Of a stretch of DNA of 64,000 bases, positions 1 to 64,000 are shown one piece after another. A program made the position numbers and the translations under genes. The stretch lies in NCBI RefSeq assembly GCF_037042905.1, contig NC_087245.1, forward strand, positions 35,590,001 through 35,654,000, given 5' to 3'. How positions within the stretch are numbered: position 1 is the stretch's first letter; each line of letters opens with the position of its first letter. The DNA is from Lytechinus pictus (taxonomy: Eukaryota). The notes beneath the pieces are model-generated. The model made no database searches, was not told the origin of the DNA, and was given only the letters and a program-made list of their open reading frames with translations.

Positions 1-719
1 GCACTGGTTAGAATCTGGTATCCCGTTAAATGAATTCACGAACGGGGAAGTACAAAGAAGTCACAGATTATACAATATTGATTTCATTTTTAAACAAACA
101 TTCATTAAAAAAAACGAGAAAAATATTATAAGCTAAGCTACGAGACGCATATAGAGTCTGCCTCCCTCTATATGCGTCTCTTAGCTTCGCAGCTCAAATT
201 ATGAAAATTCATGTTAGGGCTATACATGAAGTTCGAAATCTGTGCAAATGCGAGACGATCCCGATCTATAGACTATAGGCCTAGTCCCATCATGAATATT
301 CATAAATCGAGCTGCGATTTCTGCGCATGCGCAATTTGCGTTTGGGATGTTTTGGAATCGGCAGTGGAATTAATATGTGTGAGGAACCCGATACTGGCTC
401 TAAATCACCAATTTTGAGACTAACCGGAGGATGGATATGGAGTGAAATTAAAATGAAAAGTAGGAAGATATTAAGTTTTTATTCTTTTTAAAAATTGTGT
501 TGGTGCATAAGTTTTATATTTCCCCCCATAAAATCCCACTTTTGTCACTGTACTCGGAGTATCAGAGCGAGTTAACTACCTTGATGTAGGCTCCACTCCA
601 CTACCGCTAGTGAAAAGGAGTGGAGCCTACACGAACATCACAAGTTATGGTACGGTACATCTACCATTATCAAACCCGAACATGCCAAATGTTTTTTTGT
701 AGATCTACAGTACGGTACC

Positions 720-1366
720 GAGTATGATGGGGTGTCCAAACTTCGCGCACTTTTCAAAAATATTCATCAGGCTTAATTTTGTTCACAAAATATTCATAAT
801 TTATACAAAACCAATTCAAGAAAAAGTTACCACATTGACGGCAAGATCGCAAACTATAAAATCATGGACGAAAATGTAAAGTAGGTCAAGGGGTTTCGCC
901 GGTATCGCGATCTCAAAATTCTATTCCAATCAGCGAATGCGGCTGTGCTGGAAAACCGTTCAGAAAAAGTGTTACCTAACTTCGCGCACCAAAGCTTTTG
1001 TGGAGATTTAAACAAAAAATCAAGCTCAAAAAGTGAAATATTTATCTCAGATTGATGGCAAAATGCTATGGAATCGGTTAGTACCACATTTAACTCACAT
1101 TTTTGATGATTTCTGCTTGCAAAATGGTGATATCGTGATGCTTGTTGATTTCTTCAAAACGGGCGCTAGCGGTGACAAATTTGCCGATCTTTTGCCAATA
1201 TTTTCATGAATACTGAACTCATCCTAAAGAAATTTTCATTATAGGGCAATTTTAGATCGCTTTTCACGTTGATGATGTCAGATTTTAATGATATTGGCTA
1301 GTTTTTTAGATAATGACCATCCGCGAAGTATGGACACGCGCGAAGTTTGGACACACTGCCATACTG
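720..1366. mobile_element. Non-autonomous DNA transposon (MITE) with imperfect ~28-bp TIRs
   Basis: Left end gAGTATGatggggTGTCCAAACTTCGCG; reverse complement of right end cAGTATGgcagtgTGTCCAAACTTCGCG. No ORF and no clear TSD. Confidence 0.55.
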
Positions 1367-2445
1367 AGTAGTCGACAGTGACAAGTGTATCTAATCGATT
1401 CATGACATTACAAAGCCTTTGACAAAGGTAAGCCCAAAATAATGTCAACAATGAATTCCTTGAGAAAGTAACTTAAATAAACTTACATCACCCTAAATTA
1501 GGCATAACGTTAACGTTATTATAACTTAATTAAGATTTAAGGCGTACGGTAGGTATAACTGACTCAGCTAGTATTTATATTAGCAAGAGAGCGACGGCAC
1601 ACTGCTCTCAGCTCAGTTCTGCCCGAACCTCCCCGCTATATAGCGCTACCATGCGTACCGTACCGCATTATCGCATGCAGAGTCTCAGTCTCATGCAAAA
1701 TAAACGATGGTTGGGAGAAAGGGGCTTACAATAAACAAACATGTAATGCTTGATACAATCTCAATAATAATATAAATTTACTTACAACATAAACGAGTCT
1801 GAGACAGCTGAGTAACACTCGCCAAGAAGGAGAGATGGAGGTAATATCAAATCCGCCTGCCTGTCGTGTCTGTGTCGTCTGCATGTTCGATGTACCGTAT
1901 GTGTATTGAAAGTCAAACAAAGGGGGCGTACTCTTCATGATTGAAATTGGCACGTCGTATTACCCCAGCATCACAGCTATGACTAAAAAATCATGTAAAA
2001 AAAAATAGGAATAAAAATTATGGCATAATTAAAAAAATGTGTTTTGGTAATTCATATAATTGAATATTCTCCATGTTCTACTCCGAGACTTCCATGCAAA
2101 CTTGTATATGTAGTTATAAGGGGGGGGGGGGTGCCTCCGATGGCTCTGATATTCGATGCCTTGGCATAAACTCATTATTTTCTTCAGCAAGTCTTAGAGA
2201 AAAATTGCTGTGTTTTATTGTATAATTGTATAATGACCAACACTGCTCACGTTGAGATGAGATATATAGGAGTATGATGACGTCGAATATATCTGTCGCC
2301 ATGACAACAGGTGCCGCTACAGTCAACTTTGTGAATTTGAGTTCATGTTTAGACCTATTTTTAACTACGAATTCCAATAGGTCTACTCCCATCTTTCCCC
2401 AATACTCCCCAAGCACTTTAGACTATGATTCACAGCTTTCTCTGC

Positions 2446-3583
2446 CAGTGGCGTAGCTAGAATTTTTTTTACCTGGGGGGAGTCACTGTATTGGGGGTCC
2501 TCGCTTTTTAATGAGGGGGGGGGGGGGCAACAATTTTTTTTCAATGTGTTGTGTGTAGATGACGGGTCTAGCTTTCGCCAATAGGGGGGGGGGGGCGAAA
2601 ATTTTTCACCCCTATTTTCCCCGATCAGCCTCTCAAAGTTGATCTTTGTTTGTTTCTTTGAAGGGGTATACTCATAGTGGTCACTTATTAGCTATATTCT
2701 TACAAAAACAACGTGAATATCAAATGATCTCATAAGCCCTATATATATTTTTTTTTTTTGGGGGGGGATTTTTATATATTTTTTCCTAAAAATGTAACAT
2801 CCTGTGCAATGTTTGTGATCCTGAACAAGATGCGTGTAATTATTTAACTAAATAAAATTGTTAATAAACGTTCTGGCCTGATCGAAAAGGGACCTGTTAA
2901 GGATTGTTTGCAATTACACATGAAGACGATACTTTTATGTCAACAATTAAATATTGCGAGCGCAAAGCGAAAGCTGAAAATTTTTGACATTACGACGTAA
3001 AAAAGGGTTATTTTAAAAGCACTTTTTATAATCATGAAAGGAATAGATATATAACTATACAATAATGCGAGCGGAAGAAAATTGAGAGTTTAGACCTAAA
3101 AACGGGACACTCTATAAATATTTTGTAAATCATGAATAAGATGGGTAAATTTGGGGTATCTTCCTATATACATTAATAATGCGAGCGTGAAGCGAGGAGC
3201 TGAAAAATATTGATATTCTTATTTGCAACTGGATAATTTAAGTACGTTTTAACTACAGAACAAGCTGAGTATCTCAATAAACATGCGTGCGCGTGTTTTA
3301 GATTTAGACCTTGAATCTATGGGCATTCTGAATACATTTGACATGAAGATCAATAATGCGAGCGCGAAGCGCGAGCGAAAATTATGTATAGTGACATGAA
3401 AGATTCGTTTTGCAAGTCTTCCCCTCACCTAATTTCATTCACACGTCTTTCTCTTATTTTCCTCTTTTTTTCCTTTTATCTTTACCATTCTTTTTTCTTT
3501 CTTTCTCCCCCTTTTTTTTCTTCCGCCAATTTTTTTCAGGGGGGTGCTCGTGGTCCCCAGGACCCCCCGTAGCTACGCCCCTG
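2446..3583. mobile_element. Composite MITE with CAG(T/G)GGCGTAGCTA termini (hAT-like ends)
   Basis: CAGTGGCGTAGCTA at 2446 and TAGCTACGCCCCTG ending 3583. Internal GCGAGCGCGAAGCGCGAGC-like motifs recur elsewhere in the window (e.g. ~40473). No TSD visible. Confidence 0.5.
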
Positions 3584-3814
3584 GTCACAATATTTCATAT
3601 TTTTCAAAAAGCAAAATCGTGATAAAATTGCAAAATTGTGTTAAAAAATGCAAAGAGGGCTTCCTTCGTGAAACGGCCAGCGCCGAGCAGACAGGATTGG
3701 CTCACTATTTCCGTTTCGGTCAAGAAGTTAGACATATGACGGTTTCTGAGAAACGGGCCCCAGTATTCCATAAACCTCGGTTTAATTATTATGATATCAC
3801 ATTAAACTCTTTAA

Positions 3815-4395
3815 AGGTCACGTCCATCTCAGAAAAAAACGTTAATTTGAATAAATAGAGTAATATCAAACTAGCATAACGCTGACAATTTCATCAAGTC
3901 GGATGTTAAATAAGAAAGTTGTGACAAAGTTTGGCTTATTGTTCACAAAACAGTGATATGCTCAACTCAGTGACATGCAAATGAGACAGACGATGATGTC
4001 GCTCACTCACTATTTCATTCAATTGTATTGTTTGAATTATACAATATTTCATTTTTTTGTACAGATTTGACAACTTCACTGAACCATAATTATAGTATTA
4101 AGAATGCTTATTCCATATGTTCAGGAAGGAATTAATTGTTGTTTCACTTGACAATGAGGAGAAAATTAGAATATTTAATATTTCATATTAATACAAAAGA
4201 AGAGGTGGTGGATGACGTCATCATTTTCCTAATTTGTATACCGACCACGATGTGCATATTTTGTACATGTTTTGTAAAATTAAACGAAACTTTAAAACTT
4301 TCTTATTTCCGATTTTGATGAAATTTTGTATATTATGCTTGTTGGATTTTTCTCTTTGTATTCAAATCAACTTTCTGTTGGGATGGACTTGTCAT
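3815..4395. mobile_element. Diverged copy of the TTAA-flanked AGGTCAAGTCCAC MITE family
   Basis: TTAA|AGGTCACGTCCAT...ATGGACTTGTCAT. Internal sequence is collinear with the copies at 8900 and 50629. Confidence 0.7.
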
Positions 4396-5211
4396 TTAGC
4401 AAAATACATTATCGCATATCCTGCGATTCAATGGCACATTGTTTATTCTATAAAAATATATATAACATTGTAGAACCAAAGCTTTTGAGTCTTCATACAT
4501 GGAATAATATATCTCAAGGTTTTCGATGAAACCTTTGAAAACAATATTTTTTTTTCTAATTACGTAGGAAAGGGAGAATTCCTCTATGGTATATAATAAT
4601 AGTATACGAAATACTTCGGATGACTCCTGGAGCGCTCCTCCGACAGAGAGAGAGGGGGGGAGCGAGAGAGCAAAAAAGAGAGAGGTGGAGAGAGGGGGAG
4701 GGAGGGGGAGAGTGAGGGGAGGGGGGAGGGGAAGATAAGAAGAAAGAAAGGGTGGGGTATTGACACCATTATATGCATCAACATCATTTTGTTAGGTCGA
4801 ACCCGAGATAAATCCCCATTCAATACAAATTTGTATAGTTGGTGTTGATTGAAAAGTCACGGTTATTTACTTTGCGGAATTTTTCAATTTGAAGATCTAC
4901 TTATTATTTTATGTCTCTTTAGATGAGGGTAAAATTTGTAACAGTTTTATCATTACGTTTGTTCATTTATTTCATTTCAGTTATTTCCACAATAGCAGAA
5001 AAGGAAACACATTCTGTACACCTCAACATCATCATGGAAAAGATACAATTTACATTGCACTGAAACATAATAATACATTACATTCGTGAAAGCAGATGAA
5101 TAATTGTTAATGATCATGTACCTTAAAAGCTCTCATGTGGAGGAAAACTTATGAAAGCAAGGCTTGTGAAACAGTTTCCCTTTGGCATAGATAATGGTAT
5201 CATTATCTATA

Positions 5212-5259
<48 letters not shown>

Positions 5260-6897
5260 AAGAGGGCCCTTTGCCCCCCTTTGCACAACGTGTATTGCAG
5301 CGCGTCATGTTTTTTATGCTTGATTTATTTACGCCTATATTATATATATATATATATATATTTGAAAAAGTTCATTTTTTTATGAAAAATTTCACAAATT
5401 CACCAAGAGTATGCACGAAATCATTTAATTTTACTTCACAAAATGCAGAAGTTTCCCAATGACAAGCTCGGTTGTTTTGCTCCCTCCCTTTCGAGTTTGT
5501 AGGGAAAAAGTTTACGCGTCCTGCTCCCCCCCCCCCCCCCCACCAGCCCCCAAAAATCTGGTTCGGCCATGCATGCAAGGCGAGAGTCAGACACTTATTA
5601 TTATTATAGTAGGCCTACTTCCATTCTCATTTTCAATTATTCATTCATATAATTGATTGATCGTTTTACGTAAAATTGTCGAAGACAGATCGGTTGGGTG
5701 TAGTTAATTCCGTCTACATCGTCATCCAATCTGTCACATGATTATAATTTGGGAAAAGGTTTTAAACGGAACCTTTGCATGATGACAAGGGTACACGGGA
5801 GCAGAACATCACATCTCTGGGTTGGGGCGGGCCGGAGGGAGGGGGGTCCAACTAGACGTGTTAACAGTTAAACTTGAACTCAACACTGACTGAGTGTGGT
5901 GATCTTTCAGTAAATGACATTTCTGCTGAGCGGTGTCCTTGAAGACGCGATATAATGTTCATAAAATGTAACTCTCCCAATGCAAATGGCAAGAGTTTGA
6001 CGTCGCTTTACGTTTCCATAGTTCTAGCGAACTGAGATGACTGAGCCCAATACACGTTCGGAACACTTCTATTCCAAGGCGTTTAGGGGACAATTTTGGA
6101 GACGTTGCCCTCTGACCTTGGAAGGGTGCGATTCGATCCGTCTTTGACCTTAATATCTGAGGACATCTCGGTCGCCTGGAGACTCCTATACAAACAAGTC
6201 CTGTCGAGATCTGGTGTAAGGTTCACGCGATATGATTTGATAGAATGATGGAGAGTTATTGCACGCCAGGGAGATATTGAGAACAAATGGAGAAGGATGA
6301 GGAATGCTAAGTGTATTCATCCCTCATCCTATAAACATGATAAAGCGGGAAGTAGATATAAACCATGCATAGGGAGTTAGGGACATAATTATTGTTTGAG
6401 AGGCCAGAGTTCGTCAAGCGAAAAAAACTCCAGCCACCACCTGTCTTTGCTTTAGTTTGTGAGGGTAAGTATTACATGTATTTCATTTTCTGTTCGATTA
6501 TCTACAATCAATTAAGTGTAAGAATATCAGTCAAAAAGCGTATAAGTAGTCCAGGAGAGTGTCATCCAATGCAAGCAATGTACATTTGATCGTGGTGATG
6601 AGTGAGTTTCTCTGCGGTTGGTTTTCATCATGGACCTATCATGGACCTTAACATCAACATTAACATGCAATCGAACACACCTCTGCACAGGCAAATGCAT
6701 AAGAAACAAACAAACATGCATGGGTATTTCAAACCACGACTCAAACCCCCTTATCTCACATAACCATCACTACATAAACCCCCATAAACCACAACAAAAC
6801 ATAAACAATTAAGAAGCAGGGGCTTGATTTGAAAGGATTTTCATCTCTCTTGACACAGACAGAATCATGTTTTGTATTGACCCTTCATGACCATTTC

Positions 6898-7290
6898 TGC
6901 TCGTTTTGCAGCTTTTCAATTCAGACCTCATCCAACACTCTGAATCCTGCTCCTTTCGTGATGGCATGATCATAAAAAGCATAGTTTCATTTTAAAAAAT
7001 TAAATGATCTTTTGAATGATATCAAATATGCATTGTGTAAAATTGGGAGTTGGGAGAAATCAATGACCAAACTCAGATTTCCAAACTTTTTTTGCTCGTT
7101 TTGCAGCTTTTTGATTCAGACCTCATCCAACACTTTTGAATCCTGCTCTTTTCGTGATGGCATGATTATAACAAGCATGGTATCATTTAAACAAAAATTA
7201 AATAATATTTTGAATAATATCAAATATGCATTGTGTAACATTGGGAGTTGGGAGAAATCAATGGCCAAACTGAGATTTCCAAACTTTTTT
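6898..7290. repeat. Tandem duplication, 2 x ~195 bp
   Basis: TGCTCGTTTTGCAGCTTTT...CAGATTTCCAAACTTTTTT occurs at ~6898 and again, with substitutions, at ~7092. Confidence 0.85.
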
Positions 7291-8899
7291 TGAGGGGTTT
7301 ATATATATAATTATATTATATACATATATTTTTTTCGGGGGGGGGGATGCCCATACAAAAACGATACTAAAATGGTAATTTTTAAGTTTATGTGCATACA
7401 CTGAATCATTGACGTAGACAGGCCTCAAGTTTTTTTCTTCTTCGAAGAAGGAGTGCATTTCCATCCCTCTTTCTGCGGGTTGCACTTTGATAATCATGAT
7501 TATAAGCCTTGGTTCTTTTCATGCATCGTAAGTAGAAATTCCGATCTTTTTTCAAATCCCCTCAGGAGTTTGGAATGCAATTTCAAATATAAATGAAGTG
7601 ATCACCTTTTCACCGAGGCTTGTCCGCCCATTTCCTTTGAAGTTGATCCCTGCTTTTGTTGGCTTTCTTTACATTGTTAACGAACTAAATCAATATTATG
7701 CCCTGGAGTTGATGTGCTTGACGTTTTAGAGATTGAATGGTCTATTAGCTTACTTTAACCCGTCAACTACTGAATTTTATATACATCTCCGATACAATTT
7801 GTACAGGAGTGACCAGTCGATTCGAGTTAGCAAATGGTTAACTCGTGCTGCGATGCCTTTGGAAGGCAAACTATTGTCATTCTTGTACATGATCTTTTTG
7901 TGTGCACCCTATATACCCTAAAGTGATAGGAGGGAAAAAAGGAAAATTAGGTTAATCTCATATCGATGTGAATGGAATTTCATATTTCATGGTCATGACG
8001 GCCATAAAGCAGGTAAATGAAGGATATGATATACATGAAATAAGATGAATATATAGAAAAGAAAAAAATAATTTGTAGTGTTTATGGAGGGAGGGGGGGG
8101 GGGTAGAATGCGAGATGAGTGTGTGATACCACCCCCACTGACTTCCACATTATGCAGGCCATGAATGCACTGGCGTACAGATGGGGGGGGGGGGCAAGGA
8201 AAGGAAAGAGATAAGGGTGAAATATATGATATCATTTTCTGAATATTATGTCGAAATCTATTACAAACTTGGACTTTTGTAATGAAAATGTCGAAATTTT
8301 TGCTCGCTCGCAGCTTTAAATCAATTTTACGCGATAGGCCATAACGAGCCCCATCAATTTTTGTGGCTCATTACGCCACTGCAGAAATATATTTGAGAAA
8401 AAAGGTGAAAAATAAGGGATCCGTTGCATAAAACTTTTTGCCATGAAACACTCTGGCAAATAAAAAAACTCTGAATTTGCCAGAGCCTTTTCTATGGCAA
8501 ACGTTTTATGCAACGGGTCCAAGGTCTTCGATTTTCTTATTTCAAATCCGATTTTGATGAAATGTTCAGTGTTGCATTAATAATTGGCTTACTATCTTTT
8601 TTTATTTTATTTTATTTTTTTACATCACATCGTTGTTTGATATGGAACTCGCTTGTTATTGATGATCAGGAGCCAGCTTGTAATATCACAAAGCGCACAA
8701 AGCCTCATTATTTGCATCTAACGAGAGGGCCAATTATTTCTAGACGGCTGAGTTTTGACATTTCATTCTCGAGCTAGGTGAACGACAAAACGTCTTTCAT
8801 TCAACTGTTAATCAAAACACTGCGGATGGAGTAGTCTCTCTGTACAACCTTCGGCCGTTGAACGTTGAGCCAATAGAGAGAATTGGTCTGTTGACTTAA

Positions 8900-9504
8900 A
8901 GGTCAAGTCCACCTCAGAAAAATGTTGATTTGAATCAATAGAGAAAAATCAGACAAGCACAATGCTGAAAATTTCATCAAAATCGGATGTAAAATAAGAA
9001 AGTTAAGACATTTCAAAGTTTCGCTTATTTTTAACAAAATATTTATATGAACGAGCCAGTTACATCCAAAATGAGAGAGTCGATGATGTCACTCACTCAC
9101 TATTTCTTTTGTTTTTTATTGTTTGAATTAGAAAATATTTCAATTTTTACGAATTTGACGATTAGGACCTCCTTGCCTGAAGCACAAAATGTTAAAATAA
9201 TGGAAATCCACGTGTTCAGGGAGGAATGAAACTTCATTTCACATGACAATGACGAGAAAATAAAAATATTTCATATTTCATATAATAAAATACAAAAGAA
9301 ATAGTGAGTGAGTGATGTCATCAGTTCCTCATTTGCATACCGACCGAGATGTGCATATATAACTGTTTTGTGAAATGAAGCGAAACTTTAAAATGCCATA
9401 ACTTTCTTATTTTACATCCGATTTTGATGAAATTTTCAGTGTTATGCTTGTTGAAATTTTCTCTTTTTATTCAAATAAACTTTTTGTTGGGGTGGACTTG
9501 TCCT
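8900..9504. mobile_element. Kolobok-like MITE (TTAA TSD, AG...CT ends)
   Basis: TTAA|AGGTCAAGTCCACC...GGTGGACTTGTCCT|TTAA with long internal inverted segments. A closely related copy is at 50629-51231. Confidence 0.85.
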
Positions 9505-11232
9505 TTAATACAACAGCTTCGTATTCATATTCAAAGAAAGTTGATTGTACCCGGGATCGGGATTGAACATGCACGGTATAATGAGTGTGAAGGAAAGGGC
9601 ATTATAGTACTTTCTTTGGAGCCGTGATTGAGTGTTCGGAAGATGACAAAACGAGTTCACTAACTCAGGATTGTTCATTATACGTCAGAGAGCTAGGAGG
9701 GAAGAGAGTTGGATTATTCGGTGATGTCATCCCTGGCATCTTCCTCTGTAGATCTCCCCCAACGTCATTCGACCTCTCGTGCACATCCACATCATCATTA
9801 GATGCTCGTATTCACTCGTCTCTCAGCGAGTTGAACCACCAGCACCCAGTTGTGAGCAGATCCTAGCTGGCGAGGAAACCCGTAACCTCCCCGTAGGAAA
9901 TCAGGAGCAACCCGATCCAGGTAAGGATCCTTGGGGTGTGAGGGAGGAAACGTTGAAAATGGGGGAAAAGTTGCGGATTTTCGACATTCCTGTTGATTTG
10001 GGACAAAGATTTGTGTCTGGGATCCCTACTTAGTTGGCTACTAGAATTTTGCGAAACAGGACATCTCTTAGGTCATGTTGTATCTTTGTGACGTCATGTG
10101 ACATCATTCTATTCAAGAAGAGGCTGGAGAGCACCTCATCAAATTCTTGAAACTTTGTACGTCTTCATACAGCCGAAGTGAACCCTTCTCCATCATGTAT
10201 ATAGAGCTTGAAAGCTCAATGCATTTTTCGTTGAAACATTAAGTCAATCTTCAAAAGTTTTCTTTCATACTTTTTATATGCTCTGTTGCTTTTATATAAC
10301 TATATATTAATTGCCACTAGTGTTATTTTCCCAAAGCCGTGTTGTGTATGCTTCCGAATAAGTTCTGTCTGGGATAAGCATGGCACGGGAAACCTCCAAC
10401 GGTTTGACGTTTGCATGATCATTATTTTTCAAAAGCTAACCATTATAATTCACACCCATTTGCCTAAAAAATACTTGTGATTATACTTTAGAAAGGATGC
10501 GATAGCTGAAAAGTCACTATCTTTCTCTAACTTCTCTTTCATTTTATTTTCTTTTCATGTTTTTTTTCCAGAAATTTTATATAGGAATACATTTTCCCGC
10601 TTGACATAATAGGCTATGGGGAGCATCCAGTTTCTTTGCGCAAATTATTTCCAAGAGATTGTATGTGTATGTGCACTTTTATCTGCATTTTCAATATAGG
10701 CCTACCAAGGGCTAAAATTACAAAACAATAAACAAAGCCTTATAGTCTTACACCACAAGTGGCGTAGAATTTCATGCTTCCATTTAACGTTACCATGGCA
10801 ACATATGACATACATTCGACTGCAATATTTAATGGATTGTGTGGAAACCTGATGGAGAGCCTGTGTTTTTATTTTGCTCTGACATCAAGCGATCCCTCCT
10901 GTCTTTTATATGTATTAACATAATGGATATGGTTAAAATCGGAACGGAATTGCGTTTGCAATAATATAAAGTTCAGGTTGGGAGATCTTGTAGGATATAT
11001 AGACATAAATAACATTTGATGGTCTTATTTAGAAGAAGCATGTTTACAAAAGGGTGAGTTTGATAATTACTTGAAAAATCACTGCATCCTTCCCAGGCCC
11101 AAGTATAGCGCGGTTTATGACGAACCATATTTTGTTTGAAAAGCTGTCAACCTCGACCGCTTACCTTTTACCTACTTGGTTTCTCTTGGAATTTCAAGAA
11201 AGAGATCCGAAAGACACAGTAACCTCCGTTAA

Positions 11233-11644
11233 AGGGGAAGTTCACCCTGACGGAGAGTTTGTGTAAAAATACAAGAAATATATATTTCTAAATATTAATG
11301 AAGGTTTTAGGAAAATCCATTAGACATTAAGAAAGTTATCTGAATTTTAAGTTTTGATTTGTGACGTCATATAATCAGCAGGTAATGCAAATGCATAAAT
11401 GTCAATTTTATAATGGTTCTTCAGGAGCGGTTATGAAGTAATTTGCATGTTGATATAATAAAGGTACAATAAAACATTCTTTCATTAAAAAAACCCCAAA
11501 CATTTCATTATTTTTTTCTTAAATTCACGATACATGTGAAGCTAATAATTTTTTTAATCTCTGATGGATTTCCCTCAAACTTTCACCAATGTTTTTTTTT
11601 TCTGCTCTTTTTAGAACAAACTTTCGACAAGGTGAACTTCCCTT
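11233..11644. mobile_element. Kolobok-like MITE, second family
   Basis: TTAA|AGGGGAAGTTCACC...GGTGAACTTCCCTT|GTAA. Confidence 0.7.
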
Positions 11645-12744
11645 GTAAAGATAGTATAATCATGTTTAGGTGGGGGGAGGGGTGTCAAGTAAGGGAGGGT
11701 GACTTTATGGTTAGTGCTAATCCATGGGCAGCGATCGGGTGTGTGTGAGGGTGGGGGTGGAGGCGTGTCCCCCTCGAATTTCGATTCTTGTACAGCAGCC
11801 AGTAGGGGAGAATCATCTCCTCCCCCCTCCCCTCGGACTGAAAGACTCACGAAATCACTGCGTCCTGTGGCACCATCCTTGCTATCAGAGAATATGAGCT
11901 ACTGACGTCATAATTGGAGTTGATAGATTTTTAACCTATGTTCCTTTCACATTTTGTTTCATGTTTCTTTGGTTGGATATCGATGTCTATACTGACGACC
12001 GTGGGGAGGGGGGGGGGGGGCCGGTGCCATATTTGAACATCGTTAATCTCTTTACATGAATAATGCTGATTACTGGTTTACTGAAATGTGGTTATTCTAC
12101 AGTTGCATGTGCTTGCTACTTATCATGTTAATGCTTATTGTGAATTAAAGTTGTGTTTGCTCCAGCGTTTAGGGATTTTCTTATACAAAATCTCAGAACC
12201 ATGGCTACATTTTTTCACCTATTATGTGAAAACCAGTCTTCTAGAATAGTGTTAAATTTCTCTCATAGCTTGCCTTTATGTTTCGATTTCATGCCCCTTG
12301 CTTCAGGTACTTATACGATTATATACTTAATAATAGATTGTGTTATGAGATTATCCAGCATGTCAAGGGACCGGGAGAAGATTTAGCAGGTGCTTGGGAA
12401 AACTGAGAGGGTTCTTGGTTGATACATCACACTTCAGGTATTTTGAAGGGTCTGGTAAAACTGAATGACGCGAACATAGGGTAAAGTAAATGAATGATAT
12501 AATGCTGGGAGGGGAGAGGGAGACGTGTAGAAGAAAATAAATAGAATAAGGGAGGAGTAAGGGGGAGGGGGGAGGGAGAGGGAGAGGGGGGGGGGGTGCG
12601 AAACTCACCCCCTCTTGTCTTCCCCTGTGTAGCCCGGGTTTGGTAATGATAGATATCTCCATGGGGTAGCTCCACCCCCTCCCGAAACGCACAGCTTCAC
12701 AATGCTATGCCACCGTTGTTAGTGATCGCAACGCAAATAAAATT

Positions 12745-12775
12745 TATAATAATATTAATGATAATAATAATAATG

Positions 12776-12806
<31 letters not shown>

Positions 12807-13030
12807 ATGAGGCTTATAAAGCACCAAATCCACTTTGCAGAATGCTCAAGGCGCATAAAGAAATCAAGAAGTAAAAAGAAAGGTTTTAAGAACCTTTTTA
12901 AAAGACTCAACAGAGATACAGTTTTTGATGTCTTCAGGAAGTCTGTTCCATAGTATGGGACACGCATGAGCAAAGGATCCCCCCACCATTTATGTATTGA
13001 AATCACTTTCTATTCTGGTTGCAACAGTAA
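12745..13030 (-). mobile_element. LINE (L2/CR1-type) 3' fragment with (TTA)n tail
   Basis: The minus strand encodes ILWNRLPEDIKNCISVESFKKVLK, the typical WNxLP...S...FK..LK end of CR1/L2 ORF2, followed by a simple-repeat tail. Confidence 0.6.
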
Positions 13031-14076
13031 AATTTCTGACATTATCGGGTGCTAAGGTTAAAATATTATTTCCCTTTTGTCTAGACTGCTGTTACTGCTG
13101 AATTATTAATTTATTTACTATCAATGTCTGATAAAAGAGAGTAGAATAACCATGGCAACATGGAAAACGACTGAATTACATGAACATAAATTCCTCCAGT
13201 GGCGGAACCAATAATAGATAGAGATGGTGGGGCGGGATGAGGGTATCTATTCTTATAATGATGTGGGGGAGCCATCGTTCTACCGCCCCCCTCTCTCTGT
13301 CAAGGTGAAATAACATTTACAGCCAATTCTTATGTTCATTTTATTAAAGGAGGGGTGTGTCTTTTTTTATTGCCTTTTCTCTTGTATTTCCTGAGGTGCC
13401 TGCCACAGCAAGAGAAATGGTGCATATATCATGCAACCAAATATCCAATACCATTGTACATGTAGCATAGTAGAGCAATGAAGGCATCAATTCCCCGTGT
13501 TCAATATCCATTTCTCTCTCACTCTCATCCTATTTTAATATGCACAATTAAAATTCCCATTAAGGGTATCGGATAGCTGACGTTGTGTGAAATTGCCTGT
13601 TAATTGAAGCGCAGTATCATAATACACCCAGGCACTTAACATTGGAGCGATCCACCAAAGTTCAAGGCTGCATGGTATCATTGATAAAAATTGATTACTA
13701 GTATAGTTGTTTCCTTATCATTTTTCCATTAATCAATATACGCCATGATAGGTTGATTGGACCTAGTAATAAACGCAACCCTGAATTAGCCCTGAATGTA
13801 AACCGGGACCCAGCGTGTGTATTGGCATGGTGGTATAGTATTATAACTTCCAAACAAATTTATATGATTCAAATAGTACACCGGAAACATTATTACGTAC
13901 GTATACGCAGTATTATCACGTACTTACGTAATGAATACTACGTACGTACATATTAAATATTACGTACGTAATGATGTATTTTTTCGTTGCAAAAAATGTC
14001 CGGTTTGGGGCTTCGTGAATTTAGCTGCCGGGTTAACAAAATTACCCCAATCTTCTTAACCCTTTTCAGACATTAA

Positions 14077-14638
14077 AGTGGCACTCCGGGTTGAAAACAT
14101 TTGTATCTAAATAAGTATAGTAAAATACACATAGCGTAAATGCTAAAAAAAATAAAAATTAATGACATAAATCTGATAATAAATAAAGAAGTTATTCGAT
14201 TTTGATGTTTAGCAATATTTTGTGTAAACAGTTATTTTATGCACGTCGAGATGAATATCCATTAGATGGGCTGATGATGTCACGTCTCCACTTTCGTTTT
14301 TCTTATGTTATTATATGAAACCATTAATATTTCATATTTTCAATGTATATATGCCTCCCTATAATAAAATAAATATCTAATGCATTAAATCGGTTGTCAA
14401 TCAATATTTCATTCCTTTGGATGACAAAATTTGAAGGAAAAAAAAAGAATAATGGATATCATCAGTTTGCCCATTGATTATTCGTGAAGACATGCATAGT
14501 AATGTTTCCCCGAAATAATGCAAATCTTATATTATAACTTTGTTATTCCTTGTACAACTTTTAATCATGTTCCGTGTTTTGTTTGTCTAATTTTTCTGTA
14601 TCTGTTCAAATCACATTATTTTCAGCCTTGTGTAGCCT
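14077..14638. mobile_element. Kolobok-like MITE, third family (diverged)
   Basis: Starts after TTAA. Internal sequence is collinear with 36690-37222 (e.g. TATGCACGTCG...ATGAATAT, AATCAGTTGTCAATC). Confidence 0.6.
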
Positions 14639-16112
14639 TTGAAGCTCAAAATTAATATGAATTTTAATCTTGATAAAGTTTAAGCCTGTCACTCTAACAA
14701 CAATTATTTAAACTTTTTTTTTTACTGTGCATGATTTTTTTCGATCATATAGGCTTTATTTTGACCTTGATATGGCGTATTTATCATCAGAAAGTCATTG
14801 TCGAATACTTTATTGTACTCTCATAACTGTTATTGTTTAGCGTAATCAAGGTATCGGATTGCTTTGATACTGATTTGTTGGATGAAGAATCGTAAAATAT
14901 GTATCGCATAGAAAGAGGTCAATGAAGACAGTTAACAATGTCAGGTGTATCATCAATCATTATAAACAAGTTTATTAACAATTGATCTGTGATGGTTTGT
15001 CAGTCATCGTACTCGTGTTTGTATCGATGAGCTTCCATATCTCTTGTTCGTATATATACTAATGGTAAAGTAGTTCAGGTCCTAAGTTCCCCGGCAGGGT
15101 CCGCGCTTGATATCGATAGACGTGGTCAAACCCACTTTCATGAAAAGAAAAGAAAAAACAAGCACGATATTTACGAAAACATGAATTATCAAAAGCTAAG
15201 ATACAAAAACATCAAAGCCTATAAGAAAACACTTACATCAAATCGGGCGTGGCTCTGCAATAAAAAATATCCTTACGAGATGGTTTATTAATTTTTTGCG
15301 CGTTTTATACACATTTGCTGAATTATTTTGTGTTTAATATTTAAGGGGGTGCTGACAACGCACAACGTCACCATAAAATGGTAATATTTACATTTTTACA
15401 CACGTTTACTGTAAAAATTAGGGAAGGGATGCCGAGACGACCTCCTCAGCCCACCCCCACACCCTGGTTCCGTGGCCCCTGTAGGGCCATTCAATGCACC
15501 TTTACGTTACCAATTTAGCTTTATGCCAATCAACAAGTAACAAAAGCTACTAGCTGATTTGCAAAAAGGTATGTCTGTATGTAGGCATGATTCCTTCTAT
15601 TTCTTGTGAGATCGATCACGTACTAGACATGCTAGATAAAGTATGGAATTCTATAAATCAACCATAACGCCTAATTGGCGTATGCCGTCACAGCCCTGCC
15701 AACAAGTCATTTTGACCCTCTGCCATCCATACCATGGACCCTTCGTGGCTTCATCTCATGCACGAAATCATATATAGAATCTAAGTTTTTATATCGATAT
15801 GTCGATGGGATTACATATAATTCGTAGTGGATGAAATGGATGAACAAAAGGATCAGAGTGTGACGTATGTTTAAAGCTAGCCGGCCGATTTAGACAAACA
15901 TCTATTTATATCTGTAACAGTTTACGCAAAGCAATAATGAACAAATCCACGTCTGACACCCCCCCCCCTCAAAAAAAAAAAAAAACTTGAGGATAGATAT
16001 ATTTTCGCCGCTTTTTCCTCAAGTTGATTTGTTTTGAGAAGGCGCAACAGAAAGCATATTATTGAGTTATAAATAACAATGAACGCAGAGGGGATAGTAT
16101 TCTTGAAATTAC

Positions 16113-16144
<32 letters not shown>

Positions 16145-17705
16145 TAAAAAACGTGATAATAATGACGATAATCATGATGATATTAATGATGATTTAGTAA
16201 TAATATTAATAGCAATAACAATGATAATAATAACTACTACTTCTACTACTACTACTAATAATAATTATTATTGTAATAAAAATATTAAAAGTAATAATTA
16301 TTATATTTATGATAATATTGATATAATTATTAAAAATAGTGATATTGATAATAATCATTAAAAAACAATGTAGATTAATAATGGTAAACCAACCGCGATT
16401 ATTCCTTGACGGGTCATCTTGTCGGCCGTGGTCATGTGAAGTAGGCAATATAAATATTACCTTTGAAATATGGGATCATAACTCGCGTGCAGCTGTTGAG
16501 CATCAGGGTCCCCTAGCAGAGACAATTAAGTGATTTTCCAGACGTTTTGCATTCCAATGAAATGGGTTTGACATATTCAAGTTCAAATCAAATGTAGGTC
16601 ATGGAGAGTGTAGCGTTCATCGGATAGGGGGTCGTCCAGTGTATAGGCCTTATCATGAAAACAAACGGATGTATGTCTCTCCTACATGCAGCAAGGGCGG
16701 CGTCACAGGGGGGGGGGGGGGGCGGGAGGGGGGTCATCGCTCCTTATGATTTTTCCAGAACAAAGGGGAAAGGGGAAATCAGATTTAAAAATAAGAAAAT
16801 AAAAGAAAGAAGGACAAGTTTAGAATTAGAGATGTGCTTGGGTTATGTAGTTTTAGACTATAATACCCCAATTGGTAATCCATTAAAGATGAAATATATG
16901 ACGTATTTATATACATCATGCTGCCCTTTCCCTTCAAAATATTCTGGCTCCCCAAATTCAGCAGCGAATTACCAGCCACCCCCAAGCGTCGCCAATGATT
17001 CCATTTTCCTTATTCTCTTCTCCCCTCACAATGACAGGTGTGGTATCGACTGCGATGGTCAGATAATGATACCACCCAGATGAAAAATACATCAATATCA
17101 TTTTTGGTATGAATGAAAGTCACAAACTCTCGTAATAAACGACGTTACCCGATACCTATATATTTCCTGCATGGGCGTTTTCACCTTCAGAGAAAAGGAG
17201 CTGGGGCAGTAGGTCCATGGTTTCATAAACTTTCATGAATTCGGGGGGCCATGGACCCCAAAAGTTTCACGACTGAGAAAGGAGAAATGTCAGAAAAGGG
17301 AAATTAAAGGTGAAATATATGATATATTATTAGTTAAATATCATTTCAAATTTCATCACAAAATTAGATTTTTGCAGTAAAAAGGGTCTGAATTTGTGCT
17401 CGCTCTCTTCGCTCCCTCCCAGTATAAAAACCATCGCAGGCAGAGAACAACATTGTGCCAGTCGTCGTCCCAATCATGGACACCGATCGACAGCCATGCA
17501 TACATAACATGATTTTTTAAAATTTAATATTGAGATAGCAGATCATAATGTAACTAGGTGATCCACACTCTACAAGCATGCATATGCAATGCTTATTCCA
17601 TATGCCTTATTCCATATGCATGTATGTGTGACATTATTTTGTTCAAGTACTGCAAGCTTTCGTTATGTTTCTTTACAATAATTTGATTTATTTGATTTGC
17701 ATTTT

Positions 17706-18000
17706 AATAATAATAATAATATACAGTTCTTGTATAGCGCATATCACAATTATGAATAATGTCTCTATGCGCTTCCAAAGGACTTGGATATTATTACCTG
17801 ACCCCAGCTGTAGCTTGGCAGCCGTAATTACTAAGATTACAGCGCACACGCATCTCGAGGACTAAATTCCTGCCTGGGTTGAGTGCAGCACAATGTGGAT
17901 GAATTTCTTGCCGAAGGAAATTACGCCATGGCTGGGATTCGAACCCACGACCCTCTGTTTCAAAGTCCGGAGACTAATCCACTGGGCCACAACGCTCCAC
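17706..18000 (-). mobile_element. tRNA-derived SINE
   Basis: Minus-strand head GTGGAGCGTTGTGGCCCAGTGG...GGTTCGAATCCC (A/B boxes) and (TTA)n tail. Same family as 61673 and 53640. Confidence 0.85.
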
Positions 18001-18250
18001 TTTTATTTGACATGTTTGATGTATATTTGTAATGGAAATGATCTTTTTTTTTTCGGAAAAGGTACCCCGAAATGCATAGAATTGGGACACATGAGAGGCA
18101 TATTCTATTAGATTTCTATCTCTGTTGGACACATCCACCTCATCACCGCTATTATCACCCTATTCCACAATGTCCGGCTAGTCTAGCTTTTTCCCACAAT
18201 GCCCAGTGAAATCGCATGGTATAGATCATAAACCGTGACTATTAACGAGC

Positions 18251-18524
18251 CTTTTTGTAGGATCCTTTGTTATATTGATTATCTATTTCCAGAATTCATT
18301 CATTTACAAGGTCATAACTCAATTAATTTGAGCTTCCATCCACCACACGATCAATGGAGATATGACGCCCATATTTCCGATCCTGACGAAACTTTTTGTA
18401 GGATCCTTTGTTATATTGATTATCTATTACCAGAATTCATTCATTTACAAGGTCATAACTCAATTAATTTGAGCTTCCATCCACCACACGATCAATGGAG
18501 ATATGACGCCCATATTTCCAATCC
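18251..18524. repeat. Near-perfect tandem duplication, 141-bp period
   Basis: CTTTTTGTAGGATCCTTTG...GACGCCCATATTTCC at 18251 and 18392. Confidence 0.95.
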
Positions 18525-19013
18525 TGCTGATTAAGTGCCCCCCCCTCCCCTTCGGATGAGGAAATCAGCATCGCGATTGGATTGTGTGGCTGCATGGGGC
18601 TTCATGAATTGTATCACCTTCATATCCTGACAAAGCATTAAAATGATTGCCTGACATTTGTAAGAGAAAAGTGGAACAAAAAAATGTAGTATGGCCTCTA
18701 AATTTCATCATTAGATTACTTATGATTTGATAACTCTCATTACTTATCCCAACTTACTTCAATGCAGTACTTAATGCCCCGCCATTCTAGACTGCTAAAT
18801 GAGAAGAAATGTTCAAAATGACACAGGCCTTTGTAAACTTGTGACTGGTCATTAAAAATCCCGTGATCATGTTGTATGATAAAAGCGTCATAGTACATGA
18901 AGGTATGATATTATGCATTATTATTTGTTTCTCATTAGGTGTACATGTGTTGCATAATGCAAGCAAGCGAGGCAGCGAAGCGACAGTAGTTATGGGTGAG
19001 ACCTCATCCTAAT

Positions 19014-19320
19014 TGACCTTTGACCCGGTCATGACCTTTAACCTGGTCAGCCACGACCTTTGACCCATGACCTTTAACCTGGTCAGCCATGACCTTTAGC
19101 CCGGTCAGCCTTTGACCTTTAGCCCGGTCAGCCATGACCTTTAGTCCGGTCAGCCTTTGACCTTTAGCCTGTCAGCCTTTGACCTTTAGCCCGGTCAGCT
19201 ATGACCTTTAGCCCGGTCAGCCTTTGACCTTTAGCCCGGTCAGCCGTGACCTTTAGTCCGGTCAGCCTTTGACCTTTAGCCCGGTCATCCATGCCCTTTA
19301 CCCCGGTCAGCCTTTGACCA
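19014..19320 (+). repeat. Subterminal 22/23-bp tandem array (TGACCTTTAGCCCGGTCAGCC[A/TT]), left arm
   Basis: About 13-14 units read directly; mirrored at 25151-25457. Confidence 0.95.
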
Positions 19321-20133
19321 CACGACCCGATGGTTGACCCAGACTTCCGGTCAGCCATGTCACCATGAAATGGTATTACGACACAGTTATGCAACCACCG
19401 TGATGTCATCCCAGGGAATTACCCTTATTGCACCGTCGGTATTGCACCACCGTTGCGTCATCGCCGCGTATGGGTGACATTCGGTCGACATTATCACACG
19501 ATGCAGCGACGTTGCACGGGTATACGATACGATGCACAAAAACAAGACATCTATACAGTTTCCTATTTAAAAAGCGATCTTTCTCAAAAGCGATCTTTCT
19601 CCGCCTACCGGCGGATATGTCAACCGCCTCGCATGACGTCACCTGCTACATAAGAACCGTGATGTCATTCCAGGGAATTACCCTTTACCCGGTATTGCAC
19701 CACCGTGGCGCAATCGTCATCGCCACGTTTAGGATACGATGCACAAAACAGACGTATGATCTCTACACAGTTAAAAAGTGAAAAGTTATCTTTCTCCGCC
19801 TACCAGCAGATATGTCAAGCGCCTCGCGGTTCACGAATCGATCACCCCATGCACGGCCAACGCGCGTCATTGAACTTGGGATATCCTATAGGAAAGGTGA
19901 AAGCCGACTCTCTCTGCCTCTTATTACAACAATTATTGGTAATCCAACATGTGATTATAATCATGATAATAGTGACATCTCAGGCACTACTCATTCTAGA
20001 CTTTTCCCCATCAAAACTCTCTGACTTTTTCATACTGTTTTGTCCATACTTTTCATTTTAACTCACATGATCTGCCCGGCTCTCTGACTCGCAAAAAGTA
20101 TACAATATTGAAACCAGTAGATGACTTCTTTAA

Positions 20134-21197
20134 AGATCCAGACCGGACACGAAAATGAAATTGATAAATTATATACCAATCGAAAGCTTATAAGCTACTA
20201 AATACAGCAAGGTATGCTTTATGCATTTTCACCGCTTCCCAGCTGAGTATTTTGCTTGTGAATATTCCAATTATCGGGCTTCGAACCCCGCTTAGAATAT
20301 ACACTCTTAAAAATGTTGGGCAACATACGGTCCACACAACAATTGGTTAAAACTTTATCCAATTCTGGGTAGTTTTACACCAATACTGTGTAGTTTTCAC
20401 CCAAAGCACACATTATTGGTGTAAAACTACCCAGAATTGGATAAAGTTTTAACCAATTGTTGTGTGGACCGTATGTTGCCCAACATTTTTAAGAGTGTAG
20501 GCTTTATTGTGCTTTTCACCTGCCTCGAGACCGTGACGTCACGTTGTGTAAGAAGCATCGTGATTCCATAGGTTTGTACACAGAAAAACTGGGTGATTTT
20601 TTGCTTTCCAGATAACGCATTTCATTCTCTTCACTTCTATCACAGAGGGATATCACATATATTTTTACCCACAAGCTTGAATTTATGAAATCTACAGTTT
20701 TGAACTAGTTTTTGCCATATTTTATTTCCTGCTTATTTGGCGCAGATTTCAATTCTATCTGCATTTAGATTATGTATAACAACTTTTCCTGACATAGCAA
20801 TTTAGGCCCAATAAGAGCCAAACAAAGAAATCACAAAAAAGGTAGTGAATAGTTGTAGGTTTACAACAATTTGAACAGTGAATAATTTTGAGTGCCATTT
20901 TCATCTGAAAACGAAAAAAAAAAATGGATTCATAACATGGAAATGGAAGAAAATACCCAATGCTTTTGTACACAAACCTATGGAATCACAACCCTCCTGA
21001 CACAACGTGACGTCATCATTTCCAGGCGACGTGGGGGTGCTCAATCGAAGCGTACTTTGGAGGAGCAGTTTCTTTGATTTTTATTTAATATTTGTCAGAA
21101 ATGGAAGGAGATATATGTAATATTTTTGGTATATTTGTATTGTATGAATCATTACCTTTATTTTGATATATGACTGTTTTTACACCGGTCAGGGTCT
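20134..21197. mobile_element. Kolobok-like MITE inserted in the left arm only
   Basis: TTAA|AGATCCAGACCGG...CCGGTCAGGGTCT|TTAA, with internal inverted segments at ~20532-20593 and ~20956-21016. Absent from the right arm. Confidence 0.85.
20302..20497. mobile_element. CAC-ended (EnSpm/CACTA-like) hairpin MITE nested in the preceding element
   Basis: TA|CACTCTTAAAAATGTTGGG...CCCAACATTTTTAAGAGTG|TA, with ~80-bp perfect TIRs. Confidence 0.9.
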
Positions 21198-21590
21198 TTA
21201 AATCAACTTCATTCATACGCAGTACAGATGGTGATAACATGAAACACTATACAGTCAAGGATGATTCTTTATTATTATCATCATTTATTCTATTCCATTT
21301 CAATGTAGATAGGTTAAGATATTGTATTAACAGCAGATTTTGATACAAATGTAAATAATGTAAGTTATGTTCTCAAATTATGTTGTAATAACAAAATAAT
21401 TGTTAACTGTTCATTGTTAATATTAAAATGAAGTTCTCGTTTTTCTATTTCTTCGCTTAACTTAATGGATTGTAACACATGTATATGGATGGCATTCAGA
21501 AAATATGAACACAATGAAGTTCAAACTGTCATTTATGTTGACGGCGTTTTCTTGGATGATTATCATTTGACAAGCATGATGTTTGTGCCT

Positions 21591-22241
21591 TTAGTTGTAG
21601 ACTCCATCTTCGACCTCCGTTTCTACTCCACCATCATCATTATCGTCATCGTCACCTTGATACTGGAATAAACCATCGAATCGTGAACCATGCCTGGCTA
21701 ACACTCTCTGTACGGCTTTCCGGAATTCCATGCCATTCTCTAATCTTTCCGTGAGATCGGACACGATTTCACGATTGATGTCAGCGTCTTCGAGGTACAC
21801 GTTCTGCTGCAAGAACTGAGAGTAAAGATCGAAAAAGATACGTTTGACTGCCCAGAGTAGTTTCACGTGAGCCTTTGCTTTAGCGTCTTCTTCTTCCATT
21901 CCTTCTGAGATGTATTTCTGATATTTTTCGTCTCTCAAGTCCTCGGTGGCTGTCATGGCTTGGTCTAACCATCCTCGATAAGCGAGGTTGTCTTCAGTTT
22001 CTTCCATGTTTGCTGTCATTGACGATTCGTGTCCATCGCTTTCTGATACGCTCGTTCCGGAATCATCGTTGGATTCTTCAACTCTTTGCATTTGAGAGGA
22101 TGGGTCGGAGTCTTCATCTTCACTCGTTTCTTCTCCAGTATCATGCTCGTTTTGTTCATGCCTCTGCATATCATACTTCCTACTAAAGGTTTTATCGCAT
22201 CGTGAACAAGCGTAGCGGTTGGACATATCCAACGTATTCAT
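21591..22241 (-). CDS. Single C2H2 zinc-finger protein with acidic tracts (216 aa from first ATG), left-arm copy
   Basis: Intronless ORF with CSRC-x12-H-x4-H (YACSRCDKTFSRKYDMQRHEQNEH), a D/E/S-rich linker, a helical-looking C-terminal domain and an acidic tail. The ORF-track start at 22289 is a TTG. Confidence 0.8.
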   Translation of the reverse strand: MNTLDMSNRYACSRCDKTFSRKYDMQRHEQNEHDTGEETSEDEDSDPSSQMQRVEESNDDSGTSVSESDGHESSMTANMEETEDNLAYRGWLDQAMTATEDLRDEKYQKYISEGMEEEDAKAKAHVKLLWAVKRIFFDLYSQFLQQNVYLEDADINREIVSDLTERLENGMEFRKAVQRVLARHGSRFDGLFQYQGDDDDNDDGGVETEVEDGVYN

Positions 22242-22348
22242 GTTGACTCGATGATTATTTGTTGGGAAATGAAGAAAATTAACGTTCAACCTTGTAATAA
22301 TACGTAATCATGAAACGCGCGCGAAGGTACTTCGATTACTCACAATTC

Positions 22349-22707
22349 TTACGGATTTTTACGGATTTTTGCGGATTCTTACAGATTTTTACGGATTCTT
22401 ACGGATTTTTACGGATTCTTACGGATTCTTACGGATTCGTACGGATTCGTACAGATTTTTACGGATTCTTACGGATTATAGCCTACGGATTCTTACGGAT
22501 TTTTGCGGATTCTTACGGATTCTTACGGATTTTTACGGATTCTTACGGATTTTTTACGGATTCTTATGGATTTTTACGGATTCTTACAGATTTTTACGGA
22601 TTCGTATGGATTCTTACGGATTCGTACGGATTTTTACGGATTCTTACGGATTATAGCCTACGGATTCTTACGGATTTTTGCGGATTCGTACAGATTTTTA
22701 CGGATTC
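22349..22707 (+). repeat. 10-bp tandem array (TTACGGATTY)n, ~35 units
   Basis: Counted by eye; includes variant units and two TATAGCC-marked longer units. Confidence 0.95.
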
Positions 22708-22751
22708 ATCCACGTTGGAATGACCCCATGGGTCATTCCAACGTGGATGAA
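22705..22751. other. Perfect 22-bp stem / 3-nt loop hairpin at the centre of the palindromic element
   Basis: TTCATCCACGTTGGAATGACCC-CAT-GGGTCATTCCAACGTGGATGAA. Confidence 0.95.
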
Positions 22752-22786
22752 CATATTTTCCTTGAGATTATATGAAAGCATTAATT

Positions 22787-23203
22787 AATCCGTAGAATCT
22801 GTAAAAATCCGTAAGAATCCGTAAAAATCCGTACGAATCCGCAAAAATCCGTAAGAATCCGTAGGCTATAATCCGTAAGAATCCGCAAAAATCCGTAAGA
22901 ATCCATACGAATCCGTAAAAATCTGTAAGAATCCGTAAAAATCCGTAAGAATCCGTAAAAATCCGTAAAAATCCGTAAAAATCCGTAAGAATCCGTAAGA
23001 ATCCGCAAAAATCCGTAAGAATCCGTAGGCTATAATCCGTAAGAATCCGTAAAAATCCGTACGAATCCGTACGAATCCGTAAGAATCCGTAAGAATCCGT
23101 AAAAATCCGTAAGAATCCGTAAAAATCTGTAAGAATCCGCAAAAATCCGTAAGAATCCGTAAAAATCTGTAAGAATCCGCAAAAATCCGTAAAAATCCGT
23201 AAG
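22787..23203 (-). repeat. 10-bp tandem array in inverted orientation, ~41 units
   Basis: (RAATCCGTAA)n on the + strand; same variants as the left array but a different unit count. Confidence 0.95.
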
Positions 23204-23309
23204 AATTGTGAGTAATCGAAGTACCTTCGCGCGCGTTTCATGATTACGTATTATTACAAGGTTGAACGTTAATTTTCTTCATTTCCCAACAAATAATCAT
23301 CGAGTCAAC

Positions 23310-23960
23310 ATGAATACGTTGGATATGTCCAACCGCTACGCTTGTTCACGATGCGATAAAACCTTTAGTAGGAAGTATGATATGCAGAGGCATGAACAAA
23401 ACGAGCATGATACTGGAGAAGAAACGAGTGAAGATGAAGACTCCGACCCATCCTCTCAAATGCAAAGAGTTGAAGAATCCAACGATGATTCCGGAACGAG
23501 CGTATCAGAAAGCGATGGACACGAATCGTCAATGACAGCAAACATGGAAGAAACTGAAGACAACCTCGCTTATCGAGGATGGTTAGACCAAGCCATGACA
23601 GCCACCGAGGACTTGAGAGACGAAAAATATCAGAAATACATCTCAGAAGGAATGGAAGAAGAAGACGCTAAAGCAAAGGCTCACGTGAAACTACTCTGGG
23701 CAGTCAAACGTATCTTTTTCGATCTTTACTCTCAGTTCTTGCAGCAGAACGTGTACCTCGAAGACGCTGACATCAATCGTGAAATCGTGTCCGATCTCAC
23801 GGAAAGATTAGAGAATGGCATGGAATTCCGGAAAGCCGTACAGAGAGTGTTAGCCAGGCATGGTTCACGATTCGATGGTTTATTCAAGTATCAAGGTGAC
23901 GATGACGATAATGATGACGGTGGAGAAGAAACGGAGGTCGAAGATGGAGTCTACAACTAA
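23310..23960 (+). CDS. Single C2H2 zinc-finger protein with acidic tracts (216 aa from first ATG), right-arm copy
   Basis: Mirror copy of 21591-22241, differing by Q/K and V/E near the C-terminus. AATAAA at 24262 downstream. Confidence 0.8.
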   Translation: MNTLDMSNRYACSRCDKTFSRKYDMQRHEQNEHDTGEETSEDEDSDPSSQMQRVEESNDDSGTSVSESDGHESSMTANMEETEDNLAYRGWLDQAMTATEDLRDEKYQKYISEGMEEEDAKAKAHVKLLWAVKRIFFDLYSQFLQQNVYLEDADINREIVSDLTERLENGMEFRKAVQRVLARHGSRFDGLFKYQGDDDDNDDGGEETEVEDGVYN

Positions 23961-25150
23961 AGGCACAAACATCATGCTTGTCAAATGATAATCATCCAAG
24001 AAAACGCCGTCAACATAAATGACAGTTTGAACTTCATTGTGTTCATATTTTCTGAATGCCATCCATATACATGTGTTACAATCCATTAAGTTAAGCGAAG
24101 AAATAGAAAAACGAGAACTTCATTTTAATATTAACAATGAACAGTTAACAATTATTTTGTTATTACAACATAATTTGAGAACATAACTTACATTATTTAC
24201 ATTTGTATCAAAATCTGCTGTTAATACAATATCTTAACCTATCTACATTGAAATGGAATAGAATAAATGATGATAATAATAAAGAATCATCCTTGACTGT
24301 ATAGTGTTTCATGTTATCACCATCTGTACTGCGTATGAATGAAGTTGATTTTAATAAAGAAGTCATCTACTGGTTTCAATATTGTATACTTTTTGCGAGT
24401 CAGAGAGCCGGGCAGATCATGTGAGTTAAAATGAAAAGTATGGACAAAACAGTATGAAAAAGTCAGAGAGTTTTGATGGGGAAAAGTCTAGAATGAGTAG
24501 TGCCTGAGATGTCACTATTATCATGATTATAATCACATGTTGGATTACCAATAATTGTTGTAATAAGAGGCAGAGAGAGTCGGCTTTCACCTTTCCAATA
24601 GGATATCCCAAGTTCAATGACGCGCGTTGGCCGTGCATGGGGTGATCGATTCGTGAACCGCGAGGCGCTTGACATATCTGCTGGTAGGCGGAGAAAGATA
24701 ACTTTTCACTTTTTAACTGTGTAGAGATCATACGTCTGTTTTGTGCATCGTATCCTAAACGTGGCGATGACGATTGCGCCACGGTGGTGCAATACCGGGT
24801 AAAGGGTAATTCCCTGGAATGACATCACGGTTCTTATGTAGCAGGTGACGTCATGCGAGGCGGTTGACATATCCGCCGGTAGGCGGAGAAAGATCGCTTT
24901 TTAAATAGGAAACTGTATAGATGTCTTGTTTTTGTGCATCGTATCGTATACCCGTGCAACGTCGCTGCATCGTGTGATAAGGTCGACCGAATGTCACCCA
25001 TACGCGGCGATGACGCAACGGTGGTGCAATACCGACGGTGCAATAAGGGTAATTCCCTGGGATGACATCACGGTGGTTGCATAACTGTGTCGTAATACCA
25101 TTTCATGGTGACATGGCTGACCGGAAGTCTGGGTCAACCATCGGGTCGTG

Positions 25151-25457
25151 TGGTCAAAGGCTGACCGGGGTAAAGGGCATGGATGACCGGGCTAAAGGTC
25201 AAAGGCTGACCGGACTAAAGGTCACGGCTGACCGGGCTAAAGGTCAAAGGCTGACCGGGCTAAAGGTCATAGCTGACCGGGCTAAAGGTCAAAGGCTGAC
25301 AGGCTAAAGGTCAAAGGCTGACCGGACTAAAGGTCATGGCTGACCGGGCTAAAGGTCAAAGGCTGACCGGGCTAAAGGTCATGGCTGACCAGGTTAAAGG
25401 TCATGGGTCAAAGGTCGTGGCTGACCAGGTTAAAGGTCATGACCGGGTCAAAGGTCA
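25151..25457 (-). repeat. Subterminal 22/23-bp tandem array, right arm
   Basis: Reverse complement of 19014-19320. Confidence 0.95.
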
Positions 25458-27538
25458 ATTAGGATGAGGTCTCACCCATAACTACTAGCGACTGGGTTTT
25501 CTTTTTATGTATAAAACAAAATGTAAGGATATAAATGATAAATGATAAATGATGTAAAATTTGGATCAAATGTGGGGGGGGGGGGCTTATACACACACCC
25601 TTATGCCGTGTGGCCATGGATAAGATGAGAATGAATGATAATGATATTTTTTATGAAAGTAACATATAACTGCCTTGATGGATGACTGACGAAAAGAAGG
25701 CTCATGAATCTGTTGTTCAATGCTCTTGATGTCTACGGCAAAACAGTTTTATAGTCCATGGTCATTATTGCCATAATCATTTTTTTATTGAAAGGGGGAA
25801 AATGTAGATCGAAATATCCGTAATTTTATGGTGTAATAAAATAGCCGAACTTAATCATGCTCCCACTCTCTATTATTCTTAAAAAATTCCCTGACCATTT
25901 TAAAACTTTCTGAATGGGAAAATTTAAGAATCGTTTAGCTAAAGCGAAACGGTCAATGTTGTAAGTGATTATAGAAACTTTGATTTCCTATGGAATTTTT
26001 TCTCTAAAAAAACAACAAAAACACAACAGTTTCCACTGTTTTTTTGTTGTTGGACTTTTGGCAGAATAAAATCAAATCTGCATTTTTCTCCCTTGAGCTC
26101 TTCGGTTGATTATAATCATGTTCATCAGAAGTATGAAGATAGTGTTTTCTCCATTAATATACTGTAGCCATGATAGTTATACCTTCATGCCTGACTTTAC
26201 TCGACCGATTTTCAGATCAAGAAGAGATTAGTGAAATGATAGCGTAAAAATAATGTTGATCGGGACCATTGTCTTCAATCTGATTATCATAATCGCAATC
26301 ATGATTATATCACTTGTAGCATTATTTGCCATGAGGTTCCAAGAGAATGAATTTTTGGTTGGATAAGTCACATTCGATTGCCCACCAGTCTGTGTCTCTT
26401 CTTCGTTGCGCCTATCAGCACATCTGTCATGTTCCTTTTCGCTTGATCAATAGCGCAATACAGTCTTCCGATTCACAAGAAAAGATAGCCATCTCATAAA
26501 AAATGATTTGAATCTCATTTAAAAAAAATGATCCGCTGAATTGAATTTAGATTCCGCCAGGACGATAGTTGTATTTCGCAAAACCAGAGATAATGATGAA
26601 TATTGAAATGAACCTCTTTTTTTGCGCGCGCGCGTACAAAAGTGTTTTGTTACCCCTTTTCAGAGTTTAATTCTTCCATAATTATTGTTCATGACCAGTC
26701 GACTGAGTTGAATCAGTTGATTGACGATATTCTGATTAGATGGATTGGAGGGAGGGGAGGGGGACTAAGGAAAATGGAGCAATACGCTGTTGATTTCTGA
26801 ATATTATGTCAAAATCTATCACGAAATGAGATGTTTGTATAAAAGGTCAGAATTCGAGCCCGTGAACAGATCTCCACATGAAATAAAATGTTCTGCGATT
26901 TCACATTGCGAAGACGTGGTCAGAAGTAATTTTGCATATCCAAGTTTATCAATAATGACGAGAAATTTGATTAACGCAGCGATTCCTCGTGAATATCCTT
27001 TTTTGTATGAAGTTAGCTATAAATGATGCTTGATAATAATAAAAAATATCCAAATGTAAATTCATATTAATTATCCACATGTGATGTCACCCTAATCTAG
27101 CTTTTAACGATAAAGCAAATAAGAAGGGAAAGTATAATGGAGTAAAAAAATGATAAAGTGATAAGAAGAAATCAACATATACTGGGTTAGTAAGAACATT
27201 ATTATTCCCCTCAGATCATGGAGGTTGATAAAATGGGTTTTTTTCTTTTATCTTTACATATACTTAATTTAAACTAGAAAGTAAAAGTCTACACATGTGG
27301 ATGTGAATATGCGGTATCCTGTGTTGGAAGGCGTCGGAGGGCGAGACGGTTTGGAGAAGAATGTGTCTCTGTCCACATCATTAACAAATATCACTGGCAA
27401 TTGCATTAATGAGTGATGTATCTAATAATGATAGTTCATTTGAATCTAGTGGAGTGCATCGATGATCATGTTTGCCTTGACATTATACTGAACACGATGT
27501 CTTTAATAGGCTTAATATCACTCAAGCTTGATACTTAA

Positions 27539-28154
27539 AGGGAAACGAAACCTTTGGAACAAGGTAGCTTGTGTGAAAACAGAAAAATCAAAGAAACGGA
27601 TCAATGAAATTTTGAGAAAAATTGAATAAATAATAAGAAAGTTATGAGCATTTGAAGTCTAGATCATTATTGTAATGTAGATCCTATAGTTGGCAATGCA
27701 ACAAAGATGTGTTATGACCATAGAGATGTAGTATATATATCTATGGTTATGACACATGTGAACAACTTTACCATTACTTTTGTATATATAGACTGCCCTT
27801 TTTATCACTTCTATCAGTAGATCATGTATTCTTTCTATAGGAGGGCATGTAATACAAATTTTCACAGAATAAATTATGGATAAAGAGTTTGTATCACCAT
27901 AAGAAGGAGCAAAAAGAGACAATTTGGGGGTATTTTATATAGTCCATCACAGGGAAAGTTGTTCACATGTGACATCACGCATCTTTGTCGCATTGCCGAT
28001 GGGAGGATATCCATAGCATTTATAGTGATCGCAATAATCATGATAATCAAAAGCTCATAACTTTGTCCGATTTTCTTCAAATTTTCTTTGTTCTTATTCT
28101 TTGATTTTTCTGTTTTCCACACAAGTCCACATGTTCCAAAGGTTTCATTCCCCT
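27539..28154. mobile_element. Kolobok-like MITE, fourth family
   Basis: TTAA|AGGGAAACGAAACCTTTGGAACA...TGTTCCAAAGGTTTCATTCCCCT|TTAA, with extensive internal inverted similarity. Confidence 0.85.
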
Positions 28155-28842
28155 TTAAGCTTTTGCTTTTATATTTCGCAAGATAACATGATTAGACTTA
28201 CAAGCGAACCAAAAGCTGAAAAAAAATCACTCTTTACTTTTGAAATTAGAACATTGCCAAATAGCCAAATTAATTTTGATGTTTTTTTTTTCTTTCATAA
28301 TTGGAGAGGGTCATTTGATGTGTTTTCCAATTTTCCCTTAACCTCCCCCTATCTAATTTAATTCACCATTCAACATGCTCTTCATGAATAGTAAGAGATG
28401 TGATTAATGAGTGTCTCCTTGAAATTTAATTCAATTATATTATGGGATCATTTCTGTCATCAATCAAAGAAAGAAAATAAAAGAGACTTGAAATGTTATG
28501 GGATTTGGGATCTTGCCATGCCCATATACAATCTACTTGGAAAATAGATTGAAAACCTGAATAAAACAGGATAAAAAAAGGGGAAGAACGGTAGACGAGG
28601 GAGGAGAAAAAGGAAAAAGTAGAAGAAGTAGATATGAAGAACGAAGAAGAAGAAGATGAAGGGAAAAAAGGAGAAGCAGAAGATGGAAAATCACATCAAC
28701 AATAACAACAAGGAGATACGAATGATAATAAGACATAAATGAGAAACAAAATAGGAAAGGATTGGTAGCATGGTGCCTTCTCAACTTGAGTCAAACTTGA
28801 AATTGATTAGGGATTTCTTTTGTGTGCACATTGTCCAAAGTT

Positions 28843-29103
28843 GAATTGTTAACAGATTTATAGCAAATAACATTGTTTTCCATAATTCAACTCAGATTAT
28901 GATCATAACTGTAATATATTGTTTTAAAAAGTATTAAAGGGGGGGGGGTGCGTAACCATCGGAGCTCCATGAATTGTTAACAGATTTATAGCAAATAATA
29001 TTGTTTTCCATAATTCAACTCAGATTGTGATCATAACTGTAATTGTTTTAAAAAGTATTAAAGGGGGGGGGGGGGGTGCGTAACCATGGGAGCTCCATGA
29101 ATT
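28843..29103. repeat. Tandem duplication, ~128-bp period
   Basis: GAATTGTTAACAGATTTATAGCAAATAA...GAGCTCCATGAATT occurs twice. Confidence 0.9.
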
Positions 29104-30105
29104 AGCGTCTAAATCTTAGGCTTGATCGTGTGATCATTTATCATTTAAACCATCTTCGGTCGCTGTTTAAGTAGGGCAGGTTTGCTTTAATTGTGGGAAA
29201 TTCATTTTGACTTAAGGGTCACTTCAAATAGTCCAGCGAAAATTGGATGACACCAAGATGACCTTGAAACTAGTAATCATTGACCATCTGCAACGAGGAA
29301 GGTCAAGTTTTGACCCATCTCAAAATCTCAGCCTCATCCACTCTTCATCACCATGCCGTTGGAATTCGCCCCTTTCTTTCAATCACGCATGTTATTATCA
29401 TGAAGACAATTTAATCCGACATCATGCACAACTTATCGCGTCAGTGAAAACCAAAATTAATAGTTAAGACTTGTACAGCAGAATCTTTCGGAACAAAAAG
29501 TGATTTCCTTAAAATCACCATCATAACAATGAGGACCATGCATTATGTCACGATCAATAGAGGAAAGAGGTCAGTATATAAATGACACTCTAGTTTCTCA
29601 TTATATGACAACCTTGTTTGGATTCCGAACACTCAAAACGTCACTATCCAACAAAGTCATCATACACCCAAACAAAACCTAAAGACCTTATATACATGCG
29701 AACAATAAAGAGAAAGTTTGCAAAAACCGGGTTACGGTATAATGTACTGTAGACATGGTAGATCAGGGTAGATATAATTTGAATTCTGACTGCCAATCAA
29801 CGATTTGGTTCGCTAATTTACCAGAAGAACTAGTATACGCGTCGAATTAAGGCTCTCTTTGATATTAGATCAAATAAAAGATAGGTATTCTTGACGTTTT
29901 CAAAGAAAAGACTAACAATAGAAAGAAAACTACAACAAACAAACAAACAAACAGATGAAGAAAAGTGAAAGAAAGTTGTGGTATACAATTTGACAAGATA
30001 AAGTCCTATATGTTACGTAATGTTGACAGGTCAAAAGTTATTTAAAAAAACCTAATAGCTTGCATTGAAAATTGGAGGGGATTATGTAAAAGTAAAATTC
30101 ACCTG

Positions 30106-30398
30106 GGCTCCGTAACACAAAGGTTTACAATCAATCGCTAAATACCAATGACCAATCAAGATCATCGTTGCATGCGCACTCTGTTTGAAATACTGACTGG
30201 GAGCCAATGAGTGCGGTTCTTTCATATTTGCAAACCATCGCAAACCTTTGTGTTACGGAGCCCAGGGTCCCGTAACACAATGGTTAGCGATTAATCGTAC
30301 GCTTGATTTTTACGATTGATTGTACATTGTAGTCAATGGAATCAATCGTATAAAAATGTCCTATATACGATCATTGCTTAGCTTTATGTTACGGGCCC
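30106..30398. mobile_element. Two abutting Harbinger-like MITEs (30106-30262 and 30266-30398) separated by CAG
   Basis: CTG|GGCTCCGTAACACAAAGG...CCTTTGTGTTACGGAGCC|CAG|GGTCCCGTAACACAA...TGTTACGGGCCC|CAG. Confidence 0.75.
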
Positions 30399-33300
30399 CA
30401 GGTCTACTTACAGATCATGGTAACTAGGGTTAGGGCTAAAGAAACTTGGTCCATCAATGTCATAATTTTTCCTCTCAGTCCAACCATCACCGTCTTGGCC
30501 TAATACTTGGCCTAACTATCATTTAGTCTAATGCCTTCGTCTACTTCGCACTTCATCAAATGGAAATTAGGTTTATAAACAATTCATCCAAATCATCTTG
30601 GCCACTTTAGTGTTAAGCAAACTGGGTATTAGATGAAATGGATGTAACCTAACTGGAAATGAGACCATATGGTCAGTTTACGATCTAGTGGGCGTTTCAT
30701 GAAAGTTGTCAGCACTGACTAAATTGTCAGTGCTGACAATTTCAGTGAAATCATTGGTTTTTGATTGGCTGAAAGGCACTGGCCTCTGACTGTTACTATG
30801 GTAACTGTCGGAGAAAGACAAACACCAGTTTGGAATCAAACTGATGCTGTTTTAATACTAATTGGTGTTGTATAAACACCTATATATCTGGTGTTAGACC
30901 AAAACGAAACTGGTGTTGTTTAACACTTCTCCGGGCTGGTGTTAAATCAACACCAGAGTTTTTGCAGTGTATTTACTGGTTTCTTGATTCCTCCGTACAT
31001 CGCAGAGTGAAAAATCCCAATTGTAGGGAACAGAGGGTGCTTACCTCGTGACAAGAAGTGTGTGACTTTTGTAATCAAGACGCGTGGATCTTATGATTAT
31101 GGATTCCTTTGATGAAAAACAAGATTTTTATGATTTCCTGACGTAGGAAATCCGTAGAAGTGGAGATATGATAGAGTGGCGTTTGGTGCATTGTTAGGTA
31201 CAATGAGCTTCCGTTATATCATAAACATGAAAATCCCTCTTTTAATCCGGCTATAGTCTTCCAAGGAAAAATTATTTCCAAACTGTTTGGTAAAACGCTT
31301 TCAAGAACGAACAGTTACCGAACAGCGGAGTTATTTCAAGGATTTGCATAGATCATCCAGCGTATCAGGAAGATATACTGAAAACGAATATATTATTGTT
31401 AAATGTGCTCAAATATTCACGGACTTAGTTTCTTGATTTTTGTTAATGGTATAACGAGGTTTCTTAAGGTTTTAAATAATTGATTACTCGATATGTAAGG
31501 AAAGATTAAATTAATTATGTAGACCGAATGGATGTGGATGGTACTCATACAGATTATTTGAGGTAAGTCTCACTCGCTCTAAAAAAATAGTAATAATAAT
31601 AATTGGGATAGAGGGCACATCGACCGGTGCCTAAGAATAGGAAGACAAATCAAAATGTCAAAAATCTTTCATTATTATTAGTATCATGAGCACCCAATGT
31701 CTCTTGTAGAACTATGACTAGAGCATACTCATAGAAAAGCAGGCAGAGACAAGTTATAAATTACATATTTTTTTAGTGTAAATCATTGAATATTATATAT
31801 TCTTTTATTTTTGTCCTTGCACTTTGACTTTCATGATCAAATCAGGCGAATAGCCTGGTCAGCTGTGTATCTCTATCCAAAATAAATCCATATAGATTTA
31901 AAATTTCTATCCAAAATTTATAAATCCTTCATAAACCTCACATGGGTTTAGATATTATTTGTCTTCGAGTTATTTTTATTCTAGTTGATTTTTTTTATTT
32001 TGATTTCTGTTTGATTCATTTTTATTCGTGTATTCCTTCTAATTAAAATCACGATTAATAAAAGTATGCGAATGTCATAATACAAACCCAACCCCCTGTC
32101 CAAAGTACTCACAAGCTAGAGGCGGTGCTGCGGGGAAGGGGGTAGGGGGGGGGGTAGGGGTCGACAACTCCTCATATGATTGTTTAGGTAGAGTAGAGGG
32201 GTAGAAACAAAGAGAGCCGAACACGAGAGAGAGAGAGAGACAGGGGGGGGGGGGGTGAAGACAAGAAGAATAGGAAAAAGAGGGCTACCAACCATGAGAA
32301 ATGTTGGGCCTGCCAATACCTGTATCGTTCAATTAAGAATGAAATGGCGTATCATAGGTCGCCTTGCTCTCATGGCCCCGCCCGCCCTTATTGCAAAAAA
32401 CGCCAGAGGGTAAATTGTAAATGGATCCGCCTTTACATGCTTGATGTACTGTTGACTTGTACTCTCTGTCTTGGACCCTGCCTGCCATGGCGCCAGTCCA
32501 TGCACGGGGTCAGGGTGATAGCCCCAATGGCTTTTCAAGTGGTGGGGAGAAATGAAAGGGGGAAAGGAAAATTAGAGGACTAGAATGAAAGTTTTTCTCT
32601 ATACCCCTTTGATTTAATTGAAAAAAAATTGATGCCCCCATCAAATATGCGTGACGCCGCCCTTGGACTTTGCTCAAACCGAACCCGTACCAACATCTAT
32701 CAAACCAGGTACCATTTAAAAAAAAAACATATACAGCCCCTGTATGGCCATTGCTTTCAAAAGAATAAAGATACTTCGCAGAATTATTTGCAAATGTCCT
32801 TTAGAAAAGGTAAAAGACGGATTTTCCCGAATTCGACGATAACTATAATGAAATTAGTCCGTGTAGAGCGCAACCGAACTAGAGCAACAATACTCGAGTA
32901 ATTCTATACAGGTAAGTGGGATCTGTGCCAAACCTTCCGACTGTTACAACAGTCCCATGTCTTGCAAGTGTATTTTTGTATCATCTTTATGTATGGTTGC
33001 TCTGTTCGACCTACTTCCATACATTAATTTAAAAGAGAGGTCTATATATTTTGAGTACCTTTCGACTATTATGACTATTCGAAATGTGTCTGACTGTAAT
33101 AGTATTCAAGGTGTGCTTAAGCCCCATTCAATCATCTACATTCCAGAGAGCATCGCTTTTGTATAACTCAACCTGGAGATCTAGGCTAATTGAGCCCCTT
33201 TCGGTATGCGCAAACATGAAGAATTCTCAAAAAGTCACAATTGCTTACAGTTTTGTACACAAAAATATACCTTAGAATTGAATCTACGGATTTGTCATCG

Positions 33301-34679
33301 TTTCGTCTATATATTTTCACATCACTATTATGATTGGCGCAAACTGGAATACTGATGCTTGATGGGCAATTCATCAATTCTCAATGAATGAAACAATTGT
33401 TTTCATTTATAGATGCACATAGACTGAAAACACATGTACAGATAACTAATTTAATATCCCATTTACCTATGTTATGCGGTTATGTTTCTGAATTTATACT
33501 CATCGTTAACATCAAAAGATGAAAATATTTCCTGACACCAAAATATTAATAATATTTTGGTGTCAGGAAATATTATTATGATTATATATAAAGGGAACGA
33601 TTAAACTAAAAACAAATTAATATTGAATAATTACTATTATATTTCCATGGAAGCGTGCGAGTGGTTTTACTCTCCTTGTTATGAGAAGTTTAATGTTCGA
33701 ATCCTATACCATGGCGCGGTCATCCACATTTTGCCAAACTCCACAGCTTCATCAGCCTCGTATGACTAGTAATAAGAGCAGTAATTGAATTTGAAAACTC
33801 TGGTTAAAATTTTCCCAAGGGAGTGAAGATTGTTTGCAGATTTTTTTTACGCGGGCAAAGAAGAATCCTATCACCGAGGTAATAATAATAATATACTGCC
33901 ATCTAAACTATATCATTTATACTAATAGATAATAAATATAATAAATAACGCGATTCTCTTCATATCGTTTAAAAAACAATCGTACAGCTATTCAATGTGT
34001 GCGATTTTCCCCCTTTCTTTATTTTCTTTTATATATTCGGCTTCATTTGAATGAAATATAAATCTTTTTCGTTGGAAATTTGGTCTCTGTAACTTGATTC
34101 CTCATGTTCTTCTACAATCAGCAGGTTTATATATAGTTTATCATGAAATATGATAAACCCTATAATACCATCATAATAATTAAGCATAACGTATCAAGAT
34201 GGTTTTTGTTTTCCCATCGAAGTTGATTATTTTGTTGATAATAATCAGCAACCTTTAGACATAATCATTGATTATCTCTTCCAGTAAACATTTCTAGCAT
34301 CGAAGGACGTACAATTGACGGCGACTTTGGACAAATATAAGTGTGTAATTAATATGATTAATTATACCCTTCTCGGAGCAATGTCTTGATAGCAATGTTG
34401 GTTTTTTTCGTCTACAGGTTGGCCAATCTGTTTCGTTTGTCAAGTTTCTGCATCGAGAAGATAAGATGGATAGTATGAGCTGAACCCCATCTTTCTCGAA
34501 ACTAGGAATCTGACATGACTGTGGCTCGTCACAATCAGAGGGAAGAATCAAGCCAGTCAATGTGAGTTTTACGATAGTTGAATGTTTAGATTAAAATTGG
34601 TGAAAGCTTTGATTTATCGGGGTATGTGCTAACCCCAAGCTTACGCAATGCAGGGCCGCATAATAGCTCCATGATTTAA

Positions 34680-35786
34680 GGCCCGGTCCCACTGCACTTA
34701 CGGATGCAGAGCGGATGTAAAAATCTTGCCATCCGTTGGAAAAAGCTATGCATCCGTTGTGTACTCATTACATACGTATTAAGGCGACCGCACACCTTGC
34801 GATTGGTCTGCGACCCGATTTCAAAATAAAATGTAGTAGAATTTGATGCTAATATGGAGACTCGGAATATCTTACTGAGTAATGTTCTAAATCATCGTAC
34901 GAATGCCTATGTTCAAATCTGTGACTATGCTATCATCATTATTAAAATAAAAGCGAATTTAACATCTAGTCGTAATGACGTCATAGCAGTCTTAGATTGG
35001 CTACGATTTGAAAATTATTTGGCCTTTACTCCAAAATAAAGGCTTGCAATCTTTCAAAATGGTTATATTAGTATTCTTTCAATTAATTTTAACCTCAAAT
35101 AAAATGATATGTTCCATTCACATTTTCAGAAAATGAGCAAAATGCGATTTGTTCCAAAATCGGATCGCGAACATTCGTAAGGTGTGCGGTGGCCTTTACA
35201 CACGCTCTATCCATCGAGCATCCGTCCACTGTGATTTCATCCGCGCATAAAGTTTTGAGCTAGGTCCTACACAAAACTTTTAGAAAGGATAAACTTTCCG
35301 CCGGTACGATATAATGTAAATTCGCAACATATAGGATAAACAAACGTTCCATGTCCGTTATCCGTTAAATGTCCGCTGTATCCTCTCTACATCATCTGGG
35401 CATCCTTGCAACTCAGATCCACTGAAGCTGAACAATGGAAAGAGGGAGGAAAGATAAGGTACATGGAACGTACTTTCATCGTTAGTAGCACGGATATAGA
35501 AAGGATGTAAGCGTATGCATCTCGTAAATAAATATTCAACCCCCGGTAACCCCTTCTGAGCTGATCCACTTCCATCCATTTTCATTCGCAAGGTTTCCGA
35601 TGAACAACCGTTTAACATCCGCGCTACATACTACCCACGTCCGTTCTTTTCCGTTATGTTTTTCGCAACTTTTTCGCCAATTATTTTGTCCATTTCTGGA
35701 GCGGATGAAAACGGATGGGGCCACCCGCGAAATGTTGCTCGTCAGCTGTGTCCTTTATGAATACGTTTTGTATCCGTCGGCCAGTG
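34680..35786. mobile_element. Harbinger-like MITE remnant with a nested MITE at 34782-35195
   Basis: Outer left end GGCCCGGTCCCACTG, with many ACGGAT/ATCCGT motifs. Inner element TTA|AGGCGACCGCACACCTT...AAGGTGTGCGGTGGCCT|TTA. Confidence 0.7.
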
Positions 35787-36689
35787 TTTCTCGTTTCAAA
35801 ATCATGATGTACGTAGTTTCATTTGTTTTTTTAAGTTGTATTTTATTGAATTCATTAAACAAAAATAGACAATATCATTATTTTTTAAGTAATACAATAC
35901 AAATAACACATATGTAATTGTTTAAATATTAATTTGATTATGCTTTAACCTAAATTGAAAGGTGTATATAGGCCTATAAACGTTGATTTCTCTTCGGTGT
36001 AACTGTCTCTTATACACTCTCAGAAATGTTTTAATCAACCTACCAGGTTGGTTAAATTGGGAAGTCCACTCCAACAGGAAGTTAATTTGAATAAAAAGGG
36101 GAAATTAAACAAACATAGCACTGAAAGTTTCATCAAAATCGGATGTGAAATAAGACAGTTATGACATTTAAACTTTCACTTAATTTTACAAAACAGATAT
36201 ACATCCTGGTCGGTATGCAAATGGAGGGACCGATGACATGATCCACTCACTATGTATTATTTTGATTTTCTCCTCATTGTGATGTGAAACAAATATTCAT
36301 TCCTTCCTGAAAATGACTGGAAATACGTTTTTTTTCTTGGAGTGTCAAGATATCATGAAGTTTGTAACGCTTATCTTACATTCCCTCCTTCTACAGACGT
36401 TAGCAGAAAATTTACACATTGGACAGAGATAGGTGTTTATCAACATAGAGAAGCCTCTATATCCGATACGCCTGTTCGGTTCCGGGTTTACAGAAGCGTC
36501 TATGTCAAATATCCGACACGTCTGTTCGGTTCCGGATGTAGATTGGCAAATCGTTGGGCTAGTACCTCAGTGACACTCATCGAGACGAATGTAAAAAGAC
36601 ACAGAAAACATACAGTTTTAAAGTGCAGTACTATATAAGGTATGTGTAATGGTACTTTATGAAAATTCCGTGAAGGGCAATTGTGTTAA

Positions 36690-37222
36690 AGGGGGACGCT
36701 ACGCTGAAATAATCATATCTTAATAAATGCAATAAAATTCACCGAGCAACATGCTGAAAATTTCATCAAATTCTGATAAAGAATAGAGAACTTTGAATCT
36801 TGAAGTTTAGCAAAATTTTCAAAAAGAACTTATATGCACGTCGTCATGAATATTCATTAGGTAAAGTCATGATGTCATGTCCCCGCTTTCTCTTTTATGT
36901 TATTACATGAAATCATAATATTTCATGTTTTCATACATGTGTGTATGATATGTTTTCCATTATAAGTTGCAGCAATTTATATTTAATGGATTAAATCAGT
37001 TGTCAATCTAATTTTTATAATTGTTGGAGGACAAAATATAAATAAACATATTATGACATCATCAATTTGCTCATTGAATTTGTTTCATGGAAATAATACC
37101 AATCATTAAAATGAATAACTCTGTGATTCCTTGTCCGATTTTAATCAAATTTTCAGTGTTTTCTTAATGTTTGATCTTTCTGAATCTGTACAAATCATAC
37201 TATTTTTAGCCTGGCGTGCCCC
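36690..37222. mobile_element. Kolobok-like MITE, third family
   Basis: TTAA|AGGGGGACGC...GCGTGCCCC|TTAA; collinear with 14077-14638. Confidence 0.7.
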
Positions 37223-38200
37223 TTAAAACACTTTTTTTTTAAAAAGAAAATGAAGCTACCATTTAGCATATTGTTTTTTTTAATGTGTATTCGTTTGTTC
37301 GTTATTTTATTCTTAGGAATACAATAATTTGTAGCCAAACATTATTTGTTATTTTGTCCAACCAATGATGCACATTTTGATAAGGCGTTTTGATCAATAA
37401 ATATTAGCAAGAACATGGAGTATTGATTTTCAAGCATCGCTCTAAGGTTTGTCAGATTAAAGTGCAATTTTTAAATTGATTTTACTCAAGGCGAACTAGA
37501 ATGAGATGTTGTCATCTTGTGATGATTAGGTAATATTCTTGAGGGTTTCTTAGAAGATACACCACTAGGTTACTAGTATATAGATTACACAGGGTAATTA
37601 TTCCTTGGAAAATTAGTGGTTTTGGAAAGAACCTTCTCGTCTCGATTTATAAGTATAGAAAGATGATAATGTACTAAAACATGGCCGCACGCAGAACTTT
37701 TTTTGCTTGGGGGCAGCACGTGTATTATGGGGTTTTTTGGGGGAAAAAGCGACGGAGCGAAGCGACCGAGCTTGTTATTGGCGCGTTTGCATTATGTATA
37801 GTGAAATTGAAGGATTTCGTGCATTCTGTTGTCAATATTAAAACAATTTTCAGTAAAGAAAAGGTTTAAATATTTCGGGGCTGCGTACGGCCATGTCTCG
37901 AAACAAAGAAGATACCAGGAAGATTCTCATTGTGTACCTATACTGCACTCACTTCAGCCAAGTAAGATTATGTGCCAGGCGTGAATTTATTGCCTCAGTG
38001 AACGCAGACCATGTCTCAAGACTGGACAGAAATGCTAGTCCATTTTTCTATAGAATCCTGGGTCTTGAATCATTTATCATTTATGGCAAAGATATTGTAT
38101 CAATTAAATTTACTCAAATTAATGTCATTGTATACTCGTATAGTTTTCTTCTATTTTTTAACATGGCCATGGTGAATTAGTTGTAAACTGACACTCCATA

Positions 38201-38416
38201 CACTCTTAAAACAAATCAGTCAAATTGACTAGAACAGTAGTCAGCTGGGTGCAACTGATATGTCTATAGTCACATTTCTGACATATATTCTAATAAGAAA
38301 TAACTCTGTTCTAGTAAAATACGACTAGAAAAATTCAAATAATGACTAGAATAACAGTTGCACCCAGCTGACCCTATAAACTAGTCAATTTTGACTGATT
38401 TGTTTTTTTTAGAGTG
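38201..38416. mobile_element. CAC-ended MITE with TA TSD
   Basis: TA|CACTCTTAAAACAAATCAGTCAAA...TTTGACTGATTTGTTTTTTTTAGAGTG|TA. Other copies at 58953-59163 and, interrupted, ~56655-57018. Confidence 0.85.
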
Positions 38417-39797
38417 TAAAGAAGTATGATGTTATTTAAGCCAATGCTAGACAGAAATAACTCTGTTCTAGTAAATACGACTAGAAAATGGTCAAATATG
38501 ACTAGAATAAAAGTTGCACCCAGCTGACCCTTTTAACTAGTCATTTTGACTGATTTATTGTTTAGAGTGTAAAGAAGTATGACGTAATTCAAGCCAATGC
38601 TAAGATGATATATACATAGATTGCATTGATGTATATGTCTACTATAACTTGAAAAGGAAATAATTTTTTTATATATATATTCTTCATTATCATGTGCATT
38701 TCAATGGATGGTGTAAAGGTTGACCTTAAGCTTGAGATATCACATCATGTTTGGTTATAGCCTATTGTACTGATGCTGTTATCTGTGTTATCTAAAAACC
38801 TAGTTGCATGCATCTTGGATTGTTTTTTTTGACCTCGTTTGGGGGGGGGGTAAGGGGCAAATTCCTCGAGTGACACTTTTAAGGGGGAAAACACGTGGAA
38901 GAGGAAAAGGGTGAAAACGGACAAATATATCTATATTTTTGAGGATTTTTGGCGAGGCAACTTCACTGTTTGTCCCAGACGTCATAATACGCCGCTGATT
39001 TACAGTATCATAAATCTCCGTCATCAATAGTTTACTACTAGTACAGTAGATAGGATCACATTACGCGGCAATGACCTTAGCATTCTATTTTTCTAGGGCA
39101 GTTGAATTTTATGCTGGTACATATTATTATTAAAAAGTACTCCTGAACTTTTAGTACTGTAAGAAATATTACAATGTGCAGCAAACTTAATGGGGACGAT
39201 TCTCCATAAAGCAGATTATTGTCTAGCAAGATATGCGGAAAGTTAAAACGAGTCGTATATTTTTAGTAGATTATCTGTTCGCTATTCAACAGTAGTTAGC
39301 TGAATTAATTACCACATACGTACCCACCAACGAACAATATATTGTAACCGTTTGCATAAATGATACATTTCTTTTAAATTTGCACCCTTCGATTAACACG
39401 CCATGCACTGCCCTATATTAAATTAAATAAAAAAACTGCTTTCTAACTGCAGCATAAATAGTAATTAAAATAAATTACATAGTCGTGTTGTATTGCCGCA
39501 ATGTGGGGAACCGTTATGAAGCGAGCAAGCTTATCACAATGGTGTTATGTTTAACATGGGTTTATGATTTGATGCATACATTTGGTGAATTGTGAAAATA
39601 AAATGCAATAAAAAATACGTTTTCAAAGTATCTGGACTCCAACCCACGGGCCCGGCTGCGTACGGCTATGCATTTTTAGAGAGAGAGAGAGAGGGGGGGG
39701 GGGTGGGATGGAGGGAGAGAGAGATGGACAATACCTTTAAATGCGTTGTCAGAATAATCATGAAATTTTACCCGCCAAATTCTCTTCAGTAGGGAAA

Positions 39798-40038
39798 ATG
39801 TCTGACGCGTCAGCTGGTCGTGACGGTGATCTAAGCAGGAGAGCACTGAATGTCCTCGAGTTCTTTGGCGAACTTGTGATCCTTCATCTCCACATTCTCT
39901 TGGTTACCATAGAGGCCTTCCTAACATGGATGATACCAAGTTTTCTGAGGTCGAAATCTCTGGAGGGTGAGACGATGCTCATTACGGGGGCTGGCAGCGG
40001 CATCGGCAGGCTCTTCGCGCTCAAGTTTTCTGCATTAG
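39798..40038 (+). CDS. SDR16C-family short-chain dehydrogenase/reductase (RDH10/SDR16C5/HSD17B11-like), coding exon 1 of 5
   Basis: ATG 39798 follows an acceptor at 39789. Hydrophobic N-terminus, Rossmann motif LITGAGSGIGR, donor GTGAGT at 40039 (phase 1). Spliced CDS is 1014 nt = 337 aa. Confidence 0.9.
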
Positions 40039-41074
40039 GTGAGTAGGGTGAAGGGGGAATCCCCGCCATACCCGGGGGGGGGGGGGGCGTTTCATGAAAG
40101 GATTTGTGGATGTTTTCTCCGACAAGGTTTTCATTTCTTTCCTAAAAGATTTTATCCAATATTAAACACGAAAACAATTGATTTACTTTACAGAAAAGTT
40201 TACAACAGCTGTACATCAGGGCACTGGAAACGATTTGTTCCTTTCCACCGGAGATACTGGTATATGTAATTATTATTGCAGGGGCGGATTCAGCTTTCGC
40301 CAATAGGAGAGGGGGAGAAAAATATTTTCATCCACATTTTCATCGATCGGCCGCTAAATTGTTTTTTTAGGGGGGGGGGTTGATTATTGACGATGTATGC
40401 TAGTCCTAACTAAAGATTGACTATGAAGTGCACCTTATTTTTATTTTTACGAATATGATACGAGTTAGTAATGCAAGCGCGAAGCGCGAGCTCAAATTCT
40501 GGGATCGAACATTCTAAACAGTTTTTGTAATCATTAGCAAAAGGCGTACCTAAACGTATATACTGACGTGAAAATGATATTATCACAGACAGATAGGAAT
40601 CTAACCTTGTAGTTAACAAAAGTATCGGGATATTTGATTGGATCGATAGTTTATGTCATAAATATTCACAGAGTTATATGAAAAATTGTTCTTTCTCTTT
40701 ATCTAATGAAACACATGATTTCAAGACCAGGAAAAAAAAAACCAACCAAGAATCAAAATAAAACACCAAGCGTCCCCCCCCCCCGCCATTATGCACCTGT
40801 ACCCTTACGTTAAGATATGTATGATGAATAATTGTTATTGTTTTCTGGGGTTGCCACGCAGTCAAGCTTAGCTTATAGTGGCAACCCCTGCAACCTTCTA
40901 AAAACGATATGTATTCATAGAAAATGCAATTTTGTTCAATGTTTTGCTTGTCAGTTGATACGTATATTATTTTTGTATTTTCTTTGTTAATGTGTTTATG
41001 AAAAGGTGTTGCAGAAACCAATAAATGAAATGAAATAATGGATATTATGAAGCGACTACGAGCTCTTCACATCC

Positions 41075-41593
41075 CACAGTGTGCTTAACCAATGAATGCT
41101 CATTTTCATAGTTTTTGGACAACCTGAAGATTATGACACAGTATGGTCTCCACAGTTTGACAATGGAAATCATCATTGTGCCCACACTGTTGAAAATATG
41201 CTAAATGAGTGTGAAAACCTGTGTGACCCCCCTCCCCCCACCGTGTGTATCATACTACAGTGTGGTAACAGATTCTTACAGATTGATTGCATTCAGTGAA
41301 ATGTTTCACAGTGTAGGCCAACGGTGTGATTGCATTCTGAATACATAGTGTCACCACCATCATAGTGTGAACAATATAGTACCACAGTGTGGCTACCTAG
41401 TAGATGATATTCCACAGAATGACTAACCTGTGATTACTATTTCAGTGTGCTACTCTTAATTTCACAGTGCATCCACACACAGTGAAACAGTGAAAGAGTG
41501 TGTTCTGACATCACAGTGTGAATGGCAGTGTGATATAGAACATAGTGTGAAGTGCAATACGCTACATCGTTGTTCACACTGTATTTCTTCCAG
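41075..41593. repeat. Degenerate CACAGTGTG-motif repeat (probable DNA-transposon internal repeats) in SDR intron 1
   Basis: Many CACAGTGTG/CACACTGT variants. Confidence 0.5.
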
Positions 41594-41663
41594 CAGGAAC
41601 GTTCAAAATTTACGAAATTTTCAATGGGAAAACGTTCTTTTCTATTCATTCGATTCCATGCAG

Positions 41664-41935
41664 GGGTGCGAGTGGTGTTATGGGATATCAACGCTTCTGC
41701 CGTTGAAGAAACGGCGAAGATCGTACGCGTGAACGGCGGAAAGGCCTGGTGGTATACTTGTGACGTCACCAAGATGGAGGAGGTCAACGAGACTGCGCAG
41801 AGGGTGAGAGAAGAGGTCGGGGACGTGACCATGCTGATTAACAACGCAGGCATTGTGACCGGGAGGTACTTCCAGGATTTGAAAGAAGAAGATTACCAGA
41901 GGACAATGAATGTTAATTCATTGGCCCATGCTTGG
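41664..41935 (+). CDS. SDR16C-family dehydrogenase, exon 2
   Basis: CAG acceptor; VVLWDIN, CDVT and LINNAGIV motifs; GT donor at 41936. Confidence 0.93.
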
Positions 41936-42225
41936 GTAAAGACTGCTTCTTGTCTGTAATTGGTTATAGAAGTTTGCCACTCGGGAGAGGCAACAAGGGT
42001 GAGGAGGGGGGGGGGGGGGCAGGTCGCCTGTATGATTTTTTCTTCTAAGAAGAGAAAGGAGGAGAGGAAGAAAAGTAAGAATTATCTGGGTCGTATAACT
42101 CCATTCCATGTCATTCAATTGAAGGGGGGGGGGGTCTCTTGTTGATCATCTACCCCCCCCCCCCACCACTCTGTCAGGTTCAATCACGTCACATAATGTA
42201 GTCACTGTAGATTTCAGTATCTAGC

Positions 42226-43718
42226 TGTAGGGTCCATTGATCTTTGCTGATTGAATTCTACCGCCATGTTTACACCAACGCTGCGTCCATGCAGTTCTCG
42301 CTGCGTCAACGAAAAATTGATGTGAAGCAGGAACTGCTACAGCGTACCGAGATCGCAGCGAGAACTGTTATTGACGTAGAATAGTCTGCATGATCTCCGG
42401 AGACACATTTTCCGCAACGTGGATTTTGAACATGTCCAAAGTCCACGTAGCATGCAGAAGCGCCGTCTGATGAGCGCGTATATAGTAATTACGCAGTAAG
42501 GACCTCCTTAGGACCTACTAAAAGCTCAAACGACGTAGTATAGACTAGCCAAAACGGGAAGAATGTAGCAACAACTTTGCCCATGTGTGCTTCGCGGCTG
42601 CCACTCAGATTCAGTTGTTGCTACGTCCTGTACACCAGTAATGACCGCACAGAGGCCCTGTTGCAATCGGTAATGTAGCAGCGTTGCCTAAATGTTTCAA
42701 CAGTGCATTATGTACACATTTAAATAAATGTTTAGAATTCAGAATCCGAAAGATGTGACTGGGCTAACTGTTTGCGATCTGATAGGCTAACAACGTTTCT
42801 ATTCGGCTGGCACTGATGAAGTTGTCGCTATGTTGTTGAATAACAGAAGAAATCCTAGGATGCGGCGCCAACTTCATTTGATTTTCTAAAGAAAAATGAA
42901 ATTGTCAAGTGCATGCTACGTCCGCGCCACGTCCTTGCGAAGTTCTCACGAGGTTTATTTTGCGCGCAAGAGCGGTCCATGCTGCATCGAAACGATTCCC
43001 GCTACGTTCTGATCATCATCTAGTGGATTGCGCGACTTGTAGTACCTTCGTCTGTTTTGGACGTAACACCAACTGAGTGTGCGTGGTGACCTCGTAGTAG
43101 CAGTACAGTAGAAATTGACAGAGTTGTTTGTTGCCACGTTCTTACCATGTCCGCTACGCCTATGCTACGTCGATGGAGTTGTAAGTAGGTCCTTAATGCG
43201 TCATTACTATGCACTATTCAGATCGCGCTCCCGCTACGTGGACTTTGGATATGTTCAAAGTCCACGTGGCGGAAAATGAGTCTGCGGAGATCATGCAGAC
43301 TATGCCACGTTAATAACAATTCTCGCTACGCTCTCATAACGCTGTAACATTTCCCACTGCGTCATGGCCATTTTCATTTGACGCAGTGAGAAATTACTGC
43401 CTGAACGTAGCGCTGTTGTAATGGGGGTACAGTTGGCGCTACGGCAGTCCAAATAGACGAGGCGCAGCAAGTCGCGTAATCTGCTGGATGTATATAGTCA
43501 GAACGTAGCGGGAACCGTTTCGACGTAGCATGGACCGATTTTGCTCGCAGAATAAACTTAGTGGGAGCACAACACACGCAACATAAACTTCAAAATGACG
43601 TGGCGCGGACGTATCATGCACGTGAAAATTTCACATCATTCGAGAAAATCAAGCGACGTAGGCGCCACGTCCTAGGTTTTTTTTTCTGAATTTCACCAAC
43701 GTAGCGGGAACTTGGATT
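42226..43718. mobile_element. Large inverted-repeat non-autonomous DNA transposon in SDR intron 2
   Basis: ~42376-42510 is an imperfect reverse complement of ~43180-43310. CGTAGC/GCTACG motifs; ends are approximate. Confidence 0.6.
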
Positions 43719-44049
43719 ATCTAATTAAAGGGCTGGGGCTTGACTTCGTATCAAACCAGGTTGCTAAATGTACTGTAGGGTTATATTTTTGCCGGGTTTA
43801 TAGTGATGTGCCTCCTTTAGGCTCGATTGAGACTGGAAACATTCTGTCTCATCCTCTTTTTTATACCACTTCCCTCTCCTAATTTCCCCACCCCCCTCTC
43901 ATTCTTCCAAACTTCACATACCCTCCTTTTTTAATTTATAATTTCATTGGCACACTGAACTTTCACTGTGACTGTCTCAGCTGAGACTTCTTCCTCTTGC
44001 TATTTATTGCTAACATTACTTTATCTCTCTATCTTTGTTCTGACTTAAG

Positions 44050-44300
44050 ACCCTGAAGGCGTTCCTTCCTCACATGTTGGAGAGGAATCACGGTCATATC
44101 GTCACTGTAGCTAGTATCATGGGTGAGCTTGTAATACCAGGATTGAGCGATTACTGTATGAGTAAATTCGCTGCTATCGCACTCCACGATAGTTTGCTAC
44201 GCGAGGTCCGGGCTCAGCGGAAAGACGGGATCCATTTCACACTGGTCAATCCTTACAAGATCGACACGGGAATGTTTGACGGAGCGAGGATCAAAAAGTC
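44050..44300 (+). CDS. SDR16C-family dehydrogenase, exon 3
   Basis: [22 protein letters not shown], catalytic YCMSK (YxxxK) and PYKIDTGMF; donor GTGAGT at 44301. Confidence 0.93.
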
Positions 44301-44518
44301 GTGAGTGGGGACATAGCTCAATCTCCATGTCTTGTATTACTTTGCAAATAAGAAATGAAAGAAAATACTGTACCATTCAGATAATTTGCATTTAAAGTGA
44401 ATCTTAAATTAGTGTTCAGATGTGAAATAATAATAATAAAAAATCGGTTTCCAGAGTCTGAATTGTTCATCTCTAGATTCTATAACACTTTCTGATTATT
44501 TTTTAGATCTCTAACATA

Positions 44519-44765
44519 CTCTCTACATGCAAAGGAGCTAATCGATCTAATCTCACTCCTCTCAGCCTAGTGAGATGATTGACCAGTCCTGGTGGAATGA
44601 GATTTCATTCTTTTTACGAATTTTTACCTTTCGAGTGAAAGTGTAAAAAAATGCCCTTTCACTAAAAAAAACCCAGTAAAAATTCACTCTTGAAAGATTG
44701 AAATCTCATTCCATCAGGACTTGGTCTCCCATTTTTAGGGACTTGAGTCCTTTGCATTTAGAGAG
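44519..44765. mobile_element. Small TA-flanked MITE
   Basis: TA|CTCTCTACATGCAAAGGA...TCCTTTGCATTTAGAGAG|TA, plus an internal inverted pair AGTCCTGGTGGAATGAGATTTCA / TGAAATCTCATTCCATCAGGACT. Confidence 0.75.
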
Positions 44766-45210
44766 TAGATCCCATAAAAACATTTAGATATAGATTTTGT
44801 TTATTTCCGTTCAACAAAATAAACAATAATCGAAGTAATAGTACATATTCAAAACAATATAGACAGTTCAATGACATTTCATAACAAATAAATTAACTGA
44901 ACCAAGAAAAGTAATGCTTGTATAAAAGGCAAGTCCCTAAACTTAGTTTCAATACTAATTGACAATTTTCAATACTAATTGACAATTAACCATTCTAAGG
45001 GTCATCGGAATATATGAACAAAATAGACCTGTTTTTAATGATATAACTTTTAAATAGATAATATGATAATTACATGACTTTTGTTGGCATACCAATCCTC
45101 AATAGTCATTTCTGGTTTGGAAAAAAAAACATCGTCCACGTTTTCTATTTTGAAAACGCAATGACACTACCCTAATGTCTAATGATGATTCTATTGTGTT
45201 TTGGTCACAG

Positions 45211-45336
45211 AGCAGAGATGTTGTTCCCTACCCTTAAACCTGAGTACGTAGCTGACAAGGTTGTAGAAGCTGTACAAACTAACACAGACGTGGTCAGGAC
45301 ACCTTTCATCTTCAATATCGTTGTCGTTATCTCAAA
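45211..45336 (+). CDS. SDR16C-family dehydrogenase, exon 4
   Basis: CAG acceptor; LFPTLKPEYVADKVVEAV; GTAAG donor; phases 2/2 fit the neighbouring exons. Confidence 0.88.
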
Positions 45337-46488
45337 GTAAGCTCCTGTAAGAATGTTAAATCACTGCTCACGATGGATAGCGCCATCTTTCGCCATTGGT
45401 GATCAGTAACGTGTCATTAATTTGCACGGTTTAAACTAGTGATATATCTCTATGGTTTACCACGAGCGATATATTGAATCAGGTGATCATCACGTGAGGC
45501 ATGAACGTGATCTAAGCTCTGTTTAATTCAAAGTCGTTGTGATAATTCAGTGGTTGTCGCAATAATGTTAGCCATACCGAGCGACAGGATGCCGAGCGAA
45601 CATGCATTGGGGCTCGTGTTTTTTAAGATGTTTCTTTTTTTTATTAAAATCAAAATACCAATACGATACTAAAGAAAGAAACTTTGATATCGCTATTTTT
45701 CCAGTATGCATTTAAACTCGAATCCTGAAAGAATGTCCAGACTAAAATTTAGCAGTTTTTGGAGCAGTATTTAAGGATTATTCTAGCCAAATTATGATTT
45801 ATGCATTAATTAGCATGAATGATTAATTGAAAATAAATTTGAATAATTTTGGCGCAATGACCTATCCAAGATGGTTGATTACATCATGAGTGACGTGTGT
45901 GTCATTTTTTGCGCGATCAACGACAAAGATCTGAAGATGCCAAAAAAGCCCCCCCCCCCCCCGGGCTGTGTATTTTCCCACTTACTATAAGGGCTAATTA
46001 ACATAAATGGCACCCAATAGGATTTATTTAGTCAGACTACGCCTCATGATTATTCTTGGGAGCATAATTATAGCCGCGTAATTTTCCAACTCATCGTGCG
46101 GTCGGTAAAACGATGCAGTCAAGATCATTCATGCAGGTTCGTGTCTCGCCTTGAACAATTTTTCAACCTTTTTTTTTAAATGTAAAACTGAGGCAAGGCT
46201 CTGAAAAAATACCAGCCCGGGATTTATAGACTGATTCAAAGCCTCCTAAACAGAATTAGCCTTTATCGTAAGTGAAAAAATACGCCTCTGGGCTATGTAA
46301 TTTCAAAAAGCCCGGGCTATAAGGGTTCAGACAAAAAATATTCTGAATGTGTCACACAGTTGTTGGGACAAATAAGTGTATGTCAATGTCATGGTTGTGA
46401 TACATTAAATTTGTCAGATGAATGATTCAGGACTTCCTAATGATTTTTTTTTTCGTTTCATTTATTCGTCATTTCCTTCTCTACACAG

Positions 46489-46612
46489 AATACTACCTCT
46501 GAAGGCTGTACTTCTCCTTGAAGACTTCGCTGGAAACGAGAAGGCAATGAAAACCTTTGTTGGACGTAGAGGGCAGAATGCCGTTGAGCAAGCAGTGACA
46601 ACGATTGAGTGA
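46489..46612 (+). CDS. SDR16C-family dehydrogenase, exon 5 (stop)
   Basis: CAG acceptor; ILPLKA...AMKTFVGR, typical of the family C-terminus; TGA ending 46612. Confidence 0.88.
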
Positions 46613-47969
46613 TTCTTCTTCTCCCGTCACATATTTATGACTCGACGAATCAAGCAGAAAAAAGTCGTATTGATTTTTTTTTAAATTGCTGATGTTCGAG
46701 AGTGAGTTTTAAACTCACTGTATTTCGAAATCCAATTTAACTAAGGCGTTGGTTTTTCAAATCCGCCATGCTGTAATGGTGATATTCCCAGAGAGTAACT
46801 TGTGCATAAGTGTTGAATTAGCCGATGATGAAATTTAACTTGTACTGTTAAGGATGTGTGTTACCATTTGATATCCATCGTTAATCCAGGTTTTAATCCA
46901 TATTAAAAAAAAATTAAATCCCAGTTAAGATCACGGGCCGCTACACAGATAGAAGTACATGGATTTCATCTAAACCCAGGTCGGCTGTGAATTGTTACCA
47001 GTAAAGCTCCGGATTTAATTTTATTCCTAAAAATTCATATTTAAATATCAAAAGGATTTGAATTCCAAATCTTACAGCTGTAAGTTCAAAACGTTACAGA
47101 TTTAATAGATATACGCTTAAATTGCGGCGCTGTCTTTTGTATTTTGTTTGTACTTTGTAATCCGAGTGGTTGGTGTTTAGAGCCTATGGGTTTTATAGGT
47201 TTTCCTACCTTTTGGAATTAGAACTTTGTTTCCAAAGATGAGCAGATAATAACGTATCAATGTACAATGATATACGCGCAGTTTTGATTGTATCCCTAAA
47301 TGATATTGCATTTAATATTCAATGTAACGTATCTATTCGCCATCTTTGTAGTTCAATATAAACAGAGATTACTTTTTGTTAATTTTTTAAAAGTTCTACT
47401 TTCATAGTAAGTTTTCTTTTTCGGCTGAGCTATAAAATCACACGTTTTAAATATTTGAACAAGATTAATAGTCATGATAGTGGAGGTTCCGATTATACTG
47501 ACTAAGCATTTTCACGTGTACGCACTGAGGTTTCCAGCAAAGGGTGTCAACAAACTCATTTACTATACCGAATTTGAAGACCCTATTTGCTGCAAATATA
47601 TCTCTCTTCTTCATGTCAATGATTGTTGGATCATGTCAATGTCACAGTCGAATATTGTGTGCATATTTTTAAATCTTAAATTATTGTATTTAATTAATGT
47701 ATATAGCCCTTTTCGTAATTATGTGTAGTTTCCATTCACATGACTGGTGAATTATTTGTAGATATGGAATTCAATTAGTAAATGTACTTAAATATTGCTG
47801 CATTATTATGTATGCTGCTAGTTCCATGTCGCATTTTCAATCAATTTATTTCATAAATATGCCATTGTAGCAAATAATTATCTATTTGCAGTGTACGAAT
47901 TTCAACAAAGAGTACTATATCTCAATTTATCTTGTCTTGTTGTCATTACACGTCTCATATAAACAACAA

Positions 47970-48330
47970 AGACGTTGGCGATAACGACGACGACGAGGAG
48001 GAGGAGGTAGAGGATTATGGTGACGACGACGATGATGGTGTTGATGATGATGATGATGACAATTATGATGATGATGATGATGACAATTGTAATATTGATG
48101 ATGGTGGTGATGATGATGATGGCGATGATGACAATTATGATGATGATGGTGATGATGATGACAATTATGATGATTATGTTGATGATGGTGGCGGTGGTGG
48201 TGGTGGTGGGAATGTTGACTTTGATATTACTTTCAATGTTCTTACGAGCGAAAAAAGAGATGCCGATGACGAGAATTTCGATAACCGCAACAAGGATGAG
48301 AAACATAACAATGATAATGACGATAATAAA
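47970..48330. repeat. Imperfect (GAT/GAC/GGT)n microsatellite
   Basis: Read directly. Confidence 0.95.
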
Positions 48331-48684
48331 AATTTTGATCAAAATTTAGTCAAGTGCCCGCCAACACAATGACAGTGGCGTAATGAAACAAGAATTTGAG
48401 GGGCATAACCATAACATTGCGTACGGGGGTAATGTATACGTATAGACGTGAGTGGGAAAAGCGATCGAGTAAAAACACATATTAATTTAAATTTTGATAA
48501 ATGTGACAGACTGAAAATAATACCTAGAAAGTCGTCAATATCTTAAACCCGATTCCTTTTTATTTTATTTCTTGTGATTTTTTTCTAGGTCGATTTTCTT
48601 TCTTTTTTGAAGGGAGGTGGGGGGGTGCCCACTTCCCATCTTCACGCCGATGCTCAAAGTCCACAAGAACAGTGGACTTCTGGT

Positions 48685-48818
48685 TCATGTGTCCAGTCAT
48701 GTGTCAAGTCACGTATACAGGTTTAAGTATATAGGTCAATAACAAAAAGTATAATATCACGGATGATTAAAACAAAAACCCGGCTGATTCATAAGGTATA
48801 TACAAAGAAGTCACATGA
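48685..48818 (+). promoter_or_regulatory. Cluster of M-box/CLEAR-like E-boxes upstream of the SLC17 gene
   Basis: TCATGTG at 48685, AGTCATGTG at 48695, GTCACGTA at 48708 and GTCACATGA at 48810. Confidence 0.35.
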
Positions 48819-49486
48819 AAATGACTTATTGATTTTTAATATTCCAAATGTTTATGCACATCAGCCAAGCCCACATAAAACAAATAAAAAAAATGCCTTA
48901 TCATGATAATTTGTTTTCATTTAATGTGCAGTGAAGTTTAATTGGACGTGCATGTATTTACATAGGTATGACCTTGTATCGGATACGATATGATACACCG
49001 TTATGCAAAATACTCCAGTCAAAACCAGACTACAATGTAAATGGTTGTAAAGTGAAATATGCCCCTTCCGTGGGGGGGGGGGGGGGGTGGTCAGGTCATT
49101 TTGCTCTTGCCCCCTACCATTGATACCCCGCCTTTGGTAGGCTATGCATTGATTTTCTTTTTCTTCAAAATATCAAAAGTGGATTTAGAGCCTTTTGGAA
49201 ATTAGGTCTACAGATAGTCTAACCTTTATGACCAGTACATGGTTCCAAGGTTCTTGCTCTCTTGGGGGCAAAGATCATATTTATTCTTTAACTCGGCCAA
49301 CATTTTTATTTTCCAAACTATTTCACTTGTTCAGAGGTTGTGTCATTAAAGAGACTGATAGACAGGAAATTCAAAATAAGAATTAAGGCAGTGAGCAACC
49401 GACCCGGGCAACCGACAACCTGCTAATACAGCCAACTGATCTGATCTTAAGCTGATCGGACCATCACTGATAGAACCGATTAAATT

Positions 49487-49721
49487 ATGCCTTCTCATAA
49501 ATTCCCAGATGAAAGGACAGACTTGGTGAAATCCACTGAAGTGTCTTACACGAGCTCACATGGAAGTGATCCTGGAAATAGCAACGTTAAAATAACTTCA
49601 CAAAACTACCAAGGATATCAAAATGGACACTCTCCGAGACAAGAGACAAGCTACAATCATGATGAACATGATGAAGATAGAGATGAGACAAAACCACTTA
49701 TTGAATCTAATCTAAAGGCTG
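49487..49721 (+). CDS. SLC17-family (sialin/SLC17A5-like) MFS anion transporter, coding exon 1 of 10
   Basis: ATG 49487; hydrophilic N-tail with dileucine-type ETKPLI; GTAAG donor (phase 1) fits exon 2. Spliced CDS is 1674 nt = 557 aa. Confidence 0.8.
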
Positions 49722-50628
49722 GTAAGAATACTTTTCTAATTCATTAAGGGGATTACACTGTATACCATCGAGACGAGTTTACCTCCCTATATGCCTTTAC
49801 ATACCAGCTCAATGAAATAAGCTGGAATGGATCAAAGTAAGGGCTAATATCAAGAAATAGAACTCTTGATATTGAGAATTGTATTTATTAGAAATAGAAA
49901 TAGGAATGAATGTTTCATATATATAAGTTTTTATTAAAATGAATCATCATCATGCTCAAAACTCACACCGGAATAAATAGGCGCATTAGAACGATACAGA
50001 AAGATAGACATGTATAGGTCAGTATAGACAGTTCGGTCACAAAGTCCAATATAGTAGGCCTACATGTATAATAATAACTTTGATGTTTTCTTTAATACCC
50101 TAGCCCAAAAGTTTATCAAATCGATCACTTGCTTTCAACAACTTGTTATCACGAAATGTGAACGATGTTAATCCTAGTCTGCATCTGCTGTGCAATCACT
50201 TCACTCGAGTTAAGGGTCTGAAAGTGCATCCTATTAATACATAAGTGAAGACCCTCTCGCTGAATTGAAACAGCCAGTTTTGTATGTACTATAGTCTTCG
50301 CGTGGAGACCCACTTGTTGATCAAAAGTTTCAATCAGGGTCTGCGCGCCTGCAGACTATGTAAGCCCGATGACCCGTATTTTGAACTCCTGTTTAATTTC
50401 AACCATGGTATAAGCCAAAAGTGTCCCGAATCTGTTTACACTGCCATGCTTCTTGTCATTGCTGGGTTATTTCCCATGTTTATAAACCATGGGGGGGGGG
50501 GGGCACATCCAGCCGGTGCCCCCCCCCTGGATCCGCCACCAACCAGTGCGTATACTAATTTGTAGCATATTCACACAGGACGAAAAAGACAGAGATATCA
50601 AGAAGAAGCAGTGGTTTCGAAGTATTAA

Positions 50629-51231
50629 AGGTCAAGTCCACCCCAGAAAAATGTTGATTTGAATAAATAGAGAAAAGTCAAGATAGCACAATGCTGAAAA
50701 TTTCATCAAAATCGGATGTAAAATAAGAAAGTTATGGCATTTTAAAGTTTAGCTTATTTTTTCACAAAACAGTGATATGCACAACTCAGTGACATACAAA
50801 TGAGTGAGTCGATGATGTCACTCACTCACTATTTCTTTTGTTTTTTATTGTTTGAATTATACAATATTAATTTTTTTACAGATTTGACAATAAGGACCAA
50901 CTTGACTGAACCATATAGTATTAAACAATGTTAATTCCACATGTTCAGGAGGAATTAATTTTTTTTTCACTTGACGATGAGGAGAAAAATAGAATATTCC
51001 TTATTTCTTATAATAAAATACAAAATAAATAGTGAGTGGATGACGTCATCAGTCTCCTCATTTGCATACTGACCAGGATGTGCATATAACTATTATGTGA
51101 AATTAAGCGAAATTTCAAAATGTCATAACTTTCTTATTTTCCATCCGATTTTGATGAAATTTTCAGTGTTATGCTCGTTGGATTTTTATCTTTTTATTCA
51201 AATCAACTTTTTGTTTGGGTGGACTTGTCCT
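50629..51231. mobile_element. Kolobok-like MITE (same family as 8900-9504)
   Basis: TTAA|AGGTCAAGTCCACCC...GGGTGGACTTGTCCT|TTAA. Confidence 0.88.
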
Positions 51232-51710
51232 TTAAAGTAGAAGTATCAAAGAAGAACAAATTCTCTCAATAACAACAGCAACAACAACAACAGTAATGAT
51301 TATATTAATAATAATGATAATAATGATAATAATGATAATAATAATAAATAAATGATAACGATAATGATAATAACGATGGTGTTAATAATAATAATGATAA
51401 TGATAATAATACTAGTAATAATACAATATCAATGATAATAGCAATAACAATAAATATATATAAACATTTATAAAGCGCCAGTCTCGTAAAATTTTCGGAA
51501 ATTCTGAGATGCATTAAACAAATTTATAAAATGAGTTGATGGATATTAAATAAATTTCGGAACGGAGTAAACAAAAACCAAAAAAAAAAGAAAAATGCAC
51601 CCAATTACTTTTACGATAATACTTACGATTTTTGCCTGGAAATCTTATATTATTACTAATATTCTTATTAATATTACCATTGTATTGTTGTTTTTGTTTA
51701 TTGTACATAG

Positions 51711-51913
51711 AAATAACGGACTGCTTTCCTACTCGTTATGTAATCTGTACCATGGGGTACATTGGATTTGTTCTAGTATATTGCTTGCGTGTTACGGTAA
51801 GCATTGGGGTGGCGGCTATGGTGAACTCGTCCACACCTCGTGCCTTGGATGACAATACGAGCGGTGAATACTGTTCCGATCGAGGAGGGATTAATAGCAC
51901 TAGGCAAGATGAG
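51711..51913 (+). CDS. SLC17 transporter, exon 2
   Basis: PTRYVICTMGYIGFVLVYCLRVTVSIGVAAMVN (TM1 with the conserved Arg residues); AG/GTAAGT boundaries. Confidence 0.92.
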
Positions 51914-51934
51914 GTAAGTCTGTTTCTGTTTATG

Positions 51935-52175
51935 CACTGCAAAAACTCTGGTGTTGATTTAACACCAGCCCGGAATCTATTATATCCACACCAGAGAAGT
52001 GTTAAACAGCACCAGTATCGTTTTGGTATAACACCAGATAGGTGTTTATACAACACCTATCAGTATTAAAACAGCATCGGTTTGATTCCAAACTGGTGTT
52101 GTTTCAATACTTCTCTGGTGTGGACATATATATATTCCGGGCTGGTGTTAAATCAACACCGGAGATTTTGCAGTG
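51935..52175. mobile_element. CACTG-ended (EnSpm-like) MITE with 2-bp TSD TG
   Basis: TG|CACTGCAAAAACTCTGGTGTTGATTTAACACCAGCCCGGAAT...ATTCCGGGCTGGTGTTAAATCAACACCGGAGATTTTGCAGTG|TG. A partial copy is at ~30822-30969. Confidence 0.9.
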
Positions 52176-52619
52176 TGCATGGTAACTCCTGTTAGGAAGT
52201 CGATGCAATATGAAGACGAGTCATAATCTATTGAATCCTGTCATTCTGCAATTCTGCTGATTTAATTGCATTCCTTTAATTTATCGTTCTGTTTATTGAA
52301 CAATACACTAAATCTTTGTTGACATATATTTTCATTGCTAATATATTATTACGATTATGGTAGTATAGTATTGATTTGTTATATATTGTCTTTGAATAAG
52401 TTATGTCGTGTAATAATTTCTGATGTTAATGCAGAAATCAAATCAATCGCAAACTCTACCACATATAATTGAATAATGTCTTACTATAATGTCTTGCTAT
52501 ACTTCACGAATCATGTCCAAGTGCAATTCAACAAAACTATTTCAATTTATTTGTTCAGAATAATACGACATGTTTTTTTAATAAATAGAATACTAAGTGA
52601 AACTTATCGTTTTGTTAAG

Positions 52620-52856
52620 GATATTGGTGAGTTCGACTGGGACAGCGAAACACAAGAGTTCATCCTGGCCGGATTCTTCTATGGCTATATATTCACTCAG
52701 CTGCCTGGCGGATGGCTCGCAGACAAATTTGGCGGGAAATTTATTTTCGCACTGGGCGTGCTGTGTACGAGTCTCTGTTCTCTGGTCTTCCCCGTCGCTT
52801 CCTACGCAGGACCCGGCGTCGTGTTTACGACGAGAGTAATTTCGGGTCTGGGAGAG
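52620..52856 (+). CDS. SLC17 transporter, exon 3
   Basis: FDWDSETQEFILAGFFYGYIFTQLPGGWLADKFGGK...RVISGLGE. Confidence 0.95.
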
Positions 52857-53518
52857 GTGAGACTATTTTTGACTATTTTTTTCAGATGCCAGAACGAAAG
52901 CGAAACAATATCTACCACATTCCATAACTTTTTCAGATTTGGTTTATAATTATGTAGTCCCTATTTTTTTACGATGTTAGATATTGAAGCTTTAATATGT
53001 TTTTTATTAATCAAGTACCAAATATTTGGAATGAAAGAAAGAAATATCTTATTGTTAATTTTTTGAATTTCTTTTCAATTATCTGTGAGAACAAGTGAAT
53101 CTTTTGTTGGATTCTTTATCATATTTCAGGAAAGTTGCATAGGAATGATTGATCCTATAATGCCACACTCACTAGGCCTATTTCTTTTGTATAATTTTAA
53201 TATACGTAATGTGAAATATAATACAGCCTTTATATATATATAAAAAAATACATTTATGTTGATTAAGACGAATTAAAAAAATGGATGATATCATATTTCA
53301 TTTAAGGAAATACAAAATATATAGTGAGTGACCGACGTCATCGCTTCCCCTATATTATACTGAACACGATGCGTATGAGTGAATATAAGTGAAACTTTTC
53401 AAAGCTATTTTTGTTTCTATTCAATTTTGATGAAATTTGATTTTTATGCGTGTTTTGTTTTTCTATCTTTGTTTAAATGAATAAAAACGATGTGCTATTA
53501 CATTTACAATCACAACAG

Positions 53519-53606
53519 GGATTTACATTTCCAGCCATGTTTTCACTGTTCAGTAATTGGGTGCACCAGGAAGAGAGAGGTAGATTAGCCGTTGTTACCT
53601 TCTCAG
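53519..53606 (+). CDS. SLC17 transporter, exon 4
   Basis: GFTFPAMFSLFSNWVHQEERGRLAVVTFS; CAG/GTGAG boundaries. Confidence 0.9.
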
Positions 53607-53639
53607 GTGAGCTAGTTTCCCTCTATTCCTACTCCTCAT

Positions 53640-53944
53640 AATAAAAATAATAACAATAATAATAATAATAATACTATATGATTTGTATAGCGCACGTATC
53701 CACCTAGCTAGGTGCTCAAGGCGCTCCTATATTACCCCGGCTATATAAGCTAGTCTACCGATTCTGGTGCGCACAGCTTTTTGAGGAATTACTTCCTGCC
53801 GGTACCCATTTACCTTACCTGGGTCGAGTGCAGCACAGTGTGGATAAATTTCTTGCTGAAGGAAAACATGCCATGGCTAGGATTCGAACCCACGACCCTC
53901 TGTTTGAAAGGCGAGAGTCAGAACCACTAGACCACGACACGCCC
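53640..53944 (-). mobile_element. tRNA-derived SINE (variant of the 17706/61673 family)
   Basis: Minus-strand head GGGCGTGTCGTGGTCTAGTGG...GGTTCGAATCC; shared body TTCCTTCAGCAAGAAATTTATCCACA; (TTA)n tail. Confidence 0.85.
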
Positions 53945-53969
53945 ATCATTATCATTAATAATAAATAAT

Positions 53970-54190
53970 AAAAATAATAAGGTTTTACTTACCAAGAGTA
54001 GCCACTTCAGTTAGGAAACTGCTCTACCAGCGGTTCCTGCATAATATAATATGTTAATACCCTGCTCCAATCTACAAGTAATTGCTGAGCGCCTAGCAAG
54101 AAGGCAGAAGGTCCCGCATTTTTTTAAGTCTTTGGATCGAACCGACGACCTCCCGTTCATGAGGCGGACGCTCTACCACTGAGCCACCTT
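53970..54190 (-). mobile_element. tRNA-derived SINE, different family
   Basis: Minus strand GGTGGCTCAGTGGTAGAGCG...GGTTCGATCC (A/B boxes), then CCAAAGACTT...GCGCTCAGCA. Confidence 0.65.
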
Positions 54191-54197
54191 GCGTTAT

Positions 54198-54325
54198 CCA
54201 TCATCATCATCATCATCATTATCACCATCATCACCATCATCACCATCATCACCATCATCATCACCATCACCATCACCATCATCATCATCATCACCATCAT
54301 TATCATCATCATCATCATCACCACC

Positions 54326-54356
<31 letters not shown>

Positions 54357-54571
54357 CCATCATTATCATCATCATCATCATCATCATCATCACTATCATC
54401 ACCATCATCATTATCATCATCATCACAATCACCATCATCATCATCACAATCATCATCATCATCATCACCATCATCACCATCATCACCATCATCATCATCA
54501 TCATCATCATCATAATCATCATCATCATCATCATCATTATCATCATCATAATCATCATCATCATCATCATT

Positions 54572-54602
<31 letters not shown>
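54198..54602. repeat. (CAT)n microsatellite of ~400 bp; degenerate CAT-rich sequence continues to ~55340
   Basis: Read directly. Confidence 0.97.
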
Positions 54603-55803
54603 ACAGAAACAGTGGCAATATCAGCAGCAGGGGCATGGGACGATTTGTGTAAAGGGGGTGGCTGGTTTGGTAATAAAAATGACAAGCAAAAAAAAATCAC
54701 TACAAAACGAAGGTGATTTTAGCTAAATAAAGAAAGAGGGGGGGGGGCTTATGCTCTAATAATGAGAATTTCTAGCATAGCATACCAACCTGATTTCCAG
54801 GGGTCAGGGGTGCTGCTTTTGGGGATGGTCCAGCACCCTAGCAACCATGATTACCAGCAACAGTAGTGGCAGAAGCAGTGGCAACATCAACACCATCATA
54901 ATCATCATCATCATCATCGTCATCATCATCATCATCATAATTATCATCATCATCATCAACAGCAGCAGCATCACCATCATTATCAGTTCTAACAGCAGTG
55001 GTAACATATTCATTAGCAGAATCAGCATCATGGGCCAGGGTCATCAGCGTCATCACCACTCACATTGGTCATCATTATCATTAAAATCATCATCAGTCAT
55101 TGTCATTTTCATTAGCATCATCATCATCGTGGTCATCATCATTCTTTTTATGTCCCTCCTCATTTTTGTAATCATGTCCACGGTCGTCATCAACGTCGTC
55201 ATTGTCATGGTCATCGTTTTCATCATTACATCAACACCACCTTATCGCGATGTTGATCATCTTTATTCTGTATAATTATCATCTCCATCATCCTCATCAA
55301 AATCTTTATTAGCTTTGGCATCACTATCGTCCTCGTCTTTCCATAATTACCCCGATTAATGCCATAATCACACACACACCAATGAAACCTGCTCCAAACC
55401 GATCGATGACATGTCATTGGAACGTAATAGCTTTGATCGGCTTTGATCGGCCCGTTGCAGAAAGAGTTGCAATCAATCGCAACCCTAAAAATCATGCGTA
55501 ACTTGATTTTCAACCAATCAACAGCGCGCATTTGGGACTTGCGATTGACTTTTTTGACTTGCATTTAAACGCAACTCTTTCTGCAACGGACCCCTGATGT
55601 TGGTTTCGTTTATTTATTTATTTATCAACAATATTTCAACAGGATACCCAATCAACATAAAAATTGCTCTCCCTTGGGGTCCTGCTATTAAAAAACAATC
55701 ACAATATGTCTTATTATACACAGTAAAATTAACTACGTTCGTTGGTGTAACTGAACTTACCGCCTTGCCCTTACTACGTTTTGATTCTTGTTTCTCTCCA
55801 TAG

Positions 55804-55899
55804 GTTCGTGTCTTGGTAATATCCTCGGTCAAGCAATCTCCGGAGTGACTGCATCCACAGGTGTCTTGGGAGGATGGCCATTGCCATTCTATATATTCG
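55804..55899 (+). CDS. SLC17 transporter, exon 5
   Basis: GSCLGNILGQAISG...GGWPLPFYIFG; TAG/GTAAC boundaries, phases 1/1. Confidence 0.9.
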
Positions 55900-55938
55900 G
55901 TAACGAGTGTTTTCATTGTCAAAACTAGAGCCGTGTAT

Positions 55939-56030
55939 GGTGCCGTGACCGAGTGGTCTAGGCCAAGGCGCCCGACTACATCATGAAAGTCCGGGGTTCG
56001 ATTCCCGGCACGGCCCATGATCAAGGCATT
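55939..56030 (+). mobile_element. Truncated tRNA-derived SINE head
   Basis: GTGACCGAGTGG A box and GGTTCGATTCCC B box; does not fold as a canonical tRNA. Confidence 0.55.
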
Positions 56031-57166
56031 ATCTATATTACTCTTTTATCTTACATTAAAATAATGAAACTGATGTAAAAAAAATAGATAATATTTTACA
56101 ACTAATAAGATGAGGCTCCACGATGGAAATTGGGGAGGGGGTGGTCTTAAAACAATCCCATGTATGTCATAACTGGGATTGGGCCAAATGTTTTATTTCT
56201 TTACAGCAATATACCCAATAAGACCTTTCATGAAATGTATGTCATTGCTTATAAGTGATTGAATTTTATTTGAATCAAGGAATAAAATGGTAACTTGTTT
56301 GCTTAATTTTTTTCTTTAAGTGAAAACTATTAAAACTATCTTAAAAATATTCCTTGGATTTTGAAAATATAGGTAAGATGGTTCCTTGACCCCCTCTCCA
56401 AAAGAACAGGGACGGCGGAACGGTTTTCAAAGTAGGGGGCTGACCATGCAAAAAATCACAATCATATTATGGTTATTTTTACGTTTTTGTACACGGTTTT
56501 GGAAAAAAGTGGGGGGCTAAAGCCCCCCCCCCCCCCGCTTCCGCGGCCCTTGAAGAACACAATAAAACCAGATTGAAATCATAAATCACAAAGATTTTTG
56601 TCTTCGTATTGTATTATCACAAATTTGAATCTTGAATGATGGCCTAAATTAACTGCACAATCAAAACAAATCAGTCAAAATAACTAGGTAATCGGGTCAG
56701 CTTGGTATAATTGTTATTCTTGACTATTTTCTAGTCTTATTTCACTAGAACAGAGTTGTTTCTGACTAGAATATATGCCAGAAATGTGACTAGACATATC
56801 AGTTCCGACCAACTGACTTCAGTGGAGCGTTTCATCAACATTTTCGTCCGACAAGTTGTCAGATCTGACAGCTTTTCTTGATTTTGATTGGCTGAGATGC
56901 ACTGTTACCATAGTAACTGTCGGATAAAACAGTACTTGTCGGATAAAACTTCTGACAAACCCTTTCATGAAATGCTCCCCTAATCTAGTCGATTTAACTG
57001 ATTTGTCTTTAAAAGTGTGTAATTCAGGTTAAGGACACATTTTATTTTTGAGAGCTACACACTCCTTTTAAACTCTACGATTTTATTTATACGGCATTTT
57101 ATTAAACCAATTGTGGTTATTTAATTCACTTTATACTACTCACTTTCTATATGTATTCTCTTTCAG

Positions 57167-57288
57167 GAAGCATGGGGCTTGTCTGGTTTGTAGCTTGGTT
57201 ATTTCTCGCATACAATACCCCTGCAGAGCACCCGAGGATTTCTCTGGCTGAACGAAAGTATATCGAATCAGGGGTATCAATAAAAAAG
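57167..57288 (+). CDS. SLC17 transporter, exon 6
   Basis: GLVWFVAWLFLAYNTPAEHPRISLAERKYIE (family P..HP.IS..E..YI motif). Confidence 0.93.
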
Positions 57289-57729
57289 GTTTGTCATTAC
57301 ATTTTTCTTTCATTGACTTGATCTAAAGGAGTAGGTCCGTATCAACATAAAATCTATCGAAAATAACGCACGTATGAACAAAGATATGGGAGAAAAGGAG
57401 AGAGAGAGAAAGAGAGACGAAGGGGTAAGGACTATTTTTATTGGGGGGGGTGTAGGCAACTTGTCCTCTGTTTAATTTGTCATGTTGGTATATTATCCCA
57501 ATCCTTCGCAGTCTTATGATATAAATCTACATGTTCATAATTGGAAGTTAAAAATTCATGGACTGGGGGGGGGGGGGATGTTGGGGGACGGGTAAGAAGT
57601 AGACCTGACACATGTTCAATTATTCGTACAAATTTCTCATCCACATAAATAGTGACTGTTTTCTTATTTCAAACGCAGTTCTTTAAGATGGTCTGAATTA
57701 TAGTTCGAAAAAGTGAACTCCAACAACAG

Positions 57730-57761
57730 GGGGCTGTTTCATGAAAATACTTGTCGGACAT

Positions 57762-57792
<31 letters not shown>

Positions 57793-58120
57793 TTCATTTA
57801 TTCATTTGTTTAAGAACAGGGAAGCCCATTGAACAATCCGACAAGTCCAATTTTATCTGACAGTTACCATAGGAACAGTGCCTTTCAGCCAATCAAAATC
57901 GGGGAAAGACGTCAGATCTGACAACTTGTCGGATGAAAATGTTGATTAAACGCAGCTACCAAGGGGAGCGTTTCATCAACATTTTTGTCCGACATGTTGT
58001 CAGATCTGACATCTTTCCTTGATTTTGATTGGCTGATAAGCAATGTTACTATGGTAACTGTCGGATTAAATAAGACTTGTCGGATAAAACGTCTGACAAT
58101 TCCTTTCATGAAACGCTCCC
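57730..58120. mobile_element. Two adjacent, oppositely oriented Harbinger-like MITEs (GGGAGCGTTTCAT family)
   Basis: GGGAGCGTTTCATCAAC...ATGAAACGCTCCC|CAG at 57964-58120, preceded by an inverted copy at 57730-57960. Another copy is at ~56823-56980. Confidence 0.75.
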
Positions 58121-58242
58121 CAGGACTCTATTCGGTGTTTTCTTTCTATCCTTCTAATTAATGATACGTGGTAATAATGGATTTCTCATACATGTGTGAT
58201 AATATGGAACTAATGATTTGTGGATCATACTTCTGCTTGCAG

Positions 58243-58398
58243 ACTGCTAAATTGAGAGTCCCATGGAATAAGATTTTGACATCCATGCCGGTTTGGGCTC
58301 AGGTGGTCGCTCACATGACTGCGTGCTGGGGCTACTTCACACTCCTAACCAATTTACCGATCTACATGAATGATGTACTCAGATATGACTTAACTATG
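58243..58398 (+). CDS. SLC17 transporter, exon 7
   Basis: VPWNKILTSMPVWAQVVAHMTACWGYFTLLTNLPIYMNDVL; CAG/GTAAG boundaries. Confidence 0.95.
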
Positions 58399-58446
58399 GT
58401 AAGCTTCCCTTCCATCGTTATTATATTATATTATATATATATATAT

Positions 58447-58709
58447 TGTAAAGAAATGGATGAAGAGAACAATGGTAGGCGTAGCTTAAATCAAGGTTCC
58501 CCAGAGCTATCTACCCTTTGGAAAAATGGGTGATGCCGAAAAAATGTCTCTGCCGGGAATCGAACCCGGGCCCCCAGCTTTGAACGCCGGTGCCTTAACC
58601 ACTAGACCACAGAGACGGGTTAGTGGCTAGGGCGACCCCGATCCGATTGACCGTCAGATAGACAGATTTTCGACACTATACCAATTATAATTTTCTTCTT
58701 AACTTTACA
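58447..58709. mobile_element. 263-bp TG...CA-bounded element (solo-LTR-like) in a (TA)n tract, carrying a tRNA-like gene
   Basis: 7-bp inverted ends TGTAAAG...CTTTACA with TA runs on both sides. Confidence 0.5.
58545..58616 (-). tRNA. tRNA-like gene, 72 nt, anticodon TCA, tRNA-Glu-like body (possibly pseudo- or repeat-borne tRNA)
   Basis: Stems: acceptor GTCTCTG/CAGAGAC, D GTCT/AGGC, anticodon CCGGC/GCTGG around loop GT-TCA-AA, T CCGGG/CCCGG with loop TTCGATT. Variable loop is 4 nt, discriminator is A, then TTTTTT. Confidence 0.65.
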
Positions 58710-58952
58710 CATTTATATTATATATATATATATATATATATTGGCGTTAAATCCACGTTTTGATGCATCAGACAAAATGCGCTACATTAGCGGAAAAGAT
58801 GGGGTCTTCATTGAATTGTATTTACATGTTGTCAAAGTATAGTTTGATTCTTTTGATAAAAAAGGTTAGACTTATGTATTGCAATGGCATCTATAAATTT
58901 TCTTTATTAGGTTTTGGGAAGTGGATTAAGTGTCATACTCTAAAATAAAGTA

Positions 58953-59163
58953 CACTCTTAAAACAATTCAGTCAAATTGACCAGACCAGTAGTCAGCTGG
59001 GTACAACTGATATGTCTTGTCACATTTCTGACATATATTCTAGTCAGAAATAACTATGTTCTAGCAAAATACGACTAGAAAATAATCAAATGTGACTAAA
59101 ATAACAGTTGCTCCCAGCTGACCCTATTAAATAGTCATTTTTGACTGATTTGTTTTTAGAGTG
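58953..59163. mobile_element. CAC-ended MITE with TA TSD (family of 38201)
   Basis: TA|CACTCTTAAAACAATTCAGTC...GACTGATTTGTTTTTAGAGTG|TA. Confidence 0.85.
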
Positions 59164-59516
59164 TATCTCTGTGAATTTGTGCTTATGATAAAGTCAGTGG
59201 CGGCGCTACAGCAGGGAGGGCGCCTGTTATTATTTTCCAAGAGGCGAGAGAGGGGGAAAATTTGAAGAAAAAAAGGAGGAAAAATAGGGAAAAAGTGAAA
59301 TGGAGAAGGAAGTTGAGCCTCAAAACGAAAAGTAATGTTCGTGTAACTCAATACAAATAGAGAACAAATGGCATGAATGCGAAACAAGATTTCGCATGAG
59401 GTCAGACAAAGATTCACCATATAACAAAGCTATATATACATTTTTTCATTCATATATTGTCATTTATAAAATTCATTTAAGTTCCATTTTTCTTTGTAAT
59501 TTCTTTGCAAATTTAG

Positions 59517-59649
59517 GCTGGTATATTATCCGCTGTACCTTACGCTGTGCAATGGGCATCTATGGTAATAGGGGGGCAACTGTCTGATCATCTCATCAAC
59601 ACTGCATTCATGTCAAGAACAGGCATTAGAAAACTCTTTGTGACAACAG
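59517..59649 (+). CDS. SLC17 transporter, exon 8
   Basis: AGILSAVPYAVQW...GQLSDHLI...IRKLF; TAG/GTAGG boundaries. Confidence 0.92.
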
Positions 59650-59962
59650 GTAGGTTCTTGATAAAGATATGCCTACAATTACACACAACTTTATGAGCGA
59701 CAGGAATTTGCATGATGGGCATAAAAAAAGTAAAGTAGGGCCATACAAATTGAGGTTTTAGTGACCCCTGCCTCCCCACCCCTCCTTTTTGATGAGTGCT
59801 TTGATTGTTTGAGAAATATCATAAATGTAAAAGCATTCAGGGTATAAACCTATCTGTTATTTGTCATTTTTTGTATGAATATCCCTATCTATACGTTTTT
59901 CATCTCGCCATGGCAATGGCTCCTATCTTTCCCATTCTTCTATTTTTTCACATCATAAATTC

Positions 59963-60160
59963 GGAGGCGTGATAGGTCGGTAGAGCGGGGGTTTTGGATC
60001 CGGTGACCCGGGGTTCGATTCCCACTTGGTGCTCTAGTGCCCTAATTGGTAAGGCATTTAATCAATATTACTGTTTCACTCGGAGATAACCTTAAGCCGT
60101 CGGTCCTCTGGTTGCTTGCTTACAAGCATTCGTGCTTTCTTAGCACTCATGTAAAAAATG
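59963..60160 (+). mobile_element. Degenerate tRNA-derived SINE
   Basis: GGTAGAGC and GGTTCGATTCCC boxes followed by a SINE-like body. Confidence 0.55.
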
Positions 60161-60417
60161 CACCACCTTACTACAAAATAAAGAAACATACGACCGATAA
60201 AGGAACACAAGTAGTCATATTGCACAATAGTTTCACAGGGAAAAAGAACTGAACATAAACAATTATCACTTTGATGATGTAAACAAGGGCATAACTTTAA
60301 AAAATGTAAACATTTCTTTGTATAAAACTTTACGTTTTAAAATTTGACTCTGCGATATTTTTTTTTCATTCTTGATATAAATATATATATTTCTCCTAAT
60401 GGTGTTTGATCATTTAG

Positions 60418-60659
60418 GACTTTTCGCGTATGGGGTCACACAGGCTCTAGTTGCTGTTGTAGGTTGCAATGGCGCCCTCTCTGTTACATTCATTTCTCTT
60501 GGACTTGGAGTAGTTGGCGTCGCGTTCTCGGGATACCTCCCGAATACATTAGACCTCGCTCCCGCCTATTCGGGCAGCATCGGAGGCCTGGTGCAGAGTG
60601 CTGGACCGATCTCGGGTATCCTTGGTCCATATCTTGTCGGAGTTTTCACAGAAGACCAG
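60418..60659 (+). CDS. SLC17 transporter, exon 9
   Basis: SGYLPNTLDLAPAYSGSIGG...SGILGPYLVG (family N..D.AP.Y.G motif). Confidence 0.93.
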
Positions 60660-61046
60660 GTAGGAAGTTCCGAACGGAATGCTCTATGGTATCCTCGAAG
60701 AGAAGAAAACTGCGATACGATATAATTTGTTTTTTAGGACCGATCTCTTTTTTAAACTCGAATATTATGATTGCCCATTTAGGCCTGTATTCAAATCTGC
60801 CTTTTGGACTCTTTTGAAAAATGAAATATCCGACATTGATTACGTACAACACGTATAATAATCTGCAAAAACAATCAACTTATTCACAGACCTTATATTT
60901 CATGGTTTTCCAAAACAATGATAATGAATTTTAAACCTGAAAAATCATGAACTTAATGTCTCATGTTTTTAACTGAATCATCTTTAATGAGTATAATAAT
61001 TCCGTTTATCATCAAACTATTATTCTCCTGTTTTTCATTTTGGCAG

Positions 61047-61208
61047 AGAAATTTAGAGGGATGGCAGTATGTATTCTACATTTCTTTTGGAGTTACTACT
61101 TTTGGAGCCATTTTTTACCTCATCTTTGCATCCGGAGAGGAACAAACCTGGGCATCAAAAAACACTCAAACACATGAACATGATGAGAGCGATTATGATA
61201 AAATTTGA
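61047..61208 (+). CDS. SLC17 transporter, exon 10 (stop)
   Basis: GWQYVFYIS...FYLIFASGEEQTWA; ends YDKI then TGA. Confidence 0.93.
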   Translation, partial: RNLEGWQYVFYISFGVTTFGAIFYLIFASGEEQTWASKNTQTHEHDESDYDKI

Positions 61209-61672
61209 ATCCTTCGATAAGGAGAACTTAATAACAGGTCCCTGATCGATCATATCATTCTCAGCTATAAAAATCCATCAATGTCATAGATACGGAGAAG
61301 ATGGTCATGGATTATCGTTTTGAAATATAGAATCGACCCAATCAGTCTCGAATCCATTACCTGAAGAAGCTCACCATGGGTATGTTTCATAAAGAGTATT
61401 GATTGGTCCCTATCCGATCAGTCTCAGCTTTGGATATCCATCAATGTCATATTTGATATAGAGAAGATCATCCCCATGTTCCGTTTTACAAAGAAGACCC
61501 CAGTCAAGACAATCTAAAAGGGAGTTGCATCACTTTCGTATTTCATACGGAGATTTACCAGGGGACCGTTTCATGACAGTTACCATAGTAACAAGTGCCT
61601 CTCAGCATCGGTCTTTTAAAGAGCAATGATCCATCCGACCCAACCAGTCTCAAATCTATCAATGTCATCAAT

Positions 61673-62004
61673 GTGGAGCGTTGTGGCCCAGTGGATGAGT
61701 CTCCGGACTTTGAAACATAGGGTTATGGGTTCAACTCCTAGCCATGGCGTAGTTTCCTTCAGCAAGAAATTTATCTACATTGTGCTGCACTCAACTCAAG
61801 TGAGGTGAATGGGTACCCGGCAGGAATTTAATCCTTGAAATGCTGAGTCCTGGAAAGGTTGCTTGAACTACAGCCAGGGTAATAATATCCAAGTCATTTG
61901 GAAGCGCATATACGTTATTCATAATGTGCTATGCGCTATACAAGAACTGACTAAATATTAATATTATTATTATTATTTTATTATTATTATTATTATTATT
62001 ATTA
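61673..62004 (+). mobile_element. tRNA-derived SINE, near full length
   Basis: Head GTGGAGCGTTGTGGCCCAGTGG, body GAGGTGAATGGGTACC, (ATT)n tail. Same family as 17706-18000. Confidence 0.85.
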
Positions 62005-64000
62005 TATCATTATCAGTTTATTGGTCCCGTCTCTTAAAGAGTAATGATTGATCCGACCCAATCAGTCTCAGCTATGGAAATCCATCAATGTCATCATTTT
62101 ATACCATAGAGTTTGGAAACGAAGAGAAGCTCACTTATTGGCCAAGTTATTGATGTACGTGTGTCTGTTGTTTAGAAAATAACCATTTGAATAGACGTAT
62201 TTGAGATGTTGGTGTTACTGGCTTCCCATTTGCTTTTGATCGATCAGGTCAGTACAAACTGTTTAAGACAGGTTCTTGGCAGCATATACTTGATATAGGG
62301 GATATTTACGGTTGATAGTCGTGAAAGGGGTGATGGGATGGGAAGGTAAATTGGATGGGAAATAAACAATGAGAACGTGTCGAGAGAGCAGACTCATATT
62401 TTGTAAAACAAGGTTTTAAAGGACTGTAAACCAGGTGAGATTTGATGGCTTAAACATGTTAAAGAAAAGTGGGACATTAGATATATTCATGAAATGCTGT
62501 CAATAAATCCTCTCAAAAACAACAAATTTATAAATTATAACAATCATTTTATCATACTGTGATTCATATCCCTTCATTTCTTTTGATATAATTCCACAAA
62601 GTGCGAGTAAGAAGGAGTAATTGGTGTTTGGGATATCTGCAAACCTTTACTATTTTTTTAGATGTTGCAATGCGTCTCAGAAAATTGATAATAACTTTAT
62701 CTATGAATTCAGTCACATATATTCAGAAACATTTCGTAAAGGCTTCTATATGAAAAAAAAATGTATATTATATATAAAAATATGTATTCAACTGCAATGG
62801 TTGTAACGGTCCTATCCAAAATGCAGTTTATGGAGAGCTGGTAGCCGTTTCATAACGCTGTTCGTAAGTTTAAGAGCGACTTTATAAGAACGACTGGTGA
62901 GCCTTTCTTGTGCGCTGAATAATCACCAATGAAGATTAATGGTGAATATCATTACCACTGGAAAGGATCACCAGTCGTTCTTAAAGTCGCTCTAACAGCT
63001 ATTATGAAACGGCTCCCATGTCGCATTGGACGTCCTATATACAGCTCTGAAATTGTTGCGCCTCAGTCACACGGCGAAACAGACTTATCAAAGCTTTGAG
63101 TGTTTCCAATGGCATACCACCGGACGGTTCGCGCTGATATGACTGCAGCATTACATATGGTGATTTTTCGCCAAACAGTATTTAATACATTTCTGTCAAT
63201 TTTATGTTGTTTTCTTATTAAAACCAAAGATTATATATATCACATCTTTCTATGCACATAGACCTTGCCAAATATAGCAATTTTTCTGATCTTGTACGTA
63301 GACCTTGCATTGTCATTGTGTAGGCCTATAACTAATCTTACCAAAGAGGCTCAAAGAATAAAAGGCATGTTGTCTTTAATATCTTTTTTTTCTGTATTTC
63401 TAAACTCATGTAATTGTAGTTTTATACATAGTGTTTTTCTATTATTAGATATTAGGATCAGATTGTCCCAAGTGGGAAATTCATTTTGTGCAATTACAAT
63501 ATGATAAAAAAAATTAACAGTACCCAGGCAGTTAAAAATGAAAGACTAAAACCAAGCAAAGAGTTTGAAAAATTGTTTTTAATTATACATCGTTGGCAAT
63601 AACCTCGACATTGTACGGCCCAATAATTAAAGACTGAGAACGAACAAATAAAAAAACCTTCGACACTTCCAAAAACCCCGTGACACCGTGTATACAAAAT
63701 AAAAATCAAACATGAGAACAATATTCTAAAGATCTTAAGGGATGATAAAGTGCTGAATAATTCTTTATTATTATAATTGACTTGGTTGATAAAAAATGTA
63801 AGTTGTCGCCATCAGAATTGACTTTTCTTTCTGTCTATATGCACAATTCCTGCAAATATCCACAGGAATGCGATTTGCGGTAAACACGATAATTAATATG
63901 TACTTTGTAAATAAGGGCGCGAACGTGACCGAGTATTGCTATAAGCTACTCCTTACATATGATAGGATGAAAGCAAATTAGTGAAAATTAATGACAGAAC

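Follow-up and report, generated by a model that had tools for sequence, protein, structure and literature searches.

Palindromic satellites with Polinton ends in Lytechinus pictus, probably copied through a fold-back intermediate

The 64,000-nucleotide stretch of Lytechinus pictus DNA analysed here (the window; assembly GCF_037042905.1, contig NC_087245.1, positions 35,590,001 to 35,654,000) contains an element with Polinton-like ends that is one large palindrome. This raises the question of what kind of element it is, and how its two arms have been kept alike. Mavericks/Polintons are defined by (AGT)2//(ACT)2 or (AG)3//(CT)3 end motifs and are about 12.7-24.6 kb long, with repeats of 46-1,447 bp flanking a gene-rich core and with eight core genes, according to Barreat and Katzourakis (2021, PMC8097293).

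A sequence-only reading had described a palindrome with AGTAGT...ACTACT termini and an AGCGAC duplication, and both were confirmed (Table 1). Its arms, running through a gene and a tandem array to a centre of about 80 bp, were also found, together with an insert of 1,064 bp that interrupts the left arm and had gone unmentioned; because of this interruption, the element is 6.5 kb long and not ~5.4 kb. The outer segments (18985-20132 with 24355-25486) pair at 98.4%, with 2 mismatches and one 16-nt tandem duplication, and 21197-22707 in the left arm pairs with 22787-24354 in the right. In total, 2,652 positions are paired with 12 mismatches (0.45%), giving an arm identity of 99.5%. The centre (22705-22786, 82 nt) consists of a hairpin and a spacer and has a folding z of -16 against 200 shuffles, and in another copy, L031, the centre has 26-bp arms flanking a single base. 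TGACCT/TGACCC hexamers are concentrated in the subterminal array (15 in 400 nt versus a background of 0.17), and the terminal segment itself presumably carries the integrase and replication-origin signals. In agreement with the claim that integrase, pPolB, ATPase, protease and capsid ORFs are lacking, the zinc-finger gene is the sole credible ORF; the ORF survey of the element gave no frame above 238 codons and no pPolB or rve integrase. Frames of 137-157 aa across the 10-bp array were discounted as products of reading through the repeat units.

Table 1. Coordinates of the palindromic element and its parts, in window positions
Feature	Position	Strand	Remark
Whole palindromic element, (AGT)2...(ACT)2 ends	18985..25486	none	
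AGCGAC target-site duplication, 6 bp, left copy	18979..18984	+	
AGCGAC target-site duplication, 6 bp, right copy	25487..25492	+	
Segment common to terminus and 16.9-kb pPolB element	18985..19079	+	79% over 97 columns
Left subterminal array, 18-23-bp repeats	19014..19319	+	TGACCT/TGACCC-rich
Right subterminal repeat array	25152..25457	-	
Secondary insertion, 1,064 bp, left arm only	20134..21197	none	TTAA duplication 20130-20133, 21198-21201
Small palindromic element nested inside the insertion	20302..20497	none	TA duplication
Four additional bases at TTAA site mirroring the insertion	24350..24357	none	
Zinc-finger/acidic/helical ORF, left copy, outward	21591..22289	-	232 aa from TTG; 216 aa from ATG at 22241
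Zinc-finger/acidic/helical ORF, right copy, outward	23262..23960	+	ATG at 23310
10-bp tandem array, left, ~35 units	22345..22707	+	
10-bp tandem array, right, inverted, ~41 units	22787..23206	-	
Central perfect hairpin	22705..22751	none	22-bp stem, 3-nt loop
One-sided 35-nt spacer	22752..22786	none	Sole unpaired original sequence

The left-arm insertion has short, imperfect, inverted ends that begin with AG, is absent from copies L031-L050, and is taken here to be Kolobok-like. The four additional bases at the mirrored site in the right arm are missing from both L031 arms and from contigs of runs X1 and X9, and are probably the excision footprint of a transposon. As a pair, insert and footprint would imply that a host transposon was copied between the arms, which fits equally with conversion in the chromosome.

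The element is one of many. Its terminus is found at 131 sites in the genome (control, 1), and the first 100 of these sites gave 36 paired elements of 2.5-7.4 kb. Distinct 6-bp duplications flank 11 of 13 two-ended copies and the other two have none, in a tally that leaves aside six loci of which a single end was visible, as well as L035 and L040, whose end is damaged. The fraction of bases paired is 0.88-0.98 in nine of these 13 copies and falls to 0.69-0.82 in the remaining four, which carry inserts or deletions, and across the family the arms are 1.9-3.2 kb long and the centre is ~80-150 nt. These palindromic copies, with the same centre, their own flanks and different duplications, uphold the earlier proposals of a gene-carrying satellite family and of integration of the palindrome as one unit. 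They also make it unlikely that the structure was created by assembly. Chimeric long reads can create palindromes, and an artefact of fold-back reads was judged from the assembled sequence; it is scarcely credible, however, for an element whose arms differ by one insert and 12 substitutions and whose unique flanks carry a duplication, with ten further copies having their own duplications and with arm sequence present in contigs of the independent runs X1 and X9. Like autonomous Polintons/Mavericks, the family has (AGT)2//(ACT)2 ends and a 6-bp duplication. In contrast to them, its members are small, have 2-3-kb arms that meet at the short centre, and carry none of the eight core genes.

The ends can be traced to a Polinton in the same genome. 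A 16.9-kb element at G000:C6:1299810-1316732 (the C6 element) has the same terminus, a pPolB frame and an A32-like packaging ATPase, with its second end 16.9 kb away and an inverted repeat of its own of ~537 bp. The Polinton derivation of the ends is thereby borne out, and one outcome named as fatal to the earlier proposal, ends that match no Polinton and no second copy, is contradicted by this element and by the 131 sites. Copies L038, L039, L040 and L050 match the first 355-468 nt of the C6 element at 82-99%, and in the window copy only ~91 terminal nt are common, at 79%. In addition, five palindromes hold C6 DNA from beyond the 537-bp repeat in both arms, each with a breakpoint of its own (819-1524 nt). 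Foldback transposons (Drosophila FB, Galileo, sea-urchin TU) have 7-9-bp duplications and P/MuDR-type ends. The family shares their long inverted arms, which are modular and contain tandem repeats, but a cut-and-paste transposon of this type with coincidentally Polinton-like ends is very improbable and largely refuted by a match to a pPolB element that extends for hundreds of bases, as well as by the 6-bp duplication and the ATPase-fused homologues of the arm gene.

The prediction of a full-length Polinton sharing both the end and the zinc-finger gene was borne out for the end; the gene motif was not found across the whole C6 element. In the 3 kb of the C6 end that was read, neither the gene nor the centre nor the 10-bp array is present. 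Therefore, the proposal that one parent end was simply copied back on itself is not supported, and since the centre is inherited, the copies come from an old palindromic founder rather than from repeated snap-back accidents. Among the 932 candidates for an rve integrase, 150 were scored, all seemingly from retrotransposons and none at C6:1.30-1.32 Mb. The capsid model PF21738 gave no match anywhere, including in the controls, and the protease model PF00770 matched two other Polintons and not the C6 element.

An unsampled Polinton with ordinary but very long (~2.5 kb), gene-holding terminal repeats could also have given rise to the palindrome by internal deletion. In Polintons, the terminal repeats undergo homogenisation and differ in length (46-1,447 bp in vertebrates, PMC8097293), and the search base was one 3-kb helper end and a subset of candidates. 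Nevertheless, this origin is improbable: the repeat of the C6 element is only ~537 bp, around all the 11 pPolB loci of the listed range the gene motif is absent out to 200 kb, and the perfect hairpin centre, with its one-base tip in L031, is what a fold-back junction would leave and not a deletion remnant. Furthermore, the three variants of the arm gene in the genome, down to ~70% protein identity, are all found as divergent pairs. Some copies of the 72% subfamily are convergent and not divergent. The arm gene was also not found in Polintons of this genome among the part of the candidates scored or by exact-motif search.

Within copies, the arms differ by 0-2.1% (12 copies), versus a median of 3.7% between copies, and for 21 of the 24 arms the nearest relative is the arm's own partner, with six matches shorter than 600 nt dropped from this comparison. 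Indels occur in both arms in 29 cases and in a single arm in 4. The outer arms are 0.94-1.00 alike within nine of 11 copies, and 0.55-0.90 between copies. The family has been shown to spread as a unit with Polinton ends, and in every copy the two arms have been brought back to near identity. ORF changes found in both arms of one copy have a pN/pS of 0.34 (14 silent, 20 nonsilent; p=0.003); the ratio is 0.27 for changes in several copies and 0.62, not significant, for those in a single arm. The test comprises a small number of changes (34) from 20 loci picked for their likeness to the window copy, and as far as these alignments tell, it shows purifying selection on the changes common to both arms. 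A low ratio for changes in both arms, and not for those in one, is as expected if the arms are matched during replication and drift after insertion. The homogenisation fits with an extrachromosomal hairpin, and the sequence comparison favours a timing before insertion.

The same family and helper could, however, have used plain excision and integration, with the arms matched later by gene conversion in the chromosome, comparable to large animal palindromes. Palindromes form cruciforms and convert readily. Two copies have a stop codon common to both arms, L031 is a mosaic in which one arm is 0.4% from the window arms and 2.1% from its own partner, and the one-arm insert is mirrored by a footprint in the opposite arm; all of these fit with chromosomal conversion as well. 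Against this, the changes in both arms look selected and those in one arm do not, symmetric capture of helper DNA with five breakpoints is easier under helper-driven replication, and the Polinton ends and pPolB helper indicate a replicative element. Conversion as the main process is thus considered unlikely, although some of the evidence speaks for it.

The best explanation, to which a probability of roughly 0.6 is given, is that the palindromes form a family of non-autonomous Polinton/Maverick satellites that has existed for a long time and whose copying probably passes through a fold-back intermediate. In this mechanism, a co-resident Polinton would provide the integrase and the protein-primed polymerase in trans. 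The growing strand, having passed the centre, would anneal to its own first arm, which would then serve as template; alternatively, the displaced strand may snap back, followed by arm-against-arm repair. The product would be a ~2.5-kb hairpin whose open end forms a complete origin, and a second round would yield the duplex palindrome, which would then integrate with a 6-bp duplication. In this way the sequence of one arm, with any helper DNA it had captured, would be transferred to its partner, and the asymmetric centre would stay unchanged.

The arm gene belongs to an unannotated protein family of 130 clusters at 50% identity. A phmmer search with its helical domain retrieved distantly related ATPase-fused proteins (P0068, E 5.5e-11; P0120, 7e-5; P0141, 9e-4), and two ATPase-fused homologues pass the Pox_A32 cut-off. 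In P0120, the ATPase part matches the ATPases adjoining the pPolB genes of this genome, and the tail matches the satellites. These similarities are best explained if the gene branched off from a module fused to the packaging ATPase in other Polinton-like elements. Host gene models include the ORF fused to host enzymes, and an alignment-profile scan of viral_contigs and metagenome_contigs confirmed no relatives. An AlphaFold model of the protein (pLDDT 78) has a zinc finger and a helical domain; the fold had no BFVD match at E<=0.001 and no PDB match with Z>=8, and the ESM Atlas gave generic zinc-finger clusters only. Matching reads were present in RNA runs X23 and X24 (64 and 12, with ~6% of each run sampled). 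They are mostly 90-95% alike, as from other copies, and run in both directions, and 42% continue into different sequence. First mates are mainly on the + strand, which would be antisense to the ORF if the library were of the commonest stranded kind. Selection maintains the gene, whose most likely function lies in replicating or packaging the satellite itself, with binding of the 10-bp array DNA or recruitment of the helper ATPase as predicted roles.

Two further groups of known elements come close to this family. Non-autonomous Polintons in Repbase are helper-dependent deletion derivatives with Polinton ends and a 6-bp duplication. The palindromes are similarly amplified as a unit at many sites, and their ends have a homologue in a Polinton resident in this genome, but they are palindromic from end to end, show arm homogenisation, and carry a gene that is under selection and was not found in the helper. 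Snap-back or palindromic derivatives of protein-primed replicons are exemplified by adenovirus panhandle repair, hairpin derivatives of yeast pGKL and the palindromes of Streptomyces pSLA2. In these derivatives, the origin-bearing end is doubled around a hairpin, and folding of the single strand yields a duplex whose origin is complete. The family shares with them self-complementarity over nearly the whole length. Unlike those laboratory or transient molecules, it is integrated in the germ line and amplified, with a gene under purifying selection, and unlike a snap-back defective genome its sequence is not all from one helper end, the gene, array and centre being absent from the 3-kb end. No description of whole-length palindromic Polinton derivatives was found in the literature searched, although a palindromic entry may exist in Repbase or Dfam, and the string 'palindrom' is absent from the available text of PMC11414722, PMC11296320 and PMC8097293.

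A wider and more tentative proposal, doubtful at present, is that animal genomes harbour Polinton satellites as a class of their own. These would be one-origin, protein-primed hairpin replicons that integrate as palindromic dimers, trade ends with their helpers and use a protein derived from a packaging-ATPase module to redirect helper replication or packaging, much as phage-inducible islands act on phages, in a design that may recur across phyla.

To our knowledge, Polinton replication has been deduced from gene content and never observed in an animal. Arms that are reset in each copy, together with symmetric capture of helper DNA, may record, as a fossil would, a step of fold-back replication, and the panhandle model becomes testable with small, abundant molecules. 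The family also indicates that animal Polintons have satellites with a selected gene of their own, and links an unannotated protein family to Polinton ATPases. Finally, the family adds to an animal genome dozens of 5-kb palindromes, sequences from which instability and double-stranded RNA can arise.

The palindromic element of the window begins with AGTAGT, ends with ACTACT and is flanked on either side by AGCGAC; the termini and 6-bp duplication read from the sequence alone are both present. The arms differ at 12 of 2,652 paired positions. From the outside inward, each arm opens with a terminal segment; next come repeats of 18-23 bp and roughly 1.8 kb comprising non-coding DNA and the ORF tail, followed by the ORF itself (pointing outward) and a 10-bp array of 35-41 units. 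The 82-nt centre is made up of a perfect 22-bp hairpin and a one-sided 35-nt spacer. The palindrome proposed to run to an ~80-bp centre is present, with gene and array paired, but the left arm is broken by an insertion of 1,064 bp, which is flanked by a TTAA duplication and has a small palindromic element nested inside; in its absence the whole would measure about 5.4 kb. At the mirror site, the right arm holds 4 bases absent from other copies, as though both arms had at one time carried the same TTAA insertion and the right one had since lost it. The arrays, in which the arms differ more than elsewhere (with 5 mismatches and 3 indels over ~350 nt, against 6 mismatches over ~2,300 nt), may be the site of a template switch. 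Integrase, pPolB, ATPase, protease and capsid ORFs had been reported absent, and within the element no credible ORF besides the arm gene was found. Elsewhere in the window, a palindromic MITE is present in three copies, and an exon-like frame is found which we take to resemble a major-facilitator anion transporter.

Table. Coordinates of the features discussed, in the window, in contigs of the genome searched (G000) and in one fetched locus
Feature	Location	Remark
Palindromic element	window 18985-25486	
Insertion in left arm	window 20134-21197	
Mirror site in right arm	window 24350-24357	
TGACCT/TGACCC repeats	window 18985-19384	15 per 400 nt
MITE copies	window 3811-4398, 8896-9508, 50625-51235	~600 bp, 77-86% alike
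Exon-like frame	window 52473-52946	
Duplicated centre	L039:3606-3762	
Putative helper Polinton	G000:C6:1299810-1316732	16.9 kb
Palindrome with helper DNA	G000:C6:11935588-11938261	2.7 kb
Second Polinton family	G000:C17:1560992-1568342, C3:55088700-55096088	pPolB, ATPase and protease frames
Alternating clusters	G000:C17:8134560-8181441, C6:21765963-21792011	
72% subfamily	G000:C17:9749460-9752539, C20:8818143-8820946	the gene pairs at these sites convergent, unlike the main family

The named ORF homologues closest to that of the window carry Lytechinus pictus labels. In the 812-Mb genome searched, a degenerate 20-nt terminus pattern has 131 sites (control, 1); the 100 matches listed include 36 pairs that face inward at a span of 2.5-7.4 kb (median 5.1), and three longer ones of 26-49 kb. 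The codon pattern of the gene has 191 sites (control, 0); among 100 matches listed, 68 form 34 divergent pairs with a spacing below 4 kb, next to one convergent and no same-strand pair. Since divergent pairs were found for each of three codon variants, and a second gene subfamily has a protein identity of only 68-73%, the palindromic plan of the satellite family is, judged from these sequences, evidently old. Both ends are visible in 13 of the 21 copies sampled (20 fetched loci and the window's copy), with two loci with a damaged end and six with one end in view left out of this set. A perfect 6-bp duplication, every one different, flanks 11 of the 13, and two have none. The palindromes are inserted as units, and beside these distinct duplications an artefact is extremely improbable. 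The window's centre recurs, whole or eroded, in nine other loci, so that further copies with other duplications and the same centre, as predicted, exist. In locus L031, the central hairpin has a single base between 26-bp arms. The spacer is one-sided wherever both sides are readable, and the copies have therefore inherited one founder junction. The octamer TACATGTA is found in the spacer of four loci (L032, L037, L048 and L049), and other copies have a TA-containing sequence without it. In L039 only, the two hairpin tips of a duplicated centre (A and T) are opposite in sense relative to the spacer, like a flip-flop pair. Clusters of many near-identical units of alternating orientation may represent concatemers produced by hairpin-type replication, or may result from unequal crossing-over.

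A Polinton sharing these ends, the putative helper, has a pPolB frame of 1,249 codons about 4 kb from its terminus site at C6:1316732, followed by an A32-like ATPase. A search with 3 kb of this end (L051; 40 of 170 candidates scored) located the opposite end as well as two further copies, on C17 and C21. The terminal repeat is ~537 bp (97%). The ends, duplication length and size fit the definition of Mavericks in the accessible text of PMC8097293. Neither an integrase nor a capsid gene could be placed in this element, both searches being uninformative. The genome has about 18 pPolB loci in total, including a second Polinton family. TGACCT/TGACCC hexamers stand as direct repeats, presumably resembling nuclear-receptor sites, at the start of the window's element and at the L051 end (9 per 400 nt; background 0.17).

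The first 355-468 nt of the helper are matched at 82-99% by four of 15 copies tested, and the remaining 11, including the window's, match only the first 91-152 nt (72-86%). Beside these Polinton ends, an unrelated foldback transposon is very improbable. Helper DNA past the 537-bp repeat is present in both arms of five palindromes (to nt 819, 858, 901, 986 and 1524), which is direct evidence that one helper end was copied onto both arms, either several times or as a longer capture that was symmetrically trimmed. The one among them that holds helper DNA to nt 986, and for which no gene match was listed, is possibly a gene-less derivative. The sequence-only reading, in which one parent end was copied back on itself, holds for these ends but not for most of the interior, which is absent from the 3 kb of helper end read; the element would work in the manner of snap-back derivatives of protein-primed replicons but, for that reason, is not a pure one. 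The alternative of a Polinton with an ordinary long TIR holding the gene is made less likely by the end-sharing helper, with its short repeat and, among the matches listed, no gene motif, and a deletion derivative of an unsampled parent with long repeats is improbable. Autonomous Polintons have core genes, and the window's element, without any, is not one of them; in its ends and its amplification as a unit, it has the features of a non-autonomous derivative and is very probably a Polinton satellite.

The ORF protein has one C2H2 finger (a finger pattern is also seen in 38 of 139 proteins examined), an acidic stretch and a helical domain, for which a confident structural model was obtained and no structural match found. 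A search with this domain gave 130 clusters in 1.84 billion representatives. Several distant homologues are continuations of an ATPase, two of which (P0120 and P0141) score above the Pox_A32 cut-off; the family profile matched the P0141 tail with 99.6% probability, although this profile included two distant rows and the helical-domain search is cleaner evidence. In the genome, the ATPase part of P0120 matches ATPases adjoining pPolB genes and its tail matches satellites, not Polintons (98 of 247 candidates scored), and P0098 splits in the same way (135 of 241). Among the matches listed, the gene motif is absent within 200 kb of 11 pPolB loci. The gene is thus of Polinton stock but, within the candidates scored and the matches listed, now borne in this genome by satellites alone. 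In the public gene models P0013 and P0015, the N-terminal part of the ORF is fused to a sialyltransferase and to a hydroxylysine kinase, respectively, suggesting element-to-host-gene splicing or annotation error.

Measured across the ORF together with the 3' flank, arm distances are 0-2.1% within copies (12 copies) and 3.7% (median; range 0.35-6.7; 484 pairs) between copies, and the nearest arm is the own partner for 21 of 24 arms; the exceptions lie in L031 (both arms) and L049 (one arm). Relative to the window's right arm, 29 indels are common to both arms and four occur in one (11 copies). Outer-arm likeness is 0.94-1.00 within nine of 11 copies and 0.55-0.90 between those copies; the two exceptions, the window's copy and L050, each have a one-arm insert. 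The arms of a copy are reset to one another, and the gene is under selection, with a pN/pS of 0.27 for ORF changes present in several copies (16 silent, 18 not; p=0.0002). This ratio is 0.34 for changes in both arms of a single copy (14 silent, 20 not; p=0.003), 0.62 for one-arm-only changes (5 silent, 13 not; p=0.26) and 1.23 in arms without a visible partner. Because it is low for both-arm changes and higher for the latter two, these small counts suggest that arm matching precedes or coincides with insertion, while the lineage is still selected, and that drift comes later. Two copies have a stop codon in both arms, so either dead copies are mobilised or conversion occurs in place; that the arms are in general kept alike by conversion in the chromosome is unlikely.

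The preferred reading, to which a probability of about 0.6 is given, is that of a Polinton satellite copied through a fold-back intermediate. The integrase and protein-primed polymerase of the helper would act in trans, and a strand extended beyond the centre would pair with its own first arm and use it as template; alternatively, the displaced strand would snap back and be repaired arm against arm. The open end of the hairpin product would offer a full origin, and the hairpin would be copied into a palindrome, which then integrates. Return at the exact central tip in every round is unlikely, because the one-sided spacer would be erased.

In the literature covered, including passages of PMC11414722, PMC11296320 and PMC8097293, Polinton derivatives that are palindromic over their whole length were not found described. 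The present analysis adds the end-sharing helper, a tie between the gene and the ATPases of Polintons, and the signature of arm homogenisation, and it is conceivable, if rather doubtful, that the family belongs to a cross-phylum class of hairpin satellites encoding a helper-redirecting protein.

What the first reader, a model, noticed from the sequence alone, without database searches (positions are those of the whole stretch)
22705..22787. Perfect 22-bp hairpin plus a ~35-bp unique spacer at the fold-back centre
Seen: TTCATCCACGTTGGAATGACCC-CAT-GGGTCATTCCAACGTGGATGAA begins inside the last unit of the left array. A non-palindromic AT-rich spacer (22752-22786) follows, then the inverted array. 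The small hairpin is off-axis from the large palindrome and unrelated to the array sequence. Inference: it may be the template-switch trigger that produced the snap-back, or a dedicated turnaround/resolution site like parvovirus hairpins or protelomerase/resolvase targets. Flip/flop orientations of the centre would then be expected among copies.
Basis: partly seen in the sequence, partly recalled or inferred. Interest (0 to 1): 0.72.

Follow-up and report, generated by a model that had tools for sequence, protein, structure and literature searches.

The report
Leftover hairpin inside fold-back Maverick transposon
The small DNA hairpin is real, but it looks like a leftover piece of a longer parent element inside a mirror-image, virus-like jumping gene of a sea urchin, not the special turning point that made the mirror.

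Summary
The perfect 22-bp hairpin (22705-22751, loop CAT) and the unique spacer are real. They lie in the 86-bp core of a 6,502-bp fold-back element (18985-25486) with Maverick/Polinton ends (AGTAGT...ACTACT, 6-bp target duplication), no Maverick core genes, and one zinc-finger ORF in each 2.7-kb arm. Two outside data points speak against a dedicated turnaround site. (1) In 1 of 4 runs laid, contigs carry the hairpin arm and spacer, then run on at 22790 into at least 255 bases of unique DNA instead of the inverted array. The real joint is thus 22790/22791, 39 bases past the hairpin, at a 4-base microhomology. (2) A 39%-identical relative of the arm gene also sits beside a fold-back of inverted arrays, with no such hairpin (L001). 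Best reading: hairpin and spacer are the surviving edge of a longer parent's core, joined to the opposite array by deletion; a copy-back helped by the hairpin is the main rival. Each point rests on one or two contigs; no genome was held, flip/flop was not testable, and no autonomous parent was found.

The parts
18979..18984 (+). left copy of the 6-bp target site duplication (AGCGAC)
   Evidence: of lengths 2-11 only 6 gives identical flanks
18985..25486 (.). whole fold-back element, 6,502 bp, termini AGTAGT...ACTACT
18985..22704 (+). left arm (about 2.65 kb plus a 1,064-bp insertion)
19014..19319 (+). subterminal 22-bp repeat array, left (mirror at 25152-25457), rich in TGACC/GGTCA
20133..21196 (.). 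1,064-bp insertion in the left arm only, short inverted ends between TTAA copies, holding a nested 200-bp inverted-repeat element at 20300-20499
21591..22241 (-). left copy of the 216-aa C2H2-finger/acidic/helical ORF, pointing outward
22345..22704 (+). left 10-bp array, 35 units
22705..22751 (.). perfect hairpin, 22-bp stem, loop CAT
22752..22790 (+). unique AT-rich stretch; start of the parent's longer unique DNA
   Evidence: X3 records 14 and 15
22787..22791 (.). joint 22790/22791 with 4-base microhomology AATC (22787-22790)
22791..23206 (-). right, inverted 10-bp array, 41 units; three extra inner units, two of types absent from the left array
23310..23960 (+). right copy of the 216-aa ORF (P0001)
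22791..25486 (-). right arm, 2,696 bp
25487..25492 (+). right copy of the 6-bp target site duplication

Best explanation
The hairpin and spacer are the last 86 bases that remain of the unique core of a longer, Maverick-ended parent element. In the parent they lay directly inside the 10-bp array, upstream of the zinc-finger gene, and the sequence went on beyond the spacer (shown for one relative, at contig level). The window's copy arose when DNA at 22790 was joined through the 4-base microhomology AATC to an inverted 10-bp array (joint position shown; mechanism inferred). Most likely the parent already had the array and gene in both arms, and the core was deleted down to 86 bases by microhomology-mediated joining (inferred). 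The element has no enzymes of its own; its ends and 6-bp duplication imply integration by a Maverick integrase supplied in trans, and as a single strand it would snap back into a 2.7-kb stem that restores a double-stranded end for a protein-primed polymerase (inferred from the published Polinton model). The hairpin is then a passenger or an ordinary cis-element of the parent, not the turning point. I put about 0.8 on 'inherited, not the turning point' and about 0.55 on the whole account with deletion as the mechanism.
For: run X3: record 14 (111 nt, depth 33.9) matches 22727-22781 with 3 other letters; record 15 (395 nt, depth 37.5) matches 22753-22790 with 1 other letter and a loose end of at least 255 letters follows 22790, the 30 shown carrying no array motif and no match in the window. 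The two records overlap by about 30 bases, as neighbouring pieces of a 31-letter-word assembly would. The break falls exactly on the spacer/array border, which a chance insertion would rarely hit. A loose end behind 22747 is a variant of the 10-bp array, so hairpin and array are neighbours there too (assignment to record 14 inferred from lengths and depth); unique parts of the arms differ at 5 of 2,275 bases, yet the inner edge of the right array has three extra units, two of types found nowhere in the left array, so it is not a clean copy of the present left edge. L001: a 39%-identical gene sits beside inverted arrays that turn around within array units, with only 7-10-bp array-derived stems. 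Ends and duplication match Mavericks (PMC8097293, passages).
Against: Only 1 of 4 runs laid (4 of 16 listed) covers the centre, with two contigs; it shares 0.14 of the sampled words and may be another species or subfamily, so it is a relative, not the proven parent. The window's own joint was seen in 0 of 4 runs. What lies before the opposite array in that relative is not shown, so a two-array parent is inferred. The arrays also differ elsewhere by three or four unit-size indels and several substitutions, so edge differences could have arisen after a copy-back. No autonomous element with this gene was found. L001 is one short contig whose stem ends at the contig's first base.
Confidence: 0.55

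Rival explanations
1. Copy-back with the hairpin as helper: a polymerase copying inward from one end of a Maverick passed array, hairpin and 39 more bases, stalled, and its 3' AATC primed on a GATT of the array in the same new strand, copying the arm backward. The hairpin, folded in the new strand, halves the loop and brings the end near the array. The product is like an asymmetric snapback genome of AAV and was then integrated.
For: Joint close to the hairpin with a microhomology that pairs with array units spaced about every 10 bases; the fold of the centre is a three-way junction closed by array pairing; arms of 2.7 kb exceed the 46-1,447 bp terminal repeats of vertebrate Mavericks, so one end was duplicated at some time; strong DNA structures cause template switching and self-complementary genomes in AAV (PMC7397707, PMC8235507, passages).
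Against: A single copy-back gives a right array no longer at its inner end than the left and made of left-array units; the right array has three more inner units, two of new types. The new strand folded alone did not pair its 3' end with the array. L001 folds back without such a hairpin.
Confidence: 0.25
2. Dedicated turnaround or resolution site (parvovirus-like hairpin, protelomerase or resolvase target) shared by the family.
For: Perfect stem; hairpin kept next to a variant array in a relative; palindromes at the termini of some protist virophages and Polinton-like viruses have been proposed to prime replication (10.64898/2026.07.28.741278, passages).
Against: Off-axis by about 20 bases; internal, not terminal; unique DNA continues past the spacer in X3; absent from L001; no matching enzyme family in the element's long ORFs; the relative's loop seems about 6 letters longer (inferred from record lengths, letters not shown).
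Confidence: 0.07
3. The hairpin is a small palindromic mobile element (mini-MITE) or a local inverted duplication unrelated to the fold-back.
For: Another perfect 25-bp hairpin lies at 33524-33574; the element has taken other insertions.
Against: No second copy in the window or in viral contigs; no evident target duplication; in X3 it has the same neighbours, spacer on one side and array on the other. The genome could not be searched.
Confidence: 0.08
4. The whole palindrome is an assembly or library artefact.
For: The window's joint was seen in 0 of 4 runs, although a 31-letter-word assembly of this copy would give a piece across it.
Against: Symmetry stops exactly at Maverick end motifs flanked by a 6-bp duplication and unrelated flanks; arms differ by substitutions, array length and a 1,064-bp insertion. 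Contigs show presence, not absence.
Confidence: 0.03

Closest known systems
Maverick/Polinton elements (PMC8097293; 10.1101/2023.08.22.554363; passages read)
   Same: 5'-(AGT)2...(ACT)2-3' ends, perfect 6-bp target duplication, inverted terminal repeats, an accessory-type ORF near the end.
   Different: 6.5 kb instead of 13-25 kb; no polymerase, integrase, ATPase, protease or capsid ORF; inverted arms of 2.7 kb that include a gene, against 46-1,447 bp; core only 86 bp.
Asymmetric snapback genomes of adeno-associated virus (PMC8235507, passages read)
   Same: One end of a virus-like genome duplicated in mirror form around a short unpaired loop; head-to-head promoters pointing outward as in 3' snapback genomes.
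   Different: Chromosomally integrated with integrase-type footprint; no parvovirus terminal hairpins or Rep; the small hairpin is not on the axis.
Terminal palindromes of Halocafeteria virophages and Polinton-like viruses (10.64898/2026.07.28.741278, passages read)
   Same: A short palindrome of about 50 bases in a Polinton-type element.
   Different: Those lie at the termini next to the target duplication; this one is internal, 2.7 kb or more from either end.
Foldback transposons such as Drosophila FB and sea urchin TU (recalled, from no call)
   Same: Long inverted arms with internal tandem repeats and a variable middle.
   Different: Ends and 6-bp duplication are Maverick-type; recalled target duplications of those families are longer.

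Membership tests
Maverick/Polinton | (AGT)2//(ACT)2 end motif | tested here: met
Maverick/Polinton | perfect 6-bp target site duplication | tested here: met
Maverick/Polinton | terminal inverted repeats | tested here: met
   far longer than the 46-1,447 bp range
Maverick/Polinton (autonomous) | polymerase, integrase, ATPase, protease and capsid genes | tested here: not met
   longest open frame in the element is 238 codons; the arm ORF and three further frames of 125-132 codons were scanned against Pfam with no such family; the other 15 of 20 frames of 80 codons or more, among them the left ORF copy and array frames, were not scanned
Maverick/Polinton (non-autonomous derivative) | ends or arm gene shared with an autonomous element | tested here: inconclusive
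   no genome held; no hits in viral or prokaryote contigs; four relatives lie on contigs of 10.6-16.7 kb that could not be read
Parvovirus hairpin / protelomerase or resolvase target | palindrome on the symmetry axis or at the terminus of the replicon | tested here: not met
   axis 22728 against midpoint about 22747; internal
Parvovirus hairpin / protelomerase or resolvase target | flip and flop forms among copies | tested here: inconclusive
   one relative only; its loop bases next to the right stem match the window's orientation
Parvovirus hairpin / protelomerase or resolvase target | same centre in other fold-back members | tested here: not met
   L001 turns within array units; X3 continues into unique DNA; one case each
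Parvovirus hairpin / protelomerase or resolvase target | cleavage by a cognate enzyme | not testable with these tools
   needs biochemistry
Mini-MITE | dispersed copies in unrelated contexts | tested here: inconclusive
   none in 64 kb; same neighbours in X3; genome not searchable
Known structured RNA family | Rfam match at gathering score | tested here: not met
   0 of 7 matches reach the gathering score; all are microRNA-precursor models that fit any long stem

The most novel reading that the evidence does not exclude
A widespread family of gene-carrying fold-back satellites of Mavericks exists in marine invertebrates, with the zinc-finger gene and an array in both arms, and the array-adjacent hairpin is a conserved working site of the sea urchin branch (for example a dimeric-protein binding site: its core is an everted TGACCC/GGGTCA pair, the same half-site that fills the subterminal arrays) that had to be kept when the core shrank to 86 bases. 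The satellites would replicate as snapback molecules and express their gene from two outward-facing promoters.
Probability: 0.12. Interest if true: 0.7.

Novelty: new variant of a known kind. Interest (0 to 1): 0.38.

Why it matters
For the hairpin itself the result is mostly deflating: it is probably inherited DNA beside a repair-type joint. What it does give is a mapped joint and a partial parent for one Maverick-ended fold-back element, which makes the question of how such mirror elements form (deletion against copy-back) testable with one genome search. If gene-carrying fold-back satellites prove to be a regular product of Maverick replication, they would be the chromosomal record of snapback defective genomes for a group whose replication has, to my recollection, been modelled rather than observed. 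Their outward-facing ORFs may also feed host transcripts: two Lytechinus gene models fuse this ORF's start to host enzymes.

Tried and rejected
No whole genome was held, so copy number, dispersal and flip/flop could not be counted. Arm protein or alignments against viral contigs: 0 confirmed loci in 4 scans; against prokaryote genome contigs: 0 in 2 scans; the 51-sequence alignment was too divergent to give patterns. Terminal 19-mer and hairpin 19-mer in viral contigs: 0 matches each. Runs X1, X11 and X14 gave only array pieces (6 of 26 bins each); their lack of cover over the centre proves nothing. The one joint that one search lists (22672 to 22794, opposite strands) is array DNA fitting both arrays, not a fold-back. 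Structure of the arm protein: confident finger and helical domain (mean pLDDT 81), but no viral match at E 0.001 or better and best Z 7.3 among generic helical hairpins; no function follows. ESM Atlas gave only generic zinc-finger clusters. Rfam gave nothing at threshold. Earlier-finding look-ups by place and by sequence gave nothing. Seven paper searches on Polinton/Maverick with palindrome, hairpin, foldback, snap-back or non-autonomous terms listed no paper whose title or abstract start describes such gene-carrying fold-back Mavericks; the library lacks most subscription papers, the two original Polinton/Maverick papers were not read, and repeat databases were not available, so this is weak evidence of novelty. 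Supplements were not read. Adjacent locus numbers among Lytechinus pictus and other relatives were considered as a hint of paired copies and set aside: orientation is unknown and one pair may be isoforms.

Full report
Observation. The hairpin is exactly as described: 22705-22726 pairs without mismatch with 22730-22751 around CAT. The centre folds at -34.1 kcal/mol, z -9.1, with 0 of 200 shuffles as stable, and the analytic expectation of such a stem in the window is 1.6e-7. The arm occurs nowhere else in the window within 3 mismatches. It starts in the last partial unit of the left array. A second, unrelated perfect hairpin of 25 bp at 33524-33574 shows that such stems occur elsewhere in this genome.

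Surroundings. The centre belongs to a 6,502-bp element at 18985-25486. It starts AGTAGT, ends ACTACT and is flanked by a 6-bp duplication, the only length from 2 to 11 that fits. These are the commonest Maverick end motif and duplication length (PMC8097293, passages). Each arm holds, from outside in, a 22-bp array, non-coding DNA, a 216-codon ORF pointing outward, and a 10-bp array of 35 (left) or 41 (right) units. Outside arrays and indels the arms differ at 5 of 2,275 bases; the left arm alone carries a 1,064-bp insertion. No frame exceeds 238 codons, so no intact polymerase or integrase fits, and the four frames scanned matched no such Pfam family. The arm protein has one C2H2 finger slightly below Pfam's cut-off, an acidic tract and a helical domain without a clear structural match. 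Its closest named relatives are Lytechinus pictus proteins, up to 94% identical over part of the length, so the host is very likely a sea urchin; the family is wide, with 44 representatives at 50% identity scoring E 1e-30 or better, a few of them long multi-finger proteins that match only through the finger. Symmetry stops exactly at the end motifs and the arms differ, so an assembly artefact is unlikely (inference).

What the centre is. No genome was held. Of 16 runs listed (best share 0.24), I laid four on the 155-base centre at 85% likeness. Three gave only array pieces. Run X3 (share 0.14, species relation to the window unknown) gave two informative contigs of like depth. Record 14 (111 nt, depth 33.9) matches loop, right stem and spacer, 22727-22781, with 3 other letters. 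Record 15 (395 nt, depth 37.5) matches 22753-22790 with 1 other letter, and a loose end of at least 255 letters follows 22790; the 30 letters shown have no array motif and no match in the window. The two records overlap by about 30 bases, as neighbours in such an assembly should. A second loose end, behind 22747, is a variant of the 10-bp array; by length and depth it is most simply the far end of record 14, read through the second stem into the array, with about 6 more letters in the loop (inferred; the letters are not shown, and 23 pieces were not listed). So in a relative the order is array, hairpin, spacer, further unique DNA. The window leaves that sequence exactly where its inverted array begins, at 22790/22791, with AATC shared by both sides. 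The hairpin is therefore older than the joint and 39 bases away from it. A chance insertion in the relative at exactly this border is possible but unlikely. The window's own joint was seen in 0 of 4 runs, though a piece across it would be expected from a run with this copy; contigs do not show absence.

A second relative. The one metagenome scan gave 1 confirmed locus among 102 pattern matches: L001, 1,613 bp, 39% identical. Upstream of its ATG lies a fold-back: base 1 pairs with base 324 in a perfect 94-bp stem, and inside are inverted arrays of a 9/13-bp unit. The turn lies within array units, with stems of only 7 and 10 bp made of those units. The stem reaching the contig's first base is what an assembler gives inside a longer palindrome, but a short fold-back or a chimera is not excluded. 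If real, the layout gene-array-turn-array recurs in the family, while the hairpin does not.

Mechanism. Shown: the ends, the duplication, the joint position relative to one relative, and the array differences. Inferred: how the joint formed. A single copy-back primed on the left array predicts a right array that is no longer at its inner end and is built of left-array units. Instead it has three extra inner units, two of types absent on the left, in arms otherwise 99.8% alike. That favours deletion, through AATC, out of a parent that already had arrays on both sides (about 0.55). Against this, the arrays differ at other places too, and the far side of the relative's core is unseen. Copy-back aided by the hairpin (about 0.25) has a good model in AAV, where strong DNA structures cause template switching and asymmetric snapback genomes with a loop are common (PMC7397707, PMC8235507, passages); and since arms of 2.7 kb exceed known Maverick terminal repeats (46-1,447 bp; 100-1,500 bp), one end must have been duplicated at some earlier time. 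A dedicated resolution site is unlikely (0.07): off-axis, internal, not shared with L001, no enzyme. What the hairpin did in the parent is not shown. One lead: its core is an everted TGACCC/GGGTCA pair, the only such pair with spacing 0-8 in the window, and the same half-site occurs 14 times in the 311-bp left subterminal array against 0.89 per kb outside the element. Reading it as a nuclear-receptor half-site is recalled, and a 22-base arm would hold one by chance about 2 times in 100.

Comparison and novelty. It works like a non-autonomous Maverick; it is not an autonomous one, and descent from a given Maverick was not shown. Short palindromes in Polinton-type elements are reported at termini (10.64898/2026.07.28.741278, passages), not internally. 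Passages read in PMC8502044, PMC6431247 and 10.1101/2024.01.15.575659 did not describe such fold-backs; seven searches listed none, with the limits given above. Unchecked notes of this scan report similar Maverick-ended palindromes in this and other animal genomes; they are leads only, but suggest the element type is recurrent and not special to this hairpin.

Verdict. Observation confirmed; interpretation partly supported. The hairpin is most likely inherited core DNA beside a microhomology joint in a fold-back Maverick derivative: a new variant of a known kind, interest 0.38.

Noticed in passing
window 20133-21196 and 24350-24358: A 1,064-bp insertion with short inverted ends between TTAA copies (Kolobok-like, label recalled) is in the left arm only; the right arm has 4 more bases at the same site than a clean empty site would, like an excision footprint. 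If so, the insertion predates the mirror or was copied across and then left the right arm.
   Followed up: partly
window 20300-20499: A 200-bp, 94% palindromic small element nested in the insertion.
   Followed up: no
window 33524-33574: Unrelated perfect hairpin, 25-bp stem and 1-base loop; shorter perfect stems at 142-180, 30706-30739 and 43236-43267.
   Followed up: no
window 19014-19319 and 25152-25457: Subterminal arrays carry 14 TGACC(C/T)-type half-sites in 311 bp, with direct pairs at spacing 1, the layout recalled for nuclear-receptor DR1 sites.
   Followed up: partly
proteins P0012, P0015, P0002 (relatives of window 23310-23960): Lytechinus pictus gene models fuse the first 65-90 residues of this ORF to a sialyltransferase-like and a hydroxylysine-kinase-like protein, and one repeats the N-terminal part; the element may donate a first exon to host genes, or the models are wrong.
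   Followed up: partly
window 19397-19827 (mirror 24660-25074): An old internal duplication of about 235-260 bp spacing, 77-89% alike, within each arm.
   Followed up: no
L001 1-342: Fold-back of inverted 9/13-bp arrays with a TATA-like stretch just outside the stem, about 60 bases before the ATG of the related gene.
   Followed up: partly
window 41437-41959 and 52473-60817: Exon-like frames resembling a short-chain retinol dehydrogenase and an SLC17-type transporter (by eye, names recalled); host genes downstream of the element.
   Followed up: no
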